Part shown: piece after piece, positions 1 to 64,000 of the stretch
How positions within the stretch are numbered: position 1 is the first letter of the stretch
How the letters are laid out: every line of letters begins with the position of its first letter
Source: Candidatus Hydrogenedentota bacterium
Lineage (GTDB): Bacteria; Hydrogenedentota; Hydrogenedentia; Hydrogenedentales; JAEUWI01
Direction of reading: 5' to 3'
Assembly: GCA_016182605.1 (NCBI GenBank)
Contig: JACPGE010000046.1
Location: forward strand, 7,769 to 71,768
DNA length: 64,000 nucleotides
The notes under the pieces: generated by a model
What the model saw: the letters and a program-made list of their open reading frames with translations, nothing else
Databases searched by the model: none
Told to the model about the DNA's origin: nothing
Translations under genes and position numbers: made by a program

Positions 1-611
1 TGCGGCATCCACCGGCACACTGGAACCGGGTCCTGAAGGGTTTCCGGCACCGCTATGTGGGCGGGGCGGAGATGGCGGGGCTGGTTTGCGGTATCCGGCG
101 GGTGCTGATAGCGTATGGCTCGCTGGAGGCCTGTTTTTGTGCGGGGCTGCGTGCGGGCGACACGCATAGCGTGGGGGCGCTGGCGCACTTTGTGGAGGCG
201 TTGCAGGCGGAGCAGCCGCTGGAAAAGAACTACCTTCTCCCCCACCCTGCGCGTGGCAGTGCATGCAAGCGGCATTTCATGTATCTGCGCTGGATGGTGC
301 GGCACGATGCGGTCGATCTGGGCCTGTGGCCGGGGGTGGCGCCGCGTCTGCTGGTGTATCCGATGGACACGCACCTGTACCGTATGGCGCGGCTGTTGCA
401 GTTTACGCGGCGCAAGACGGCGGATCTGAAGACGGCGCTGGAGGTGACGGGGCGCTTTGCGCGGATTTGCCCAGAGGACCCGGTGCGCTACGATTTCTGC
501 CTGACCCGGCTGGGGATCCGGCGGGAGGACGAGGCGGATTTTTGGGCGCAGGTGCGCGGGGCGGACAGCGGGCAGGCCCGGGGCAAGACAGAGGATGGTT
601 ACGTCCCATAG
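1..611 (+). CDS. TIGR02757/DUF2400-family protein, 5' end probably outside window
   Basis: The frame is open from the window edge. Motifs KRHFMYLRWMVR, DTHLYRMARLL and CPEDPVRYDFCLTRLG match my memory of the TIGR02757 family core. Confidence 0.5.
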   Translation, partial: RHPPAHWNRVLKGFRHRYVGGAEMAGLVCGIRRVLIAYGSLEACFCAGLRAGDTHSVGALAHFVEALQAEQPLEKNYLLPHPARGSACKRHFMYLRWMVRHDAVDLGLWPGVAPRLLVYPMDTHLYRMARLLQFTRRKTADLKTALEVTGRFARICPEDPVRYDFCLTRLGIRREDEADFWAQVRGADSGQARGKTEDGYVP

Positions 612-716
612 GGCCTTTATATTTGGGCGTGGCCTGCGCATTGAAGGCCAGTGGCACAGTTTGGGCACGCCCGCATATACTAGGGGTCCACGCCAGCCGG
701 CAGAAGGGAGTTCCGT

Positions 717-2123
717 TTGTCCAAGCCAACCGATATCCGTGTGCGCGCTGCCCAGCTTTTTTTTCTTCCGGTGAAGACCCGTGTGCCGTTGAAGTTTGGG
801 GCGGAAACGCTGAATTCCGTAACGTGCGCGCGGGTGTGTCTGCGGGTGGAGGATCGGCAGGGGCGAACGGCCCTGGGCTGGGGGGAGACGCCGCTCAGTG
901 TGCAGTGGGTATGGCCATCGGCCTTTGCGCACCAGGCGCGGCTGCGCGCGATGTATCAATTCAGCACGGCCTTGACCGGGGCGTGGGCCGCCTTTGAAGA
1001 CTGGGGACACCCGCTGGAGTTGGGCGCGCGATTTGTGGACGGCCTGCTGCCCGAGATGCTGCGCGCATTTCAGGAGGCGGCGGGATTGCCCGAGTCCATG
1101 CCGCATCTGGCCGCGCTCGTGTGCTGTTCGCCGTTTGACCTGGCGCTGCACGATGCCTATGGCAAACTGCACGGCGTGCCGGTTTATGACACGTACAACG
1201 CGCACTACATGAACGAATCGCTCGCGCCGCGCCTGGAATCGATCCGGGAGAGCGGCGTTTCTTTTCAGGACCGTTATCCGGGCGATTATCTTCAGCCGCC
1301 GCCGCAGTCACTGCCGGTGTGGCATCTTGTGGGCGGGCTGGACTGGCTGACGCCGGAGGAAAACGACGGGTCCGGCCCGGAAGATGGCTATCCGTTGGAT
1401 CTGCGCGCGTGGATCCGGCGGGACGGCCTGAAGTGTTTGAAGATCAAGCTGCGCGGCGTCGACGCGGACTGGGACTACGATCGCATTGTGCGTGTGGGGA
1501 GGATTGCGATTGAGGAAGGGGCGGACTGGCTCAGCACGGACTTCAATTGCACGGTGCGCGATCCGGGCTATGTGAACGCGATTCTCGATCGGCTCCTGGT
1601 GGAGCAGCCGCGCATTTACGGGATGATCCTCTACGTGGAGCAGCCCTTCCCCTATGACCTCGAAGCGCATCCGATGGATGTGCGCAGTGTTTCCGCGCGC
1701 AAGCCGCTCTTCATGGACGAAAGCGCGCACGACTGGCGGCTGGTGCGTTACGGCAGGGAGTTGGGCTGGTCCGGCGTGGCGCTGAAGACGTGCAAGACGC
1801 AGACCGGCGCGCTGTTGAGCCTGTGCTGGGCGAAAGCGCACGGCATGACGTTGATGGTGCAGGATCTGACGAATCCCATGCTCGCGCAGATACCGCACGT
1901 GCAGCTTGCGGCGCATGCCGGCACGATCATGGGGGTGGAATGCAACGCGATGCAGTTTTATCCCGAGGCGAGCACGCTGGAGGCGGCGGTGCACCCAGGG
2001 CTCTACACGCGCCGGAACGGGTTGCTCGATCTGAGCACGCTCGGCGGGCCCGGCTTTGGCTATGCGATAGAGAAGATCAAGCGCCCGCTGCCAGAGTCGG
2101 TTGTCGACGCGGGGAGCTGGTGA
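717..2123 (+). CDS. Enolase-superfamily protein (mandelate racemase/muconate lactonizing enzyme-like)
   Basis: 468-aa ORF with high GC3. N-terminal capping-domain-like region, then a barrel with KIKLRG, STDFN, YVEQPFP and FMDES, consistent with the metal-ligand pattern of enolase-superfamily members. TTG start is inferred. Confidence 0.55.
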   Translation: MSKPTDIRVRAAQLFFLPVKTRVPLKFGAETLNSVTCARVCLRVEDRQGRTALGWGETPLSVQWVWPSAFAHQARLRAMYQFSTALTGAWAAFEDWGHPLELGARFVDGLLPEMLRAFQEAAGLPESMPHLAALVCCSPFDLALHDAYGKLHGVPVYDTYNAHYMNESLAPRLESIRESGVSFQDRYPGDYLQPPPQSLPVWHLVGGLDWLTPEENDGSGPEDGYPLDLRAWIRRDGLKCLKIKLRGVDADWDYDRIVRVGRIAIEEGADWLSTDFNCTVRDPGYVNAILDRLLVEQPRIYGMILYVEQPFPYDLEAHPMDVRSVSARKPLFMDESAHDWRLVRYGRELGWSGVALKTCKTQTGALLSLCWAKAHGMTLMVQDLTNPMLAQIPHVQLAAHAGTIMGVECNAMQFYPEASTLEAAVHPGLYTRRNGLLDLSTLGGPGFGYAIEKIKRPLPESVVDAGSW

Positions 2124-2211
2124 AATAGACAAGCATTGACAAAGAAACCCGGAGAATGTACTGTATACGTATTCAGTGTTTCAAGGCTTTTCTTCGCCAA
2201 GGAATCGATAT

Positions 2212-3354
2212 ATGTTCGAATTTTTAGAGTTTTTCGCAGGTGGCGGCATGGCTCGCATAGGACTTGGGGAGCGTTGGCATTGTGCCTTTGCGAACGACTG
2301 CTGCCCCAAGAAGGCAAAGACTTATCGTGCAAATTTCCCGTCTGCTGAGGAATTCTGCTTGAAACGGATCGAAGATGTGGAATTCGATAGGATTCCAGCT
2401 GGAGCCCATTTGGCGTGGGCGTCATTCCCTTGTCAAGACCTTTCGCTTGCTGGCAAGGGCAAGGGACTCGATGGCCAGAAGAGCAATGCATTTTGGCCTT
2501 TCTGGCAAATTGTGAAGGGTTTTTCCGCAATAGGAAAACCAATCCCAATTGTTGTACTGGAAAACGTTGTGGGCGCACTAACGTCAAACGGTGGGCGAGA
2601 TTTTCAGTTACTGCTTCAATCCTTGCAGGAGGCGGGTTATTCGTACGGCCCGATGGTCGTCGACGCTCGCCATTTTCTGCCACAGTCTCGACCCAGATTG
2701 TTCATTGTAGCTGTAAGAAAATCCGTTCCGATTGATCCAGATTTGTGCACGCGCGTGCCTGTCCAGACTGCTTGGTATCCAAAATCGATCCAGAACTCTT
2801 ATGACCGGCTGGACGACTCTATCCGTAAAGACTGGATTTGGTGGAACCTACCCTTTCCGCTTCTGAAGCCGCGATCCCTGAAATCGATAATAGAGACACG
2901 CCAACCCGATTCCGCTTGGCATTCCCCAGGGGAGACAAGCATTTTACTCGAACGAATGTCTCCAGCCAACCGGGAGAAATTGGAGCAAGTGAAGCTTCTT
3001 GGCAAACCGGTGGTCGGGACCATCTACAAGCGGACTCGAATTGAAAATGGCGTCAAGCAACAACGTACAGAGGTGCGATTCGATCAGACATCCGGGTGCT
3101 TGCGCACCCCAGGAGGAGGCTCAAGCAGACAGATAATAATATGCGTAAATGGCGGGCAAATACGCACCCGCCTCTTGAGTGCTAGAGAGGCTGCCCGGTT
3201 AATGGGATTGCCCGATACATACAATTTGCCACTTAGATACAACGACGCCTATCATGTTGCGGGAGACGGCGTGGCTGTCCCGGTTGTACGTTGGATTTCC
3301 GAGAATCTACTTGAGCCAATTGCCGAACGAATATCGCTCACCGTTGCCGCGTGA
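2212..3354 (+). CDS. DNA (cytosine-5)-methyltransferase
   Basis: Motif I FAGGGMARIGL, motif IV SFPCQDLSLAGKG, motif VI ENV, motif VIII QSRPRLFIVA, and C-terminal AREAARLMGLPD / GDGVAVPV. The ATG at 2212 is preceded by aagga. GC is lower than the flanks. Confidence 0.92.
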   Translation: MFEFLEFFAGGGMARIGLGERWHCAFANDCCPKKAKTYRANFPSAEEFCLKRIEDVEFDRIPAGAHLAWASFPCQDLSLAGKGKGLDGQKSNAFWPFWQIVKGFSAIGKPIPIVVLENVVGALTSNGGRDFQLLLQSLQEAGYSYGPMVVDARHFLPQSRPRLFIVAVRKSVPIDPDLCTRVPVQTAWYPKSIQNSYDRLDDSIRKDWIWWNLPFPLLKPRSLKSIIETRQPDSAWHSPGETSILLERMSPANREKLEQVKLLGKPVVGTIYKRTRIENGVKQQRTEVRFDQTSGCLRTPGGGSSRQIIICVNGGQIRTRLLSAREAARLMGLPDTYNLPLRYNDAYHVAGDGVAVPVVRWISENLLEPIAERISLTVAA

Positions 3355-3416
3355 ACACGATTGATCGGGTATAAATTTTGCGTAATCCTGTGATTCCTTG
3401 CGAACAGACTGAGACG

Positions 3417-4241
3417 ATGAAAAGAGAAGTGGATGCGATAGCATCTGACATCAAATCCACTTTCATGCGCAATTATGGTGCAGGACTTGACGACAAAGTC
3501 AAGTTGGGATTGTTTCAGGCGGCGATTGAGAGTCTTCGAGGAACCCAGGCGGCTTCACCTAAAGCAAAAAGAGAGTTCGTATCACTCATCCTGGACTTTA
3601 TGCTTTCGCCCGGAAGCATCTCAAGTTGGGTGTTCTCTGGAGGGCAGGATCGTCATGATTACGTGCTCAATATGCCGGACAACACCACGGTAATAATAGA
3701 AGCCAAAGGATGTTTGGACGGTAACAACACAAACATTTTCCAACGCCCTCCTCAGGCCGAAGAGTTCTACATTTGGTCCCTCTGTCAAAATGTGGGCTCT
3801 GATCCAAGACACAATGTGTGGTCTGGGATCCATACGCGCTTAGGCGCGGAGTTGATTCACAGAAAAGAGAAGATTGATGGATTGATCGTTTGGGACATGT
3901 TGTGTGGCACAGTTGGCCGGCCATGCCCCAAATGCATTGGTCATCCAGAGAAACTGATTTCCCTGCCAGGGAAAAGCGTTCCCTCTCCATGTCTTTACAT
4001 TTTCCCAAGAACGATTCCAGATCCTCGGAACAATTCCAAGCCAGATGTTGCACGAATGGCGGATCTAAAATTCTTTCAAGCCTTGGCTGCCTTGTTTGGC
4101 TGCGACAAAGCAGACATCAATGAAGTCTCAATACAAGTTCGTATGGAAGATGCGAATCTTCAGCGAAAGACAACCGTACGCCGTGACGGTGAGGTTGTGT
4201 CCGAATCCAATTGGGCGACATTGCGGCGCGCCAACAAATGA
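3417..4241 (+). CDS. Putative type II restriction endonuclease (PD-ExK)
   Basis: Lies between the C5-MTase and Vsr in the same orientation. Its stop overlaps the vsr start (ATGA). Candidate catalytic motif MPD-x9-EAK at nt 3674-3707. No recognisable named family. Confidence 0.5.
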   Translation: MKREVDAIASDIKSTFMRNYGAGLDDKVKLGLFQAAIESLRGTQAASPKAKREFVSLILDFMLSPGSISSWVFSGGQDRHDYVLNMPDNTTVIIEAKGCLDGNNTNIFQRPPQAEEFYIWSLCQNVGSDPRHNVWSGIHTRLGAELIHRKEKIDGLIVWDMLCGTVGRPCPKCIGHPEKLISLPGKSVPSPCLYIFPRTIPDPRNNSKPDVARMADLKFFQALAALFGCDKADINEVSIQVRMEDANLQRKTTVRRDGEVVSESNWATLRRANK

Positions 4242-4678
4242 ATAGGCAGCTACCCGGCTCTGCAGATGTCTTTTCTTTGGAGAAACGACGGAAGATTATG
4301 GCCTTGGTCCGGGGGCAAGGCAGCAATATTGAATTGATCGTGAGACGTGTTTTCCTGGAGAACGGCTATCGATTCCGTTATAACGTCAAGTCATTGCCCG
4401 GCAAGCCAGACCTTGTATTGAATCGGCTTTCGACCGTGGTCTTTGTCAATGGTTGCTTCTGGCATGGCCACCATTGCAAGCGGGGACGTAGAGTTCCAAA
4501 GTCGAATCGGTCTTACTGGATCCAAAAGATCGGACGCAATATAAAGCGAGATGGTGCTGTTCGAAGGAAATTGCGCAAGGAGGGATACCACGTCTACACA
4601 ATCTGGGAGTGCTCGTACGCCCGCGACTTGAAACGGGTATTGACTTACCTTCAGAAACTGCAAGAATCGGAGCGCTGA
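4238..4678 (+). CDS. vsr: Very short patch repair endonuclease
   Basis: SLPGKPDLVL, VFVNGCFWHGHHC and RNIKRD...L...GY.V..IWEC are typical Vsr motifs. Co-located with a C5-MTase. Confidence 0.85.
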   Translation: MNRQLPGSADVFSLEKRRKIMALVRGQGSNIELIVRRVFLENGYRFRYNVKSLPGKPDLVLNRLSTVVFVNGCFWHGHHCKRGRRVPKSNRSYWIQKIGRNIKRDGAVRRKLRKEGYHVYTIWECSYARDLKRVLTYLQKLQESER

Positions 4679-4681
4679 AGG

Positions 4682-6031
4682 GTGTCTATATCTGATCATC
4701 TGCATTCCGAGGGCGACCTCAACCTTTCGCCGCGGCGTGCGGCGTGGTCCGCGGAACATATCGGTGCGGAAACGCGGGTGCATCTGGACGCGGACTCGAC
4801 GGTGTTTCTGCATCAGTCGCTTTCGACGCCCTGCCTGAATGCGATCGAAGGGGCCGAGGGCATTTACCTGATCGATACGGAGGGCCGGCGCATCATGGAT
4901 TTCCATGGCAATGGCCTGCACCAGGTGGGCCATGGCAATCCCGAGGTGATCGCGGCGGTGAAGTCCCAACTCGACACCCTGCCGTTTTGCCCGCGCCGCT
5001 ATACGAACGGCCCGGCGATTGGGCTGGCGCAGAAGCTGACGTCGCTAGCGCCGGGCGATCTGAACCGCGTGCTCTTTGCTCCGGGAGGCACGGCGGCGAT
5101 CGGCATGGCGTTGAAGCTGGCGCGCATGGCGACGGGCCGGCACAAGACGATCTCGATGTGGGACGCCTTTCACGGGGCCTCGCTCGACGCCATCTCGATC
5201 GGGGGCGAGGCGATCTTCCGCAAGGATGCGGGGCCCTTGTTGCCGGGCACGGAGCATGTGCCGCCGCCCGATCCCACGGGGTGCCCCTTCCGCTGCGGGC
5301 GGGAATGCACGCTGCAATGCGCCGACTACATCGAGTATGTGCTGGAGAAAGAGGGCGACGTGGCGGCGGTGATCGCGGAGACGGTGCGGAGCGCGCCCTT
5401 CATTCCACCGCGGGACTACTGGCACAAGGTGCGCGCGGCATGCGACCGGCACGGGGCCCTGCTGATTCTCGATGAAATTCCCACCTGTCTCGGCCGCACG
5501 GGCTACATGTTTCCCCATGAGCATTATGGCATCGTTCCGGACATGGTCGTGATTGGGAAGGGCCTGGGCGGCGGGGTGATGCCGCTTGCGGCGCTGATCG
5601 CGCGGGAACATCTGAACGCGGCGATGCCGGATCGGGCGCTGGGGCATTACACGCATGAGAAAAACCCGGTGGCGTGTGCGGCGGCGCTGGCCACGATAGC
5701 GCAAATCGAGTCGCGAGGGCTGTTGGATCACAGCCGGGAACTGGGGGCTTACGCGGTCGATCAATTGCGCGAAATGCAGGAACGGCTGCCAATCGTGGGG
5801 GACGTGCGCGGCCTGGGCCTGCTGATCGGTGTGGAACTGCTTGACCCGGCCACGGGAGCCCGCGCGGTGGATGCCGCGGAGCAGGTCTTGTACGGGTGCC
5901 TGCGGCGGGACTTGAGTTTCAAGGTGAGCATGGGCAATATGCTCACGCTGATGCCCCCGTTGACCATTTCCTGGGCGGAGATGGATCGGGCGCTGGGGAT
6001 ATTGGAAGCCTCCATCGAAGCGGTTCTCTAA
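4682..6031 (+). CDS. Class-III (PLP-dependent) aminotransferase family protein
   Basis: GNPEVIAAV, FAPGGTAAIGMALKLAR, LILDEIPTCLGRTGYMF and GKGLGGG match the acetylornithine/GABA aminotransferase fold-type I class III pattern. Confidence 0.8.
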   Translation: MSISDHLHSEGDLNLSPRRAAWSAEHIGAETRVHLDADSTVFLHQSLSTPCLNAIEGAEGIYLIDTEGRRIMDFHGNGLHQVGHGNPEVIAAVKSQLDTLPFCPRRYTNGPAIGLAQKLTSLAPGDLNRVLFAPGGTAAIGMALKLARMATGRHKTISMWDAFHGASLDAISIGGEAIFRKDAGPLLPGTEHVPPPDPTGCPFRCGRECTLQCADYIEYVLEKEGDVAAVIAETVRSAPFIPPRDYWHKVRAACDRHGALLILDEIPTCLGRTGYMFPHEHYGIVPDMVVIGKGLGGGVMPLAALIAREHLNAAMPDRALGHYTHEKNPVACAAALATIAQIESRGLLDHSRELGAYAVDQLREMQERLPIVGDVRGLGLLIGVELLDPATGARAVDAAEQVLYGCLRRDLSFKVSMGNMLTLMPPLTISWAEMDRALGILEASIEAVL

Positions 6032-6183
6032 GCGGCGCCCCAACTGCGCCACAGCATGAAAGCAACGTGCATGTGCAATAAGGTTACAGAGGGGAAACGC
6101 CCTTTTCCCCGTAGCGCCCGGAAAGACTACCGTACCCGGCCGATTGCCCTGCCGCTTGGTCTGAACGCTCTTTCGGCGTTGCG

Positions 6184-7989
6184 ATGAACGCGCCCCTGGA
6201 CATCCACCACGCGGAACGGAAGCGCCGCCCCCTGCTGCGGCTCTTGCAGCGCCGGGGCTATCGCGTGGGGTTCCTGGCAGGGATCCTCGTTGCGCTGCCC
6301 AGCCTCTTTGCCGGTTTTCTGGTCGACGACTATGTGCACATGAGCACGCTCGAAGGAAAGATCGTGCTTGGCGAGCCGTGGGACCTTTTCCGCTTTGCGG
6401 ATGGCGTGCCGGATCACAACCTGAAGTGGATGGATTCGGGGCCCTTCCTCTGGTATACGGACACGGATATTTCCCTGCACTTCTTCCGGCCCCTGTCCAG
6501 CGCCACGATGGTGCTGGACCACGTGCTCTTCGACCGGTGGACGCCCGGCATGCATGCGCATTCGATCCTCTGGTATGCCCTGTTGCTGGTGGCGGCATCC
6601 CTGATCTACCGGCGCGCCCTGCCGGGCATCGTGGGTGCGCTCGCCTTTCTCCTCTTCGCGGTGGAGGACGCGCACATCATTCCGGTGGTGTGGTGGTCGA
6701 ACCGGAATGCGGTGATCGCCGCGGCGCCTGCGATACTGGGGCTCGCGGCGCATATGCGCTGGCGCGAGGCGCGCTGGCGGCCGGGACTGCCGCTTTCGCT
6801 GCTGGGCTATATCGTCGGGCTTGCGGGCGCGGAGGGCGCGCTCGGGATCATGGGCTACGTCATCGCATACGAACTCATTGCAAGGAAAGACGCCTGGCCG
6901 CAACGCTTTTTCGCGCTTGTGCCCGCGGGAGCCCTCTCCGTTCTCTATCTCCTGTACTACAAAGCCACGGGCCATGGCGTGTCTGGCTCCGGGGTCTACT
7001 TCGATCCGATTGGCGAGGTGGGCCTCTATTTGAGCGAGTTCCCCTCCCGCTTCCTGATGATGCTGGGCCAGCACCTCTTTATGCTGCCGGTGGAACTGCC
7101 GGTCTTCTTCACGCGGCTGGAGACGCCCCTGGTGCTGGCCTCACTCTTCCTCATCGCGCTCACGCTCTATGTGGTCTATCGCCTGTGGCCGCGCTTCGCC
7201 CCGGAGGAGCGGATCGCGCTCCAATGGATGACGCTGGGCGCGCTGATTGCCCTGCCGCCCGTCCTCACCACCTTTCCTTCGAGCCGCACGCTGCTCATGC
7301 CGTCGCTGGGCGGCGTGGTGGTGCTGGCGCTCGTCATCCGGCATGGCCTGAGCGCCGTGGCGCAATCCTCCCCGAGGATGGTGATTGCGGTCTCGTGGGC
7401 CTTCATCGTGCTCCATCTGGTGCTGGCGCCCGCGGCCTGGATCGGGGGCGTGGCCGGAATCCGGATCTTCAACGTGATGGGACAAGGGCTCTTCGACGAA
7501 TTCGATCTTGACCAGACGGATCTGAGCGCGCGCCGCGCGATCATGGTGAGTTCCGTGGATCCGGTTTCCGGATTCTATCCGTACGTGATGCGGATGTACC
7601 GTGGCGAGACCGTGCCGCGCGGCTGGAACACGCTTTCCATGGCCCCCTTCGATCATCGCGTAACGCGCACGGGACCGAACACCTTTGAAGTCGAGGTGGT
7701 GAACGGGGAATTGTTTACGAATCCTTTCGAACGGCTCCTGCGTTCGCACGAACGGAAAATGCGCCCCGGGGACCGGGTCGATCTGACCGAGTTCACCATC
7801 GAAGTGCTCGAATGCGGGGACTGGGGGCCGAAGCGCTTCCGCTTCGAGGGAAAGTATTCCCTGGACGATCCCCGCTACTGCTTTGTTTCCTGGCAGGGGC
7901 ACGCGCTGCGCGAGTTCCGCTGGGCGGAGCAGCCGGCAAGTTTTGATCTGCGCATGAAAGAGGGCTATATTCAGCAGTTCCTGGACTAA
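6184..7989 (+). CDS. Polytopic integral membrane protein (possibly GT-C-like), function unknown
   Basis: 601-aa ORF with high GC3, more than 10 hydrophobic segments in the first 430 aa, and a soluble C-terminal domain. Confidence 0.5.
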   Translation: MNAPLDIHHAERKRRPLLRLLQRRGYRVGFLAGILVALPSLFAGFLVDDYVHMSTLEGKIVLGEPWDLFRFADGVPDHNLKWMDSGPFLWYTDTDISLHFFRPLSSATMVLDHVLFDRWTPGMHAHSILWYALLLVAASLIYRRALPGIVGALAFLLFAVEDAHIIPVVWWSNRNAVIAAAPAILGLAAHMRWREARWRPGLPLSLLGYIVGLAGAEGALGIMGYVIAYELIARKDAWPQRFFALVPAGALSVLYLLYYKATGHGVSGSGVYFDPIGEVGLYLSEFPSRFLMMLGQHLFMLPVELPVFFTRLETPLVLASLFLIALTLYVVYRLWPRFAPEERIALQWMTLGALIALPPVLTTFPSSRTLLMPSLGGVVVLALVIRHGLSAVAQSSPRMVIAVSWAFIVLHLVLAPAAWIGGVAGIRIFNVMGQGLFDEFDLDQTDLSARRAIMVSSVDPVSGFYPYVMRMYRGETVPRGWNTLSMAPFDHRVTRTGPNTFEVEVVNGELFTNPFERLLRSHERKMRPGDRVDLTEFTIEVLECGDWGPKRFRFEGKYSLDDPRYCFVSWQGHALREFRWAEQPASFDLRMKEGYIQQFLD

Positions 7990-8009
7990 GCGGCGCCCAA
8001 GTGGCAATC

Positions 8010-8494
8010 GGGGACAGCCCGAATGGCACTAACTTAAGGACCTTAACCGAAGCATTTCCGCGAAAAATCATGTGAAGGACATCTACAATCGCACAAGTAG
8101 GCCTTCGCTCGCCGGGCGTAGGCATCTCCACACAAGCCAACCGCACCACACACTGACAAATCACGCCCCAATCCATAAAAAGGGCTCCCTTCGAAAATGG
8201 AACCGGCTAAAGTCTCACAGCGACAACTTCGAGCGCCAAGGGGACTGTCCTCTTCCCGAGTTTCACGAGGGAAAGGGACTGTCCCCCGCACCGCCAGCGC
8301 GCATAATCCTGCAACAGACGGATTCTCGTCGGCCTCGTCTTTGAAGATGGAACCGGCAAAAGTTGAACTTGCCCCAGAATCTACATCCCCCTTGGTCCCC
8401 CTTTGAAGATGGGGTAGGGGAGATCTTAGAACCTCACGCAAGTTCATACACCAACATCTTGTACTCTTAAGTCAGCGCCATTCGGAACAGCCCC
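8010..8494. repeat. MITE-like repeat element, complete copy with terminal inverted repeats
   Basis: Left end ggggacagcccgaatggcactaacttaag (8010-8038) and right end cttaagtcagcgccattcggaacagcccc (8466-8494) are inverted (22/29 matches). The internal core aagtaggccttcgctcgcc.ggcgtaggcat.tccacac recurs at 13.6, 13.85, 14.18 and 24.17 kb. Confidence 0.65.
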
Positions 8495-8545
8495 CTGAGA
8501 ATGGCCTAAAATAAATGGCGCCATGGGCGCCCTGGAGATCGGATT

Positions 8546-9343
8546 GTGAAGATTTGTATGGCGGGCGCCTGCGGGCGCATGGGACGGCGGATTTTGGAAA
8601 TGGCGGTGCGCGCGGAAGACGCTTCCATTGGCGGCGCTTTCGACATGCCGCGGAATGCGGGCGTGAAGCTGGAGGTGGGCGCAGAGTGCGGACAGCCGCA
8701 GACGGTGATCGTGGGCGCCGGCGCGGCGGCCGAGATCGCGAAGAGCGATGTGCTCATCGACTTCACCCATGCGTCGGTGTGTGTGAACAACGCCCGCCTC
8801 GCCGTGGAGGCCGGCAAGCCCGCCGTGATCGGCACCACGGGACTCAGCGAGGCGGACCAGGCGGAACTGCGCAATCTCGCGGAAAAAGCCCCCATTGTGT
8901 ACGCGCCGAACATGAGCGTCGGCGTCAACCTGCTCTTCAAACTTACCAGCCAGGTCGCCCAGACCCTGGGTCTCGAATACAACTGCGAGATTGTGGAGAT
9001 TCACCACAACCTGAAGAAGGACAGCCCGAGCGGCACCGCCGTGCGCCTGGCGGAGAATGCGGCGGCGGAACTGGGCCTGGACTACCGCCAGCACGTGGCA
9101 CACGGCCGCGAGGGGATGATCGGCGAACGGCCCAAACGCGAAATCGGGATGCATGCCCTCCGTGGCGGCGATGTGATCGGCGAGCACGTGGTCCATTTCA
9201 TTGGACCCGGCGAACGCATCGAACTCGCCCACCGCTCCAACACCCGCGATCACTACGCCAACGGAGCCCTCACCGCATGCCGCTTTGCATTAAAAGCAAA
9301 GCCGGGGCTCTACGATATGCAGGACGTGCTGGGGCTGAAGTAG
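8546..9343 (+). CDS. dapB: 4-hydroxy-tetrahydrodipicolinate reductase
   Basis: N-terminal G.CGRMG Rossmann motif, VLIDFTH, VIGTTG, APNMSVGVNL and EIVEIHHNLKKDSPSGTA. GTG start. Confidence 0.9.
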   Translation: MKICMAGACGRMGRRILEMAVRAEDASIGGAFDMPRNAGVKLEVGAECGQPQTVIVGAGAAAEIAKSDVLIDFTHASVCVNNARLAVEAGKPAVIGTTGLSEADQAELRNLAEKAPIVYAPNMSVGVNLLFKLTSQVAQTLGLEYNCEIVEIHHNLKKDSPSGTAVRLAENAAAELGLDYRQHVAHGREGMIGERPKREIGMHALRGGDVIGEHVVHFIGPGERIELAHRSNTRDHYANGALTACRFALKAKPGLYDMQDVLGLK

Positions 9344-9416
9344 AGGCAATGGACGAAATGGATTGAATGGACACCATAGACACGGTACCCGAAACACATT
9401 GGGTGGAGGCAGATTC

Positions 9417-10328
9417 ATGAAGTGGAAGCACGTTATTGGCTGGGTGGGATCGATCATGTTGTTTGGAACCCTGGTTTGCGATGCGAAGGCTGACCCAAGT
9501 GTGCTGACCGGCAAGACGCTGCCATTATGGGAAGGCGAGACGCCATTCCGCGCCGGCACGGGGCCGGGCCATGAACCGTCGATTACGGTTTACCTGCCCG
9601 AGGCGGGCGCGGCCACGGGCGCGGGGCTGGTGGTCTGTCCCGGTGGCGGCTATGGCGGGCTGGCGCTGGACCATGAGGGCGAACAGATCGCCCAATGGGC
9701 CCTGGGCCATGGCATGGCGGCCTTTGTCGTGCAATACCGCCACGCGCCGCTTTACCGTCATCCGGTGCCGTTGACCGATGCGCAGCGCGCGATCCGGACC
9801 GTGCGCCATCGCGCAAAGGACTACCGCGTGGATCCCGCGAAGATTGGCATCATCGGCTTCTCCGCCGGCGGCCACCTCACGGCAACGGCCGGCACAAAAT
9901 TTGACGCGGGCGCCGCGGAAGCGGCGGACCCGATCGACCGCGAGAGCAGCCGGCCCGGCTTCATGATCCTCATGTATCCCGTGATCACCTTCACGGACCC
10001 GTACACCCACAAAGGATCGCGCGGCAACCTGCTGGACACACAGATGAACGGCGAGACGATCGCGCTGATGTCTGCGGAGCAACATGTAACCGCGGAAACG
10101 CCACCTTCATTCCTCGTGCACACCGGCGAAGATACGGCCGTGCCTGTACAGAACAGCCTCATGTTCTATACAGCCCTGGTGGAGCACGGCGTGCCCGCGG
10201 AAATGCACCTCTTCGAAAAGGGCGCGCATGGCCTGGGGCTCGGCAAGGACAACAAAGAGTTTTCGGCCTGGCCCGATCTGTGTGTCGCGTGGCTCCGCCT
10301 CCGAGGTTTCTTGCCCGCGGCCCCCTAA
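9417..10328 (+). CDS. Secreted alpha/beta hydrolase (esterase, fold-3 like)
   Basis: Signal-peptide-like N-terminus after an ATG with a ggagg RBS. Oxyanion CPGGGYGG, nucleophile elbow GFSAGGH, and C-terminal HLFEKGAHG. Confidence 0.75.
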   Translation: MKWKHVIGWVGSIMLFGTLVCDAKADPSVLTGKTLPLWEGETPFRAGTGPGHEPSITVYLPEAGAATGAGLVVCPGGGYGGLALDHEGEQIAQWALGHGMAAFVVQYRHAPLYRHPVPLTDAQRAIRTVRHRAKDYRVDPAKIGIIGFSAGGHLTATAGTKFDAGAAEAADPIDRESSRPGFMILMYPVITFTDPYTHKGSRGNLLDTQMNGETIALMSAEQHVTAETPPSFLVHTGEDTAVPVQNSLMFYTALVEHGVPAEMHLFEKGAHGLGLGKDNKEFSAWPDLCVAWLRLRGFLPAAP

Positions 10329-10446
10329 CCCGGATATTTCACCACATCAAGACTTTTTGGCAACAAGCTCCACTTGGAACGTGCTGAAATATGCGGACTA
10401 ACCCGAAGGCGGATCGCGGAGCCCCGCGGCCTGGCCGGTTGGGGGC

Positions 10447-11688
10447 TCACCGGTTCTGGTAAAGGTATTCCGCGACGGCGCGGTACATCCAGGCCATGCC
10501 CCAGCGGGGAAAGACGAGTTTGGAAGTGAAGAAGGGGTACTTGCGGTAGTAGACGGTGTTGTCTTCGTGGTTGCGCATGTGCCAGTAGCTCCAGCGCAGC
10601 ACGTGGCTCTTGTATTTGCGCGCGGGCAGGACAACGTCCTGCAGTACGTTGGGGCAGAGCACACCCTCGGCGCAGGCGTGGATGTCGACCGGGTACTTCG
10701 CGTAGGCGTTGACCGGCATGCCGTCGGGCTGGATCAGGGTGCGGTAGTAGTTGAAGCCGCGTTGGAGGGCCTGGATCGCGTCGTCGCGTCCGGTGATGGC
10801 GTGGATCGTGTGCAGCGATCGCAGCACGAATCCCGTATGGTGGTGATCGACCAGGGCCAGGAGTCCCGCTTCGAAAGGATCGCCCTCGGCGAATTCGCCG
10901 TAGCTCCAGGCGCCGTCCTCGCGCTGATGCGCCAGGCTGTACGCAACCGCCGGCGCCGCCGCCTCGATATAGTGCGCGCTGCCGGTGGCGCGGTGCAGGC
11001 GGTAGAGGTGCTCGGCCCCCAGAAGGTTGGCGTTGTGCACGCGCCGCCGATCCGTGGGGGTGTACGCGAAGCAGTGGGTCCCGTTTTCGCCGGGGATGCG
11101 CGGCAGATCCTTCAGGATGAATTCGCCAATCGAAACGGCCGCATCGAGGAAGCGGGCTTCGCCGGTGAGGCGGTGCGCTTCGAGCAGGGCCTCGCCCGCG
11201 ATGCTTCCAATAACGAGCACAGGCGTATGGGCCTGCGAATTGAGGCCCTTGGCGGCAATGTGGAAGGGGTAGCCCCAGCAGAGCCCGCTGTGGCCGGACG
11301 CGCCGTGGCGTAACAGCCAGTCGAGGCAGTGCACGGCCTGATCGCGCAGGGACGCGCGGCCTGTAAGCTCGAAGAGACGGAACTTGCCCAGCGCCGTCAG
11401 GGCGTAAGCTTTGGGGTTTTCGGTGGGCGCCACACCGAGCCAGCGGCGCGAGGCTTCGGGGAAGGTGTCGCACAATGCAGTGGTGCTCTTGCGCAGGAAG
11501 GCGTGGGGCTGCGCGGCGCGGATCCAGGGGTGCTGCTTGATGTCGAAGGGATCGTAACCGGAGAGGCCGTGCGTATCGATCCAGAGGTCGAGCCCCTCCA
11601 TCCATTCCTGCGCCCAGGCAAGGTCGAAGTGGTTCGAAGGGGGAAAGAGCGGCTCGCGCGCGGCGGTGGCGGGTTGCTTGGGTTGCAT
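10447..11688 (-). CDS. Hypothetical protein, possibly a polysaccharide-modifying alpha/alpha-barrel enzyme
   Basis: The ATG at 11688 overlaps the upstream glycosyltransferase stop (ATGA). The rest of the 645-aa track ORF upstream is shadow of the GT gene. No confident family assignment. Confidence 0.5.
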   Translation of the reverse strand: MQPKQPATAAREPLFPPSNHFDLAWAQEWMEGLDLWIDTHGLSGYDPFDIKQHPWIRAAQPHAFLRKSTTALCDTFPEASRRWLGVAPTENPKAYALTALGKFRLFELTGRASLRDQAVHCLDWLLRHGASGHSGLCWGYPFHIAAKGLNSQAHTPVLVIGSIAGEALLEAHRLTGEARFLDAAVSIGEFILKDLPRIPGENGTHCFAYTPTDRRRVHNANLLGAEHLYRLHRATGSAHYIEAAAPAVAYSLAHQREDGAWSYGEFAEGDPFEAGLLALVDHHHTGFVLRSLHTIHAITGRDDAIQALQRGFNYYRTLIQPDGMPVNAYAKYPVDIHACAEGVLCPNVLQDVVLPARKYKSHVLRWSYWHMRNHEDNTVYYRKYPFFTSKLVFPRWGMAWMYRAVAEYLYQNR

Positions 11689-12779
11689 CAGGCGTTCCTG
11701 CGGCGCATGGCCGCAACGGATTCCATCACCCCGCGAAAGACCGGATAGAACACGTCGTGCGAATAGCGCGCGATAACCGTCTCGCGCGCGGCGGCGCCCA
11801 TGCGCGCGCGCAATTCGGGATCGGTGATGAGGCGCTCCAGTTTTGCCTCCCACTCCTCGGGCGAAGTGGCCAGAAAACCGTTGACGCCATCTTCGATCAC
11901 TTCGGCGTTCATGCCAACCGGTGTGATGACCGGCGGCACGCCGACGGCCATGTATTGCAGCGCCTTGAAGGCGCACTTGCCGCGTGCGCGCGGTGTGTCC
12001 TGCAAAGGCATGAGCCCAATATCCGCCTCTTTCAGGTAGGTGATCTCGTCCTTGAGTTCCCAGTAGTGGTTTTCCACCTGGACGCCCTTGAGGTGCCAGG
12101 GCTTGCCCGTGGCGACGGAGATCTTGATCGGGTGTTTTTGGGCGAGGCGTTGAAAGACAGGTTCGATCGGTTTCATGTAGCCCAAGTTGTCCTTCAGTCC
12201 GGTCCAGCCCAGGCAGACGGCCCCCGTGCCGGGCTTCGCTGTTTTTGGCGTGTGAATCTCCATGTCGATGCACGTGGGAATGATCGTCACGGGAAGTGCG
12301 GGATTCTGTTGCAGAATGTAGTTCTTGAGGTGCTGGTTTCCCACGACGGCGTGGGCGCTGCGCTGCGCCATCTTGCGGACCCACCCAAAGTCCATGAAGC
12401 GCACAAAGAAGCTGTCCACATGCGCCGGCGCCTCCCAGATGGCGTCGTCGATGTCAAACACGACGCGCGGGTTCATCGCGCAAACAAGGTATTCCAGGAA
12501 GGGCGGGCCGTAGTAATAGAGGGGGCCGCGGAAGTAGACCACATCCGCGCCAGGTACATGGCGCAACTGGGCGATGCGGCGCAGGAGGACACAAGCGAGG
12601 TAAAAAAGTTTCCTGGGCTTGGAGGCGTTCACGAAATAGCGTTCGCGGAAGCCGATGGACGAAGGCAGGCAGAGGGTGCACGCGTGACCCTCTTTCTCCA
12701 GCATGCGCGCAAACTTGACGGCCCGATACCGGATCGCCGCGATCTGCTCGCATTCGTTGCCAAAAAACACCACTCTCAT
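11688..12779 (-). CDS. Glycosyltransferase (GT-B fold, GT4/GT1-like)
   Basis: MRVVFFGNE N-terminus, a C-terminal domain with ADIGLMPL, an E..G....EA-like region (FKALQYMAVGVPPV) and DGVNGFL. Confidence 0.75.
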   Translation of the reverse strand: MRVVFFGNECEQIAAIRYRAVKFARMLEKEGHACTLCLPSSIGFRERYFVNASKPRKLFYLACVLLRRIAQLRHVPGADVVYFRGPLYYYGPPFLEYLVCAMNPRVVFDIDDAIWEAPAHVDSFFVRFMDFGWVRKMAQRSAHAVVGNQHLKNYILQQNPALPVTIIPTCIDMEIHTPKTAKPGTGAVCLGWTGLKDNLGYMKPIEPVFQRLAQKHPIKISVATGKPWHLKGVQVENHYWELKDEITYLKEADIGLMPLQDTPRARGKCAFKALQYMAVGVPPVITPVGMNAEVIEDGVNGFLATSPEEWEAKLERLITDPELRARMGAAARETVIARYSHDVFYPVFRGVMESVAAMRRRNA

Positions 12780-12953
12780 CGTGACTCGCCTGTCTTGTCC
12801 CCTCGTGCCGTGTTCCGCGACGTATTCTAACGGCGCCCGGCCCGGGACTCAATGCGCGCGAAGCGTCGAAACCCCGGCAAAGTTGATTCGGGGCCGGCGC
12901 TGCGATAGCATAGGAGGCTGCCATCAGCCAACCCCCGAGAAGGAACCCGCTCC

Positions 12954-13511
12954 ATGCCCATGCCTGTTTCCATCGAACCGGCCTCCGAGATTCCCGATGT
13001 GCTCGTCGTCAAAACGGGCGTGTTTCACGATGCGCGCGGCTTTTTCTCGGAATCCTGGTCGAAACACATGTGGCTCAAAGCGGGGTTTGACGCGGAATTC
13101 GTGCAAGACAACCTCAGCCGTTCGGCCAAGGGAACCCTGCGGGGACTGCATTACCAGAACCATCCGCAGGGAATGGGCAAACTGGTGCGATGCATTCAGG
13201 GCGCGGTCTTCGATGTCGCCGTGGACCTGCGGAAGGCGTCGCCAACCTTCGGCAAGTGGGTGGGGCGCGAGCTGAGCGGGGAAAACCAACTGTCGCTCTG
13301 GGTGCCCGTGGGCTTCGCGCATGGCTTTGTGGCCCTGGAAGACAACACGCTGGTGCATTACAAGTGCACGGGGCACCATGCGCCGGAATGCGAGCAGGCG
13401 CTGCTCTACAAGTGCCCCGAGGTCAATATTGCGTGGCCCATGGAACCAACGATAATTTCCGAGAAGGATGCCGTGGCCCCCGTGCTTTCAAAAGCGATTT
13501 TCAATTTTTGA
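12954..13511 (+). CDS. rfbC: dTDP-4-dehydrorhamnose 3,5-epimerase
   Basis: FHDARGFFSESW, GTLRGLHYQ, KLVRCIQGAVFDVAVDLR and PVGFAHGF are classical RmlC motifs. Confidence 0.9.
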   Translation: MPMPVSIEPASEIPDVLVVKTGVFHDARGFFSESWSKHMWLKAGFDAEFVQDNLSRSAKGTLRGLHYQNHPQGMGKLVRCIQGAVFDVAVDLRKASPTFGKWVGRELSGENQLSLWVPVGFAHGFVALEDNTLVHYKCTGHHAPECEQALLYKCPEVNIAWPMEPTIISEKDAVAPVLSKAIFNF

Positions 13512-13531
13512 AAAGCATGCCGGGCGTGATC

Positions 13532-14037
13532 GGGGACAACTCCGAATGGCGCCAACTTAAGAACCTGCCTCGAAGCATGGCCACCCAAAAACACGGGAAT
13601 GACATCGACAAACCGGACAAAGTAGGCCTTCGCTCGCCGAGCGTAGGCATTTCCACACGAGCCAGCCGCACTATACACCAGCAATCACGCTCCACACGTT
13701 GAAACAGTCCCCCTTTCGAAAATGGATCCGGCAAAAATCTCGCAACGACAACTTCGAGCGCCAAGGAGACTGTCCCGAATGGCACTAACTTAAGGACCTG
13801 CCTCGAAGCATGGCCACGAAAAAACACGGGAATGACATCAGCAAACCGGACAAAGTAGGCCTTCGCTCGCCGAGCGTAGGCATTTCCACACGAGCCAGCC
13901 GCACCACACTCTAACAATGACGTTCCAAACGTTGAAATGGTCCCCCTTCGAAGGGGGTAGCGGGGATCTAAGAACCTCACGCAAGACCAGACACCGGCAT
14001 GATTTACCGCTAAGTTAGTACCATTCGGGGACACCCC
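13532..14037. repeat. MITE-like repeat element, tandem-dimer copy with terminal inverted repeats
   Basis: Left TIR ggggacaactccgaatggcgccaacttaag (13532-13561), a second internal left-end copy at ~13768-13796, and right TIR ctaagttagtaccattcggggacacccc (14010-14037). Shares its core with 8010-8494 and 24083-24251. Confidence 0.65.
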
Positions 14038-14173
14038 CTCGCCGGTGACGATTTTGGACGCGCGCCGAATCAATACCGCCAATTGCATGTTCACTGCAAG
14101 TGAACACTTGGAGTCTACTGGCCAATGTTCCTAACAATGCAATGACGATCCATATCCTTGTTGGCGCCGCCGG

Positions 14174-14210
14174 AAGTAGGCCTTCGCTCGATGAGCGTAG
14201 GCATTCGCAG
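14174..14210. repeat. Isolated fragment of the MITE-like core
   Basis: aagtaggccttcgctcgatgagcgtaggcattcgcag matches the conserved core of the repeat family but has no ends. Confidence 0.4.
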
Positions 14211-14560
14211 TTTCGGCGCCGGCCAGCGCGGACAACCCCTCGACTGTGCAATTCTTGAAGCGGGTGCGCAGTGCCTCCGTGGTCCCGGGTGGCAAGCCCT
14301 TAAAAAGCGGAACGCCATAACAATGGGACTTGCCATGGCGCCACTCAAGGAATAGTTTTTTCAGGGTCTATCCGCCGTTCCGGTGGGACTCCAGTTCAGC
14401 CTCGGAACCCTTCAGGTCGTTCGACATCCGTGTCTGGTAGCCTGCCTCGACCTCCGTGTCTTGGCGTTGCACAGTTATTATCGGCTACGCCGCCCGATAC
14501 TTGAGTCCCCCGGCCCTTGACGGCCCCCAAGCTGCGTGTTAGAGTAAGTGCAAGGGAAAA

Positions 14561-15031
14561 ATGCGCCATATGCGACCCAAACCGCAAGTCTTCGTTTTTT
14601 TCTTGCCGCTCTTGTGCGGTGCGCTCGTAGTGGCGCAATTCGCCCCGGCCACGCTTGTGCCTCGGGAGAGTCCCCCGCTCCAGGATGCGCTCCACCTCGA
14701 TATGCTGGCGCAACGCCTCCTCGGCGATACGGCAAGCGGGGTAAATGTCTTGACGCTCCAGGCCGGCATCGCCCAAGCGATGGCGCACGCACCGGCCCCT
14801 GCCTCCACGCCGCGCCCCGAGGCCCCCATCGCGCCCGTTCCTCCGAAAGAGCGCCCTCAGACGCCGCTGGGGCTGAGCCCATGTCCCGTTCCTGCCGTCG
14901 TGCCCGGCAGCCTTGATCTATCGTCCTGCCTCGCCGCTGCGTATCGTCCCGTGCTGCCGACCGCCCGCGAGCACCGGCTCTTGCAGGGCCTCGATACCCA
15001 CGCGCCCCCCCTCGCCCCTCCCCTCGCCTGA
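14561..15031 (+). CDS. Hypothetical Pro/Ala-rich secreted protein
   Basis: 156-aa ORF. By hand count roughly three quarters of third positions are G/C. Hydrophobic N-terminus VFVFFLPLLCGALVVAQF. No family recognised. Confidence 0.35.
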   Translation: MRHMRPKPQVFVFFLPLLCGALVVAQFAPATLVPRESPPLQDALHLDMLAQRLLGDTASGVNVLTLQAGIAQAMAHAPAPASTPRPEAPIAPVPPKERPQTPLGLSPCPVPAVVPGSLDLSSCLAAAYRPVLPTAREHRLLQGLDTHAPPLAPPLA

Positions 15032-15168
15032 GTTGTGCCTTTCAGCATGTTTGCAGCTTTCCCCCCCGATGAAACAGGACGGGGAAACGGGCTGCCAAAG
15101 TGGCGTGTGGGGAGACTCTCCCCCATCGGGTGCATGCGCGCCAACGTTCCACGTCAGGAGATCGCGCC

Positions 15169-16545
15169 GTGAAATCAACCGGGATAGTCCTCAAGCAGTT
15201 TTGGGCCGCGCTGGTGCTGGCCGCGGGCGTTTCCGCGCCGGTTTTTCCGCAGACCGGGGTAACGGGCGACGTGAATCGCGACGGCGCGATCAACGTGCTC
15301 GATGTGCAGAACACCGTCAACATCGCCCTCGGACAACAGCCCCTGTCGCCCGAGGCCGACGTGGACGAGAACGCACAAATAGATGTGCTCGACATCCAGA
15401 CGATCGCGAACACCGCCATCGGCACGGGGGGGCTCCACCAGGAAGTGACCGGGGTGGTGCAGGCGGGAGCGAAGCTCACGGGCGATCCGGATCTCCGGAT
15501 ACTTGCCGTCGCGCTCGATGGCCGCACGGTAGAGGCGCTGGTGCGCCCCGCCACGGGGCAGTTCCGCATCCGGCTGGCGGTGCGCACCTCGTGGACGCTG
15601 AACATCGTGGCGCGCACGCCCACGGGCCCCGAACTGCTGGGGACGCTCCAGTTCCGGGTCGCGGGCCAAATCACGCCGCTGCTGCCCCTTCCCGAATTGT
15701 CGCGCGGGGTGCCCATCGATCTGGGCGCGCTCGACGCCCAGACGGGCGTGGAGGTCGCGCTGGATCTCCGATCGCTGATCGCGGCGGCCGAGGAGCCATT
15801 GCCGGACGACGACGGCGATGCGAACGGGCTGGCGGATGTGCTGGACGAATTGATCCGTCCCTATCTTCAGGCCCTGAACGATTCCGGGCTGGATCGCCCT
15901 TTGGGATTGCGCCGCGATCGGCTCGTGGAATTGATCCGCATCTGCCTCGTGCAGGAGGCGGCCATTGGCTACGTGCCCGATCTCACGGGCATCGAATCGG
16001 ATCTGGGCATTCCGTCCTTCCTGGAGCCGGTGGTGCATTGCGTCCACACCGCGATCGTACGGTGGTTCAACGAAGCGCAGACGCCCGTCCTGCCGATCGT
16101 GCAGCAGAGCTACCACGACTTTTCCGCGCAGTGGCTCCGGGGCCGCATACGGGTGTGGCTCGGCGAACTCGATCGGCCCGCGCTGGCAGATACAAACAAC
16201 AACAATATCCCGGACCACCTCGAGGATCGGGTATGCCTGGAAGGCACGGTGGTGAGCAGCGATGGCGCGGTCTTCCCGGGCGCCTGCGCGCTGGATCGAA
16301 ACGGCGATGGATTCCCCGATTTCACGAATGACAGCGACAGCGACGGCATCGCGGACGTCTTCGACACGGATTTCAACAGCACGGGCGATCTCGATCGCGA
16401 TGGCATTCCGGACGAGGCCGATCTGGATGACGATGGAGACGGTATGCCGGACTACGCCGACCCCGAGCCGCAGGTGCCGGGAGCCGATACCCTTGCGGGT
16501 CAGGCACAGAACCCGGGACAAAAAAACGCCGCGCTTCCATACTGA
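15169..16545 (+). CDS. Secreted protein with dockerin-like duplicated Ca-binding repeat and C-terminal thrombospondin-type-3 repeats
   Basis: GTG start followed by a signal peptide. GDVNRDGAINVLDVQ...IALG and DVDENAQIDVLDIQ...TAIG form a dockerin type-I-like pair. C-terminal DSDSDGIADVFD..DLDRDGIPDEADLDDDGDGMPDYAD are TSP3-like. Confidence 0.65.
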   Translation: MKSTGIVLKQFWAALVLAAGVSAPVFPQTGVTGDVNRDGAINVLDVQNTVNIALGQQPLSPEADVDENAQIDVLDIQTIANTAIGTGGLHQEVTGVVQAGAKLTGDPDLRILAVALDGRTVEALVRPATGQFRIRLAVRTSWTLNIVARTPTGPELLGTLQFRVAGQITPLLPLPELSRGVPIDLGALDAQTGVEVALDLRSLIAAAEEPLPDDDGDANGLADVLDELIRPYLQALNDSGLDRPLGLRRDRLVELIRICLVQEAAIGYVPDLTGIESDLGIPSFLEPVVHCVHTAIVRWFNEAQTPVLPIVQQSYHDFSAQWLRGRIRVWLGELDRPALADTNNNNIPDHLEDRVCLEGTVVSSDGAVFPGACALDRNGDGFPDFTNDSDSDGIADVFDTDFNSTGDLDRDGIPDEADLDDDGDGMPDYADPEPQVPGADTLAGQAQNPGQKNAALPY

Positions 16546-16558
16546 GGGCGGCGCAACA

Positions 16559-17422
16559 ATGAGCACACGAAACCGAGTCTCCCATGGGAGAAAAGGGCAT
16601 GCGGTATCGCCACAGAGCGGCCCAATCCGGAGCCTGCGCGCAGGCTGCTGGATGGGCGTGCTGATCATGGGCATCTTTCCCGCAACTGAATGCGCGGAAC
16701 TCGCCCTGGGGCGCGCTGTGCTCTCGCAGCCGTCGGAGACCGTTGTGGGCGTCTACCTCTATCCGGGGCCCGCGGTCGCGGCGCTGCAATTCGACCTGCT
16801 CTTCGATCCCGAAGCACTGACCGCCGGAGAGGTGCTGGCCGGGGACAACATTGCCGCGGCGGGCAAGTCGCTCGCGCATAACGAGGTAGATGCGGGGCGG
16901 CTCCGCGTGCTTATCTCCGGCTTCAATCAGAACAGCATCGCGGCGGGGCCCGTCTGCACCATTGCCTTTGACGTGGGCGCGCTGACCGAGGGGGTCTATG
17001 CGCTCACGCTCGACCAAGCCGTGCTCTCGTCTCCATCCGGAGATTCCGTGACGGTGTTCACGGGCAACGGCGGGATCGTGCTGGGCGCGAATCCCTTTCA
17101 CACGGCAGACGCCGATCTGGACTTTGCCTTTTCCGCGCACGAGCTGGACCGGGTGATCGCGCTGTACACGGCGAAGGCGCACCATTGCACGGCCGGGACC
17201 CACGATGGTTTTGCGCCGGGCACGGGCAGTTCGGGATGCGCACCACACCACAGCGACTATGCGGGCGGAGCGAACTGGCGGGTCGATTTTCCGGAGATGA
17301 TCCGCCTGGTCCAGTTTTACAATCTGGGCGGTTACCGCAAGAACGCAGCGACGGAAGACGGCTTCAGCGCCGATCCGCCTGTCGCCCCGCCGCTGGCCGG
17401 GAAAGGAGCACGGCAACCGTGA
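16559..17422 (+). CDS. Cohesin-like domain protein
   Basis: Signal-like N-terminus. VVGVYLYPGPAVAALQFDLLFDPEALTAGEV...RVLISGFNQNSIAAGPVCTIAF resembles cohesin beta-sandwich signatures and is paralogous to the next two genes. Confidence 0.5.
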   Translation: MSTRNRVSHGRKGHAVSPQSGPIRSLRAGCWMGVLIMGIFPATECAELALGRAVLSQPSETVVGVYLYPGPAVAALQFDLLFDPEALTAGEVLAGDNIAAAGKSLAHNEVDAGRLRVLISGFNQNSIAAGPVCTIAFDVGALTEGVYALTLDQAVLSSPSGDSVTVFTGNGGIVLGANPFHTADADLDFAFSAHELDRVIALYTAKAHHCTAGTHDGFAPGTGSSGCAPHHSDYAGGANWRVDFPEMIRLVQFYNLGGYRKNAATEDGFSADPPVAPPLAGKGARQP

Positions 17423-18528
17423 GTGCACCCCGGCCGGCAACAATCCTGCGCAGGGCGGCAAGCGGCCTGACGCTCTTGCTGGGTCTTGCGCTGGGCGCCG
17501 GCACGGCGCATGCCGCCTCGCTCGCCTTTGCCCAGCCCCACCGCGATTCGGGCCTGTGGGCCGTGCCGATCGTGCTGATCTCGGGGCCGGACGAAGAGGT
17601 GGCCAGCCTTCAATTTGAGTTGGATACGGGCGGGCTCGGCGTGGATTCCGTTGCTGCCGGCAGCGCCGCGCAGGGAGCCGGGAAGGATGTCGCCGTGGGC
17701 TACCACGACGATGCCGTCTCGCTGCTCGTTGCGGGCATCAATCAGGAGGTGATGGAAAATGGGCCGGTCGCCTGGATCTACCTTACGGACGATGGCCGCA
17801 GCGCGCGCGGCCTGATCGACGGACTGGCGCTTAACGAACCCGTGCTCTCGACGCCCGAAGGCGAGCCGGTGGACTATACCGAGCCCGAGGAGGAGGACGA
17901 AGAAACGCCTGAAGAAGAGGAACCGGGGACGCCCGAGAAAGAGCACGACGACGGCACGGCAGAGCAGGACGATGACGAGGGTGCACCCGAGGATTCGGGT
18001 GGTGGGATTTCCGGCGGCGGCGCGCCTGGAGGCTTCGCGAATCCGGCGGCGCTGGGCGAGGCGGAGGGCGAGAGCGAAGCGTCCACCGTGGACGGCACGG
18101 CGGCGGCGCGGAAAAGCAAAAAATTCCGGGCCGGGCGCGAAATTCTGGCCTACGGCGGTGTGGCCCGGCGCGCGGGCGGGATGGGCAGCGCGCCCGGACG
18201 GGCGACCCATGTGCCGGTGCCCCGGAATGGGCAAAGTGGCCGCCGCACGCAAGGCACATCAGGCAACCTCTCCCCCACGTGGCCCGGCGCGGCCCCCGAT
18301 CGCTACGATTCGTATGACGGCGGAACGCCATCGCCGTATGCGGGCATTGCGTCCGGAATGCGCGCCACAATGCCGCAGCGGGGGCCAGGCGGGGCATACG
18401 CCAATGCGCCGGGGACGCCGGCGGGGAACTCGACCGCGGGGGCGGCGCCCTTTGCCGTCGCGGCGGGGCTGCTTGGCGGCGGCTTTGTCGTGCTGCTCGT
18501 CATGCGCAAGAAATACCTCTCATCGTGA
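17419..18528 (+). CDS. Cohesin-like domain protein with acidic linker and C-terminal membrane anchor
   Basis: GTG overlaps the previous stop (GTGA). VASLQFELDTGGL...LLVAGINQEV is paralogous. There is an E/D-rich tract and a terminal hydrophobic helix followed by MRKKYLSS. Confidence 0.5.
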   Translation: MSAPRPATILRRAASGLTLLLGLALGAGTAHAASLAFAQPHRDSGLWAVPIVLISGPDEEVASLQFELDTGGLGVDSVAAGSAAQGAGKDVAVGYHDDAVSLLVAGINQEVMENGPVAWIYLTDDGRSARGLIDGLALNEPVLSTPEGEPVDYTEPEEEDEETPEEEEPGTPEKEHDDGTAEQDDDEGAPEDSGGGISGGGAPGGFANPAALGEAEGESEASTVDGTAAARKSKKFRAGREILAYGGVARRAGGMGSAPGRATHVPVPRNGQSGRRTQGTSGNLSPTWPGAAPDRYDSYDGGTPSPYAGIASGMRATMPQRGPGGAYANAPGTPAGNSTAGAAPFAVAAGLLGGGFVVLLVMRKKYLSS

Positions 18529-19178
18529 TCCGGGCTTGGACACGCCCGGCATGCATCGTGGCAATGGCCGTGCTGTGCATGCCCGTGCAGGCCGCGACGC
18601 TTGCGCTGGAGCTTTCGGAAAACACTTCCGGCGCTGCGGACGGCGAGATTTCTTACCGCATTGTGCTCAACAGCGATCCCGGGGAAGCGGTGGCCGCGTT
18701 TCAGGCCGATCTCTCCTGCGGGACGGCGGATCCGGCGCGGTGTGTGTTGATCGCGGGAACCGCGATCGCGGCCGCGCAGAAGAACGCCTCCTTCAGTCCC
18801 ATCGGCAGTGACACGCTCCGGGTACTCGTGGCGGGGCTCAACCAGAATGTAATTGCATCCGGCCCCGTGCTGGAACTGCGCCTGCGCGGCACGGGAAGCC
18901 TTGCGCTGGAGGGCGCGGCGCTAACGGACGCGATCTTGGCCGATCCCTACGGCCATGCCGTGCCAGTGCAGCTTCGCAATCACGCTCAAGCCCCTGGCGC
19001 GGCGAATGCCCTGCCGCGCGGCTGTGCGTGTGATGCCGGCACGGGGCCGGCGCCCCTGCGCGCCCTCTGTGGCGATGCCCTTGCGACCGGCGCCACGCTC
19101 TGCGTACTTGGATGGGGCGCCGTGCGGCGGAGAATCCCTCAGTCTTCGAGCGGTTCGGGGAAAGCGGTGCGAATCTGA
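18525..19178 (+). CDS. Cohesin-like domain protein (third paralog)
   Basis: Start overlaps the previous stop. Signal peptide, then AAFQADLSCG...RVLVAGLNQNVIASGPVLELRL. The 3' end overlaps the convergent response-regulator gene by about 40 nt. Confidence 0.45.
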   Translation: MIRAWTRPACIVAMAVLCMPVQAATLALELSENTSGAADGEISYRIVLNSDPGEAVAAFQADLSCGTADPARCVLIAGTAIAAAQKNASFSPIGSDTLRVLVAGLNQNVIASGPVLELRLRGTGSLALEGAALTDAILADPYGHAVPVQLRNHAQAPGAANALPRGCACDAGTGPAPLRALCGDALATGATLCVLGWGAVRRRIPQSSSGSGKAVRI

Positions 19179-20671
19179 AGAATGTCCTCGATGCTGTCGA
19201 AAAAAACATCGACGATCTCGGGATCGAAATGCTTCCCGCGCTCTTGCTTGAAAAGATCGAGAATGCGATCCAGCTCCCACGCTTCCTTGTAGACGCGCTT
19301 GACGCCAAGGGCATCGAAGACATCGGCGACACAGACGATGCGCCCGAAAATGTGGATGTCTTTGCCCTTGAGCCCCAGAGGGTAGCCGGATCCTTCAAAC
19401 TTCTCATGGTGCTGCTGGGCAATGATCGCGGCCGCCTGGAGAATACGGCCCTTGCTCACCTTGAGCATGTCGTAGCCCATCTGGGAGTGGGTTTTGATGA
19501 TCTCGAACTCTTCCGGTGTGAGTTTTCCGGGCTTGTTCAAAATAGCATCCGGTATGCCAACCTTGCCAACGTCATGCAGGGGCGAGGCCATGCGAAGCAC
19601 TTCTGCGTCAGCGAGGGAGAGCCCGCATTTGAGGGCAAGCACCTTCGAGTATTCCGCAACGCGTTTGACGTGGTAGCCGGTTTCCCGCGATCGCGTTTCG
19701 ACGATTTCGCCAAGGGTGAATACCATTTCGCGCTGCGCGTCTTCCACGTCGCGCAGAAGCCGCACGTTCTCCAGCGCGGCCGCCGCGTGATTGGCAACAA
19801 TGCTGAGTATCTTGAGATCGCGCTCCGTAAAGGTCGTGCCGTCGCGCTTTTCCGTTACATTGAGCACGGCAATAACGCGCGGAATCGCGGACTCCATAAT
19901 GTTCGTTTCGTCGATGGGTGAAGCCTTGCGCTCCAGAGGCACGGAAACGAAGGAGTTTTCGGTAAGCTGCCAGCTCATCTTGTCCACGGTCGGATTCGTG
20001 CGGATGTCCTGTACAAGCAAGGGCTGCACCTGCTTGGCGACCCAGCCGCTGATGGAGCTTTCCAGGTCGACCTTGGTGCGCAGTAGATTTTCGGGGAGAC
20101 CCGTGCAAGTGGCAAGTTCGAGCGTGCGCCCATCCGCAGACACAAGCATGAGCGATCCGCGCGTGGCCTGCACTTTTTCGAGCGCGGCGCCAAGCACGAA
20201 CTCGAGGAGTTTCTCCTCGCTCCGGATAGAGGCAATGCTCTCGCTGATATTGAAAAGTTCGGTGATTTCAAGAAGCCGCGCGTTTTCGTTGGAGAGACGG
20301 CTGCGTTCAAGAGCGTTGGAGACCGCCATCTTGATTTCACTGAGGTTGAACGGCTTGAGAACATAGTCATAGGCGCCTTCCTTGACCGCGGCGCGGGCGG
20401 TTTCCAGGGTGGCGTAGCCGGTCATGACGATGGGCACGAGGCTGGGCGCGACTTTCCGGGCCTCCCGAATCAGCTCGATACCATCCATCTCGGGCATCAT
20501 GATATCGGTGAAAAGCACCACAAACTTGTTGGTTTCGCGGATCATTTCAAGCGCTTTGCGCCCGTTTGGAGCAGAAAAAACGGTGAAGCCCTCGTCCGTA
20601 AGGATGTCGGACATCAACTCACGAATGACCACTTCATCATCGACAACAAGTATACAATCTTCTTTCGGCAT
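19139..20671 (-). CDS. Response regulator with receiver, GAF and HD-GYP domains (c-di-GMP phosphodiesterase type)
   Basis: ILVVDDE...DIMMPEMDG receiver, a central GAF-like region, then HDVGKVGIP, GKLTPEEFEIIKTH and HHEKFEGSGYPLGL (HD-GYP). Confidence 0.85.
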   Translation of the reverse strand: MPKEDCILVVDDEVVIRELMSDILTDEGFTVFSAPNGRKALEMIRETNKFVVLFTDIMMPEMDGIELIREARKVAPSLVPIVMTGYATLETARAAVKEGAYDYVLKPFNLSEIKMAVSNALERSRLSNENARLLEITELFNISESIASIRSEEKLLEFVLGAALEKVQATRGSLMLVSADGRTLELATCTGLPENLLRTKVDLESSISGWVAKQVQPLLVQDIRTNPTVDKMSWQLTENSFVSVPLERKASPIDETNIMESAIPRVIAVLNVTEKRDGTTFTERDLKILSIVANHAAAALENVRLLRDVEDAQREMVFTLGEIVETRSRETGYHVKRVAEYSKVLALKCGLSLADAEVLRMASPLHDVGKVGIPDAILNKPGKLTPEEFEIIKTHSQMGYDMLKVSKGRILQAAAIIAQQHHEKFEGSGYPLGLKGKDIHIFGRIVCVADVFDALGVKRVYKEAWELDRILDLFKQERGKHFDPEIVDVFFDSIEDILQIRTAFPEPLED

Positions 20672-20735
20672 AAAAGTCCCGGTAGGATTGGTCCGCGTTG
20701 CTGGATGATAGCACAAAGCGGCGCTTTGTCAATAT

Positions 20736-22115
20736 TTAATCTTTTTGCAGCCGCTTTCGCGCAGCCATCAAGGCGGCGCGCACACGCCGCGGAGCGGTCC
20801 CGCCAGGGTTGTCCCGCCGCTTCACAATGGCCTGCGGCGTGAGAAAGGTATACACATGCGGATCGAAATGCGGCGAGAAGCGCCGGAACTCTTCGATGCT
20901 GAGTTCCGGCAAGCTCTTGCCCTGGCGGGCGCAATGGAGCACCGCCTGGCCGACGATGCCATGGGCTTCCCGGAAGGGAACGCCGCGCGTAACGAGATAA
21001 TCGGCGAGATCGGTGGCCTCCATGAAGCCCTGGGTGCACGCCTGTGCAAGGCGTTCCGTGCGGAAGTGAATGGCGGGGATCATCCGAATGAATACTTCGA
21101 GGCAAAGCTGCACCGTGTCGCTTGCGTCGAACACCGGCTCTTTGTCTTCCTGAAGATCGCGGTTGTAGGTCAGCGGAAGACCCTTGAGCAGGGTGAGCAG
21201 CGCGTGGAGATCGCCATAGACACGGCCCGTCTTCCCGCGCACAAGTTCCGCGGCATCCGGGTTCTTCTTCTGCGGCATGATGCTCGATCCCGTGGTAAAA
21301 GCGTCGCCGATTTCAACAAAGCTGTAGGCGGAACTGGACCAGATAATGAGTTCTTCGCAAAACCGGGAGAGGTGCATCATGACCAGCGCGGCATCCGCGC
21401 AGAATTCAATGAGGTGATCGCGATCGGAAACCGCGTCCATGCTGTTCGCGCTGATCGCGTCGAAGCCGAGGGCCTTGGCGATGCGGTGGCGGTCGATGGG
21501 ATAGGGCGTGCCCGCGAGGGCCGCCGATCCCAGCGGCATGACGTTCGCCCGCTTGCGGAGCTGCGCGAAGCGGCTGCGATCGCGGTGGAACATTTCGACA
21601 TAGGCGTGCAGATGGTGCGCAAGAACGACGGGCTGCGCCTGCTGAAGGTGCGTGAATCCCGGCATGACCGTTTCGGTGTGCGGGTCCGCCGCGTCGAGCA
21701 GGGCGAGTTGGAGCCGGCCAAGCTGACCGAGGATCGTGTCGATCTGATCGCGAAGCCACAGCCGCACGTCGGTGGCAATCTGATCGTTCCGGCTCCGGCC
21801 CGTGTGGAGACGTTTGCCCGCGGCGCCGATCGTCTCGACGAGGAGGGATTCTATGTTGGTGTGGACGTCTTCGAGCTGCGCGTCCCATTGGATATCGTTG
21901 CAGGCCACGCGTTTCGCAATCGCCTTGAGCCCCTGAACGATCTTGCGGGCGTCGGCCTTGGCGATGACACCGCACGCCCCAAGCATGTCCGCGTGGGCAA
22001 TGCTCGCCGCAATGTCCCACGGGGCAAGCCGCGCGTCGAAAGACACGGATTCCCCCAAGTGTTCAACGACGGCGTCGGTCTTGCCTTCGAAACGGCCGCC
22101 CCAGAGTTTGCTCAT
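20736..22115 (-). CDS. argH: Argininosuccinate lyase
   Basis: MSKLWGGRFEG start, HTGRSRNDQ, and the GSSIMPQKKNPD signature. The upstream part of the 816-aa track ORF is non-coding read-through. Confidence 0.93.
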   Translation of the reverse strand: MSKLWGGRFEGKTDAVVEHLGESVSFDARLAPWDIAASIAHADMLGACGVIAKADARKIVQGLKAIAKRVACNDIQWDAQLEDVHTNIESLLVETIGAAGKRLHTGRSRNDQIATDVRLWLRDQIDTILGQLGRLQLALLDAADPHTETVMPGFTHLQQAQPVVLAHHLHAYVEMFHRDRSRFAQLRKRANVMPLGSAALAGTPYPIDRHRIAKALGFDAISANSMDAVSDRDHLIEFCADAALVMMHLSRFCEELIIWSSSAYSFVEIGDAFTTGSSIMPQKKNPDAAELVRGKTGRVYGDLHALLTLLKGLPLTYNRDLQEDKEPVFDASDTVQLCLEVFIRMIPAIHFRTERLAQACTQGFMEATDLADYLVTRGVPFREAHGIVGQAVLHCARQGKSLPELSIEEFRRFSPHFDPHVYTFLTPQAIVKRRDNPGGTAPRRVRAALMAARKRLQKD

Positions 22116-22286
22116 CGAAATGGGTCCTTCCACAAAAAATGACGGTGACACGCCACGCTTCGGGTGTGGCGTTGCTGCGGGAGGTATAATACCTGAAGCG
22201 GGCGGAAGCCCGCGAATTGTGCGCGGGGCGCCAAGGCAGGAACAGCGGCTTGACATGCTTCGTCGATCATCCGGAATATAAGCATC

Positions 22287-22898
22287 ATGAACGATTTCAT
22301 GCAGCAAGTGGAACGCTACCGGGACGAGTTTTACCGGTACGTCCGCCGCACCCTGTGGGATCCCGGGCTCTCGGAGGATGTGTTTTCGGATGCCCTGCTC
22401 GCAGCATGGGAGAACCGGCACAAGTTTCAGCCCGGAACAAATTTCCGCGCCTGGATGTACCGGATCCTGACGAACAAGTGTTATGTCGCAAACCGGAACA
22501 CGGGCCGGACGCCGCATCCGATCGACGAGGTGCCAGAGTCGAGTTTTGTAAGGCTGGACACGGAATGGGGCTACCGGGACGTGCTGGAAGATCCGGATCA
22601 CGTCCTGCAGCAATGCGACGGGGAAATCCACGACGCCTTCCAGCGGCTCTCGCCCTCCCAACGGAGTTGCCTGCTGCTGCGCAGTGTGGAGCGCTTCTCC
22701 TACAAGGAGATTGCGGAGATCCTGGAGATGCCCGTGGGCACCGTGATGACCCATCTTTCTCGCGGGCGCGCCAAGCTCCGATCGGATCTGCTGCTCTATG
22801 CGCGCCAGAAGGGCCTGGTGCGGCAGCGGCCGCGCATTCTGGAAGTGGAGCAGCCGGGTGAACGGGACATTGCAGCGGGGGGAGGCCAACATGGGTGA
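22287..22898 (+). CDS. ECF-type RNA polymerase sigma factor
   Basis: Region 2 with FRAWMYRILTN. Region 4 with SYKEIAEILEMPVGTVMTHLSRGRAKL. Confidence 0.85.
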   Translation: MNDFMQQVERYRDEFYRYVRRTLWDPGLSEDVFSDALLAAWENRHKFQPGTNFRAWMYRILTNKCYVANRNTGRTPHPIDEVPESSFVRLDTEWGYRDVLEDPDHVLQQCDGEIHDAFQRLSPSQRSCLLLRSVERFSYKEIAEILEMPVGTVMTHLSRGRAKLRSDLLLYARQKGLVRQRPRILEVEQPGERDIAAGGGQHG

Positions 22899-23691
22899 AC
22901 GGCTAGACAAAGACAAAATCTGGATGGCGAGCCTCGATGGCGAGTTGTCTGCCTCGGAATCGACCGCCTTCGAATCGGGTTTGGGCGAACGGGAAACCCT
23001 GCGGCTCCGCGCCGAGATGAAGCTGGAAACGGCGCTGGGCAATGCCCTGCAGCGGGGCGGGCAATGCCCTGTGGAGACCTGGAACCGCGTGTTGGCGCGT
23101 ATTGAAGGGCGCTCGGCGACCCGCGCCCCCCACTGGGCCGCTCCGCGTACGCTGACCTTCCTGCTGGTAGCGAGCATGGCCCTCATGGCGGGAAGCTATT
23201 GGTGGAATGCGGAGTACCTGACCCATACACCCCCGCAGAACCGCGGGCAGGCCTATCAATTCGGGCCCGGAAGCCCGATCATGGCCATCGGCGATTCCGA
23301 TGTCTCGGCTTTTGCGGCGCATGCAGAAACGGGCGCAACCCTGGAAGAGGCACGGGCCTTTCTGGCATCCCACAAGATCCAATTGCAACTGACGGATTTT
23401 TCGGAGGCCAATCCCGGGTCGCGGCATCGGGTGAAGCTCCTGGGCGCCTGCAAAGGTGTGTGCCCAAGCGGTTCGCTGGTCGAATTGATGTACTCCTGCT
23501 GCAATACCCCCGCAAAACTGGTAATTGCGCCGAGGAACTGCTCGGGCGAATCCCTGCTCCGCAAGGCGCTTGCACGGGGTGAAGTCCAGTATATGACTGA
23601 AGTCGGGGCCTTTCTCGTGGGGGTTGTCAGCCATCACGATGCCCACGAACTGGTGAACATGTTGAAACCTGTGCTGCCCTCCTTGGTCTAA
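22891..23691 (+). CDS. Putative anti-sigma factor (single-pass membrane protein)
   Basis: The ATG overlaps the sigma-gene stop by 8 nt. N-terminal zf-HC2-less anti-sigma-like helix (LDGELSASE), then TM segment LTFLLVASMALMAGSYWW. Confidence 0.5.
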   Translation: MGERLDKDKIWMASLDGELSASESTAFESGLGERETLRLRAEMKLETALGNALQRGGQCPVETWNRVLARIEGRSATRAPHWAAPRTLTFLLVASMALMAGSYWWNAEYLTHTPPQNRGQAYQFGPGSPIMAIGDSDVSAFAAHAETGATLEEARAFLASHKIQLQLTDFSEANPGSRHRVKLLGACKGVCPSGSLVELMYSCCNTPAKLVIAPRNCSGESLLRKALARGEVQYMTEVGAFLVGVVSHHDAHELVNMLKPVLPSLV

Positions 23692-24082
23692 TCGGCAAGA
23701 CTTCGGTCTTGACCCACAGGGTCTGCGGGATATGAGGGTTGTGCTTGGCTTTACTTTTTGATCGATTTCATGTAAGATATAGTCGTCTCGTGAATGCAGC
23801 AGCTCTACATACGCACCGCACCAAAATACGGCGTACGGAGTGTGGATGGCGTGGGCAGAGTGCCAGGATCCTTGGGTGCGCAGTGACGGGCGCCAAGGCG
23901 CCGAATCACGGAGACCCGATGGACCATAGTTCTCTGGTCAACCGCTGCAAGAACGGAGACGTTGAAATTATAGATTTAGTTTCCGTAGGTTTTTTCGAAG
24001 CCGTGGCAGGCCCCCACTTCCTCCCCCTCCCCCTTCACCTGTCACGGTTTCGTTTTTTTTGGCGCGGCTAAGAGGGCTTGCC

Positions 24083-24251
24083 GGGGACAGCCCCGAATGG
24101 CACTAACTTAAGGACATGGCTCGATGCATTGCCACGTAAAAACACGTGAATGGCATCAACAAACCGGACAAAGTAGGCCTTCGCTCGCCGAGCGTAGGCA
24201 TTTCCACACGAGCCAGCCGCACCACACTCTAACAATGACGTTCCAAACGTT
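24083..24251. repeat. MITE-like repeat element, truncated copy (left end and core only)
   Basis: ggggacagccccgaatggcactaacttaagg plus a core nearly identical to 13796-13935. No right TIR found. Confidence 0.6.
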
Positions 24252-24457
24252 ATTCTCGTTCCCACGGTCCCCCGTGGGAATGCCTAAATCGTGCAACGGA
24301 TCTTGTGGGGGACAGCCCGCAGGTAATTGGTGACGGGCGTGCGATGGTGGTGGCGGGAGTTGTGCTGGTTGGGGAGGATTGACATAATGATTTTTTACAT
24401 AGGTAGAGCGCGAAATTGCTGCGCGGTTTGGGAATTGGCTGAGAGGAACATTGCCTG

Positions 24458-26215
24458 ATGCGTGTCTTGGCACCGATGCATAGCTTGCGGAATCTGTGGC
24501 TGTGTTCCATCTTGGCGATGAGCCTTTCCGCGGGAGCGCAATTTCGCAATGCCGGCCCGTCCGTGGCATACAAGGCCATCGGGGAAACCACCGCCGTGGC
24601 CGCAGGCAGCGAAACCCGCGTCATCCTCGAATTCACCCTCGACGAGGGCTGGCACGTCAACAGCCACACGCCCCTGGATCAGTTCTTGATCCCCACGAAT
24701 GTGGAGCTGGATGCCGCGCCGGCGCTTACGGTGGAAGGGATCGTGTATCCCGAGCACAAAATGTTCACCATCGAGGCCACGGGCGAAACCCTGGCCGTAT
24801 ATGAGCGGATATTCAGCGTGGGGCTGGTGTTGAAGCTGGGCGATGCGGCGCCGCTGGGGGCGCAGGTGGTGCAGGGCACGCTGCGCTATCAGGCATGCAA
24901 CGACAAAACCTGCATGCCGCCCAAGTCGCTCGCCTTTGAAATCCCCTTGAACGTGGTCGCCGCGGGAACGCTCGTGGAATCGCAAGAAGCAGAACGCTTC
25001 GCCGCGATACCGTGGGACGCCGGCGCCGGAGCGGCATCGACGGCGGCGGCCCTGGCCGGCGCACTGGCCACACCGCCAGCGCCCGTGGAAAGCGCCACCC
25101 CGGCCGCGCCACAGGATTGGAAGTCGCTCGCGGACGAATTTACCGTGGCGGCAAGCAGCGCCTATGCGAGCGAGAGCGAATTTCTGGCCTTCATCGACGC
25201 CGCCGAATCGGGCAAGGCCCCGGCGGGCAATGCCCTGGAAGGTCAGGGCTGGCTGCTGGTGCTGCTTTCCGTGCTCGCAGGCGGGCTGCTCCTGAATCTG
25301 ACGCCCTGCGTCCTGCCACTGATTCCCATCAACATTGCCATCATCGGCGCGGGTGCCCGTTCCGGTTCGCGCCTGCGCGGCTTTGCGCTGGGCGGCGCCT
25401 ACGGCCTGGGCATCGCGCTGGTCTACGGCGCACTGGGGCTCGCCGTGGTGCTCGGAGTCTCAACGGCCTTCGGCGCCATCAACGCATCCCCCTGGTTCAA
25501 CTTCGGGATGGCGGCCCTCTTCGTCGTGCTCGGTCTCGCCATGTTCGATCTGATCCTCATCGACTTTTCAAAATACCAGACCAAACTGGGCATACGAAAG
25601 AACGAGAAAGGCAGTTTTGCCGTCGCCCTGACCATGGGCGCCATCTCCGCGCTGCTGGCAGGGGCCTGTGTGGCGCCCATCGTGATCTCGACCATCTTCT
25701 ACGCCCAAGACCAATACTCCCAAGGCTTCAAGGCCGCCCTCCTGCTGCCCTTCCTCCTCGGCGTGGGCATGGCGCTCCCGTGGCCCTTTGCGGGGGCGGG
25801 CCTGAGTTTTCTGCCGAAGCCAGGCATGTGGATGGTCCGCGTGAAGCAGGCCTTTGGGGTCTTTGTCCTGATCTTCGCGGCCTACTACGCGCACCTGGGT
25901 TACGGACTCTTGCGCCCCGTCGCGGTCACCGAGGCGCACGAGGGCTGGGTGAATTCGCTGGCGGAAGGCCTGGCCCAGGCGAAAGCCGAGCAGAAGCCGG
26001 TGCTGATCGATTTCTGGGCGACCTGGTGCAAAAACTGCATCGTGATGGACAAAACCGTGCTTTCGCAGCCCGCGGTGACCGCGAAGCTGGAGGGATACGT
26101 GAAGATCAAGTTCCAGGCCGAGAACCTGGAATCGCCGGAGATAGCGGCCGTCCTGGAGCGCTACGACATCATCGGGCTGCCGGGCTTTGTGATCCTGCAT
26201 CCGCCGAAGGCCTGA
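24458..26215 (+). CDS. dsbD: Thiol:disulfide interchange protein DsbD family
   Basis: N-terminal periplasmic domain with a Cys pair (YQACNDKTC), a TM core with LTPCVLPLIP, and a C-terminal thioredoxin motif FWATWCKNC. Confidence 0.85.
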   Translation: MRVLAPMHSLRNLWLCSILAMSLSAGAQFRNAGPSVAYKAIGETTAVAAGSETRVILEFTLDEGWHVNSHTPLDQFLIPTNVELDAAPALTVEGIVYPEHKMFTIEATGETLAVYERIFSVGLVLKLGDAAPLGAQVVQGTLRYQACNDKTCMPPKSLAFEIPLNVVAAGTLVESQEAERFAAIPWDAGAGAASTAAALAGALATPPAPVESATPAAPQDWKSLADEFTVAASSAYASESEFLAFIDAAESGKAPAGNALEGQGWLLVLLSVLAGGLLLNLTPCVLPLIPINIAIIGAGARSGSRLRGFALGGAYGLGIALVYGALGLAVVLGVSTAFGAINASPWFNFGMAALFVVLGLAMFDLILIDFSKYQTKLGIRKNEKGSFAVALTMGAISALLAGACVAPIVISTIFYAQDQYSQGFKAALLLPFLLGVGMALPWPFAGAGLSFLPKPGMWMVRVKQAFGVFVLIFAAYYAHLGYGLLRPVAVTEAHEGWVNSLAEGLAQAKAEQKPVLIDFWATWCKNCIVMDKTVLSQPAVTAKLEGYVKIKFQAENLESPEIAAVLERYDIIGLPGFVILHPPKA

Positions 26216-26672
26216 GCGGGCGGGATTCAGGATCGGGAAAGCCGGGCACGGAAGGGGGCGAACCGTTGGTGGGGTCTGCGCTGCTGCCTGGATCGTCCTT
26301 CACGGAAACAGCGGCCATATACGTTCCTGGCTTGTGCATTCGCAATGTGATCCGCATGCCCAAGGCACATGCGATCTCGGCAAGCGACTCCAGAGTGAAG
26401 TTCGCCGTTTCGTTCAAGACCCGTCCGACGTACTGCCGGCTCTTTCCCAGATGCTCCGCCAGTTCACTCTTGGAACGAATCCCACGATCCGCCATCGCGC
26501 CATAGATGTCTTCCACGAACTGGGTCTTCAGATACGCCGCCACAAATTCGGGGTCCAGTTCGTAGTCGATCGGCGTGCCGCCGATTTCCGCACGAAGTGC
26601 TTCGGCATCGGGGAAGTCCGCGAAATCCTCCAACACCGATCGGGGAATCTCCGGGGTGTCCATCTTGTTCAT
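26169..26672 (-). CDS. XRE-family helix-turn-helix protein (HigA-like antitoxin candidate)
   Basis: HTH segment SKSELAEHLGKSRQYVGRVLNE. Lies immediately downstream (4-nt gap) of a Gp49/HigB-like ORF. The 3' end overlaps the dsbD 3' end. Confidence 0.6.
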   Translation of the reverse strand: MNKMDTPEIPRSVLEDFADFPDAEALRAEIGGTPIDYELDPEFVAAYLKTQFVEDIYGAMADRGIRSKSELAEHLGKSRQYVGRVLNETANFTLESLAEIACALGMRITLRMHKPGTYMAAVSVKDDPGSSADPTNGSPPSVPGFPDPESRPLRPSADAGSQSPAAR

Positions 26673-26676
26673 GGCA

Positions 26677-27093
26677 TTAGTTCCCTTTCGATAGGTGGCC
26701 GCGCGACGTGAAATAGAGATCGCGCAATTCAGCGGCCTTGTCCATCGATGCGTTCTGTAGTTTCTTATGCGATTTCAGAAAGAGGTTCGTGCAAATCACG
26801 GCCTCGCCGGTATCCGGCGCGTAAAAAAAATAGAGACGAAGTTGACCGCCACGCATTTCGTAAATGCCCGGGTGCTTTGCAGACTGCTTCACGTGAATGG
26901 GGTTATGCACCCGGCGGTTTGTGGCCGCCGCTTCCATAACGCGCAACAGCTTCTTGAAATCGCTGGGGCACGCCTTCTCGTACGTCGAAAGGTCATGCAG
27001 TACCCGGCACTTGCCGGAAATGGAGAGCGCGCGGATGCGGTGTTCAATCTCCCAGACCGGCTTTACATAGATTATAGCTTCCAGTTGTACCAT
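26677..27093 (-). CDS. Gp49/HigB-like toxin candidate (RelE/ParE superfamily)
   Basis: 138-aa ORF. GIYEMRGGQLRLYFFY...VICTNLF resembles the phage-derived Gp49-like (DUF891) pattern. Toxin-first order with a downstream HTH gene. Confidence 0.5.
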   Translation of the reverse strand: MVQLEAIIYVKPVWEIEHRIRALSISGKCRVLHDLSTYEKACPSDFKKLLRVMEAAATNRRVHNPIHVKQSAKHPGIYEMRGGQLRLYFFYAPDTGEAVICTNLFLKSHKKLQNASMDKAAELRDLYFTSRGHLSKGN

Positions 27094-27310
27094 TTTGTCA
27101 ACTTTTAAGTTTGCATTTCGCTCAGAACACCCGCGCTACAAATTTTTATCATTATACGAACTTATGCTTGCCATTTACAGGGTCTTCGAATCGAGACCTT
27201 TGCCGTTCCTGACAATCGCAAACGGAACGAGCTTCCGGCTGCGTCTGGAATACAGCGTTCGCATGTCGAACTTGCGACGGCGGGTGTTCGTGCCGGGAGC
27301 GCAACTGGAC

Positions 27311-28081
27311 TTAAAACGGTTCGTCCAGGCGCTTGAGGGGGCTGCACGTGAGGATAGTGGCGCTTTCGGAGTGCTTGCGCACTTCGAGGTCGTCGCCCTG
27401 TTCAAGCGTGTAGAACTCGCCGCAACTGTCGTAGCCAAGCACGGCGGGTCCACGCGTGATCTGGACGCGCATAGTCACCTCTTCCGGCAGCACGAGATGG
27501 TCCACATGCTCGGAAGTGGACTTGAAAGCAATGCCGATGCCCTGGGTGAAAATGCCGCGTGTGAGGTGCTTGTAATAGGCGGTGCTCCCGAAGGGCGTGC
27601 ATACCACAAACCCATCGCCGAGAATCTCCACCCCGTCTTCGTAGGCGTCGCCGTTGATCCAGAGCTTGAAGCGCACCGCACTGTTGATGCGGCCCATGTG
27701 CACGCCGAACTCATTCAGGGCGACCAGGGGCTTGGAGACCGGGCCGCAATCCGCACAGTGAATCACGCCCTGAATCTTGGTGTACTGGTTGCTCAGCAGG
27801 TGGCCCTCGGCGAGCGCGTGAATGACCTGTCCCGGAGGGCTGGGAATACAGCGGTGGCCGCGGCGGGAGTTGAGGATAGGGACTTTGGGGATCCCCGGCC
27901 AGTGCCATTCCGCCGCGAGCAGAGTGCCATCGCCGCCGTAGCTCATGACGACATCCGGACTATCCGGGACGATTTCGAGGTTGGCGTAGCGCCGAACCTC
28001 GGCTTCGAGGGTGGAAGCCTCGGCGCCGAAAAGGAGGACCTTGATCGTCTTGAGTTCCACATTCGTTTCTACAACGGACAT
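27311..28081 (-). CDS. nadK: NAD(+) kinase
   Basis: SYGGDGTLL motif, NEFGVH and STAY-type C-terminal motif (PFGSTAYY). Confidence 0.85.
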   Translation of the reverse strand: MSVVETNVELKTIKVLLFGAEASTLEAEVRRYANLEIVPDSPDVVMSYGGDGTLLAAEWHWPGIPKVPILNSRRGHRCIPSPPGQVIHALAEGHLLSNQYTKIQGVIHCADCGPVSKPLVALNEFGVHMGRINSAVRFKLWINGDAYEDGVEILGDGFVVCTPFGSTAYYKHLTRGIFTQGIGIAFKSTSEHVDHLVLPEEVTMRVQITRGPAVLGYDSCGEFYTLEQGDDLEVRKHSESATILTCSPLKRLDEPF

Positions 28082-28185
28082 GCAGGACGGCCTTCATGGC
28101 GGCCACGCCAGTTGCGGCGGCCAGTTGAGCGGGGGTTGAACGGGTTCCGGCACAGCGCGATTACAGGAACCAGTATAGCACGAGC

Positions 28186-29802
28186 TTACGGGTTCTGCGA
28201 GATGAATCGGCGGCTGAGGATAAAAGTGGCGGTGACGGCCGCCATGAGCACGACGCTGTAGGCGAATGCCGGGCCGATGGCGGATCGCCAAGCCATGTTG
28301 ATCCGGACGGAGATGGGGAGGTTTTGCGCCGTGTAAATAAGAATGGATGACACGAACTCGCCGAGGCAGGTCGCAAAAATGAGCGCAAGCGCGGAAATCA
28401 CGGCAGGGGCAAGCAGCGGCAGCATGATTCTCCAGAAGCAGTAGGCCTTTGTGGCGCCCAGGCAGCGGCCCGCCTCCACTAGGCGTCCATCGAAGGGCTC
28501 GATCGCCGCGCCGGCCATGCGGGTGAACATGGGGATACTCCGGATAAAATAGGCAAGCGGAAGCAGCCAAACCGTGCCGTAGAGCGGGAGCCAGCGCTCG
28601 TTGAAAGCAACGATGAGGTTCATGGCGATGACGGTGCCCGGCAGGGCCCAGGGCAGCATGACAAGAAGGCCTACGAGTTTTCCTCCGGGGCGTTTCCGGG
28701 CGATGAGGTAGGCCGCCGGAAGCCCGGCGAGGCACGTGGCCGCCGTGGCAAGCGCGCTCATCCAGACGCTGTTGATGAGGGGCAGCCAGGCGTCGCGAGA
28801 GGCGAAGAGGGCGCTGTAGTTGCCAAGGGTGAAGACGCGCGGAATGATTTCCGTGGACCACGCCTCGTAGCGGATGAAGGAGAGATAGAGGATGGTGAGG
28901 TGGGGAATGAGCAGCAGGACGATGGTGAACCAGGCGATCGCGCCGGAGAAGAGCTTTCCCGGCGTGCTGACGATGGGCACCCGCACGCCCTTGGAGGCGC
29001 TGTGGCCATGGCGGGTGCGGCCGCGGAAGAGAGCAACGCCCAATAGGGAAATGGCCGCAAGCACGAGGGTGAGCGAGAGCGCGGCGTCGTTGTTGTACTG
29101 GCTGCGTTCGTTGAAGATCTGGACGCTGAGCATGGGGAAGTCCTGCCCAAAGAAATAGGGCGCACTGAAGGAGGCCGTAGACGTCATAAAGGTGAGGAGG
29201 GACGCGCCCAGAAGTGCGGGCCGCAGTGCGGGAAGGATCACGCGCAACCAGATGCGCGCGCGCGACGCGCCCAGCGTACGGGCGGCTTCGATCTGGCTCC
29301 GGTCGAGGGTTTCGAAGGCGGGGCCGGCCATGGAATAGAAAAAAACATAAAACGAATACGTGTGGACGAGCAAAATGGCCCAAGGCCCGGGAATGGCCAC
29401 GTGTTCCCAGCCGAGGGCATGTTCGAGGAAGCGCGGGATGAAACCGTCGCGGCCGATGATGTAGTAGAAACTGAGCACGCCCACCAGCGGGGGCAGCGTA
29501 AAGGGGAGGTACGCCAGCGCGGCGAGGAGCCCGCGGCCGGGAAAGCTGTAGTGGGTGAGGAAGTACGCCATCGGCACGCCAACAAGTGCGGCGAGCAAGA
29601 CGGAGGCGAGGCTGATGAAGAGGGTGTTGCGAATGGCGGCGTAACCGGCGCCTTCGGTGATGGCGGCCCAATCCCATCCACGCAGCGCATCCACGAGCAG
29701 ACGCAGGGAGGGATAGAGAACGGTGATGGCGAGCACCAGCAGACAGAGCGCGAGGAGCGGGCGATCCAGGCGTCGGGTATCGTGGCGTGCGGCGCCTGGC
29801 AC
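28186..29802 (-). CDS. ABC transporter permease, duplicated (Fe3+/thiamine-type two-domain permease)
   Basis: 538 aa with about 12 TM segments and two EAA-like loops (EAARTLGASRARIW and EAGRCLGATKAYCFW). Confidence 0.8.
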   Translation of the reverse strand: MPGAARHDTRRLDRPLLALCLLVLAITVLYPSLRLLVDALRGWDWAAITEGAGYAAIRNTLFISLASVLLAALVGVPMAYFLTHYSFPGRGLLAALAYLPFTLPPLVGVLSFYYIIGRDGFIPRFLEHALGWEHVAIPGPWAILLVHTYSFYVFFYSMAGPAFETLDRSQIEAARTLGASRARIWLRVILPALRPALLGASLLTFMTSTASFSAPYFFGQDFPMLSVQIFNERSQYNNDAALSLTLVLAAISLLGVALFRGRTRHGHSASKGVRVPIVSTPGKLFSGAIAWFTIVLLLIPHLTILYLSFIRYEAWSTEIIPRVFTLGNYSALFASRDAWLPLINSVWMSALATAATCLAGLPAAYLIARKRPGGKLVGLLVMLPWALPGTVIAMNLIVAFNERWLPLYGTVWLLPLAYFIRSIPMFTRMAGAAIEPFDGRLVEAGRCLGATKAYCFWRIMLPLLAPAVISALALIFATCLGEFVSSILIYTAQNLPISVRINMAWRSAIGPAFAYSVVLMAAVTATFILSRRFISQNP

Positions 29803-29810
29803 GGGGCCCC

Positions 29811-30200
29811 TTATTCGCCTTCGACGGGAGCGACGATATCCTGCTCGACAAACTGGCGGATGGCCTCGTGATCCTCATCGTCGATCTTCGTGAAGAGGAT
29901 GGCCACGCGGAAGTGATCGTCGCCGCGCTCGTGGGGGATGCAACGGACAACGACGCCCTCGGCATCGATACGGCGGCCGGAAGGCTTGGGGAGGTCGAGC
30001 GAGATGCGCATGCGCGTCATCAGCGGCACCGGTTTCACCGTGTGGCACAAGACGCCATTGGCACTGATATTGTCGACGTGATTCAATACGCCGGGGCCGC
30101 TTTCGTCCTGGATCAGCGGCAAACCCCGGCGGCTGCGCGGATAGCGCCGCCGTTCTGAGCCATCACTCGTCATACTGCTCCATCCCCTTGCAAGTTTCAC
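29811..30200 (-). CDS. PilZ domain protein
   Basis: RRRYPR...(21 aa)...DNISANGV matches the RxxxR / D.S.GG c-di-GMP binding motif pair. Confidence 0.7.
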   Translation of the reverse strand: MKLARGWSSMTSDGSERRRYPRSRRGLPLIQDESGPGVLNHVDNISANGVLCHTVKPVPLMTRMRISLDLPKPSGRRIDAEGVVVRCIPHERGDDHFRVAILFTKIDDEDHEAIRQFVEQDIVAPVEGE

Positions 30201-30286
30201 CGGCCCTCAGCCCGGCCGCAGGCAAGTTGCCGCCCCGGCCCAAGCTATACGTCCGCGTATAGTAACCCAGACCTGATGGATTTTCA

Positions 30287-31768
30287 ATGTTTCGGGCGCG
30301 TGCAGCCGCCGGGGAACGCTCAGGGGGATCCGCGGTCCGTTTCGCCGCCCGGAATTTCGCTGCGTGCGGCCCATGTGCTAGGCTGGACAGCGCCAAGCAA
30401 CCAGGAAGGAAGTTGCGCGCGTTGAAGTGGAACGAGTTCATTGCGGCCCGTGCCGATCGGGTCTTTCTGGAGGAGGCCGGGCGTCCATTAATGACGGGCG
30501 CCTTCTTCGACCGCATGCGCGCGGCGGCAGACAACCTCGTGTGGCTCGGCATGAGCGCGCCGGGGATCCTCACCGCGTTTCAGGCAAGCCCGGCGCTGGC
30601 GATGGTGGAGTATCTGTTCAGCGTGATTCATGCCGGCGGCGTGGCCCTGCCGCTCAATCCCCATTTCCCTGAATCGTACAAACAGGACATCGAACGCAGG
30701 CTGGGGGCAGGCAGCCTGAAGGAATCCGCGTCGACGGGCGTGGATTGGGATGCGCCGGCTACGCTGGTGTTGACGTCCGGCAGCAGCAGTTTTCCGAAGG
30801 CCGTGGCGCACAGTCTGCGGGGGCACCTGGCGAGCGCCGCAGCGGCCAACACCAACATTGCGCTGGCGCCGGGGGACCGTTGGCTTTTTTCATTGCCGCT
30901 TTATCATGTTTCCGGTCTCGGCATTCTCTTCCGCTGCCTGGAGGCGGGGGCCACAGTGGTGATGCCGCCACTTGAGGGAGAACTGCTGCACAGCATTCGT
31001 GCGTTGCGCATCACACATTGCTCCCTCGTGGCCGCGCAGTTGCAGCGGTGCATGGAGGCCGAAGGCGGCGTGGCCGCGCTTCGAAACTTGAAGGCGGTAC
31101 TGCTGGGCGGCAGCGCGATTCCGCCCGCCCTGATCGACCGCGCGCATGCCGCGGGCCTCCCGCTGCATACCTCCTACGGACTGACCGAATGCGCAAGCCA
31201 GATCTGTTGCACGCGTCCCGGCGCCAACCGGGAGGAGCTGTCAACCTCCGGCTATCCCCTGGGTGCGGATCGCGTGCGCATCAACGCGGCGGGCGTGATC
31301 GAAGTGGGTGGACCGAGCCTGATGCTGGGCTACTGGCAGGATGGCGCGCTGGATCGGCCGTTCACGGAAGACGGCTGGTTTGCCACGCGCGATCTGGGGG
31401 CGTGGGACGCCGCGGGGCGCCTGCACGTGCTGGGCCGGGCCGACAATGTCTTTGTCTGCGGCGGAGAGAATGTACAGCCCGAAGAGGTGGAACGCGCGCT
31501 GCTGACGCTGGAGGGCGTGCTCCAGGCCGTCGTGGCGCCCGTGCCGCATCCAGTGTATGGAGCGACGGTCGTGGCCATCGTGGAGAGCGAAGTTCCCATC
31601 GGCGAAGTCGCCGCGGCCTGGCGCACCCAGTTGCAGGCGCTGTTGCCGAAACACGCCGTGCCGCGCCACTTCCTGCCCTGGCCGGTGAACCACGCAGAGC
31701 ATGCGGCGATCAAGGTAAGCCGGGAGAAATTGCGCGCCTACGCGGAAGCAGTGCTGCACAGCCAGTAG
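30287..31768 (+). CDS. AMP-dependent synthetase/ligase (acyl-CoA ligase, MenE-like)
   Basis: LTSGSSSFPKAV (P-loop-like AMP motif), SYGLTE, GWFATRDLG and a C-terminal K-containing motif. Start is uncertain (alternatives up to ~30430). Confidence 0.7.
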   Translation: MFRARAAAGERSGGSAVRFAARNFAACGPCARLDSAKQPGRKLRALKWNEFIAARADRVFLEEAGRPLMTGAFFDRMRAAADNLVWLGMSAPGILTAFQASPALAMVEYLFSVIHAGGVALPLNPHFPESYKQDIERRLGAGSLKESASTGVDWDAPATLVLTSGSSSFPKAVAHSLRGHLASAAAANTNIALAPGDRWLFSLPLYHVSGLGILFRCLEAGATVVMPPLEGELLHSIRALRITHCSLVAAQLQRCMEAEGGVAALRNLKAVLLGGSAIPPALIDRAHAAGLPLHTSYGLTECASQICCTRPGANREELSTSGYPLGADRVRINAAGVIEVGGPSLMLGYWQDGALDRPFTEDGWFATRDLGAWDAAGRLHVLGRADNVFVCGGENVQPEEVERALLTLEGVLQAVVAPVPHPVYGATVVAIVESEVPIGEVAAAWRTQLQALLPKHAVPRHFLPWPVNHAEHAAIKVSREKLRAYAEAVLHSQ

Positions 31769-31774
31769 TTTGGA

Positions 31775-34687
31775 CTACTGCTGGCGTCCCGAGTCTTTCC
31801 GCAGCGCATTCAGGAAATCGGGGTTCACGGTGTGGCCCGCCGCCTGCGCCGCCTGCACGGCCAGCCAGGCCTCATCGTAACGCTGGAGCCGCCAATACGC
31901 GGTGGCGCGCTGTTCCTGTGCGGCGCCGTTTTGCGGTTGGAGGGCAACGGCCTGTTCCAGTGCTCCCACGGCCTCCTCGATCTTGCCCTGCGTATAGAGT
32001 ATGCCGCCCAGATTGATCCAGGCATCGGTGCGCGCGGGATCCGCCGCAACCGCGGCCCGCAAGTGCGTCACGCCATCGTCGAGCTTTCCCATATTGAAGT
32101 AGGCGATGCCAAGACCCGCGTGCGCATCCGCGAGTCCGGGCATGAACGAAACGGCCCGTTCCAGCAGCGCGATTGCCTCGTCCCACTGTTTCAGTTCGAT
32201 CTTCGTGAGACCCAGGTTAAGGTAGGGCGGCCAGCGGTGGGGGGCGACTTCCATCGAGTGGCGGTAGGCGGCTTCCGCGGCGGCCGCGTCGTTGCTCTGC
32301 CAGTGGGCATTGCCGAGCATGTCCCAGGCCTCCGGGCGGACGGGGTCTTTGTCCAGCGCGGCCTGAATTTCTACCAGTGCGGCAGGCACGTCGCCAGCCT
32401 GCAAGAACTGATCGGCGCGGACGAGACGCCGCGTGGTGAAGACTTCCTGGGAGAAGGCCACGACGGGCGCAAGGAGGTTGTCCACCGGCGCAAAGTTGTC
32501 GGTGAGAATGCGGCCGCCGGTGCGCGCCGCGAGATCGCTGAGCTGCCGATCGGAGAGCAGCAGGCCCGTGCCGGGGTGCTCCGCGTTGACGGCCTCCGCA
32601 ATGCCATTGAGATCGAGAGGCTGCTTCGAGGAGACCACGATGAAGGTATCGCGCTGTTCGAGCTTGCCGTCGGAGCTGAAAGCGTAGACGTGGGGAAAGA
32701 CTGCCTTGCAGGTGTTGATGACGGACCCGAGAAACTGCCCGCTGGTGTAGAGATCGATGAGATTGAGGAGATAGACGCCGTCGTCGCTGAGGAGCGTGTG
32801 AATATCTTCAGTAAATTCCTGCGTGGTGAGGTGAAACGGCACCGAGTAATCGTTGATGGAATCACCGAAGACATAGTCGAAGACGGGAACGTTTTCGCCC
32901 CGGGCCTTTTGTTCGATCAGATCGGCAACCCGGTTGCGCGCGTCCATGTTGTAAATGGAGACGCGGGTGTCGCGCGGCAGGCCAAATGCGGCGTGCGCGC
33001 CTTCGGTGACCGCCGGGTCGATCTCGACGGTCTCAATATAACTTTCGGGACGGGTCGCTTCGAGGTAGTGGGGAAAGGCATAGCCGCCGCCGCCGAGTAT
33101 GAGCCCGGTGATTGGCGCGCCCGCGGGCAGCCGGCGATCGAGCACGGCCGCGTAGTACCACTCGTAGGGGTAGTGCAGCTTCTTCGGATCGTTGATGTCG
33201 ACGATGGAATGGACGAGTTTGTCGAGGGCGAAGGATCGCACATTCGGGAAGCGGAGATCGTTCGTATAGATCATGATGTACGAGTAGCTGCTCTCGTCCG
33301 TGTAGAAGACCTCCGGGCCGTGATACGGCTTGAGCGCCGTGGACTGGCCCAGACGCGTGAGGGGAGCCCACGGAATGGAAACGGCCGCGACTGCGATGAG
33401 CGCGATTGCGGCGGTGATCTGGGTGAGGGCGGCGCGCGGCGCATAGTAGACGGCGAGCAGGGCGCACAAAAGGGTGACGCCAATGAGCACGTTGATGGTG
33501 CCGAGGAGATCGATGAGCAGCAGCCCCGTGGCAAACGTGCCGAGGATGCTGCCGATGGATCCCCACGCATAGACCGTGCCTACCGTGCGGCCGCGGGAGC
33601 AGCCGGCGTCGAGAGCCATGTGCACGGCGACAGGCGGAATCATGCCGAGAAGCAGTGCCGGGATGAAATAGATAATGAGGCAGTTGCAGAGAATGTGCGT
33701 GGTCCAGGGCAGGTTCCAGAGGAGCGGGAAATTGCGGAGGTAGGTGTTGAGCGGCGCAATGAGAAGCGTGGTGATGGCCGCCGCGGCGAAGAGCCGCGCG
33801 AGCAGGCGGCGCTTGTCCACGCGGTCGGCAAGGCGCCCGCCGAGTGCGCCGCCAAAAGTGAGCCCGGCGAGAATGACGCCGATGATGGTGGTCCAGGTGT
33901 AGAGGGATTGGCCGAAGGTCCGCGCGAGTAGGCGCGACGCCACGAGTTCGATCGCCATGAGGCCGGCGCTGGCGAGAAAGGCGGTGGCGATGGGCAGGGC
34001 TAGGGCGCCCATGCGCCACGCCTGCGCATCGGGCTCGGCGGGGTTGGGAAGATCGAAGCCGGATTCTGCGCCGCGATCGCGCAATACGTAGAGCAGGCCC
34101 ACCGCGGCGAGCACGGCGGCAGAGGCAATGACCAGCGTCTGGTTGCCCGCGAGGCCCATGAGGTAGTAGCCGGTGATGAAGGTGCCCACAATGCTGCCGC
34201 CGATCGACCAGGCATAGATGTCGCCGATGGTGCGGCCGGTGCGCGCGCCGAGGTGAAGCGCGCGGCGCGCGATGAGCGGGCTGATCGTGCCGAGCGCCGT
34301 GAAGGGCAGCAGGTAAACGAGCGTGATGTGGATGACGACGCGGAAGGGCCAGGGCGTGCCGGGCGCGAAGGGGATCGCGCCTGCGAGCGGGTTGAGCGCG
34401 AGCACGCTCAGTTCCGCGGCGGCGGCGGCAAGGAACAGTACGCCCAGGGTGCGGCGGCGGAAGGATCGATCGGCAATACGTCCGCCGAGATCGTTGCCCA
34501 GGGCGATGCCGGCGAGCGTGATGCCGATAATGCCGGTCCACGTGTAGAGCGATTGCCCGACATGCTGCGCGATAAGGCGGCTCGCGACAAGCTGCATGAG
34601 CATGATGGCCGCGCTGGAGGTGAAGACGGTGAGGTTGGGCGCCAACTGGCGGAACAAGGCGCGAGGGGTCGAAAGGTTTTCGGACAT
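31775..34687 (-). CDS. Fused membrane/spermidine-synthase-like protein with C-terminal TPR repeats
   Basis: Two MFS-like polytopic modules. Methyltransferase-fold segment LILGGGGYAFPHYL...VEIDPAV...GDSINDYSVPFHLTT. C-terminal TPR repeats (AW..LG......G....A...). Confidence 0.75.
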   Translation of the reverse strand: MSENLSTPRALFRQLAPNLTVFTSSAAIMLMQLVASRLIAQHVGQSLYTWTGIIGITLAGIALGNDLGGRIADRSFRRRTLGVLFLAAAAAELSVLALNPLAGAIPFAPGTPWPFRVVIHITLVYLLPFTALGTISPLIARRALHLGARTGRTIGDIYAWSIGGSIVGTFITGYYLMGLAGNQTLVIASAAVLAAVGLLYVLRDRGAESGFDLPNPAEPDAQAWRMGALALPIATAFLASAGLMAIELVASRLLARTFGQSLYTWTTIIGVILAGLTFGGALGGRLADRVDKRRLLARLFAAAAITTLLIAPLNTYLRNFPLLWNLPWTTHILCNCLIIYFIPALLLGMIPPVAVHMALDAGCSRGRTVGTVYAWGSIGSILGTFATGLLLIDLLGTINVLIGVTLLCALLAVYYAPRAALTQITAAIALIAVAAVSIPWAPLTRLGQSTALKPYHGPEVFYTDESSYSYIMIYTNDLRFPNVRSFALDKLVHSIVDINDPKKLHYPYEWYYAAVLDRRLPAGAPITGLILGGGGYAFPHYLEATRPESYIETVEIDPAVTEGAHAAFGLPRDTRVSIYNMDARNRVADLIEQKARGENVPVFDYVFGDSINDYSVPFHLTTQEFTEDIHTLLSDDGVYLLNLIDLYTSGQFLGSVINTCKAVFPHVYAFSSDGKLEQRDTFIVVSSKQPLDLNGIAEAVNAEHPGTGLLLSDRQLSDLAARTGGRILTDNFAPVDNLLAPVVAFSQEVFTTRRLVRADQFLQAGDVPAALVEIQAALDKDPVRPEAWDMLGNAHWQSNDAAAAEAAYRHSMEVAPHRWPPYLNLGLTKIELKQWDEAIALLERAVSFMPGLADAHAGLGIAYFNMGKLDDGVTHLRAAVAADPARTDAWINLGGILYTQGKIEEAVGALEQAVALQPQNGAAQEQRATAYWRLQRYDEAWLAVQAAQAAGHTVNPDFLNALRKDSGRQQ

Positions 34688-34806
34688 GGTCGAGGCACCG
34701 CTTTCCCGGGAGTAACTTCAGGCTGCCGTGTCCGGGCAGCGAACACAAAGTATAGGGCTTGCCCGGAAGGGGTTCAAGCTATGGGGTGCGGTCTGCGGGG
34801 CTATGC

Positions 34807-36234
34807 TCAGAAAAAGGCGACGCCGATGCCCTTGCTCGCACGGACCGGCGCCTCGATGGTCGCGAGGTGGTGCGCGAGCACGGCGCAGCGGTCCGCGTCG
34901 ATGATGTGGTCGTTCCCCTTTTCATACACGATCTGCCCCTGCGCGCCGACCGTGTACGTGTGCGAGGCATACTGCGATTCCCGGTCGGGAAGCGCCGGCA
35001 ACACCAGCGTGCGCTCCGCGATGCGCCGCTGAATCAGTTCGGTCATGTATTCCTTCACGCGGCGCCGGGAAAAGGTCCCGTCCGCAAGGGGCGCGAGGTC
35101 CATCGCGCCCCCAAACTCGAAGCATTGGATCTTGCCGCACCAGGCCTCCCCGCGCGCCATGAGCTGGTGGGCGACGGCGCGGCCGCTGTTGCCCGCATCG
35201 ATGCCAATGGAGGCAAAATCATAGGCGCGGTCAAGCTCGACGAGGATATCCTGCTGGCGCGCATAGTTGACCCCTTCGAGGTGCACGCGAAGGACGTTGA
35301 CGAAATGAGGCGGCTCGTTCTTGTAGACGATAAACTCCGACGGATCCTTGGCGTAACCGAGATCGCAGCCCAGGTAATATTCGCCCCGGCGCACGGCCCC
35401 GGGAAGCTGAAACGGCGTTTCTTCTTCAATGCAAAGGTTGTGAAAGTCGAGGCTCTCCTGGATGCAGCGCAAATAGGCGTCCAGCGAGAAAACGGCGTGC
35501 ATCGGTTCGCCGTGCTGGCCGAGCACGCGGTGAATGTAAGCGGAGGAATTGCGGCCCCCATAGAGCCGGCAAAGCTCCACATCCTTCTCCGCCGTGAAAC
35601 CGGGATTGAGCTTGCTGGACCAGTTGTATTGCTCCTGATCCCGCATCTGCGTCATGCGGTAAAACGTGTTGCGCAGGCCGTTCGGCACGCCGTAAATCCA
35701 GCGGCTGCCCCCGCCATTGAGCGCCTGAAAAAGTTCGCCCCAGCTCGATTCCGTCATCTCCTGCGCTTCATCCACGATCTGCCAATCGACATGCATCCCC
35801 TGAAAATTCACGCCGTGCGGTCCCGCGATGCGCCCCCAAAGCGTGAACCCGTTGGAAAAGCGCAGGTACCACGACGGCGATCGGCGCTTTTCCACGAGAG
35901 CGCCACTGAAAAACGGCGTGCATTCAAAGCGCCGCAACAGGCGGTTCATCAGGGGAAACAGATGGTTCTCGGTCTGGGTGGCGATGAGCATCTCCGTGTT
36001 CGGGCAAAAGCTCGCCGCCCAGCAGGCGAGGATCTCGATCTCCGCCGTCTTCCCCACGTCGCGCCCGTCGCAATGAACCTTGCGCAACGCGCGGGACTCC
36101 AGCGAGGCGCGCTGATAGGGGCGGAGCCGCCAGGGGCGCCCCTGGGCGTCCGTGATGAAGCGTGCGGCGAAGGCCTCGCGCGGGAGCGCGCTCGGCCACT
36201 GGGCGATGCTGTTGAGCAGAGATCGGCGTATCAT
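34807..36234 (-). CDS. Phage terminase large-subunit-like protein (orphan)
   Basis: Walker A-like CDGRDVGKT, Walker B WQIVDEAQEM, and C-terminal RNaseH-like acidic residues (YLGCDLGY, IGIDAGNSG, DHIIDADRC). The upstream 287 codons of the track ORF are shadow of the opposite-strand esterase gene. Confidence 0.55.
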   Translation of the reverse strand: MIRRSLLNSIAQWPSALPREAFAARFITDAQGRPWRLRPYQRASLESRALRKVHCDGRDVGKTAEIEILACWAASFCPNTEMLIATQTENHLFPLMNRLLRRFECTPFFSGALVEKRRSPSWYLRFSNGFTLWGRIAGPHGVNFQGMHVDWQIVDEAQEMTESSWGELFQALNGGGSRWIYGVPNGLRNTFYRMTQMRDQEQYNWSSKLNPGFTAEKDVELCRLYGGRNSSAYIHRVLGQHGEPMHAVFSLDAYLRCIQESLDFHNLCIEEETPFQLPGAVRRGEYYLGCDLGYAKDPSEFIVYKNEPPHFVNVLRVHLEGVNYARQQDILVELDRAYDFASIGIDAGNSGRAVAHQLMARGEAWCGKIQCFEFGGAMDLAPLADGTFSRRRVKEYMTELIQRRIAERTLVLPALPDRESQYASHTYTVGAQGQIVYEKGNDHIIDADRCAVLAHHLATIEAPVRASKGIGVAFF

Positions 36235-36282
36235 TTTCTGGAAAATCCTTCTATACTGAATGGCGAACAGGAAAACGTGTAC

Positions 36283-37170
36283 ATGCGCAGACAACCCTTC
36301 ATCGGCTGCGCCGCCGTGCTGGCGGCGCTCACGCTTTGCGGGTGCCCCTTCAGATTCTCGGAAAACCTGGCGTTTACCCGGGATATCAAGTATGGCTCGG
36401 GCTATGTGCGGGGCCCGTCCGCGGGCGCCTACGTATTGCAGGATCTCTTCTTCGATCTGCTGGTGCCCACGGATGCCGGCGCCGGGCTGCTGCCCGCCGT
36501 GCTCCTGGTGCATGGGGGCGGTTTCACCGGCGGCTCCCGGGGATCCGAGGATCTCCTGCGGTATGCCGACGCACTGGCCCGCGAAGGCTATGCCTGTTTC
36601 CTCATGGACTACCGGGTCGCAGGCGAGAATCCGCCCGCGCCCGCGGAGTACAGCGGCGATGCCCTGACCCGGGCGGCCCACGCCGCCTTTGTCGATACGA
36701 AGGTCGCCCTGCGTCACATACGGGCAAAAAGTGCACTCTACGGCGTGGACCCCAACCGGATCGCCGTTTTCGGGGAAAGTGCGGGGGCATTTGCCGCGCT
36801 TGCGGCCGGCATGACCGACGCCATCGACTTTCTGAACGATGGTCCGGAATTCCCCGTGCCGCCAGAGAACAATCTGCTCACCAATCCCCTGCCGCAGGCG
36901 GTGATCTCCTTCTGGGGAAACGCGGACCGCATACTCGACGAATTCGACCCCACCGACCCGCCGCTCATGGTGGCGCACGGGTGGCTGGACGAAAACCCGG
37001 CGACACCCTATTTCCCCGGCGTGACCCATATCGTCGAAGCCTGCCTCGAACACGGCATCGATTTGCGCCTCTACACGCTGCCCCTGTCCGGGCACGGGGC
37101 CTGGAACGCGCGGGTAGACGGCGTAGGCCTCGCGGCACTCAGCGTGGACTTCCTGGATGAGGTGCTCTAG
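36283..37170 (+). CDS. Alpha/beta hydrolase lipoprotein (esterase/lipase)
   Basis: Lipobox-like LTLCGC, oxyanion HGGGFTGGS, nucleophile GESAGA, and C-terminal SGHGAW. The 803-aa track ORF is mostly read-through. Confidence 0.7.
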   Translation: MRRQPFIGCAAVLAALTLCGCPFRFSENLAFTRDIKYGSGYVRGPSAGAYVLQDLFFDLLVPTDAGAGLLPAVLLVHGGGFTGGSRGSEDLLRYADALAREGYACFLMDYRVAGENPPAPAEYSGDALTRAAHAAFVDTKVALRHIRAKSALYGVDPNRIAVFGESAGAFAALAAGMTDAIDFLNDGPEFPVPPENNLLTNPLPQAVISFWGNADRILDEFDPTDPPLMVAHGWLDENPATPYFPGVTHIVEACLEHGIDLRLYTLPLSGHGAWNARVDGVGLAALSVDFLDEVL

Positions 37171-37295
37171 GCGAACCGCGCTTCAGCCCGGATAATTCAC
37201 GGCCTCCAGCCGTCGAAGCCCATTTTAGGCGTGCTTTTCAAATTCGCGTGGTGAATCGTGACTCGGTTGGCTCCCACCCAATACTGATACCGAAT

Positions 37296-37529
37296 GGATC
37301 TTGGACATTCCTGTCCGAGCCTCCCAAAGGATCTTGGGCATTCCCGTCCAAGTCTTCCTCAAAGGATCTTGGACATTCCTGTCCGAGTCTTCCAAGCGGT
37401 CGCGTTCAAAGGCTCTGCGGAGCCCCAAGGCCCTCGGCACGCCCGCTACAATCCAACGTCCCCTCCGCTTGTTTGTTTTCATTTCCCCGTCCTCGCACAG
37501 ACCCGCTCGGACAAGAATGTCCAAGATCC
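37296..37529. repeat. Three direct 24-bp repeats plus one inverted copy in a 600-bp intergenic region
   Basis: ggatcttggacattcctgtccgag at 37296-37319 and 37364-37387, a degenerate copy at 37329-37352, and an inverted copy ctcggacaagaatgtccaagatcc at 37506-37529. Confidence 0.55.
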
Positions 37530-37784
37530 TTTGGTCTTTGCCCCTTGATCAAAATTACTGTACCAATTGCTGTACCAAGTTTGTTCGTGGATATAGCGCG
37601 TATATCGAATCCATCCGAACACGTCTTGTTAAATTTATTTTGGCGCGAGGCCCAACGTCTATTCGGCCTATACGGCCCTGCGCATTGCCGCCGCAATAGT
37701 GCGCCCAAGTGTATCCCAAGTTCCGGGGCTGCTAAAATGGCCCGGCAACTTCCTCACCCTCTCTCACGATCGGCTGCACACACC

Positions 37785-38189
37785 ATGGATACGCTTCGGA
37801 AAAACCGCGTGCTGGCACTGCGCGTGTCGCTCCTCCTGATTGCCATCGCCGCAGGCGTCGCATTCTGCTGGAGCGCCCTGATGGCCCAGGGCATCGTGCT
37901 GGGGGGCCTTTCGGGTGTGGCCGGATTCTGGCTCCTCGCCGCGCGCGTGGAAAAGCTGACCCAGGGGGAGGCCGAGGCCCTCAACGCCTTCTCGTTCAAA
38001 TGGACCGTCGTGCGGATGGGCCTGTACGGCGCGGGTCTGGGCGGGGCATGGCTGCTCGATCGGGAGACCTACGTGGCGCTGCTTGGCGCCGTCGCCGCCC
38101 TGATTGTGAGCCGGATGCTTATGATTTTCGTGGCCTTTGCAGGGATTCGTTCCAAAAAAGACCCGAGTTCCCCGCCCAAATCCCCCTGA
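37785..38189 (+). CDS. Small membrane protein (about 4 TM; ATP-synthase protein I-like?)
   Basis: 134-aa ORF from an internal ATG with four hydrophobic helices. The family assignment is weak. Confidence 0.4.
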   Translation: MDTLRKNRVLALRVSLLLIAIAAGVAFCWSALMAQGIVLGGLSGVAGFWLLAARVEKLTQGEAEALNAFSFKWTVVRMGLYGAGLGGAWLLDRETYVALLGAVAALIVSRMLMIFVAFAGIRSKKDPSSPPKSP

Positions 38190-38303
38190 ATTTCTCGCTA
38201 TGCACGGCACAACACTTTTTGCTACCGTAATAGGCGCCGGGTGCCGGACTCCAATCGGCGCGCGGCCGGGTTGGGGGCAGCCACGGGACGGAGACCCCTG
38301 CCG

Positions 38304-38720
38304 ATGCAAGGCAAGCGCTTACATGTGGTCGTGATCGACGACGATCCCGAGATCGTCGCCGCCTTGAGCGCCTTTCTCTGTGGGGAAGGACACCATGTGC
38401 GCACCGGCGCAAACGGGCACGATGGCCTCATCATCTTGCAAAACGAAGCCGCCGATCTGGTCATTACCGACGGCGAAATGGCCGAGATGGACGGCTTCGA
38501 GTTCATCGCGCGCGTCCGCGGCCGCTACCCGAAGATCGGCATCATTCTCATGACCGCGCACGAGGGCCGCTATCCGCTGGCCCAAGCCCTGAAACACGGG
38601 GCGGATGGCTACATCACCAAGCCCTTCAGCCTGAAAAAATTCTCCCTCATCTTCCAGAAATCCTACTGGGCCGCCCTGGATCGCGTCGACTGGTGGGATG
38701 CGCTGCCCGAAGCGGAGTAG
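38304..38720 (+). CDS. Single-domain response regulator (receiver)
   Basis: VVVIDDD, DLVITDGEMAEMDG and the ITKPF pattern. Confidence 0.8.
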   Translation: MQGKRLHVVVIDDDPEIVAALSAFLCGEGHHVRTGANGHDGLIILQNEAADLVITDGEMAEMDGFEFIARVRGRYPKIGIILMTAHEGRYPLAQALKHGADGYITKPFSLKKFSLIFQKSYWAALDRVDWWDALPEAE

Positions 38721-38829
38721 TGGCACAAGCAGCGCTCTGTTGAGGCGCATCCCTGCGCCCGAATCTATCCATCGCGCCCCGCGGACTGCTATACTCTGCC
38801 AATTATCCCAATCCAACAGGAGATCCCCG

Positions 38830-39273
38830 ATGAGTATCAGGCAGGCCGTTCAGGACGCCATCAAAGACGCGATGAAAAGCAAGAATCAGGCGCGGCTGGA
38901 GTGCCTTCGCATGGCGAAAGGCGCGCTGCTGCTGGTGGAGAAGGCCGGCGCCAAAGACGTGGAACTTACGGACGACGAGGCGGCGGCAGCCCTGCGCGCG
39001 GAGGTGAAGAAGCGCCAGAGCAGCATCGAAACCTATCGTGAGCTGAACAAGCCGGACGAAGTGGCGGGCCTGGAGGTGGAGATCTCCATCTTGAATGAGT
39101 TCCTGCCGAAGCAGTTGGGCGAGGCGGACCTGGAAGCGAAGATCCGCGCGTTTCTCGCGGAACACCCGGACATGAACCACGCGGGCAAGCTCACGGGCGC
39201 GATGAAAAAGGAATTGGGCGATCTTGCCGACAGCCGCCTGCTCAACGAAATCTGCAAAAAGATCGTGGGCTGA
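38830..39273 (+). CDS. GatB/YqeY domain protein
   Basis: Q.AIKDAMKSK......LR..K.A....E, then EI.IL.EFLP.QL and a typical YqeY layout. Confidence 0.7.
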   Translation: MSIRQAVQDAIKDAMKSKNQARLECLRMAKGALLLVEKAGAKDVELTDDEAAAALRAEVKKRQSSIETYRELNKPDEVAGLEVEISILNEFLPKQLGEADLEAKIRAFLAEHPDMNHAGKLTGAMKKELGDLADSRLLNEICKKIVG

Positions 39274-39280
39274 GCCGCGC

Positions 39281-40288
39281 ATGTTGACCGCAAAACAGGC
39301 CTGCGCATTCGCCACGGCGTGGCAGGGAAAACGCGTGGGGGTCGTCGGGGACCTCATGCTGGATCGCTATGTGTGGGGCGAGGCCACGCGCATCAGCCAG
39401 GAGGCCCCCATTCCGGTCGTGTCCGTGCGCAAAGAGACCGCCCGGCCCGGAGGTGCGGCCAATGTGCTCAACAACCTGAGCACGCTGGGCGCGGTCCCGG
39501 TGGCGTTTGGCGTGGCCGGGGAAGACGAAGGCGGCGCATTGCTTTGCGGATTGCTGGAGGATCTGGGTGTGGAAACCGCGGGCATCCTGCGCGACGCCGC
39601 GCGCCCGACCACGGAGAAGACCCGGGTCATTGCGGGAAACCAGCAGGTGGTGCGGGTGGACAAAGAAGTGAAGGCGCCCCTGAGCAGCGCCATTGAAGAC
39701 GCCCTCGTCCACAGCGTGGAAGCGGGACTCCGCGCGGGACGCCTGGATGCGATTGTTCTGGAAGACTATGCGAAGGGCGTCTTGATGGGGTCTGTGCTCG
39801 CGCGCGTGACTGCGGCGGCACGGGCGGCCGGGGTTCCCGTGATGCTCGATCCGCACCCGGCGAATGCCCATTGCGCATCGGGGATCACGCTGATGACGCC
39901 AAACCACAACGAAGCCTTTGCGCTCGCCGGGGCCTACCTCACGGAGACCCGCTATCCCATTGAGAGCGACGACGCCCTGCGGGAAGTCGCCGCGCGCATT
40001 CAATCGCGCTGGGAAGTGGAGAATCTGTTGATCACCCTCGGCGCGGGCGGCATGGCGTTGTATTCGCGCGGCGGCGCACCCTTGCACGTGCCCACGCGCG
40101 CCATGGAGGTCTTCGATGTTTCCGGCGCGGGCGACACGGTCATCACCGCGTTCACCCTCGCGCTCCTCGCCGGAGCCACTCCCCCCGAAGCCGCCATTGT
40201 CTCCAATCATGCCGCGGGCATCGTCGTCGGCAAAGTGGGGACGGTCCCGGTGCACACGGAAGAACTTCTCCAGAGCTTCCATGAATAA
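39281..40288 (+). CDS. D-glycero-beta-D-manno-heptose-7-phosphate kinase-like PfkB sugar kinase (RfaE domain I type)
   Basis: VGVVGDLMLDRYVWGE..RISQEAPIPVV, GGAANV and a C-terminal DVSGAGDTVIA-like motif. Overlaps gmhB. Confidence 0.75.
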   Translation: MLTAKQACAFATAWQGKRVGVVGDLMLDRYVWGEATRISQEAPIPVVSVRKETARPGGAANVLNNLSTLGAVPVAFGVAGEDEGGALLCGLLEDLGVETAGILRDAARPTTEKTRVIAGNQQVVRVDKEVKAPLSSAIEDALVHSVEAGLRAGRLDAIVLEDYAKGVLMGSVLARVTAAARAAGVPVMLDPHPANAHCASGITLMTPNHNEAFALAGAYLTETRYPIESDDALREVAARIQSRWEVENLLITLGAGGMALYSRGGAPLHVPTRAMEVFDVSGAGDTVITAFTLALLAGATPPEAAIVSNHAAGIVVGKVGTVPVHTEELLQSFHE

Positions 40289-40799
40289 GGCCGTCTTTCT
40301 CGACCGCGATGGCACCCTCATTGAAGATCGCCACTTCCTCGCGGATCCCTCGGGGGTGGTACTCCTTCCCGGTGTGCCGCGGGCGCTCCGCGAACTCAGG
40401 GATGCGGGCTATCTGCTCATCGTGGCGAGCAACCAGTCCGGCATTGCGCGGGGCCTCTTCACCCATGAAGACGTGACCCGCGTGCACCGCCGCCTGGAGG
40501 CCTTGCTGGCGCTGGAGGGCGCCCGGCTCGACGCGCTCTACTACTGCCCGCACGGCCCCGAATCGGACTCGGAAACCCGCAAGCCCGCGCCAGGCATGCT
40601 GCTGCTTGCCGCGCGGGAACACGGCATCGACCTGGCCGCGTCCGCCTGTGTCGGCGATCAACCCCGCGACGTGGAGGCCGGCGAACGCGCCGGCTGCGGA
40701 ATCAATATCCTGCTCGCGCATGACACACAAGAGGGCGGCACGTGCGCGCCCGATCTCGCTGCGGCGGCCGCCATGATACTCCACCGCGCGGCCCCCTGA
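40281..40799 (+). CDS. gmhB: D,D-heptose 1,7-bisphosphate phosphatase
   Basis: HAD motif I FLDRDGTL, SNQSGIARG, C.H.P......CRKP-like (CPHGPESDSETRKPAPGM) and VGDQPRD. Confidence 0.8.
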   Translation: MNKAVFLDRDGTLIEDRHFLADPSGVVLLPGVPRALRELRDAGYLLIVASNQSGIARGLFTHEDVTRVHRRLEALLALEGARLDALYYCPHGPESDSETRKPAPGMLLLAAREHGIDLAASACVGDQPRDVEAGERAGCGINILLAHDTQEGGTCAPDLAAAAAMILHRAAP

Positions 40800-40818
40800 G
40801 CGGGCCGGAATCCAGCGC

Positions 40819-43467
40819 TCACTTGCCTCCCGGCAGCAATTTCAAGTTGCTGAGCGAGAGCCCGCCCGGATAGCCGTAGGAATCGTCCACACCAAAACCG
40901 TAGACATAGATGCCGAGCGGCTGGGTGCTGGCGATGCTGTGCGAACCAATGGAAATTTCCACACTGGTGGAGGAGAAACCGCTTTCTCCCACGGGTGTGA
41001 AGACTGTTGCTTCCAGGGGCGCCCCATCGAGTAGAACCGCGCCGGCATCGGCATCCGCGGTTCGCGCAATGATATTGACGAAATTCCGCGTAAACCCGCT
41101 GCCGGGCGTGGCGAAGGTATATCGATTGAGGAACTGTTCCGAAGGCGGTACAAGCATCATGAACGGATCGCCCAGCGCGCCGTCGAACTGCGAGCCATTT
41201 GCGTACTGCGCCACAAGGATGGGCTTGTCTGCGCTGATGATATTGGCGCCTTCGAGCAGGAGTTGGTTGGTTTGACCGGCGTCCAGCGTCACCAATCCCG
41301 GTACGGGGCCGTCGATGGTGACCGTCGTTTCGTCCTCCGCGGCGAGAACCAGGAACGTATCGCCATTGCTGCGCGTTTGAATCTGCAGCGTGATGACCTG
41401 GGTGCCCCAGGTGTTGAGCGGCGGAATCTGCTGGGTGAGATGATCGCAGAAACCCACCGAGCCATTCGGGACATTCGCACAGGAGTTGCCCGAAAACAAC
41501 CCGACCGGTTTGTCCGAGGTGATGAGGGTGCCGCTCAAGTCCGTGCCCTGCGTGAAGGTCTTGAGTTGAAACGCTTCCAGATTGTTCAAAACGACCTCGA
41601 ACGGCGTACCTGCGGGGCGTCCCGAGGCCTCCACGCTGGGCGTGATCGTCACGGTCGTGTCGTCCTGCGGCGCGACCACGGCGAACTGCGACTGCCCGTT
41701 GGAAGCCGTTGGGAATGCGAGCACCCGGTGGCTGGTGCCAAAGGTATCCACCGGGAATCCGGCGAAGGCATCGGTGGTGTTTGCCTTCCGGCTGAGCCCA
41801 TAGACCGTAATGTCGTCGAAGGACGAAATCAGGATACCCCGCTCTTCGATGCCGTTGTTTACATTGAGCACTGCGGCGCCGGGCAACTGCACCTCGGTGA
41901 CCACGCCCGGGGTGACCTGAAACTGCTGAACGAAGGAGATGCCTGGAATCTGGATATCCCCGAAGGTCGCGGATTCGCCCGAAATAAAGAGGGTCGGGAT
42001 CAGCCCCAAATTGTCAAAGTTCGTTTCGAATACCACGACGAACTCGCGGCCCGAGGAATCGCCGGGCTCAAGCAAAATAATGCCGGCATCGCTGGACCCT
42101 TCTTCCGACGTATCGACCGAGGTCCCGCCGCTGAACACCAGCTCGCCCATTTCGAAGCGCACACGGATGGCGACCGTTGAAACGCCTGCGGGGACATTGA
42201 CTTCGAAGGAGAAGAAGCCATTGGCATCCGTGGTGGTCGACTCCCCGAAGAAGGTGGTCACGACCGCATTGGCGACCGGGCTTCCGTCCGGCAGTTGAAC
42301 ATAGCCCTGAACGGTGATCGTGCTCACGACCGCGCTCACCTGAATCTGGGCAACGGCGGTGGCGCCCTCATTCGTGGCGGTGATGAACGCCGTGCCCGAT
42401 CCGTTGCCGGTCACCAGGCCGTTCAGGTTCACACTGGCGATCGCCGGGTTGCTCGAAATATACGTGCTGAACTGCGCGCGGCTGCTTGCATCCGTGGTGG
42501 AGCCGTCCGGCAGCGTGGCGGTCAAGCCAAGCTGAAGCGTTGCTCCGCTCATGATCAGGGATACCGGAGCCTGAAGCGTTATCCTGGAAGGGACGGGGGG
42601 CGGCGTATCCGACATCATGAGATTGGGAATGACGAGGCCCTGATTCTGATCGATCTGAAACGGATTGCTGTAGGCATACCGCGTCTGGCCGCCCGCCACA
42701 CTCGTTCCCGTGACGCGGAGGAACGCGTCGCTCAAGCCATCCCGCGGGGATCCCTGCCCCTCCTCGCCAAAGTCGTCCGGGGCCGTTATATTGCTGATCC
42801 GGAACGCGCCGCCGGGCCCTGCCTGCACGGTCTGCCCGTTGATCTCGAAGAGCCACGTTTCATCGAAACGGAAGGCGTCGCGCACCAGGGGATCCGTGCC
42901 ATTCGCAACTTCCTCGCCGTCCGTGGCGCCATCCAGATCGGTGTCCCTTTCCGCGGGATCGGTACCCCGCTCAAACTCGTCCTTGTTGTTGAGCCCGTCC
43001 CCGTCAAAATCCGTCTCGGCATCCAGGGGATCGCCGGGATTCAATCCAGCCTCGGTCTCGAACTCATTGGGCAGGGTATCGCCATCCCGATCGTCTTCCG
43101 TGCCCACGATCAAGTCAATGATCCCGGATTGCAGCGTATCCGCGCCGTTGATGAGGTTGCCGAAGATCACATGAACCGATGCCGTGCCCTTCCCGGCGCC
43201 GCTTACCAATCCCGTCGCATTCACGGTGATCACGTCCGTATCGGATGGCTCGTAATAAATGGAAGGATCCCCGGAGACGTCCACCTGGCTGCCCACTGCC
43301 CCATCCAGCACGCGAAGCTGCTGCGTCCCTCCCACCGTGACAAAAATGCTGTCCGCCTCCACCTGGACCTGGGCGTCCGCGGACAACATCATGGCGCCCG
43401 CGAGCACAACCACACAAAGCAACGTTCCGACTGTCCTGTTGCTACGAGCTGTCTTGCCGGTGTTCAT
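40819..43467 (-). CDS. Large secreted protein: Big_2-like Ig domains, TSP3 repeats, carboxypeptidase-regulatory-like and IgGFc-binding-like C-terminal domain
   Basis: Signal peptide after the ATG at 43467. Two Big_2-like segments (GTQQLRVL..., ATLQLGLTATL...NPAIASV...GLVTG...GTA.ITA). DRDGD..PN..E and DFDGDGLNNKDE TSP3 repeats. GREFVVVFETNF and GDPFMMLVPPSEQF are typical of the IgGFc-binding N-terminal-like domain. Confidence 0.6.
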   Translation of the reverse strand: MNTGKTARSNRTVGTLLCVVVLAGAMMLSADAQVQVEADSIFVTVGGTQQLRVLDGAVGSQVDVSGDPSIYYEPSDTDVITVNATGLVSGAGKGTASVHVIFGNLINGADTLQSGIIDLIVGTEDDRDGDTLPNEFETEAGLNPGDPLDAETDFDGDGLNNKDEFERGTDPAERDTDLDGATDGEEVANGTDPLVRDAFRFDETWLFEINGQTVQAGPGGAFRISNITAPDDFGEEGQGSPRDGLSDAFLRVTGTSVAGGQTRYAYSNPFQIDQNQGLVIPNLMMSDTPPPVPSRITLQAPVSLIMSGATLQLGLTATLPDGSTTDASSRAQFSTYISSNPAIASVNLNGLVTGNGSGTAFITATNEGATAVAQIQVSAVVSTITVQGYVQLPDGSPVANAVVTTFFGESTTTDANGFFSFEVNVPAGVSTVAIRVRFEMGELVFSGGTSVDTSEEGSSDAGIILLEPGDSSGREFVVVFETNFDNLGLIPTLFISGESATFGDIQIPGISFVQQFQVTPGVVTEVQLPGAAVLNVNNGIEERGILISSFDDITVYGLSRKANTTDAFAGFPVDTFGTSHRVLAFPTASNGQSQFAVVAPQDDTTVTITPSVEASGRPAGTPFEVVLNNLEAFQLKTFTQGTDLSGTLITSDKPVGLFSGNSCANVPNGSVGFCDHLTQQIPPLNTWGTQVITLQIQTRSNGDTFLVLAAEDETTVTIDGPVPGLVTLDAGQTNQLLLEGANIISADKPILVAQYANGSQFDGALGDPFMMLVPPSEQFLNRYTFATPGSGFTRNFVNIIARTADADAGAVLLDGAPLEATVFTPVGESGFSSTSVEISIGSHSIASTQPLGIYVYGFGVDDSYGYPGGLSLSNLKLLPGGK

Positions 43468-43495
43468 CGCGCTTCTCCTGAAACGGTTCTTCCTG

Positions 43496-44701
43496 TCACT
43501 GCGTTTTCGATTCCGGGGCCGGAGCCTGGGACGCTGGAACTGCAAAGCGGCGCACACGGACCATGCCCCGCCATTCTTGCTCTTCCTGGATAAAAACGGA
43601 CGACGCAAGATAGACCTGGCTGGGATCCGGCATGGCCAATCCATACAAGGCGGACTTGGTCTCGCTCTGCCCCCAGTATTCCCAGTACTTCTTCCCCTCA
43701 TTGTCCAACAATGCGGCAAAAGGTTTTTCTTCAAGACTGCCGCCCACCGCGCAGCCCGTCATCGACGCCGCCACCTCAAAGGTATCCAGCGCGGACGCCG
43801 CAGGCAGCACGGTGCTATCCCATATGGTGTCGAACGCGACATCGAGCATGGCAACATGGACCGGCTTCTGCGCGCCCTGGGGCACCTCCCAAAGCAGGGC
43901 CACGCGGCCATCCGGCAGGGAGGAACACTTGGGCTGGCCCCCGTCGATAAAGCGTTCCGCGCCCTGGGCGCCTTCTCCATCGAAGCGCCCGATCCAGACA
44001 ATGCCCTGCAGTGGGCTCGTCTGTTCACCCAATCCGGAAGCGCCCACGGCAAGCACGAAGCCCCCGTCGGCGAGGGCGTCGCCGCTCACATAACAAAACT
44101 GGAGATCGTGAACGCAGGGCTTGCGCCAAACGGCGTTCGCGGTGGCGTCCAGCTTGATCAACACGCTCTCTTTTCCATCGACCGCGGCAAGCACATAGCC
44201 GCCGCCGGTCAAGGCGATGGCGCTGCGCACCTGGAGCCGCTTGGATGTCCGCGGAATCTCAAACCTGCCTGCGGGGCCGCCGTCTGGCGTCAGCGGCACG
44301 AGCCAGGGCTGACCATCCACGAAGTCCACAATCAAAGCCGTATGCGCGGGGTCGCCGGTAGTCGTCGTCATACGCCCCGTAACAGCGGAGTCGAGCGCAT
44401 TGCCCTGGCTGTCCTTCTGCGGCTTTTCCACCTGCGCCGCAAGTACCGGCTTGCCGGCAGCATCCAACTGCCAGACCCAGATCTCGTTGCGCGCAGGTTC
44501 GCTGACCGATTTCAGATCGCCGATAGCGCTCACCACCACCTGGCCATTGCCGGCCAGGGTCACGCCTTCGAGGCGGTACCACAGTGGCTTCGGCCCCAGA
44601 TCGACGCTCCAGGACAACGCCAGCCCGGGCGGCTGCGCATGGGCGCAAGTCCCCGCAAGCAGCAGGACAAGCAACGCCGGTAGCATTCTAAACGGACACA
44701 T
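43496..44701 (-). CDS. Secreted hypothetical protein (repeat/beta-propeller-like?)
   Basis: Signal peptide MLPALLVLLLAGTCAHA. The start overlaps the upstream gene's stop by 1 nt. No family recognised. Confidence 0.5.
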   Translation of the reverse strand: MCPFRMLPALLVLLLAGTCAHAQPPGLALSWSVDLGPKPLWYRLEGVTLAGNGQVVVSAIGDLKSVSEPARNEIWVWQLDAAGKPVLAAQVEKPQKDSQGNALDSAVTGRMTTTTGDPAHTALIVDFVDGQPWLVPLTPDGGPAGRFEIPRTSKRLQVRSAIALTGGGYVLAAVDGKESVLIKLDATANAVWRKPCVHDLQFCYVSGDALADGGFVLAVGASGLGEQTSPLQGIVWIGRFDGEGAQGAERFIDGGQPKCSSLPDGRVALLWEVPQGAQKPVHVAMLDVAFDTIWDSTVLPAASALDTFEVAASMTGCAVGGSLEEKPFAALLDNEGKKYWEYWGQSETKSALYGLAMPDPSQVYLASSVFIQEEQEWRGMVRVRRFAVPASQAPAPESKTQ

Positions 44702-47700
44702 CAGCAGCAATTGCACACCTCGCTTTGCCGTTCCTCGAAGGCGCCGCCACCAAAGTTCACGAGCACCCGGTAGTAGCGATCCGCCCATACGAAACAATCG
44801 GCCACCACCGCCGCCGGCGCGGTGGACGCGGTGCACACCGCGCGCATGGCGATGAGCATGGCCGTGTCGCAATTGGATCGGTTGCTGTTGCAGGTCTGGT
44901 AACACCGATCGTGATTGTCGCACGGACCCATCAATCCGTTGGGCCCGGGCACCACGCCGAATTGCGTGTCGTTGCCGCCGGCGGGGTTGTCCTTGTCCGC
45001 AACCACGGTACCCTGCGCCCACGAAGGCGCGCTGCACCCATCGAACTGGAAGGTCCACGCGGGATTCGGCACGCGATTGGGGCAATCCTCCAATTCCGCG
45101 ATGGGATTCTTCGCCTGCACTTCGTTGTTGTTGAAGGCGCCGGTGCCCTGGGTGCAGCACTGCGTGGCCAGCGAGAAGACCTCCGGCGTGGATCGAACGA
45201 TACCCGTGTCGCAGCAGCCTTGCGTCGCCAGGGTGTAAACGGCGCGGCCGCAACAGCCCTGGGTGCCCGTGTTGTACGGCACGCCGTTGCAACAGGCCTG
45301 ATTCTGCTTCAAGGTGCTGGTGCATTCTCCATCGGCCATCTCTTCGCAGGGGCCGCACTGCTCCACATCGCTGGTCACGGAATAGGGCGGACAATTGCTG
45401 CCCCAGCCCGCCACATCGATCCCGGCGCCCGGATCGCTCCGGATCGTGCCCCCATCCTCCGAAACCTGCCCACTCGCCACAATCTCGAAACTGCCCTTCT
45501 CATGATTGAAATTCAGGAAGAACGCCGCGGCGCCCGCGGGGAGCGCGCTCATGTTCGGGTATTCGATCCGGATGGGCGGATCGAAGCGCGCCCCCGTGGG
45601 TCTCAGGGTCCAGGCGAAGGGCGGATTCACGCCATCGGGCAGGGGCATAGGCACATCGTCGAAATGAACCTGGTTCAATGCGATCAAGGCGCCGTCCGTG
45701 GCCGGCGTGCCATCCGCAAGCGTCATCGAACCGGGCTCGACAAACATGCGCAACCCCTCGATCTCTTCCACCTCCAGCACGGTCACCTCGGTGGTGCTGT
45801 AGAACCGCACATTGTTCGGATTCAGCGGCGGCAACAGCACGGGCGTCGGCAAGCCATTCGCCGCGTTGGGCACCACAAGCACCTCATAACCCAGCTCCGG
45901 GAACATGCCCGGGGAAATGGGATTGCCCCCCAGGCTGGTCGCGGTAGCACCGTCGATGTGCAGATGGCCATGACCCGCGGGGAGATCGCTAAACTCAAAG
46001 GTGCCGTCCGCCGCCGTAAACGTTTGCTGTTCCGTGCCGGAGCCCACGAGCAGCACCACATGGGCATTTCCAATGGGCGCGTTCCCATTGTCGAGCACGA
46101 CACCGCTAAACGTGGTGGGCTGATTCCCCCGGCGCACCGATCCGAACACGGTAAACACGACGGGGGCCGTATCGTTCTGCGGGTAATCCACCTCGACCAC
46201 ATTGTTGCCTTCCTCCGGGCCCAGGATCAGATTCACCGCGGCGTGACCGGTCGCATCGCTGGGAATGCTCACTTCCTCTTCGCCGCCGATATTGCCGCCG
46301 CCCTCGATCACCCGGAACGTGACCTCCACCCCCGCCAGGCCGTTGCCCCCATCGCTTACCCAGGCCACCAGCGGCTCCGGCGCCGGGGCGCCCGCCTCTC
46401 CACGCTGCAGGTTGCCCCCGCCCAGATTCAGTTGTTTGGGCGCTGCCGGCGTGGACGTCGCACAGAACATCACCGTGCCCGCCACATCCCGGCTCGTCGC
46501 CTCCACCCGGTTGTTTCCGCAGCCGGCATCTGTGCCCAGCCGCCAGAACGCGCGTGCGCGGCCATTCAAGTCCGTGGCCGTCCGGATCGAGATGGCGCCT
46601 TCGCCGCCCTGCGCCACGCTGAGCCGCCCATCGCTCCGCACCACCGAGAAGGTCACCAGCTTGCCCGAGAGCGGCGTGCCATCCCCACGGGTGACCTCCA
46701 CCTCGATCGGCGTGGTCAGTTCCGAAAGGATCGTGCCCTGCTGCCCATCGCCCCCGGTTGCCGTCATGCGCACCGCATTCGCCGGAATCGCCGTCCGGCT
46801 AACCGTAACTTCGTGCGTGGCGCTGTTGCCGACGGCGTCCGTCACCGTCGCGCTGAGCACGTTCACCCCTTCATTCAGCGCGACCATCGTCCGCTCAAAC
46901 GTGCCATTGGTCCCCACGCCGCTGTTCACCGCGGCCGCGGCGCCGTTCACCGTGACCTCCAGCCCCATGAAGCCGCTGAGCGAGTCGGAAATCCGGCCCG
47001 CCACGGCAACCGTCGCGTTCGTGAGCTGCGCGCCATCCGCGGGAAAATCGATGAACACAAAGGGATCCTGGCCATCCTGAACGACCTGCACCGGCGACGG
47101 TGAACTCGATTCGCCGCGCGCCTGCGCCGTCACAAACAACTTGTTCAGCCGGTTCGGATTGAGCGTGACCTCCACCGAAAAAGCGCCCGTCTCGTCCGCC
47201 ACGGCCGTGACTTCGCTCGCGCCTCCGGAAATCACCAGGGTTGCGCCCCGTTCCGCGGTCCCGGAAAGGGTCACCGAATTCGACGAGGTGGACGTGACCG
47301 AACCCACCACGGTGGGCGCGGCGGGCGGCCCCGTCAGCATTTCCCCCTCGCCCTCCCCTTCGCCCTCGCCTTCGCCCTCCCCTTCGCCAGTGCTCGCCGT
47401 AACCGTTATGGTGCGCGTGGCCGTATTCGAGCTGCTCGCGGAACGCACCGTGAGGGAAGCCGTATACACGCCCGCTTCGGCATAGATATGCGAAACCGAC
47501 AGGCCACTTCCGGGGACACTGTCGCCAAAGACCCACTCACGACTGCTAATGGTCTGGCCCGCGGCTGCGGTGGAGGTGTCGGTGAAGAGCACAGTCAGCG
47601 GCGCCGGTCCCGTCATGGGCGTGGCCGTGAAACTCGCGGTGACACCCGAGGGCGCCGGCGGCATGCACCCCGGGTGCACGGCAACTACGATGAGCGTCAA

Positions 47701-47733
47701 CAGTAGACTGAATGCGTACTGTGCTCGAAGCAT
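44701..47733 (-). CDS. Giant secreted/surface protein: PKD domain, (GE)n linker, Ig-like repeats, Cys-rich module and C-terminal group-XII-PLA2-like domain
   Basis: PKD-like GPAPLTVLFTD...WVFGD...H.Y..AGVYT. GEGEGEGEGEGEGEGE linker. Multiple Ig-like repeats. C-terminal DGCSAP...PCDNHDRCYQTCNSNRSNCD resembles the PLA2G12 catalytic HD-CY block. Confidence 0.6.
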   Translation of the reverse strand: MLRAQYAFSLLLTLIVVAVHPGCMPPAPSGVTASFTATPMTGPAPLTVLFTDTSTAAAGQTISSREWVFGDSVPGSGLSVSHIYAEAGVYTASLTVRSASSSNTATRTITVTASTGEGEGEGEGEGEGEGEMLTGPPAAPTVVGSVTSTSSNSVTLSGTAERGATLVISGGASEVTAVADETGAFSVEVTLNPNRLNKLFVTAQARGESSSPSPVQVVQDGQDPFVFIDFPADGAQLTNATVAVAGRISDSLSGFMGLEVTVNGAAAAVNSGVGTNGTFERTMVALNEGVNVLSATVTDAVGNSATHEVTVSRTAIPANAVRMTATGGDGQQGTILSELTTPIEVEVTRGDGTPLSGKLVTFSVVRSDGRLSVAQGGEGAISIRTATDLNGRARAFWRLGTDAGCGNNRVEATSRDVAGTVMFCATSTPAAPKQLNLGGGNLQRGEAGAPAPEPLVAWVSDGGNGLAGVEVTFRVIEGGGNIGGEEEVSIPSDATGHAAVNLILGPEEGNNVVEVDYPQNDTAPVVFTVFGSVRRGNQPTTFSGVVLDNGNAPIGNAHVVLLVGSGTEQQTFTAADGTFEFSDLPAGHGHLHIDGATATSLGGNPISPGMFPELGYEVLVVPNAANGLPTPVLLPPLNPNNVRFYSTTEVTVLEVEEIEGLRMFVEPGSMTLADGTPATDGALIALNQVHFDDVPMPLPDGVNPPFAWTLRPTGARFDPPIRIEYPNMSALPAGAAAFFLNFNHEKGSFEIVASGQVSEDGGTIRSDPGAGIDVAGWGSNCPPYSVTSDVEQCGPCEEMADGECTSTLKQNQACCNGVPYNTGTQGCCGRAVYTLATQGCCDTGIVRSTPEVFSLATQCCTQGTGAFNNNEVQAKNPIAELEDCPNRVPNPAWTFQFDGCSAPSWAQGTVVADKDNPAGGNDTQFGVVPGPNGLMGPCDNHDRCYQTCNSNRSNCDTAMLIAMRAVCTASTAPAAVVADCFVWADRYYRVLVNFGGGAFEERQSEVCNCC

Positions 47734-48033
47734 GGGAATCCCCTCATACGGTATGGGCGGGGCATTGAGTTTCTGCCCGCTGCACATGATCAATCCAACC
47801 CAAGTTCGGATTCGACACAAGAACGCACCACTTCCAAGATCGTTCTTGCTTACTGCCAGTCTGTCGAGTCTAACAACGCGCGTCCGATCTGTCAACGAGT
47901 TTTATATACAATTCGCGGGAGTCAAGATCTTGCCGGAAACGACGCAGAACCGCCCTAAGCTGCTGGCGCATGGCAACTTCCAATACGGGCGTCACCAATG
48001 GCCCAGTGGCCACGCATGAAAATAATCCCGTTG

Positions 48034-48077
48034 GCTCAGCCCTGCCGCAGATCCACCATCGCCGTCGCCACGCCCGA
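48034..48077. repeat. Left copy of ~44-bp imperfect direct repeat (att-like), relic of the beta-helix gene 3' end
   Basis: gctcagccctgccgcagatccaccatcgccgtcgccacgcccga matches 55258-55301, with a 19-bp perfect core gcagatccaccatcgccgt at 48047-48065. Minus-strand translation ends GVATAMVDLRQG, versus GVATAMVDLRKG for the real gene. Confidence 0.65.
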
Positions 48078-48342
48078 CCGGCGCACAAGCCTCCCTCTGG
48101 CCCAACTTCCTTTGAGGATATGGGCCCGCACCCGATCTCTTACAGCAACTCGTGCGCGAGAATGCCCGTGCCACGCCTCCTCAAACACTTCGGCCCCCGA
48201 TATCCAACCCCGACAATCGACTAATCGCACTTGATGTCGCTGCATTTGGTTAGAAGAGCACCTCTTTCAAGAATTACGCCTCGCACCGCTCGTGCGTCCA
48301 AAACTCGTCTTGATGACACAGTCCATCGCAGCTTGTCAGCAC

Positions 48343-51300
48343 TCAACATCCTCCTGCCATCATACTGCGCATCGCATCTACCGCGTCACGGCCATCAGGC
48401 ACAAAAAGTAGCAACTCCTCATCCTCGAATTTTCTCAAAAGTTCCTCTAACTTAAGAACCTCGGAGAGCTTCCGTACTTCTGCCGTTTGCCACATCGATA
48501 ACGCCATCGCATGACGAAGTGACATATATTGTCTGCTACTCGCCGAACCCACAGTAAACAAAGCCCCGTTCGCTCTATCAATCAACACTCTTCTTCCCGC
48601 CGAGGGCCGAAAGTCGATATCATCTTCGACTTCTGATCGGCAAAGATGCATGCAACCTTCCCCAGGATCCACCGAGAAAATCAAATCCTCCAGCAAAACA
48701 ATATAAAAAGCCCTTATAAGTACGACATTTGCCAACAATGATTCCAATCGGCTCTCCCGCAAACTGAGTCGCACCTTATCTCCTTGGGCCTCCGCACAGA
48801 ATACGAAATGCACCGGACGATAACACGGCTCTTCCCCTTTCAATCCACTTCTCATCAATTCCACAGCTTCTGCGCATCGCCCGTCGCCTTCCTCTCGCAG
48901 TGTCCGCCAAAACTCCCTCCGCAATTCCCGCGACCGCTCCAAGTCATCGTATTCCTCGCCTCCGACTCCAAAATAATTATCCGTAGCGAAGGCAACTGCT
49001 TTCAGACATTGAAGAATTGAAACTCCGGACTTTACCTCTGCGAAGTCCTTCAGGAGTCCTTTCATCTGCTCCAAGAAAACTTCCGTCCCATGGGCCTCCT
49101 TCACAAGCAGCAACGGCCAGTTCTCTCGCCACCAAACTTCAAGCTGTTCCGTCAAAATCGTAAGCGAAAACTTAGACAACTCACCGCACTCACTCGCGCT
49201 TAACGCCATCTCTACCAAGAAGCACTGCAATGCATTCTCCGCAAGAAACACCATATTTTGCACCACGTCGTTGTCGGTGCCCTTCTTGTCCACTGCCAGC
49301 AGCAAGAGAATGATCTTGGAATACAATCCACCAATAGAATTCCCCGCGTGCGCTCCGTTGAAACAAACGAGCCGAGCGAATAGGAAACCTACAACCAACT
49401 CATTCAACAGGCAGCGGTCGAAATATGGATCAACAGTATTTGAGCCCCTTCCAGAAAGAACGCTACTTACAATACCGCCGGCACTCCCGGTAGCCGCCAA
49501 TGCCCCCAGAAATGCGTTTGAAGTCGACACAGGATGCAAAAATTCATGTAATATTATCCCAATATGCATCGGATGAGATGCTTGATTAGGATTTACATTG
49601 AATACCGCATAAGTGCAATCAAAACCCAATTTTGCACGGCTCGGTACGGTGATCGTAAGTGTTTCGGCCGAAGGCCGTTGATCCACTCTAAGTATGCCCC
49701 CGGAAAAATATACGGGGCCAAGCAGTGCCATCACTCCTTCGGCAAGCCCACTCCAAGCGTTTACTGCCAATGTGGTTCGCCCCCAGCGCTCCCCAACCGA
49801 GTCTATGTGATTGCTCCTGCGGGCACCCGAAGAAGAATTCCTGTTAAGCGCCGCGCTGAATGGCTCGGTGAATGCGCGCAATACATCTTCTGCCTCTCGT
49901 GCAATTACATTACCACACAATGGGGCCATCTGCACGGCCATATGCCAAGCCAAATAAGCATCAACCAACTCCAAGGCGATTGTAGAATCGCATGGATCCA
50001 TCAACTGTTCTTGAAAATGATGCGCCACACTCAAGTATTTGTCACGTAGGTGTCGGCTCGTTCGAAGCTTCTTGACCGCCATCAACGCATCGTAACGCGC
50101 GTGCTGCTCCTTCTCGGAATCATTCTTGGATACGGCACCTCGACCAAATCCACGGCGAACCAGGCTCTCCAGATAGTCTCTCGTACTGAATGGATAAGGG
50201 ATTCGTTTGTCTCGCCGCAACGGCAGCACATTCCGCTCTTGCGCAGTCGTTCTCAACACAAGTGTTGCGGCGCGCAAGGGAGTTCCTCGTTGAGCCGAGG
50301 CCACTCCACCTTCAGGAACGTATGTTCCCCTGCTCATCGTATCCATAAGTCGGTAATACTTTAACAGCACCTCAAGCGTCTGGACACCGCCGCCAATATT
50401 GACCATGCCACCGCTGCCCGTCGGCTCCAGCGGTAAAAGTTCCGACAATGGTATTTGAAAGTCATAGTACCCAAATACCGTGCGTTCCATACGGAAGGCT
50501 ATCTGCTCGCAAGATAACTTCTCCTTTTCCGCAAAATCCAATACACAGCGGCTCAGATCCTTTTCATGCCCCAGTTTCGTCGAGACTATCAATTCACCAT
50601 CAATCTCACCGGAGATGCCCCACCCGACTCCTGTGAAGCTCGTGCTCTTTGCTGCTTCCGCGAATGGCCATATCACTCCCGGTATTGTATTCGCCTGCGT
50701 AAATATGTGGTTAGCAGCAAAATGCCTCGCCGGATCAAACTCGATCTCCCCCCCGATGTTGGCGCACTTCGCCAACTCCTTGTAGCGCGAAACCAAAGCC
50801 GATTGCTGAATTCGATACACTTCAATCATGTCACCATGAGCTTGTTCTATCAAATCCTCCCAGGCATCAAAAACGTCGGCAACCGTAATACCCGCTATAG
50901 CATCCACGCACAAACGAACTTCCCCAAAGGCATTACTGGATACCAGTAGTGTGAAATCACTCCAATCCGACGACGCAAGCAACAACGCTTTCGGATGCCG
51001 AATGGTCTCATCGCACACTCCCAGCGCTGATTGAAGCCGATGCTCTATCACATGTAGTAGCGGAAGGTACCCGGCAGCCGCGTTCAGTGTCCTTACAAGT
51101 CCGGAAATCTGAACCCGGCAAATTGAGAATAAAGGCATCGGAGGTGGTGTCGCTGCTTGGGGGCGCCCATTTTCAATCTCAACCTGATTAAGCGCGATAA
51201 ATTCACCGGAATTCCATTGCTGCAACACTCGAAATGTGCCCCTGAGCTCAATGGCGTCTGGTACTACAGCCGCTCCTTGAATGCAATGAACTGCCTTTAA

Positions 51301-51660
51301 TCCATTTACAGTACAAATATTTTCTCCTATACCATAGGAGTGTGTTCTAAATATAGCGGCTAGCTGCATCTCGCCAAGCAATGAAACAAACAGAGGCAGG
51401 GTTGGAACAATCTCAACGCACCCATCTCTTTCATATGCGTCAAGCCCGACGGCCTTTCGCTCTTGCCTAATCGACTCAAGATTCACTTGCATTGAGCAGG
51501 CGTCGTCCACCATCATCTGACGCTTCCGATGAATGAGTATGCGACGTTTTATTCGCGCCACAACCTCCGCCTCATCATCAGGCGAGACTGCAATCAGCAG
51601 AACATTGATCAACTCACCTTCCAAATAGACGCCCAATGGGTTGATTTTCAATTTGCGCAT
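48343..51660 (-). CDS. 1105-aa protein of unknown function with HEFLH (HExxH) motif; last gene of the KAP-NTPase operon
   Basis: Uninterrupted 3.3-kb ORF in ~50% GC DNA, where long shadow ORFs are unlikely. HEFLH is encoded at 49534-49548. No other recognisable motif. Confidence 0.75.
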   Translation of the reverse strand: MRKLKINPLGVYLEGELINVLLIAVSPDDEAEVVARIKRRILIHRKRQMMVDDACSMQVNLESIRQERKAVGLDAYERDGCVEIVPTLPLFVSLLGEMQLAAIFRTHSYGIGENICTVNGLKAVHCIQGAAVVPDAIELRGTFRVLQQWNSGEFIALNQVEIENGRPQAATPPPMPLFSICRVQISGLVRTLNAAAGYLPLLHVIEHRLQSALGVCDETIRHPKALLLASSDWSDFTLLVSSNAFGEVRLCVDAIAGITVADVFDAWEDLIEQAHGDMIEVYRIQQSALVSRYKELAKCANIGGEIEFDPARHFAANHIFTQANTIPGVIWPFAEAAKSTSFTGVGWGISGEIDGELIVSTKLGHEKDLSRCVLDFAEKEKLSCEQIAFRMERTVFGYYDFQIPLSELLPLEPTGSGGMVNIGGGVQTLEVLLKYYRLMDTMSRGTYVPEGGVASAQRGTPLRAATLVLRTTAQERNVLPLRRDKRIPYPFSTRDYLESLVRRGFGRGAVSKNDSEKEQHARYDALMAVKKLRTSRHLRDKYLSVAHHFQEQLMDPCDSTIALELVDAYLAWHMAVQMAPLCGNVIAREAEDVLRAFTEPFSAALNRNSSSGARRSNHIDSVGERWGRTTLAVNAWSGLAEGVMALLGPVYFSGGILRVDQRPSAETLTITVPSRAKLGFDCTYAVFNVNPNQASHPMHIGIILHEFLHPVSTSNAFLGALAATGSAGGIVSSVLSGRGSNTVDPYFDRCLLNELVVGFLFARLVCFNGAHAGNSIGGLYSKIILLLLAVDKKGTDNDVVQNMVFLAENALQCFLVEMALSASECGELSKFSLTILTEQLEVWWRENWPLLLVKEAHGTEVFLEQMKGLLKDFAEVKSGVSILQCLKAVAFATDNYFGVGGEEYDDLERSRELRREFWRTLREEGDGRCAEAVELMRSGLKGEEPCYRPVHFVFCAEAQGDKVRLSLRESRLESLLANVVLIRAFYIVLLEDLIFSVDPGEGCMHLCRSEVEDDIDFRPSAGRRVLIDRANGALFTVGSASSRQYMSLRHAMALSMWQTAEVRKLSEVLKLEELLRKFEDEELLLFVPDGRDAVDAMRSMMAGGC

Positions 51661-51710
51661 GTGTTCTCCTGGCAGGCTCTTGTTCGACTTTCATCGGGCA
51701 AGATGGGTGT

Positions 51711-52319
51711 TCAGCGCTTACGAACTTCTAATTGCTGTAATGCAATGGAAAAACCCTCCGTCAATCTTCTAATCACCCATCCAGTGCCCTCCTGGTTGAA
51801 TGCAGCAGCCTGGCGGAATTGCACTCCCCTGCAGTCGGTACCTTGAACTGATTCTTCTGATAGGATCTCGCCTCCAACTGCTACATGGACGGTTACTCCT
51901 TCTCGCTTGCTCACTTTGCGCTGCACGATCGGCTTGGATACTGCATTACGAGGCCCTGAGCTGGTGATCGAGCCTGTGCATTCCGCCGGACTCGGATACG
52001 CTTGGAGCGCCAACTTGCCCTCAGTAAAGGCAATTGCGCTGTCATCGCTCAGGTCCGGGAAATCCTGATGTAAATCGATCGACATCCAAGGCGAATTGGA
52101 TGCCAAATCATTGTGGTAGGCTCGCTTTCTCACATCCAGGAATAGTCGTCGAACCATGCCTCGATGCAAGCACATTCGAGAATCCACGTAAGCACCGCGA
52201 AAAAAAACGGCCAGATCCCTCATACCACTATCGAAATTTTCTTGATTCTGTGCACCATATGTAATTTCTAGAAGCTCTTCGATGACCTCCTGCAATCGCT
52301 CAAAGTTCATGCTGTCCAC
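51711..52319 (-). CDS. 202-aa hypothetical protein (operon gene 3)
   Basis: ORF in the low-GC island. The start overlaps the upstream gene by 13 nt. No recognisable motif. Confidence 0.6.
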   Translation of the reverse strand: MDSMNFERLQEVIEELLEITYGAQNQENFDSGMRDLAVFFRGAYVDSRMCLHRGMVRRLFLDVRKRAYHNDLASNSPWMSIDLHQDFPDLSDDSAIAFTEGKLALQAYPSPAECTGSITSSGPRNAVSKPIVQRKVSKREGVTVHVAVGGEILSEESVQGTDCRGVQFRQAAAFNQEGTGWVIRRLTEGFSIALQQLEVRKR

Positions 52320-53260
52320 GTTATTGGCCTTCTGGCAAGATGCTTTGCCAACTGCTCTGGATCAAGTCCTTCGAAATAGAGATTCGCGGTACCTTTGGAA
52401 GTTTCAATCCAACTTTGGTGCATACATACAATTGCTCTTATCCCAAATCTGCTGACGAATGACATGGCATCAGACACCAATCCTTCATAGCGGCGGGCAT
52501 CAATATCAAGTGAAGAATTCTCGCTCCGGTTATCAGTTTTTCCCGTGGACTGTATGTAATACTTTGTGATGCAATGCGTCTCCTTTAAGAATCTCTCGAA
52601 TCGACTCAACTCCAGGCGGGGAGTCGAGGAGTCCTTTGCCGTGCAATCATAGATATAGTGAAGTTGAGCGATTGGAGCTCGCCCCAATCTATCATAAGCA
52701 TTGCGATCCGGAGGAAGGATCCGGAACTCCGATTGACAGAAGTCTCCGACGGCCGCGGCCATAAAAGACCAATTCGTATCAGGTGGAACCCAAAGGTTAG
52801 CAATCGATGTCAACCAGCTCGATCTTAGAGCATCGGCTCGTTTCCCTTTCAGACTCACAATGTAACGACGCATTTCTTCACAAGAGGAGTTCAATTTCTC
52901 GCTTCTTACTGCGCTTCTTCCCGCAAATTGCTTGTAAATCTCGCCAACAATATAGTTTACGTCCACTTCTTCCTCATCAAGAGTTGTCGCGTAATGGCTC
53001 GTGTTGTTATGCGTGGTGGCGAGCGCTTTGATCGTCGGTGTAATTCGTTCCATCCGGTCGCTGCTGCGAGCAGAAAGAATTGAAGAACGCAAGAGTTTGT
53101 CAAAACCCTCCTTTAGGCTTCCCAGATCAAATTGCACGCCACCAGTTGAACCATTCGGTAACTTAAAAGTTTCAATATCCAAATGGCGCTCCTTGTAGAG
53201 TACCTTCTCGACAATCTCGTGATCCAACGAACTATGCTCATTCATTGCCAGCCACCTCAA
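52307..53260 (-). CDS. 317-aa hypothetical protein (operon gene 2)
   Basis: ORF overlaps the KAP gene stop (23 nt, or 8 nt if the ATG at 53245 is used). No recognisable motif. Confidence 0.6.
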   Translation of the reverse strand: MRWLAMNEHSSLDHEIVEKVLYKERHLDIETFKLPNGSTGGVQFDLGSLKEGFDKLLRSSILSARSSDRMERITPTIKALATTHNNTSHYATTLDEEEVDVNYIVGEIYKQFAGRSAVRSEKLNSSCEEMRRYIVSLKGKRADALRSSWLTSIANLWVPPDTNWSFMAAAVGDFCQSEFRILPPDRNAYDRLGRAPIAQLHYIYDCTAKDSSTPRLELSRFERFLKETHCITKYYIQSTGKTDNRSENSSLDIDARRYEGLVSDAMSFVSRFGIRAIVCMHQSWIETSKGTANLYFEGLDPEQLAKHLARRPITWTA

Positions 53261-54494
53261 AAGCGCAGGACGGACTCAACCTAATAAAGCAGAGAAGATG
53301 TGGATAATTTCGCAATAGTCTCTCAAAGAATTCCCGGGCGGTAGGAGACCATCCGGGATCCATCATTAACTCTTCAAACTCCTCTGGGGCGCTACGCCGC
53401 ATATTGGCACATTCCTCCACGGTGGCTGGTATTTTCATTGACTTTGAAAGTAACTTTCCATAGAGTCCGGGTTCCGTCATGACGGAGCGCCAAATCTCAC
53501 CGAAACAGTGCTTTAGTATGAAGTCTTTCAAGGCAGCCATGATTGGGCTCCGTGCGGTAATTCTCCTCTCGAATAGCCATGCCATAAGGAGCCGCTTGAG
53601 GGCTCGCGGATTTAGCGGCGCACCAATCAGAATCAAGCGCCGTTCGTCCCGTGAGACCTCGCTACCTTCAGGAAACCCCTCCAGTAGCCGGTCTATAAAC
53701 TCGGCAGCGACTCCAACGTCCAAGTCTGGCACAGAAAGAGAAACATCTATCAACTTGTCCAAGTAGCTCTTTGACAACTCATCCGCATTGCGAAACCCAT
53801 GGCCGTTGTATCTTGAATATACTGCTTCACGAATCGTTCGGGAGTCGAGAGCCAAGACAAATCGGCACTTGGTAGTTCCAAGCAGCAATTTGATCGTCTC
53901 AAGCATATTGAGTGCGACCTCGGGGGCCACCCTATCCAAATCGTCGAATAACAAGACCTTGGGTTTTCCAGTGGCCAAAGTGCGCTGCAACTTCTTAAGT
54001 CCTTGCTCCGCTTCAGAAAAATGCGCGCTCGCCAACTGCTCATTGCTCGATTGAATGCGATCAAAATCCTCGACTTTTTCATCTAATTTAATTGATACGG
54101 GTGCTCCGGGAACTTTAATTTCAATCGCACGCAACAAAATAGACACCGCCGAAAGTGCATTCAACGAGGCAAGAGTAAATTCTCGGCGAATCGCCGCCGA
54201 TGGCGAATCACAAGACCTAACAATATCACGCCGAATGGCGAAGTCCATATTCTCATGCTTTTCATATCGCCACAAATCCAACCAGCGAACGTCATGATCG
54301 CGCGGCAACGCGTTCTGGAGCAGCCTTAAATAAGATGTCTTTCCGCTTCCCCAGTCACCAAAAATTGCAACTACTGTTCCGTCTGCCATGTGAGGCAACA
54401 GCTTGGCAAGTTCACTGGCATGGTTCGAAAAACCGAGGAAATCCTCGGACTCACTGCAAATAGGTGCCTGTGATATTTCCCCTGATTCATTCAC
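53238..54494 (-). CDS. KAP-family P-loop NTPase (operon gene 1)
   Basis: EDFLGFSNHASELAKLL N-terminus, Walker A GDWGSGKTS (54333-54359), Walker B LLFDDLDR (DDLDR at 53931-53945), and SYLDKLIDVSLSVP. GTG start. Confidence 0.8.
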   Translation of the reverse strand: MNESGEISQAPICSESEDFLGFSNHASELAKLLPHMADGTVVAIFGDWGSGKTSYLRLLQNALPRDHDVRWLDLWRYEKHENMDFAIRRDIVRSCDSPSAAIRREFTLASLNALSAVSILLRAIEIKVPGAPVSIKLDEKVEDFDRIQSSNEQLASAHFSEAEQGLKKLQRTLATGKPKVLLFDDLDRVAPEVALNMLETIKLLLGTTKCRFVLALDSRTIREAVYSRYNGHGFRNADELSKSYLDKLIDVSLSVPDLDVGVAAEFIDRLLEGFPEGSEVSRDERRLILIGAPLNPRALKRLLMAWLFERRITARSPIMAALKDFILKHCFGEIWRSVMTEPGLYGKLLSKSMKIPATVEECANMRRSAPEEFEELMMDPGWSPTAREFFERLLRNYPHLLCFIRLSPSCAFEVAGNE

Positions 54495-54562
54495 TCTTAA
54501 TTGGCTTTCCAGTTACCTTAGTTATATGGTTCGCTTATTTTTTTTAATGCTTGCGGCTTTTG

Positions 54563-54591
54563 AGTATACGAATATTGACTCCGTTGTTCAA
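54563..54591 (-). promoter_or_regulatory. Sigma70-like promoter candidate for the KAP operon
   Basis: The minus strand reads TTGAAC-17 nt-TATACT (-35 at 54586-54591, -10 at 54563-54568), about 70 nt upstream of the GTG start, in an AT-rich stretch. Applicability of the E. coli consensus to this organism is unknown. Confidence 0.3.
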
Positions 54592-54735
54592 TAGGCATCA
54601 TAGAGGGGTCGCGGAATCCTTGATTCCTGACTCGATTAGACTCGACCCCCACGTAATATACAGGCCCAACGAACCAAGCAAACACTACATATAGTTGCAG
54701 GGCGGCTACTTTACACAACCAATACTATCTTTAAG

Positions 54736-55249
54736 TTGTGCTTCGGATTAGGCTACGGAGCTCGTACCACTCTCGCCGCCACGAGTCCTCGCCCCGCAAC
54801 TTGTTGTGTATTGCCTACGGCGGCACAACACCCAGTTGTTCTCGCTCTTCCTTACCTCCCAGACTGGCCGCCGTGGTGGCTTGGAAAGGCGGCGCAGGCT
54901 ACTTTTGAGATGGTGCGGCTCCGGGGGCAGCAGGCAATGATGGACGCCATGCTCCAGGAGTATCCAGAGTTCCGCGCCGTACTCGATCAGGCCGATCCCA
55001 TCCATGCCTTCGAAAAAATTCCCCCCCAAGGCTCTCGCCCTCATCAACAACCAGGACGACCCGCTCATCCCCCGTGCATGCGCTGAATCCCTCTACCAGA
55101 AACTCCTCCCCCTCTACGAAAAACACCCCGCCAACCTCCTCCTCAAGCTGTGCCCAACCAACAAGCCCACGCACGACGACCAGACCGAAGCCTTCGACGC
55201 CGGATGCCAATGGCTCGAAGACCACCTCCTGAACAGGCAGCCCGGCTAA
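54736..55249 (+). pseudogene. 5'-truncated and frameshifted remnant of an alpha/beta hydrolase (dienelactone-hydrolase/peptidase S9-like C-terminus)
   Basis: Two overlapping frames (54736-55086 and 55004-55249) join sensibly across an A6/C7 homopolymer run (55013-55027). The result reads ...DPIHAFEK / PPKALALINNQDDPLIP...THDD..., which looks like the C-terminal Asp/His part of a hydrolase with no N-terminal nucleophile region. Confidence 0.4.
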
Positions 55250-55257
55250 GCCCCCCG

Positions 55258-55301
55258 CTCACCCCTTGCGCAGATCCACCATCGCCGTGGCGACGCCCGC
55301 G
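55258..55301. repeat. Right copy of ~44-bp imperfect direct repeat (att-like), inside the 3' end of the beta-helix gene
   Basis: gctcaccccttgcgcagatccaccatcgccgtggcgacgcccgc. The 19-bp perfect core at 55271-55289 is identical to 48047-48065. Confidence 0.65.
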
Positions 55302-56626
55302 ATCATGTTCGCCTCAAGCACATTTTCACCGGCCTCTGCGCCGATGCGGATGCCGATGCGCTGCGCCGGGCCGCGGCGTTCTTCTATCGTGTTCTGCCGG
55401 ATCGTGTTGCCCTCCGTCACCCCCTGAAGATCGATCGCGATGCCGTCGTCACCGCCGGAATCGAGGATGCGATTGCCTTCGATCACGTTGCCCGTGGCAG
55501 TGAAGCCCTCGCCGCGTTCGGGCCGGAAGAGCACACCAACCTTGCCGCTGCCCTCGATGGTGTTGTTGCGCACGATGTTATAGTGGTCGCGGTGGCCGAT
55601 GCTGACACCCTCGCCGCTGTTGCCCACGATCATGTTGTCTTCCGCCATGCCTTCGCGCACGCCCCAGCAGAAGAAGATGCCGATGGTGTTGTTCTCGATG
55701 CGGTTGTTCCGCATGACGGGCCGCTGCGATCCGGAGCCGGGGTGCAGGCCGAGATCGGCGTTGCCGTGGCTGTGGCAGTGCTCGACCAGAACATCGTGGC
55801 AAATCTGCCAACTGATGCCATCGCCGTTGTAATTGCGCGCCTCCACCCGCCGGAAACTCAGATCGGAGCAGTCCTGAAACCACATGCCGCCGCCATAGTT
55901 TCCGTTCAGGTTTGCATTGTTTTCGCGGTTGCCGTCGATCGCCAGATTCTCAATGGCAATGTCCGACTGAAACTCCGCTGTGATCACGGGGAAAAGCGCC
56001 GCCACTTCCGGGGTCTGATCCATCCAGAAGTTCACGCGCGGCGCCTGGTCAAGCTTGAAGCGGTTGCCGCTGCGCGCGATCAGGGTGCGACGCAACACGT
56101 CCATGCCGCCCGTGTGCGGGTTCTTCGTGCGCAGGCACACCCCGTCGCCCACATTGAAGCCCCGCGCATCCGCCAGCGTGATCTCCTGGTCGAACCAGTC
56201 CGTGTCCGCCGCGAGGGTCGTCGAAAATGACGGCGCCTTGAAGAGCACCGTCTCCGCGCCACTGCCCACGATGCGCAGCCCCGACTTTACAAAGATGCTG
56301 TTGCGGCAGGTGTACGTGCCCGGCAAAATCTTCACCGTGCCCCCGCCCAGACGCGTGCAATAGTCCGCGGCAGCCTGAATGGCCCGCTCCGTCGTGCCTT
56401 CGAAATCGCCGCCTTTGCCCACGGTCACGGTGACGCGCTCCTCCCACTGCGGCTCGCGCCGTCCATCGCCCGAGGTGCTCTTCACCGGCGCGCCGAGTTG
56501 GGGCTCTTCCGCCCGGGCGCAAGGCAACGTCAAAGCGGAAGCCATGGCGGCGAGCTGCAGAAAGCCGCGCCGGTTCAGTGTGTTGGGTGCGCTCATGCTT
56601 TTCATCCTCGGGTTGGGCCGCGTCAC
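55259..56626 (-). CDS. Tat-exported right-handed parallel beta-helix repeat protein (pectate-lyase/NosD-like fold)
   Basis: NRRGFLQLAAMASALTL twin-arginine signal. Repeated N.I..N...GI and G...N.I.GN beta-helix repeat pattern. Confidence 0.7.
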   Translation of the reverse strand: MTRPNPRMKSMSAPNTLNRRGFLQLAAMASALTLPCARAEEPQLGAPVKSTSGDGRREPQWEERVTVTVGKGGDFEGTTERAIQAAADYCTRLGGGTVKILPGTYTCRNSIFVKSGLRIVGSGAETVLFKAPSFSTTLAADTDWFDQEITLADARGFNVGDGVCLRTKNPHTGGMDVLRRTLIARSGNRFKLDQAPRVNFWMDQTPEVAALFPVITAEFQSDIAIENLAIDGNRENNANLNGNYGGGMWFQDCSDLSFRRVEARNYNGDGISWQICHDVLVEHCHSHGNADLGLHPGSGSQRPVMRNNRIENNTIGIFFCWGVREGMAEDNMIVGNSGEGVSIGHRDHYNIVRNNTIEGSGKVGVLFRPERGEGFTATGNVIEGNRILDSGGDDGIAIDLQGVTEGNTIRQNTIEERRGPAQRIGIRIGAEAGENVLEANMIAGVATAMVDLRKG

Positions 56627-56747
56627 GGTAGCATGGGGTTTGAACGGGCCGCAAAGTCTGCGCCGGGTTGATTCAATCGCGCGTTCCCGCTAATATGCGG
56701 ATCTGGCGCGTTGTGGATCCAACTGATACGATTACGGGGATCGCTGC

Positions 56748-58643
56748 ATGGCGGAAATGGTACCCGCGAAACTCCCGGCGCGGGCGAGCCGGGGGGAAGA
56801 ACGCCTCTTTTCCATTCTTCAGCGCCTGCCCGCCGGGTACATCGTTTACTACGAGCCCTACGTGAAATCCAAGTACCCCGACTTCATCGTCATCGCGCCG
56901 GATTTGGGCGTGATGGTCATCGAAGTGAAGGGCTGGTACGCGGGCAATCTGTGTGGGGCCACGCCGGAATCGATCACGGTGAAATACATGGGGCGCACCC
57001 GCGCCTATCCGCATCCCCTGCGCCAGGTGCGGAACTACATGTGGAACTTGTCGGCGGAGTGCGAGCGGGTGCCCGCCTTCACGGAACTCCTGCGCAAGGA
57101 GGGACAACACCTCGGGCGCCCGATCTTTCCCTTCGGTCATTTCGTCGTCCTCGCAAACATGACCGGAAAGCAGCTTGCAGAGCACCCTTTGGGCGATTTC
57201 CGGCCGCTCTTCGACCGCGCCTCCACCATGCTGCGCGAGGATCTGGAGGCCTGGGAGAAGGCCCCGCCAAATGCGCTGCCTGCCATGCTGGCGCAGTTCT
57301 TCCAGGTGCAGTGGCCCATGCCCCCCCTCACGCCGCGCCAGGTGGACATCCTTCGCGCGATCATCCACCCCGAGATCCGGCTGGGCGGCCTGCCGCGCCG
57401 GCTTCCAATCGAAAACGATACGGACGCCTGGATCCCCTACAAGAGCCTGGTCAACGTGCTCGATCTGCGGCAGGAACGCACCGCGCTCTCGATCGGCGAA
57501 GGACACCGCGTGCTCTTCGGGGTCGCGGGCTCGGGTAAGACCGTGGTGCTCATTGCGCGGGCGCGCTACCTCCACGATCGCGATCCCCAGGCGCGCGTGC
57601 TGCTCCTCTGCTTCAACGTGGCGCTCGGAGCCTACCTGCGCCAAGCCTTGCGCGAATGCGCCCGGGTGAAGGTGCACCACTTCGACGGCTGGGCCAAGGC
57701 AAACGGCGTCACGCGCCAGTTCACCCCCGAGGGCACGGAGTCCGACGACCGCATGGGAGCGCGCCTGCTCGACGTGCTGGCCGCAGGCAGGGGCGAAGCG
57801 GGCGCCTATGATGCCGTGCTGATCGACGAGGCGCAGGACTTTCCCCCCGAGTGGTTTTCCTGTGTGCGCGCGGCATTGAAGGATCCCGAACAGGGCGACC
57901 TGATCATCGTGGGCGATGGACAGCAGGGCATCCGCCGCAACAAGGCGGTGACGTGGTCGGAACTCGGCATTCAGGCGCGGGGCCGCACGGTGAACCAGCG
58001 CTTCGATCTGGACAAGAACTACCGCAACAGCCGCGAGATCGTGGCGCTGGCCGCGGCCTTTGCGGCAGGCTCGCGCGATGGCGTGACGGGGGACATTCTG
58101 CGCGTGCCGCTGGACGCCTCGAAAACCGTGCGCGCCACGGGGTTCATGCCGGTGGCCGCCTCATTCCGCGATCGCGATGCGGAACGCCAAGCCATTGTGC
58201 ATACGGTGGCTTGGCTGCTGGGACAGCCTGCGCCCATCAACGCGCTCCTGCCCAATGACCTCGCCCCGGAAGAGATTGGCCTCCTGTACCCCATGCTGCC
58301 GAAACAACTCCGGCCCGGTTTTGACGCGCTCCGAGAATCGCTCCGTGCATTTGCGCCCGTGCTTTGGCTCAATGAGACGCGCGCGAACCGCGAAAAATGG
58401 GGCGTGGAAGGCATCAAGATTCAGACCATCGACTCCTCGAAGGGCCTCCAATACCGCGCCGTGATTCTGATGTGGGCCGATCTGCTGCCGCGCAATTTCC
58501 AGGACTCGGACGAAGCAAGCGATCGCGCCCTGCTCTACGTCGGCCTGACACGCCCCGAAGACTGCCTCGTGGTCACCGGCCTGACCAAGAGCCGTTACCT
58601 GGAAGAATTGCAGGCGACCTGCCTGGCCGAAACGCACTTGTAA
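56748..58643 (+). CDS. NERD nuclease domain fused to UvrD/Rep-like SF1 helicase
   Basis: N-terminal GEERLFSILQRLP...YPDFIVIAPDLGVMVIEVKG (NERD, PD-ExK). Walker A GVAGSGKT (57519-57542), LIDEAQDF, and C-terminal TIDSSKGLQYRAVIL (UvrD_C-like). Confidence 0.8.
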   Translation: MAEMVPAKLPARASRGEERLFSILQRLPAGYIVYYEPYVKSKYPDFIVIAPDLGVMVIEVKGWYAGNLCGATPESITVKYMGRTRAYPHPLRQVRNYMWNLSAECERVPAFTELLRKEGQHLGRPIFPFGHFVVLANMTGKQLAEHPLGDFRPLFDRASTMLREDLEAWEKAPPNALPAMLAQFFQVQWPMPPLTPRQVDILRAIIHPEIRLGGLPRRLPIENDTDAWIPYKSLVNVLDLRQERTALSIGEGHRVLFGVAGSGKTVVLIARARYLHDRDPQARVLLLCFNVALGAYLRQALRECARVKVHHFDGWAKANGVTRQFTPEGTESDDRMGARLLDVLAAGRGEAGAYDAVLIDEAQDFPPEWFSCVRAALKDPEQGDLIIVGDGQQGIRRNKAVTWSELGIQARGRTVNQRFDLDKNYRNSREIVALAAAFAAGSRDGVTGDILRVPLDASKTVRATGFMPVAASFRDRDAERQAIVHTVAWLLGQPAPINALLPNDLAPEEIGLLYPMLPKQLRPGFDALRESLRAFAPVLWLNETRANREKWGVEGIKIQTIDSSKGLQYRAVILMWADLLPRNFQDSDEASDRALLYVGLTRPEDCLVVTGLTKSRYLEELQATCLAETHL

Positions 58644-58697
58644 CGCCGGCTCAACTTCAACGGCAACTGCACACGCGCTCCGCGCATGCGCAAACCT

Positions 58698-59471
58698 TCA
58701 GGCAAACTTCTTGAGCCGTGGATAGCCGAAGATTGAATACAACAATGTCGCGGCAGCACTGCCAAGAAAGACGATCAGCGCGAGGGCATTCGTCCAGCGG
58801 TGCAGCGAAGTCACCCGGTAGTTCGATGGATGATCCGGATCGTACGCCACGTTCATTCGAAACTGTCGCCTTAGCGCCTGCAGGATGCCCAGTGCTTCCC
58901 CGTCTGCAAACACCGATTCCAGCCAGAACGGGACGTAATTGGGCAGTACCTGATCCAATGCCGCCGCTACCTTGTCATATTCCTTCGCCCGGTAAGCCAC
59001 CTTGATGTCCTCGGGCACTTCGGCCGTCGTGGGCGTGCCGCGCTCCGCGAGCGAATCCAGCAGCGGCTTCGGCACATGTTCGAACGAGGAGATGCCCTTC
59101 TTCGCCAGGACCCCGCGGACGGCTTCCGGGAGATCCTCGAAACGCTGGTAACCGCGCTGCTCCAGCAGGGCCCGCGCATCCTCCGGAATGGGCCCGAACA
59201 GAAGCCGCTCGATCCAGCCCAGCCGGTGCCTGCCCAGATACTCCACCCCGTCCACCATATACGCGAACACCATCTCCAACTGCGGATCCCCCGCGCCCCC
59301 CTCCTCCACCAGGCGCAACTCCAGAACCCGCGTCCCGGCCAGTTTCCAACGCGTATCGAGCCCCTCGCTCCACCAGAACAGCCCCACAACCACGGTCAAC
59401 AGCCCCAGCGCCACCGCGATCCCCTCGGGAACGCGGAAACGCATGCGGTGCTTCTTCTGCTGTAAACCCAT
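58698..59471 (-). CDS. Hypothetical membrane protein (N- and C-terminal TM helices)
   Basis: Internal ATG at 59471 followed by TM segment IAVALGLLTVVVGLFWW. C-terminal TM ALALIVFLGSAATLLYSIF. Confidence 0.45.
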   Translation of the reverse strand: MGLQQKKHRMRFRVPEGIAVALGLLTVVVGLFWWSEGLDTRWKLAGTRVLELRLVEEGGAGDPQLEMVFAYMVDGVEYLGRHRLGWIERLLFGPIPEDARALLEQRGYQRFEDLPEAVRGVLAKKGISSFEHVPKPLLDSLAERGTPTTAEVPEDIKVAYRAKEYDKVAAALDQVLPNYVPFWLESVFADGEALGILQALRRQFRMNVAYDPDHPSNYRVTSLHRWTNALALIVFLGSAAATLLYSIFGYPRLKKFA

Positions 59472-59630
59472 GAACAGCCCACCCCGGTGCATAAGCCAAC
59501 GACACGAACGAAAACCCAACACGCACAGTATACGCCAGCGAACGCCAATCTGCTCCTTTCTGAAGTCTCGTTTTCTGAAGTCCAGTTGATCTCCCACAGC
59601 GCGCACAGGTATATTTGCCGCCTCACCCGT

Positions 59631-59717
59631 GGGCGAGTGGTGGAATTGGCATACACGACGGACTTAAAATCCGTTGGGAGTGATCCCTTGCGGGTTCGAG
59701 TCCCGCCTCGCCTACCA
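59631..59717 (+). tRNA. tRNA-Leu (anticodon UAA), CCA encoded
   Basis: Hand-folded cloverleaf. Acceptor GGGCGAG/CUCGCCU (G1:U72), D arm GUG-GAAUUGGCAUA-CAC, anticodon stem ACGGA/UCCGU with loop CUUAAAA, long variable arm (GGGA..UCCC), T arm GCGGG-UUCGAGU-CCCGC, then discriminator A plus CCA. Confidence 0.88.
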
Positions 59718-59940
59718 TATTAAACACTGACGATTCGCGAAAAATGGCGGTTTGCTCCTTCCCTTGTCAAGGAGCCGCAAGCACACAATAAAGCACGGCG
59801 GAAAATGAACACAGGCCCCCCCCGCGGGGTAATCTTTGCCCAGTTTGCGCTAAACGGGTACGGCATGTCCCGTAGTCTTCCCAAAGATGGACGGGACATG
59901 ATAATATTGGTGTGCGACCTATTGAAACTCGGAGAAAAAA

Positions 59941-60291
59941 ATGAGCGATCCCGTAAATCCTGAGATCGTCTTTGATCTCATAAAAAGTCCCGCGTATAGG
60001 ACCGCCCATATAGATGGAGCCTTTGGGGGAATCACCACTAAAGGCAAAATCTCTATCGCATTGTTCTCCGAGCGGCAACCAATACCCACCTCCATTACGC
60101 ACGCGCTAGATGGAAACAAAATCGGGAAGGAATTGGGACGCGAGACTCGGCAAGCCATAATCCGCGAATTGGAAGTAAACTGCATCATGGACCCAGATAC
60201 GGCGCGAGCAATCGCTGAGTGGCTCAATGCAAAAGCTGAAGAATCCGAAAAAGCTAAGGAATCGATCGGGAATGACGTGGACAATGAGTGA
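59941..60291 (+). CDS. 116-aa hypothetical protein (cassette gene 1)
   Basis: ORF in ~50% GC DNA downstream of the tRNA. Preceded by a 10-bp perfect inverted repeat and ggagaaaaaaATG. No motif recognised. Confidence 0.45.
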   Translation: MSDPVNPEIVFDLIKSPAYRTAHIDGAFGGITTKGKISIALFSERQPIPTSITHALDGNKIGKELGRETRQAIIRELEVNCIMDPDTARAIAEWLNAKAEESEKAKESIGNDVDNE

Positions 60292-60793
60292 GTGTACGGT
60301 TGGTCAAGCTACTGGCAATATTTTCCCGCACATCTTGACGGTGTCGACAGAGATCCCTCAAACATTTGCATATCCCGAAGGCAGCTTCGCCTACAACAGA
60401 ACCAATCACTTGCCAGACGCGATTATGGGAAAACTCAAACGTCTCCCAAACATTGCGAGTGAATTGATTGATCGGTGGATAGAAGATACGGCCTTTCACT
60501 CTTCCCCAACCATCATTTTGCAGTCGCGGCATTTCTTGCAAGCCAAGGAAATGTATGCGCCCGGCTTAATTGAAAGACTCTTCCAAATATTGGATGTCCA
60601 CCCCTATCATGCAATCTTGGGGTTGGGTGAATTAGTCAGCCCGTTACCGTTTGGCAAAGAGTTGGCGGGCGATTTGGCTGGAATTGTAAGCGCGTGGAAG
60701 GAATGGGGACGTGACGGGCAACTCAGGCTTGGATCTTCCGGAATGGTTTCCAAATTTGCAGTCGATGCCGTGGAAAGAGACGAGCCCTATTGA
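60284..60793 (+). CDS. 169-aa hypothetical protein (cassette gene 2)
   Basis: The ATG overlaps the stop of gene 1 (ATGAGTGA). No motif recognised. Confidence 0.45.
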   Translation: MSECTVGQATGNIFPHILTVSTEIPQTFAYPEGSFAYNRTNHLPDAIMGKLKRLPNIASELIDRWIEDTAFHSSPTIILQSRHFLQAKEMYAPGLIERLFQILDVHPYHAILGLGELVSPLPFGKELAGDLAGIVSAWKEWGRDGQLRLGSSGMVSKFAVDAVERDEPY

Positions 60794-61151
60794 TGCCCGG
60801 TACAACTGTATAGCATATGCATATGGGATAACGGACAGGTTTTTCTGGCCAAACAACCCAAGTAACGCATGGCCAGATAAGATTCCAAAGGAAGAAACCG
60901 TGGAGGTCTTCAAAACCCTCTACAGATCGATCGGCTACGAAGATTGCAGTAGCGGCGATCCGGAAAATGGTTATGACAAAGTTGCCATTTTCGCTACTGT
61001 AGATGGAGTACCAACCCATGCATCCGTCTATCGTAATGGCAAATGGCGGAGCAAATTGGGCTCATTGTGGGATATATCACACGAGCTCAATGGGCTTGAC
61101 GGCAAGCGATACGGCACTCCTGTCGCTTTCCTTCGTCGCTTGGCACAGTAA
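60711..61151 (+). CDS. ~130-146-aa hypothetical protein with possible Cys/His hydrolase motif (cassette gene 3)
   Basis: Overlaps gene 2 (alternative ATG at 60765). RYNCIAYAYG ... PTHASVY spacing is reminiscent of papain-like/NlpC-type Cys-His pairs, but this is a weak call. Confidence 0.4.
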   Translation: MTGNSGLDLPEWFPNLQSMPWKETSPIDARYNCIAYAYGITDRFFWPNNPSNAWPDKIPKEETVEVFKTLYRSIGYEDCSSGDPENGYDKVAIFATVDGVPTHASVYRNGKWRSKLGSLWDISHELNGLDGKRYGTPVAFLRRLAQ

Positions 61152-61263
61152 CGAATTTTCAATCCCATTTCGTTGATTCTGAAAACTTGCCACAAACCAG
61201 CCCCCCACGCTGCCTCAATGCGGGAGTCGGCTAGCCCGGAGACGATGCGATATTCTATCCGGC

Positions 61264-61845
61264 GTGATAGAATCTTGCCGCATGGACGAATCGGCCCGTC
61301 GCGAAAAGGAAACCCATTCTATGGCCAATGACAATCGCGGATCCCGTTTCGGCGCTTCCACTGCCAATGCGGCAGAAGCACTCCCGGAGAGCATCGGCGC
61401 GCTGCCCCGCCGCAGTCTGGCGGCCGGGGATATCCTGGTGGAGGAGAATTCGAAATCGGGAAAACTCTACTTCCTCGCGAGTGGCGCGGTGGAAGTGCGC
61501 AAGAACGGGGTGCAGATTGCCGAAGTGAGCGAGGTGGGGGCGGCCTTCGGGGAGATGTCGGTGCTGCTGGACACGCCGCACACCGCGGCCGTGCTGGCCC
61601 TGTGCGATTCGGAAGTCCATGTGGTGGACGCGCCGGAATCCTTTCTGCGGGAACACCCCGAAGTGACCTTGTACGTTGCGAAGCTGCTTGCGCGGCGGCT
61701 CAACGCGTTGAACCGCTATCTGGTGGATGTGAAGCGCCAGTTCGGCGAGCAGAGCGATCATCTCGCGATGGTGGACGAGGTGCTGGACGCGCTGATGAAC
61801 AAGCATCCGCGCACCATCGAGCGGCGCCCGGCCCCGGGCCCCTGA
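61264..61845 (+). CDS. Cyclic-nucleotide-binding domain protein
   Basis: AAGDILVEENSKSGKLYFLASGAVEV......I.E...G..FGEMS.L......AAV matches the cNMP-binding beta-roll signature. Start is uncertain (61282 or 61321 possible). Confidence 0.7.
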   Translation: MIESCRMDESARREKETHSMANDNRGSRFGASTANAAEALPESIGALPRRSLAAGDILVEENSKSGKLYFLASGAVEVRKNGVQIAEVSEVGAAFGEMSVLLDTPHTAAVLALCDSEVHVVDAPESFLREHPEVTLYVAKLLARRLNALNRYLVDVKRQFGEQSDHLAMVDEVLDALMNKHPRTIERRPAPGP

Positions 61846-61848
61846 GCG

Positions 61849-62592
61849 CTACATCGATCGCGCCGCGAGGGGCGCCGTCAGGTCGACCACTTCCGTGCCC
61901 ATGGAGGAAACCCAGGTGGCCCGCATCGCCTCCAGATCCACCACGATATACGAAGGCAGCGCGCTCGTTTCGTGGCCGGGGTTGAAGACCCACGTCTCCG
62001 CTATCCGGTCAATCCAGGATCCCTCCTTCTGGAAGGGCGAATTGTGCACGTGCCCGCTGAAGATGAAGTGCGGGCGGTGCGTCGCGATAATCTCGTTGAG
62101 GTGGGCGTCGCCGTAATGTTTCTTCCCCGTCCAGCTCACGGGACTCTGATCCGGCGGCGCATGATGGAGCCAGAACCACCGCTTCCGCGGCTTCTCCCGC
62201 TCCGCGTCGATAAAGGCGCGCATGGCCTCGCGCGTGACCGGGCCGTCCCACCAGGGGCAGACGGTGAAGAGATCCTCGGAGAGCATCAGGCTGTCCCCGT
62301 CCACGTGCAGGTTTTCCCGGCGCGCGCGCTGGAGCCACCCCGCGATGTACTCGTCTTCCGCGTTCTTGGCGTCGCCGTCGTGGTTGCCGGAAGAGACAAT
62401 CAGCGGCGCCTGGCTGCGGATGCGGTCGAGGTACTTGAGCACGACCACGATCTGCGTATCGAGATCGGCGTGCCCGGCAAGGTCGAGCAGGTCCCCCGCG
62501 ACGACCACGAGATCGTAGCCGCCGGCCACGCTGGTGACCCAGTCGAATTGCTTGAGGCTGTAGTGCAGGTCCGCGACCACGAGTATACGCAT
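61849..62592 (-). CDS. Metallophosphoesterase (calcineurin-like)
   Basis: MRILVVADLHY, VVVAGDLLD, SGNHDGD and SGHVH motifs. Confidence 0.8.
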   Translation of the reverse strand: MRILVVADLHYSLKQFDWVTSVAGGYDLVVVAGDLLDLAGHADLDTQIVVVLKYLDRIRSQAPLIVSSGNHDGDAKNAEDEYIAGWLQRARRENLHVDGDSLMLSEDLFTVCPWWDGPVTREAMRAFIDAEREKPRKRWFWLHHAPPDQSPVSWTGKKHYGDAHLNEIIATHRPHFIFSGHVHNSPFQKEGSWIDRIAETWVFNPGHETSALPSYIVVDLEAMRATWVSSMGTEVVDLTAPLAARSM

Positions 62593-63514
62593 GCGGTGAG
62601 TATAGCGGAGCGGGCCGGGGATTGAAACGGCCCTGCCCAAGGGGAGGCGCCTGAGCGAGATTCCCAGGGACGACGTTGGCGCATCCGTGATTTAGCCTGC
62701 CCGGTGAACGCCAGCGCCATCGTCACGCTGAGCACACTTCACCGCGCTCCAAATATCCGCTCGCGCATTGACTCTGCAAGCGGTGAAATGTGCGGGCTAT
62801 CCCGGCTTTCCTAATCCGGTTTGGCCGGAAGCCGGCACGGGCCCGGTTCCAGGCGCTCCGGATCTTTTTATGAATGCCGTAAACCATTAAAAATAAACGG
62901 CTTGTGCCGATGGGTATGGAAACCGACAAAAAACTGGATCTTTTCGTAAACTATGGTATACTTCATTTGCTCTTAGGGATGAGCTGGGCAGTTGGAGAGC
63001 TGGCTGGCTGGACTGATGGTCCATAGACGTGACGTGTGGAGGTATGTGACATGGCTGCATATGGCATTCCTGACAACCCCGCGCTGGTGACCACTTCGCG
63101 CCTTCGGGCGTGGTGGTTGCACTCGATCTGGGGTTACCGTGTACTGGATATTAGACGCAAACCCACCACGGGATGGTTCGGCCGTTTGGCCTACAATGAG
63201 ACGATCCGCATGCTCCCGGGCAAGCGCGACACGATTCAGTAGGGCTACGCTTCCAATCCAGAATGTGCGTGCGCACAGGCAACGTGTAGCCTGACTGCGG
63301 AGAGGCAAGGACGCCGCATCCACGGGCCCCAAGGGTTTTCAACACCTTTTCTGCATTCGGTCATGACCGTGCTGCGGCCCGCCGCATCTTGCCGGGCCAG
63401 GGTTCTGCATGTACCGCGCATTTCAGAACTGGAAAGCCGTTTCAAAGACCGCATGCGAGCGATGCATGCCCGCGTTCCACTTCGCCCGTGCGCCTCGCAA
63501 TGCTTGCTCCACCC

Positions 63515-64000
63515 TCAGCCGGCGGGGTGATCGAGGACACTACGCACGGTCGCCAGCAGTTCGATCTTGGAGAAGGGCTTGTGAATCATCCGGTAATCGT
63601 GCCCGTTCTCGGGTCTGGCGTGAAGCCCGCTCTCTGAATACCCGCTGCACATGAGGATGCGCGTTCGCGGGCTGAGTTGCAGGATGCGCGATGCGGCTTC
63701 GCGGCCCCCCATCTTCGGCATCACCATGTCCACGAGCACCAGATCGAAAGCCAACTGGTTCTCCTGAAACAGGGCGAGGGCGACGAGGCCGTTCTCCGCG
63801 CAGGTAACGAGGTAGCCGCCGGAAATCAGCATGCTCCGCGTCAGCGCGCGGACTTGGGCGTCGTCTTCCACCAGCAGAATGGATTCCGAGCCGGAGACGC
63901 TGGCCAATTCCGGAGCGTGGACCGGCGACCGGTGGACTTCGCCGGTGCTGGGAAAATAGATCCGAAACTCGGCGCCCATGCCGGGCTCGCTGTAGACGTG
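63515..64000 (-). CDS. Hybrid sensor histidine kinase/response regulator, C-terminal part (5' end outside window)
   Basis: The frame is open to the window edge. GxG..F.IYFP is the end of an HATPase domain. This is followed by receiver ILLVEDD...DLVLVDMVMPKMGG...KPF. Confidence 0.75.
   Translation of the reverse strand, partial: HVYSEPGMGAEFRIYFPSTGEVHRSPVHAPELASVSGSESILLVEDDAQVRALTRSMLISGGYLVTCAENGLVALALFQENQLAFDLVLVDMVMPKMGGREAASRILQLSPRTRILMCSGYSESGLHARPENGHDYRMIHKPFSKIELLATVRSVLDHPAG

Follow-up and report, generated by a model that had tools for sequence, protein, structure and literature searches.

A duplicated beta-helix gene end on both sides of a four-gene KAP NTPase cassette in Hydrogenedentota: a possible relic of an integrative element

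Does a short direct repeat on both sides of a low-GC segment mark the place where a mobile element once entered the 3' end of a protein-coding gene? The question is raised by a locus of an uncultured groundwater bacterium of the Hydrogenedentota, in which a 7.2-kb insert adjoins a conserved gene for a secreted enzyme. We analysed a stretch of 64,000 nt that includes this locus (below, the window, to which all coordinates refer). The original prediction saw in the repeat the footprint of site-specific integration by an element that has left no recognisable integrase. To our knowledge, the Hydrogenedentota are an uncultured phylum without described mobile elements.

The duplicated gene end

The imperfect direct repeat exists, in slightly different dimensions from those predicted: instead of about 36 matches in 44 positions, its two copies are of 43 nt with an identity of 38/43 (88%), and the right copy starts 1 nt earlier, at 55257. 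The perfect core was likewise taken to be 19 nt long and in fact comprises 20 nt (48046-48065 = 55269-55288), with mismatches on both sides of it. The predicted content of the copies was correct: the right one is the real 3' end of the beta-helix gene with its stop codon, and the left one is an orphan with no gene body attached (Table 1). What is duplicated coincides exactly with the end of the gene (38 coding nt, the stop codon and 2 nt), as is typical of att sites that rebuild their target gene. Beyond the 43 nt no similarity was found even with sensitive blastn and tblastn searches; it ends abruptly at 48076/48077. The segment boundaries carry no inverted repeats longer than 10 nt.

Four of the five differences between the copies are synonymous third-position changes and the remaining one is a K/Q replacement (P = 0.045 for at least four of five synonymous under random placement of the differences). 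Because of this pattern, both copies appear to have evolved as functional ends of a gene. In the core, 0/5 variable third positions differ, compared with 4/6 outside it (Fisher P about 0.045). Neither statistic, on synonymous bias or on core clustering, is stronger than about P = 0.045.

With up to two mismatches allowed, the core matches just the two copies in the window (0 expected from 100 shuffles), and a repeated 20-mer appeared in 0/100 random windows generated with a third-order Markov model. The search for the core elsewhere, which had been proposed as a check for a dispersed motif, revealed two copies only, in the window and in three metagenomes. At the loci of 64 orthologues, the counterpart of the 43-mer finds no match outside the gene above 27/43, no better than control 43-mers, which give up to 29/43. 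Each repeat copy is spanned together with its own flanks by independent Logan contigs of three runs, which confirm both junctions at a depth equal to that of the flanks; the same three runs contain both flanks and the island, and one 12.3-kb Logan contig covers both copies.

The gene thus duplicated at its end likely starts at 56605 or 56596, judging from an LNRR motif conserved in homologues. Its family is conserved, with about 60% identity among members from Hydrogenedentota, Planctomycetota and Bryobacterales. Public data contain no close relative, the nearest one being only 71% identical, and synteny is not conserved. We know of no case in which a gene for a Tat-exported beta-helix protein serves as an integration target. 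A second copy of the gene end was found within 10 kb of the orthologues in 0/64 loci, which indicates that this 3' end is not a recurrent target. The window contains a single tRNA gene, for tRNA-Leu (59631-59717), with a low-GC patch of its own beside it; it carries no repeat.

Table 1. Coordinates of the repeat copies, the arms, the cassette genes and the target gene in the window
Feature	Position	Strand	Remarks
Left repeat copy (attL-like)	48034..48076	-	Orphan duplicate of the final 12 codons of the beta-helix gene, stop codon and 2 nt; reads GVATAMVDLRQG and stop
Perfect 20-nt core in the left copy (putative crossover region)	48046..48065	.	CGCAGATCCACCATCGCCGT
Left GC-rich arm, non-coding	48077..48250	.	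GC about 0.62; between left repeat and low-GC block
1105-aa protein, last cassette gene	48343..51660	-	Invariant HExxH (HEFLH, residues 705-709)
202-aa protein	51711..52319	-	Start overlaps the end of the upstream gene
317-aa protein	52307..53260	-	Same slot holds genes of 255-304 aa in KAP-type relatives
KAP-family P-loop NTPase, 418 aa, first cassette gene	53238..54494	-	PF07693, 1.2e-27
AT-rich cassette leader	54495..54740	-	GC 0.36-0.48; sigma-70-like promoter match at 54591-54563
Host-like coding remnant in the right arm	54850..55249	+	Codon-position GC 0.63/0.37/0.79
Right repeat copy (attR-like)	55257..55299	-	Genuine 3' end and stop codon of the beta-helix gene; reads GVATAMVDLRKG and stop
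Target gene, Tat-signal right-handed beta-helix (NosD-like) protein	55259..56626	-	Ends with GVATAMVDLRKG and stop

A cassette nested between GC-rich arms

The repeats had been described as bracketing a low-GC segment. A low-GC block does lie between the copies (about 48250 to about 54740), but it stops short of both, and GC-rich DNA (0.58-0.67) intervenes at 48077-48250 and at 54750-55256, forming a left arm of about 170 bp and a right arm of about 515 bp, between which the low-GC operon is nested. The left arm shows neither a codon-position signal nor similarity to the beta-helix gene. Within the right arm lies a remnant of a gene with host-like codon usage, convergent with the beta-helix gene (its stop codon is 9 nt away) and cut by the operon block. 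This remnant has lost its 5' part at the low-GC boundary and has a frameshift in the A6TTC7 run (55013-55027); no homologues of it were detectable. The view of the foreign-GC DNA as the integrated element itself needs to be amended accordingly: composition between the copies is foreign, but host-like arms abut the repeats, and one of them is a truncated pseudogene.

The low-GC core is an intact four-gene operon encoding a KAP P-loop NTPase, proteins of 317 and 202 aa and an HExxH protein of 1105 aa. In the translated NTPase, the Walker A (GDWGSGKTS) and Walker B (LLFDDLD) motifs are intact, and the protein matches the PADLOC profiles PDC-S20 (8e-22), PifA (9e-21) and QatA (5e-20). Its three partner proteins have no PADLOC or Pfam matches, and for the 1105-aa protein no PDB fold match was obtained either. 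The family of this large protein is very rare, with 28 other representatives among 1.84 billion protein clusters. In all relatives a small gene (144-206 aa) precedes the large one, in the same slot as the 202-aa gene; in some relatives the NTPase slot is taken by a TCAD9-domain or metallophosphatase protein instead. TCAD domains, known from ternary conflict systems, were not detected by Pfam in the proteins of the window; among the relatives only locus L091 has one (TCAD9, in the first slot). We predict that the operon is, most plausibly, an anti-phage or conflict system. The neighbourhood of the segment is rich in other defence genes: a gene for a NERD-UvrD helicase adjoins it, and an R-M module is present elsewhere in the window.

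The cassette is found in five other genomic contexts, without an integrase and without bracketing repeats, and in several phyla it occupies low-GC patches acquired by lateral transfer. The integrating element is therefore something other than the cassette, which lies at best within a relic of it. Insertion without an integrase is evidently possible for cassette DNA, because the relatives reached their sites without att-like repeats.

The predicted lack of an integrase or recombinase between the repeats was borne out: no such Pfam or PADLOC domain occurs in any ORF of 48077-55256, and no recombinase was found among the other genes tested across 30-64 kb. Likewise, no remnant of an integrase, an excisionase or a transfer module could be recognised in the segment, and no transposase domain lies between the repeats. 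Insertion of a transposon or IS was rejected, given that inverted repeats at the boundaries do not exceed 10 nt, the direct repeat is of 43 nt and imperfect, unlike the short perfect target-site duplication of such elements, and a transposase domain is lacking. Neither an empty site nor an excised-circle junction was found in the contigs of the three runs, which drop rare variants; an empty site, an excised circle and a third copy of the core were likewise absent from the contigs of the three metagenomes, from IMG/VR and from the JGI metagenomes, and the two latter collections yielded no related element carrying the 43-bp sequence.

Origin of the two gene ends

Site-specific integration into a gene 3' end produces just this geometry, in which the gene keeps an intact end and an orphan duplicate of it lies across the insert, and a core flanked by mismatches is expected if the arms of attP and attB differed and the crossover occurred in the core. 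The predicted footprint of such integration is supported in part, by its geometry, the mismatches around the core, the foreign composition, the absence of a recombinase between the copies and the restriction of the repeat to two copies. It is not supported by an empty site or a circle junction, by recurrent use of the gene end, by low-GC DNA abutting the repeats or by the cassette in its other genomic contexts.

As the best explanation, which we advance tentatively, the 43-bp copies may be the relic attL and attR of a decayed, CIME-like integrative element, the interior of which was replaced by the cassette. An element with host-like GC would once have entered the beta-helix gene through site-specific recombination within its last 12 codons. 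The gene would now terminate with the copy of its end that the element brought (...RKG and stop), and the displaced original end (...RQG and stop) would lie 7.2 kb away. Of this element the two extremities alone would have survived, namely a non-coding stretch of about 170 bp at the left repeat and, at the right one, about 515 bp with the broken gene, while its interior, presumably together with the recombinase, would have been lost and its place taken by the later-acquired low-GC four-gene operon with its own promoter. The present segment would be non-autonomous (CIME-like) and would move only with a matching recombinase in trans; alternatively, it could be lost by recombination between the repeats. 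The repeat with its coding content, the three-part composition, the intact operon, the lack of a recombinase and the independent presence of the cassette elsewhere are observations, from which we infer the integration, the succession of events and the role in defence.

The geometry and significance of the repeat, the duplication of an exact terminus, the perfect core flanked by mismatches, the mostly synonymous differences, the nested GC-rich arms, the lack of a paralogue and the precedent of CIMEs argue for reading the copies as att scars. Against it stand the lack of a recombinase, an empty site, a circle, a third core copy or a module relic, the lack of homologues of the right-arm remnant, the fact that 0/64 loci use the site, the P values of only about 0.045 and the arrival of the cassette's relatives at their sites without att-like repeats.

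The orphan end could instead be the relic of a second beta-helix gene, paralogous or xenologous, of the same orientation and with its 3' end at 48036, in which case the repeat would be residual homology between two genes. The arrival of the cassette would have deleted or replaced everything between codon -13 of this second gene and a point midway in the right-arm gene, leaving the last 38 nt and the stop codon. The bias towards synonymous differences agrees with a divergence of two genes under purifying selection, the abrupt end of similarity at 48076/48077 resembles a deletion junction, the cassette demonstrably truncated another gene on the right side, and its relatives insert without att sites. 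However, no second beta-helix gene or fragment was found in the window, even at E = 100, nor within 10 kb of the orthologues in 83 loci (0/83), and an origin of the orphan end from a paralogue is disfavoured because of this absence. Moreover, it would take a coincidence for the deletion to stop just within the gene terminus, the GC-rich arm at 48077-48250 would stay unexplained, and a clustering of identity in the 20-nt core (0/5 differing third positions against 4/6 outside) would be unexpected. We therefore consider the relic of a second gene unlikely.

Somewhat less likely still is an insertion of the Campbell type without any site-specific recombinase, in which a circular DNA with a patch of the gene end, for example from a related Hydrogenedentota genome, would have entered by a single crossover, either RecA-dependent or based on short homology, so that the patch became duplicated on both sides. 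The topology of the product would be the same as that observed, and both the missing recombinase and the host-like GC of the arms beside the repeats would be accounted for. The perfect core of 20 nt is near the minimal length for homologous pairing, as given by the MEPS of RecA in E. coli, yet 43 bp at 88% identity make a very poor RecA substrate. The incoming molecule would also have to join a 43-bp gene-end fragment to unrelated DNA, being itself attP-like, and neither a donor locus nor a circular form was found in the contigs of the three metagenomes, in IMG/VR or in the JGI metagenomes.

A chance match, a dispersed motif or a misassembly unconnected with the island is effectively refuted by the shuffles, the Markov windows, the count of just two copies, the flank-equal depth of the Logan contigs and the control 43-mers that never exceed 29/43, even though many short repeats arise in GC-rich genomes and 16- to 18-mers do recur in random Markov windows.

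Likeness to known systems and meaning of the locus

We know of no related functional ICE or IME in Hydrogenedentota that shares the att specificity of the segment. CIMEs are documented in streptococci as decayed remnants of ICEs and IMEs, which lost the integration genes, kept attL and attR, and are flanked by these sites at the 3' end of a protein or tRNA gene (PMC5704250). At the sequence level, our segment resembles them in being enclosed by imperfect direct repeats, with one copy serving as the working 3' end of the target gene, in lacking genes for integration and transfer, and in carrying a cargo unrelated to mobility; its nested composite structure suggests successive events. It differs from CIMEs in that no relic of a recombination or conjugation module is present and the 64 orthologue loci show no use of the target.

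With the tyrosine-recombinase islands at gene 3' ends (att sites of the tRNA/tmRNA type) the segment shares the duplicated 3' terminus of the target, the foreign composition, the defence-type cargo and the defence-rich neighbourhood. Unlike these islands, it has no integrase, and its foreign-GC DNA stops short of the att-like repeats.

Phage defence by KAP NTPases was demonstrated only recently. The cassette resembles KAP anti-phage systems (PifA, QatA of QatABCD and the PADLOC candidate PDC-S20) in having a KAP NTPase with intact Walker motifs as its first gene, in the operon with uncharacterised proteins and in the laterally acquired low-GC block. In contrast to these systems, it lacks QatB, the QueC-like QatC and the TatD-like QatD, its conserved partner is an approximately 1100-aa HExxH protein from a very rare family, and its NTPase is not fused to an effector, whereas KAP fusions have been shown to be antiphage (PMC13552941).

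One can also imagine, with little probability in our opinion, that the segment is a still-mobilisable module without an integrase but with a mimic of the gene end, the cargo of which is an undescribed four-gene immune system of a KAP NTPase and an HExxH protease. A defence cassette would then enter and leave a conserved housekeeping-type gene by means of a recombinase acting in trans or of host recombination, a kind of element not yet described in Hydrogenedentota.

If the copies are indeed att scars, this locus would offer an initial view of the way in which Hydrogenedentota integrate accessory DNA, and the attachment site would be the 3' end of a protein-coding gene rather than a tRNA gene. 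In other respects, the segment is a fairly ordinary genomic-island footprint with an unusual cargo. The cargo is of interest independently of this interpretation, as a conserved and extremely rare operon that combines a KAP P-loop NTPase with an approximately 1100-aa HExxH protein and represents a concrete candidate anti-phage system.

Significance and integrity of the repeat pair

A repeat search of the window returned a single two-copy family of 43 nt, 88% identical and spaced by 7223 bp, and local alignment of the 540-nt stretches around each copy gave exactly 43 columns and nothing beyond. The imperfect direct repeats and the duplicated 3' end of the beta-helix gene, on which the original prediction was built, are thus borne out with trivial corrections of coordinates and counts: the perfect core and the repeat are real, although they measure 20 and 43 nt rather than 19 and about 44. 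The core, CGCAGATCCACCATCGCCGT, is the longest exact match between the copies. Translated from the minus strand, the right copy gives G V A T A M V D L R K G stop and forms the uninterrupted end of the 455-codon beta-helix ORF; the left copy gives G V A T A M V D L R Q G stop, and the sequence ahead of it is unrelated, which confirms the expected gene end without a gene body. The duplicated piece is the exact gene terminus (38 nt, the stop codon and 2 nt). Mismatches lie on both sides of the core; four of the five are synonymous third-position differences (P = 0.045 for at least four of five) and the fifth is the K/Q exchange, therefore both versions seem to have been shaped as functional gene ends.

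When the window was simulated 100 times with a third-order Markov model, no repeated 20-mer arose, and the core with up to two mismatches has only two sites in the 64 kb, none being expected from shuffles; its exact form is absent from IMG/VR. For an empirical null, the corresponding 43-mer at the gene end was taken from 64 orthologue loci (about 20 kb each); its best off-gene match was 27/43, and no control 43-mer exceeded 29/43. In three runs, independent Logan contigs extend across each copy into its own flanks, and a single contig of 12,345 nt spans the pair with a depth equal to that of the flanks, which rules out an assembly artefact. The significance tests, the core count and the contigs exclude a chance match, the dispersed motif considered in the original prediction, and a misassembly as origins of the repeat. 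No tRNA, tmRNA or other Rfam RNA was found at the att-like sites.

The target gene encodes a Beta_helix/NosD-type protein of an uncultured Hydrogenedentota bacterium, the lineage of which is found in groundwater metagenomes. The LNRR twin-arginine motif is kept in the family consensus, supporting the Tat reading, and the family shows about 60% identity across Hydrogenedentota, Planctomycetota, Bryobacterales and Verrucomicrobiales. The nearest homologue (71% identity) has other neighbours on its 2.8-kb contig, and the neighbouring genes of the window are shared by none of the 83 fetched loci (80 genome and 3 contig loci). Since none of 64 orthologue loci has a duplicated end, the gene is not a common attachment site.

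Under integration, an empty site would read ...CCCGTTG-[repeat]-CGATCATGTTCGCC and an excised circle ...GGCTAAGCCCCCC-[repeat]-ACCGGCGCACAAGCC; both forms were proposed earlier as checks. The integrated form alone was seen, for the whole region and for each repeat, in Logan contigs of three runs, contigs being liable to drop rare variants. The flanks searched separately returned the same runs, i.e., no run had the flanks without the island; the lineage is present in these three runs only, all from one study, and flanks and island occur together in 3/3. A degenerate codon pattern for GVATAMVDLR had no match in IMG/VR or JGI metagenomes. At the 12-nt tandem repeat of the lipoprotein gene, unrelated metagenome contigs pile up in the hundreds (depth spike >2000), and length variants occur among contigs.

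Features of the repeat region and of the rest of the window
Feature	Position	Strand	Properties
Left copy	48034-48076		orphan gene end
Right copy	55257-55299		true gene end
Core	48046-48065; 55269-55288		20 nt, perfect
Beta-helix gene	55259-56626	-	target gene
Compartment (a)	48077 to ~48250		GC ~0.62; codon-position signal absent
Compartment (b)	~48250-54740	-	GC 0.45-0.53; compact operon
Compartment (c)	54750-55256		GC ~0.60; holds coding remnant
KAP P-loop NTPase (418 aa)	53238-54494	-	PF07693 1.2e-27; PDC-S20, PifA, QatA profiles 1e-19 to 1e-22
317-aa protein	52307-53260	-	no family match
202-aa protein	51711-52319	-	no family match
1105-aa protein	48343-51660	-	no family match
NERD-nuclease + UvrD-like helicase fusion	56748-58643	+	directly upstream of beta-helix gene; GC host-like
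12-nt tandem repeat	47341-47388		encodes (GlyGlu)n in 1064-aa PKD/Ig-domain lipoprotein gene
Methylase/Vsr patch	2176-4678		GC ~0.50; C5 cytosine DNA methylase (PF00145, 5e-43), 287-aa protein without family, Vsr mismatch endonuclease (1.3e-26)
~480-nt non-coding element	8018-8496; 13541-14039		copies 74-91% identical; partial box 14174-14205
Tandem duplication in second element copy	13542-13715; 13775-13948		233 nt, 90%
tRNA-Leu(UAA)	59631-59717		directly adjoins low-GC (~0.49) patch, to 61250, with small genes
DUF7689 protein	60711-61151		4e-34; in that patch

Compartments and cargo between the copies

The repeats had been thought to bracket a low-GC segment; a low-GC block does lie between them, but GC-rich arms intervene on both sides, and the segment comprises three compartments. 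The right arm holds the remnant of a plus-strand coding sequence. Its codon-position GC (0.63/0.37/0.79) is host-like, its end is separated by 9 nt from the beta-helix stop, and its 5' part is cut off at the low-GC boundary. Its frame changes at an A6TTC7 run near 55013-55027, covered by a contig of one run only, and this frameshift may be a sequencing or assembly error, not a true pseudogene. Pfam (E <= 10), PDB sequence, 5.8-billion-protein and IMG/VR searches, tblastn against all loci, and a single-sequence AF2 model (pLDDT 56) all failed to identify the remnant. A by-eye resemblance to an alpha/beta-hydrolase C-terminus was dropped because all homology searches were empty, and an integrase remnant is without support from the same searches. 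The low-GC operon truncates this gene, so that it presumably came later and replaced the interior of an older element. Neither TIRs nor TSDs were found at the GC boundaries. The predicted lack of an integrase or recombinase between the copies holds, and extends to transposases and transfer genes and to the genes tested within 30-64 kb.

The four-gene operon has overlapping stop and start codons and an AT-rich leader with a promoter-like site. For the 1105-aa protein, word-sharing relatives are absent among 5.8 billion proteins, and HMMER, run exhaustively against 1.84 billion representatives, yielded 28 relatives (best 34% identity). An H-E-x-x-H motif (residues 705-709) and other charged residues are invariant in the family alignments, which suggests a metallopeptidase-like active site. 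The protein was modelled confidently by AF2 (pLDDT 78, pTM 0.86); the model has no PDB fold matches below E = 1e-3, and weak chlorite-dismutase-like matches to its N-terminal alpha+beta region all lie above this value.

Five cassette relatives were placed on contigs, with gene orders KAP(421)-304-197-1081 (L084), KAP(482)-296-206-1130 (L085), KAP(410)-255-144-1095 (L088), TCAD9 protein(728)-164-1090 (L091) and metallophosphatase(446)-391-153-1048 (L092). Therefore, the cassette is conserved, with a constant core in which a small gene precedes the large HExxH gene. The middle genes share only 15-22% identity with their positional counterparts, so that homology is not demonstrable. The surroundings differ in every placed locus, and the cassette GC is below that of the flanks where checked; in all five, the cassette is without a neighbouring recombinase and without direct repeats around it, and searches of phages, plasmids and IMG/VR contigs gave no relatives of the 1105-aa protein. 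In the relatives, the NTPase slot is occupied interchangeably by a KAP NTPase, a TCAD9-domain protein or a metallophosphatase, and this swapping suggests a modular conflict system. Because KAP NTPases were recently shown experimentally to give phage defence (PMC13552941), a defence or conflict role of the cassette is most plausible.

Along its entire length, the NERD–UvrD-like fusion matches PADLOC candidate C3a187 (7.5e-71); thus, the beta-helix gene lies between two defence-type modules. The methylase/Vsr patch resembles a type II restriction-modification module that includes Vsr repair. Searches at the other low-GC patches (2.2-4.7 kb and 59.7-61.2 kb) gave no bracketing repeats, and at 59631-61250 neither an integrase nor a repeat of the tRNA-Leu(UAA) 3' end was seen. 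The ~480-nt element, with inverted-repeat ends CCGAATGGC.C.AACTTAAG ... CTTAAGT.AG..CCATTCGG, resembles a MITE or a structured RNA.

Origin of the repeat

Three models yield the observed topology: site-specific integration, a relic of a second gene, and a Campbell insertion. The integration footprint of the original prediction survives in a modified form: we tentatively regard an att scar as the best single explanation, but with the repeats most likely derived from an old, decayed element whose composition resembled that of the host, and not from the low-GC DNA itself. The latter is most likely a KAP-NTPase cassette that moves independently, has no integrase and lies nested within that element. 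In this reading, the beta-helix 3' end (attB) would have recombined with an element whose attP was a short mimic of the gene end, and crossover in the core between non-identical arms would leave a perfect core with mismatches on either side. The shaping of both versions as functional ends would be expected of an attP that must rebuild its target. Arms (a) and (c) may be the two surviving extremities of the older, host-adapted element, the interior of which was presumably taken over by the low-GC operon arriving afterwards.

A relic of a second beta-helix gene would equally account for the synonymous bias of the differences and for the abrupt end of similarity, but we consider it unlikely: the window has no other trace of a second copy, no tandem or neighbouring paralogue occurs in the 83 orthologue loci, and arm (a) and the clustering of identity are left unexplained. 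An integrase-free Campbell insertion by short homology, for all that it explains the missing recombinase, is more doubtful still, as it requires a very short, imperfect recombination substrate and an incoming circle with just a 43-bp gene-end fragment, itself attP-like.

As the scar of a decayed element, the segment matches a documented class, the cis-mobilizable elements (CIMEs), in which integration and transfer genes are lost and attL and attR are kept (PMC5704250); here, too, att-like repeats occur without such genes. As a class, the feature is a genomic-island or CIME-type footprint of a known kind; it is of interest for its phylum, for a protein-gene target that is unusual and for a very rare cargo of four genes.

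Follow-up and report, generated by a model that had tools for sequence, protein, structure and literature searches.

We describe a rare cassette of four tightly packed genes, G1 to G4, which form one operon on the minus strand of the 64,000-nt stretch of DNA analysed here (the window). The cassette is almost certainly real, mobile and co-inherited, and because it matches no named system it is a credible candidate for a new defence-type module. We put at about even the chance that it is a horizontally mobile conflict cassette, of an anti-phage or anti-mobile-element type, combining a constant metallopeptidase core with a swappable partner.

A low-GC operon between direct repeats

The four minus-strand ORFs reported in the first-pass annotation (418, 317, 202 and 1105 aa; Table 1) were confirmed at their positions, as were the junctions between them. 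The G1 and G2 frames share 23 nt, or 8 nt (ATGAATGA) when G2 starts at its ATG; those of G2 and G3 share 13 nt, shortened to 4 nt (ATGA) with an alternative G3 start; and a 50-nt spacer separates G3 from G4, with AGGAG 6 nt upstream of the G4 ATG. Across the G4 span the five other frames carry 26–57 stops and the G4 frame only its own, so the G1–G4 ORFs are far beyond chance. A promoter scan of the upstream region returned a sigma-70-like site, which is a candidate only, because the number of such sites in 54495..54740 is not above chance.

Table 1. Features of the cassette and its borders (window coordinates)
Feature	Position	Strand	Remarks
Direct repeat, left copy	48034..48076	.	minus-strand reading GVATAMVDLRQG followed by a stop; duplicates β-helix C-terminus
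G4, 1105 aa	48343..51660	-	constant cassette core; 28 relatives
G4 E754	49399-49401	-	invariant
G4 HEFLH, residues 705-709	49534-49548	-	invariant
G4 H696-P697	49570-49575	-	conserved HP dipeptide
G3, small acidic, 199 aa (ATG 52310) or 202 aa	51711..52319	-	ATGA overlap with G2 stop
G2, 312 aa (ATG 53245) or 317 aa (TTG 53260)	52307..53260	-	overlaps G1 stop
G1, soluble KAP-family P-loop NTPase, 418 aa (GTG start)	53238..54494	-	Pfam PF07693
G1 Walker B LLFDDLDR	53931-53954	-	coordinates verified
G1 Walker A GDWGSGKTS	54333-54359	-	coordinates verified
Operon upstream region	54495..54740	-	AT-rich, 36-48% GC (100-nt steps)
Candidate sigma-70-like site TTGAAC-17-TATACT	54591-54563	-	promoter scan
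Direct repeat, right copy	55257..55299	.	true 3' end of β-helix gene; encodes GVATAMVDLRKG followed by a stop
β-helix protein gene, repeat-bearing neighbour	55259-56626	-

The low GC content noticed earlier was also borne out. GC is 0.47–0.53 at 48000–55000 versus 0.60–0.68 in the flanks (∼50% for the block and ∼62% for the surrounding DNA), and GC3 is 0.48–0.52 in G1–G4 and 0.75–0.83 in neighbouring genes; the segment 54750–55256, inside the repeats, is high-GC. A 43-nt direct repeat missed in the first pass brackets the ∼7-kb block, with copies 7223 nt apart and only these two in the window (0 expected; core 29/31, E 2e-8). Its left copy, which is an integration scar, duplicates the last 12 codons and stop of the β-helix gene. 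From the shift in GC and GC3, together with a left repeat copy that encodes the target gene's C-terminus a second time, we conclude that the block was horizontally acquired, as first proposed; the cassette inserted at the 3' end of the gene for the β-helix protein. Against this reading stand the high-GC segment inside the repeats and a negative result for an integrase between them. A second cassette (locus L015) also lies between direct repeats, of ∼160 nt, and cassette GC is lower than flank GC in six of the seven other loci. The G4 family, with a sporadic, singleton distribution, was not found in phage, plasmid, IMG/VR or GTDB-representative collections.

A constant core with changing partners

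The cassette was found in a few uncultured bacteria, and we compared the window with seven other loci (L008, L009, L011, L014, L015, L016 and L017). L008, L009 and L011 encode a KAP protein and proteins of ∼255–304, ∼144–206 and ∼1081–1130 aa in that order, with 4-nt overlaps and unrelated flanks, and so the four-gene synteny that the first-pass annotation proposed to look for elsewhere exists in three further loci. The identities of G1 and G4 co-vary among cassettes. Half of the sampled loci keep G4 but lack a KAP: the order is an unknown 801-aa protein, 186 aa and G4 in L014; HD-CE (631 aa), 187 aa and G4 in L015; a TCAD9 kinase-like protein (728 aa, 6.5e-23), 164 aa and G4 in L016; and Metallophos (446 aa), a 391-aa paralogue, 153 aa and G4 in L017. 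The HD-CE partner matches the C-terminus of the defence-associated RT_UG24 (2e-8), and the L017 partner matches the PADLOC models PDC-S60 (1e-16) and 'Effector endonuclease' (7e-9). What stays constant in the cassette is G4 together with the small gene preceding it, and what is replaced is KAP with G2. It is a hallmark of conflict systems that effectors are repeatedly displaced while operonic context is preserved, and in known systems it is usually the effector that is exchanged (PMC7159879). The division into an NTPase sensor and a large effector proposed at first is therefore unsupported, as it is KAP and G2 that are replaced elsewhere by TCAD9, HD-CE, metallophosphoesterase or unknown proteins.

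G1 was correctly assigned to the KAP family: Pfam KAP_NTPase matches it at 1.2e-27 (97 bits, cut-off 20), and Walker A and B are both present. The gene caller's ATG start would shorten it to 383 aa and remove a conserved N-terminus; the 418-aa form is supported because the L008 alignment starts at residue 6. Identity to the orthologues in L008 and L009 is 37% each, and the best other KAP among 5.8 billion clusters is 27% identical, below the cassette orthologues. No conserved TM segment or insertion was found across G1 and three orthologues. The single borderline hydrophobic stretch of G1 (KD19 = 1.64) is missing from all three, in agreement with the earlier description of a KAP protein without a TM insertion.

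An exhaustive search of 1.84 billion protein representatives returned 28 relatives of G4 (best 2e-149), all unnamed. HEFLH, which the first-pass annotation had given as the only recognisable feature of G4, is present and is not incidental: H705, E706, H709 and E754, the last 45 residues downstream of HExxH, are invariant across 21 family sequences that are ∼29% identical overall. A second Glu (ExxxE) is near-invariant in the family, with Gly758 at that position in the window's G4. The AlphaFold (AF2) model (pLDDT 79.6, pTM 0.87) predicts tandem ferredoxin-like domains in the N-terminal ∼260 aa and a mostly helical remainder, and its three β-strands (653–689), HExxH helix (697–712) and Glu helix (749–765) are, as modelled, laid out as in a zincin. 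Against PDB and BFVD the model had no significant fold match, the sole weak one being chlorite-dismutase-like, at the N-terminus (E 3e-3). No sequence or profile comparison linked G4 significantly to any known peptidase. No family member had a Pfam match; the one Pfam family to recur among the members was PF18894 (putative phage metallopeptidase), in 3/19 with a best E of 0.025. From the short motif and the predicted topology, on which the peptidase assignment rests, we predict a gluzincin-like zinc centre (HExxH plus downstream Glu) in this ∼1,100-residue cytoplasmic protein, which is probably an active metallopeptidase.

Genes 2 and 3 had been described as lacking recognisable motifs, and Pfam, NCBIfam, PADLOC and PHROGs indeed gave no match for either, nor for G4. 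A word-indexed search with G2 returned only G2 itself. It shows weak homology to its positional equivalent in L008 (E 1e-5, 25% over 157 aa), and the motif blocks that the two share, CPNxSE..F and W/ALxxxAIxxLWxPxxxN, are also present in L009; G2 is a fast-evolving member of no known family. G3 (pI 5.85) is the window's copy of a gene of 144–206 aa that lies directly upstream of G4 in 8 of 8 loci examined. These proteins are barely alignable (marginal matches, E 0.04–0.08) and are equated across loci by position only; they share a motif, (F/I)P(D/E)LSDD(S/E), and no conserved terminal peptide was found among them.

Working model and competing explanations

In our working model, G4 would be the conserved sensing and regulating component, and G3 would either restrain it or be its substrate. 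An invader-derived cue would lead the G4 peptidase to cut G3 and/or the partner, and this cleavage would free the partner's activity, which at the window locus may be NTP-driven, via KAP/G2, and comparable to that of the TM-less KAP PifA. The freed activity would then halt the invader or the infected cell. This specific order of events is tentative and more doubtful than not, and the roles of sensor and killer are assigned purely by inference.

Conversely, the KAP NTPase, perhaps with G2, could be the infection sensor or switch, and G4 a terminal killing protease breaking down essential proteins of the host or the phage, as with STAND/Avs or Lit. G1 heads the operon with its Walker motifs intact, and in three loci its subfamily diverges in step with G4. 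G4, with its invariant HExxH, is the one component with an obviously destructive chemistry, and a regulatory role over linked anti-phage modules has been described for KAP NTPases (PMC13552941). However, this reading is unlikely given the loci that keep G4 without any KAP, where the replacements (HD-CE, TCAD9 and a metallophosphoesterase matching a PADLOC effector model) look effector-like rather than sensor-like, and one kept effector with swapped unrelated sensors is a less common grammar (PMC7159879). That the cassette is a divergent member of a named KAP system (QatABCD, PifA or the PADLOC candidate PDC-S20) is essentially refuted. G1 does match PDC-S20 (8e-22), PifA (9e-21) and QatA (5e-20; NCBIfam QatA 2e-24), and as in QatABCD (Gao et al. 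2020) a KAP-type ATPase heads a four-gene operon, QatA being the best NCBIfam match of G1. However, all these matches are confined to the generic KAP domain, and G1 scores 86 bits with NCBIfam QatA, whose equivalog cut-off is 600. G2–G4 are unrelated to QatB, QatC (QueC-like) and QatD (TatD) and have no PADLOC match, whereas a genuine Qat locus (L005) has QatB and TatD. PifA is one 720-aa protein and PDC-S20 a candidate made up of one gene, and the genes next to the closest KAPs outside the cassette have nothing in common with G2–G4.

Two further explanations dispense with invader sensing or with immunity altogether. G4 might mature G3 to a peptide (signal, bacteriocin-like or modified) in a non-immune module whose upstream enzyme modifies or energises the step. 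A zincin-like metallopeptidase with a small, rapidly diverging precursor is a known pairing (PMC7159879), G3-like genes, whose divergence is extremely fast, always lie immediately 5' of G4, a modifying role could fall to the kinase-like and phosphoesterase partners, and five of eight loci lack recognisable defence neighbours. Nonetheless, we consider this quite improbable: the cassettes contain no genes for a transporter, a radical-SAM enzyme or a cyclase and no conserved C-terminus resembling a leader peptide, none of the products has a signal peptide or TM segment, the G3 proteins have no common terminal peptide, and the known systems with such a pairing are in their turn accessory to conflict systems (PMC7159879). 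An addiction or toxin-antitoxin-like module stabilising its mobile element, with G4 or KAP/G2 as toxin and G3 as labile antitoxin, would account for the compact, translationally coupled and mobile arrangement, the small acidic protein directly before a large enzyme, the sporadic singleton distribution and the flanking direct repeats. However, at four genes and 6 kb in total the cassette is large for such a module, no HTH or antitoxin-type domain was found in any component, and no plasmid or phage copies of the cassette were found. We give this explanation little credence, and it is only partly distinct because toxin-antitoxin and abortive-infection functions overlap.

Defence context and known systems

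Defence genes adjoin the cassette in three of eight loci, on short contigs. A NERD+UvrD PADLOC candidate (C3a187, 7.5e-71) lies nearby in the window, L015 is flanked by PDC-S01 (5e-94) on one side and by type IIG R-M (2e-87) and type IV/GmrSD (2e-43) on the other, and L009 adjoins a ZorD/DpdE-like SNF2 helicase; the flanks of the remaining loci are ordinary metabolic or cell-division genes. The first-pass description of an undescribed defence-like system holds in its first part, since PADLOC, NCBIfam, Pfam and PHROGs models name no system, and is consistent with these neighbours; a conflict or defence role is something we infer and only slightly favour. The accompanying analogy to Tmn falls, because its assignment to KAP was mistaken: Tmn belongs to the YobI family (PMC13001434).

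KAP NTPase fusion proteins have experimentally validated anti-phage activity, and in EF_KAP-type proteins the NTPase acts with an uncharacterised, variable module (PMC13552941). PifA of the F plasmid causes abortive infection and, like G1, has no transmembrane helices (PMC13001434); G1 also shares the KAP domain, and both its Walker motifs are intact. PifA and the EF_KAP-type fusions are single polypeptides with an unknown region fused to KAP, whereas G1 is a stand-alone 418-aa protein in a four-gene operon, its KAP gene is dispensable in the wider G4 family, and the PifA model matches only at positions 7–257 of 720. The vWA-MoxR-VMAP 'ternary' systems (Kaur, Burroughs, Iyer and Aravind 2020; PMC7159879) resemble the cassette in their preserved core with repeatedly displaced enzymatic components, in their NTPases and peptidases as regulators and in their sporadic distribution, and the pairing of a zincin metallopeptidase with a small protein that diverges rapidly is reported there too. 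KAP is not mentioned in the text of that paper, and G4 matches no Pfam model derived from it (PMC7159879). The vWA, MoxR, VMAP, iSTAND, GAP1 and EAD domains are absent from all cassettes.

With respect to G4, its predicted nature as a cytoplasmic HExxH zinc protease and possible abortive-infection executor or regulator recalls Lit. However, G4 has no sequence relationship to Lit, no PADLOC model matches it, and it is about four times larger, with extra domains and within a multigene cassette. The Lit protease of the e14 prophage is an HExxH metallopeptidase in phage defence. Gluzincins, clan MA(E), include thermolysin, neprilysin and anthrax lethal factor, and thermolysin and neprilysin have an ExxxD motif. 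G4 differs from the gluzincins in matching none of them significantly by profile or by fold, in the extra conserved HP dipeptide of its family 8–9 residues before HExxH, and in the Gly at the second acidic position of the window's G4. It resembles them in its modelled HExxH helix following a small β-sheet and in the invariant Glu on a later helix; the spacing of 45 residues to this Glu is similar to that in lethal factor, and the ExxxE of most G4-family members resembles ExxxD.

Layout and boundaries of the four-gene block

The four minus-strand genes proposed in the first-pass annotation were all found exactly where it had placed them. They are packed with an overlap between G1 and G2 of 23 nt from a TTG start or 8 nt (ATGAATGA) from an ATG start, an overlap between G2 and G3 of 13 nt or 4 nt (ATGA), and a gap of 50 nt before G4, whose ATG is preceded at 6 nt by AGGAG. 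Across the G4 span, each of the other five frames contains 26-57 stop codons, and the G4 frame contains its own terminator only. A Logan assembly contig (L001, SRR12113422) matches the window at 100% identity across 12,345 nt, which rules out an artefact confined to one assembly as the source of the arrangement.

Features of the window around the four-gene cassette
Feature	Position (nt)	Strand	Description
G1	53238-54494	minus	418 aa
G2	52307-53260	minus	312-317 aa
G3	51711-52319	minus	199-202 aa
G4	48343-51660	minus	1105 aa
Direct repeat, left copy	48034-48076	minus-strand coding	encodes ...GVATAMVDLRQG-stop
Direct repeat, right copy	55257-55299	minus-strand coding	true 3' end of β-helix gene; encodes ...GVATAMVDLRKG-stop
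β-helix gene	55259-56626	minus	NosD/pectate-lyase-like; probable target of integration
Hydrolase remnant	55004-55249	plus	α/β-hydrolase-like C-terminus
NERD-UvrD gene	56748-58643	plus	631 aa
tRNA-Leu(TAA)	59631-59717	plus
DUF7689 protein	60711-61151
Metallophosphoesterase	61849-62640	minus	calcineurin-like
Secreted-type protein 1	within 40819-47895	minus	971 aa; IgGFc_binding, Big_2, TSP3
Secreted-type protein 2	within 40819-47895	minus	1064 aa; PKD, Big_6, CarboxypepD_reg, PLA2G12-like C-terminus
12-nt tandem repeat	47342-47388

The low-GC block reported earlier is also present (GC of 0.47-0.53 at about 48.2-54.75 kb, versus 0.60-0.68 outside), and GC3 is 0.48-0.52 in G1-G4 versus 0.75-0.83 in neighbouring genes. 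What had been overlooked is the integration scar, a 43-nt direct repeat with a 31-nt core identical at 29/31 positions, of which the 64-kb window holds exactly two copies, spaced 7,223 nt apart, with 0 expected by chance. Coincidental similarity and a repeat dispersed through the genome were considered and rejected because there are exactly two copies and because the stop-proximal codons of the β-helix gene are reproduced. A gene end duplicated around a block of foreign composition is what site-specific insertion at a gene's 3' end classically leaves behind; with the repeats bracketing the foreign block and one copy forming the end of the target gene, the earlier proposal of horizontal acquisition is supported.

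No integrase or recombinase gene lies between the repeats, where the only ORFs are G1-G4 and a hydrolase remnant. This remnant, which seems to have suffered a frameshift in an A6/C7 homopolymer run, sits between the AT-rich upstream region of the cassette and the right repeat, in the ~500 nt adjoining that repeat (54750-55256), which are high in GC. Because the high-GC remnant is inside the repeats, the insertion history must have been more complicated than one clean step. No empty integration site was found, as the β-helix protein has no close relative in 185,579 GTDB representative genomes.

The KAP NTPase and comparison with named systems

The assignment of G1 to the KAP family stands, since Pfam PF07693 requires 20 bits and the protein scores 97.4 (E 1.2e-27), aligned over positions 2-284 of the 293 in the model, and its Walker motifs are intact (Walker A GDWGSGKTS at residues 46-54, Walker B LLFDDLDR at 181-188), both being kept in all 4 cassette KAPs. 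Transmembrane helices accompanying the NTPase domain are typical of this family. The absence of such an insertion from G1, already suspected, agrees with a maximum 19-residue Kyte-Doolittle score of 1.64; the maxima in its orthologues are 1.27-1.36 and fall at different positions, and hydropathy indicated no transmembrane segment in any of the four proteins. Because the single borderline hydrophobic stretch is not conserved among orthologues, G1 is predicted to be a soluble KAP like PifA, which likewise has no transmembrane helices (PMC13001434). G1 shares 37% identity with the KAPs of two related loci (L008 and L009), and no other database KAP exceeds 27%. The closest KAP outside the cassettes (P0003, 442 aa, loci L002/L003) lies downstream of a large same-strand gene (>906 aa, truncated by the contig end) with no G4 similarity by tblastn; this may be another, different pairing of a large protein with a KAP. 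At the loci of the nearest non-cassette KAPs (L002-L006), no G2-G4-like neighbours were found.

A PADLOC run, which had been recommended, gave no match for G2-G4 and only weak matches for G1, all confined to the KAP domain (PDC-S20 8e-22, PifA 9e-21, QatA 5e-20). Membership of the cassette in one of these systems is essentially refuted. For QatABCD, G1 scores 86.2 bits against the QatA model (NCBIfam NF041923), for which the equivalog cut-off is 600, and the partners QatB, QatC (QueC-like) and QatD (TatD DNase) have no counterpart in G2-G4 by Pfam, NCBIfam or PADLOC, whereas a genuine Qat locus (L005) carries QatB and TatD. By PADLOC, G1 covers only model positions 7-257 of 720 in PifA and 18-274 of 464 in PDC-S20, the latter at just 76 bits, and both of these are single-gene systems, whereas G1 belongs to a conserved four-gene operon. 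Tmn had been cited as a KAP-type NTPase, but its family is YobI, which is separate from KAP (PMC13001434); Tmn has two transmembrane helices inserted in its P-loop domain, whereas G1 has no such insertion, and no Tmn model was among the PADLOC matches. The vWA-MoxR-VMAP ternary systems also differ, since MoxR AAA+, vWA, VMAP and iSTAND/FtsH are absent from the window and from 7 related cassettes, and their sole link to these cassettes is the TCAD9 partner at one locus (L016). The TCAD9 domain was defined from conflict systems (PMC10910872) and has been classed as protein-kinase-like (bioRxiv 10.64898/2026.09.18.752743).

Searches of Pfam, NCBIfam, PADLOC and PHROGs matched none of G2, G3 and G4, in keeping with the first-pass statements that genes 2 and 3 carry no recognisable motif and that no named system fits the four-gene set. 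No published description of this gene set was found in the libraries and literature searched, and a literature search on "HD-CE", a domain found in one of the partner proteins described below, brought up nothing but medical texts in which the term has another meaning.

The G4 family and its changing partners

A word-indexed search of 5.8 billion clusters with G4 and G2 returned the query alone, and an exhaustive HMMER scan of 1.84 billion representatives then recovered 28 other G4 relatives that it had missed. These are mostly 950-1150 aa long, and the top matches (2e-149 and 6e-114) share 34% identity with G4. All 10 clusters of the family that were checked are metagenome singletons, and the sole publicly named member among the ten is BDD45874.1, a "hypothetical protein" of Candidatus Hydrogenedentota bacterium. 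At the sensitivity used, tblastn with G4 gave no match in PLSDB plasmids or INPHARED phages, and a profile from a 3-sequence alignment found nothing in GTDB representatives or IMG/VR and one locus in JGI metagenomes.

In a 21-sequence alignment (mean column identity 29%) the invariant columns are H705, E706, H709, E754 and L764, so that the H, E and H of the HEFLH motif (residues 705-709) are unchanged in every member; H696, P697 and a second acidic residue four positions past E754 are near-invariant. Variability is greatest at residues 261-490 and 801-960, where mean pairwise identity falls to 18% and 20%; elsewhere it is 27-31%. An AlphaFold2 model built with the family alignment (pLDDT 79.6, pTM 0.87; a single-sequence model with pLDDT 33 was set aside) places three β-strands (653-689) directly before the HExxH-bearing helix (697-712) and the invariant E754 on a further predicted helix (749-765). 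This predicted order of strands, HExxH helix and glutamate helix matches the zincin/gluzincin arrangement (clan MA), and E754 is the candidate third zinc ligand. Because of the motif invariance and the predicted topology, we consider G4 probably to be an active zinc metallopeptidase, one that shows no detectable kinship to the peptidases already known. Foldseek searches of PDB and BFVD returned no significant match for the protein, the only match being a weak one of its N-terminal ~260 residues to a chlorite-dismutase/HemQ-like tandem ferredoxin-like fold (E 3e-3, target TM ~0.5). The G4 sequence had no match among PDB chains, profiles of the full length and of residues 645-800 found nothing significant among PDB sequences, and none of 21 family members (0/21) had a Pfam family match; the sole Pfam family touched by the excised HExxH region, in 3 of 19 members and at best at E 0.025, was PF18894 ("putative phage metallopeptidase"). 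In the window copy the companion acidic position, Glu in at least 90% of the family (ExxxE), is Gly758 (49387-49389), and this change could alter or weaken catalysis by the putative peptidase in this copy.

Cassette products in gene order at the window and at seven independent loci encoding G4 relatives
Locus	Products
Window	KAP 418 aa, 312-317 aa, 199-202 aa, G4 1105 aa
L008	KAP 421 aa, 304 aa, 197 aa, G4 1081 aa
L009	KAP 482 aa, 296 aa, 206 aa, G4 1130 aa
L011	KAP 410 aa, 255 aa, 144 aa, G4 1095 aa
L014	801 aa of no known family (no Walker A), 186 aa, G4 1149 aa
L015	186 aa, HD-CE protein 631 aa (PF24391, 1.6e-16), 187 aa, G4 1028 aa
L016	TCAD9 protein 728 aa (PF19974, 6.5e-23; weak APH-like match), 164 aa, G4 1090 aa
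L017	metallophosphoesterase 446 aa, 391-aa paralogue, 153 aa, G4 1048 aa

Synteny of the four genes in other genomes, a check put forward with the first-pass annotation, was seen at L008, L009 and L011, where the cassette genes lie on one strand, mostly with 4-nt overlaps, and the flanks are unrelated to one another. The gene orders at the eight loci thus show that the invariant unit is a small, fast-evolving protein together with G4, and that the enzymatic module upstream of it can be exchanged. The only counterpart to which G2 shows detectable similarity is that of L008 (E 1e-5), with motif blocks in common that reach L009, and the proteins at the G3 position are practically unalignable, having marginal E-values and a common acidic (F/I)P(D/E)LSDD(S/E) motif. 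By hhalign, neither the L011 protein at the G2 position nor the 801-aa protein of L014 showed any link to G2 or KAP. Partners have been swapped inside G4 subclades: the G4s of L009, L011 and L014 are mutual best matches, yet the first is accompanied by a window-type KAP, the second by a divergent KAP and the third by a protein that is not a KAP. At L017, the genes at 585-1925 and 1941-3116, which precede the small gene and G4, are mutual paralogues (E 1e-15); the Metallophos model now recognises the first alone, and the pair looks like a tandem duplication in the partner module.

Genomic context and possible function

Just past the β-helix gene, and thus one gene from the cassette, the window encodes a fusion of a NERD nuclease with a UvrD-type helicase that is a full-length match to the PADLOC defence candidate C3a187 (7.5e-71), and the region therefore behaves like a small defence island. 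The HD-CE cassette of L015 has PDC-S01 (5e-94) on one side and type IIG restriction-modification (2e-87) and GmrSD/type IV (2e-43) on the other, and L009 adjoins a ZorD/DpdE-like SNF2 helicase. Among the partners, the L017 metallophosphoesterase has PADLOC matches to PDC-S60 and "Effector endonuclease", and the HD-CE protein matches the C-terminal part of UG24, a reverse transcriptase associated with defence. GC is lower in the cassette than in its flanks at 6 of 7 other loci. The remaining flanks, on short contigs, carry genes of ordinary kinds (FtsZ/FtsQ/Mur ligase, glycosidases, oxidoreductases, response regulators), and scanning the related loci for Rfam families and tRNAs gave no hits. 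The L015 cassette also lies between ~160-nt direct repeats (6592-6758 and 13715-13880, 77-83% identical, spacing 7122 nt) that hold a TTGACA-type promoter-like stretch and a common leader, with a third partial copy at 6419-6448; these may represent either duplication of a promoter/leader or a hotspot for insertion in a defence island.

That the cassette is a conserved mobile unit, real and very rare, is well supported; its function is what we infer. We lean toward a conflict or defence cassette, because a swapped partner on a constant core, two extremely divergent small components, sporadic singletons, foreign composition, flanking repeats and occasional residence in defence islands together match the "grammar" of conflict systems, in which effectors are displaced again and again inside a preserved operonic frame (PMC7159879). 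KAP NTPase fusion proteins, moreover, were recently confirmed to act against phages (PMC13552941). A peptide-processing module built around the putative peptidase seems to us quite improbable, and an addiction module slightly more so.

Within the conflict or defence reading, the first-pass annotation had made the NTPase the sensor and the large protein the effector. The comparative data argue for the reverse polarity, since G4 and G3 are constant and KAP/G2 is one of several modules, and the original assignment is unlikely. We argue instead that G4 and G3 would form the conserved sensing or regulating core and KAP/G2 one of several alternative output modules. Speculatively, G3 might restrain G4, or be its substrate, until a trigger sets the peptidase free to activate the partner enzyme, an order of events that we put forward only tentatively. 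It is similarly doubtful, if conceivable, that the G4 family represents an unrecognised modular class of prokaryotic immunity, in which a giant metallopeptidase lacking any structurally solved relative and a hypervariable small partner would act as constant sensor and regulator and switch on interchangeable effectors (KAP NTPase/G2, kinase-like, HD or metallophosphoesterase) by proteolysis. The protease-gated effector logic would be analogous to caspase- or CHAT-type activation, but assembled from unrelated parts.

As a general kind, defence-like cassettes of several genes that include an NTPase and a protease are already known. New are the families G2, G3 and G4, the lack of a significant solved-structure match for G4, and the combination of a constant putative-protease core with a swappable enzyme. 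Should the cassette be a defence system, three protein families annotated nowhere would be gained, among them a candidate metallopeptidase of ~1,100 residues to which nothing in the PDB is structurally related. The KAP NTPase would then be an interchangeable member of a set of partners that share a constant protease core, offering a way into the mechanism of stand-alone soluble KAP NTPases, a problem that has persisted through the two decades since the family was defined, and a proteolytic activation route would join the bacterial immune mechanisms. Since the G4 family was missed by word-indexed homology searches and by all current annotation libraries, and occurs only in uncultured environmental bacteria, it would also illustrate the extent to which rare immune diversity escapes standard pipelines.

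Elsewhere in the window, a second low-GC patch (59500-61000, GC 0.49-0.52) starts at tRNA-Leu(TAA), the only tRNA gene present, and contains a DUF7689 protein (4.3e-34) and unannotatable ORFs such as 60227-60793; the patch is probably an island of its own that was targeted to the tRNA. The calcineurin-like metallophosphoesterase (Pfam ~1e-11; weak PADLOC match to PDC-S10, 1e-10) is of the same enzyme class as the L017 partner of G4 and is here unlinked to the cassette. Upstream of the island, two very large secreted-type proteins are encoded, and a 12-nt tandem repeat was also observed (see the table of window features).
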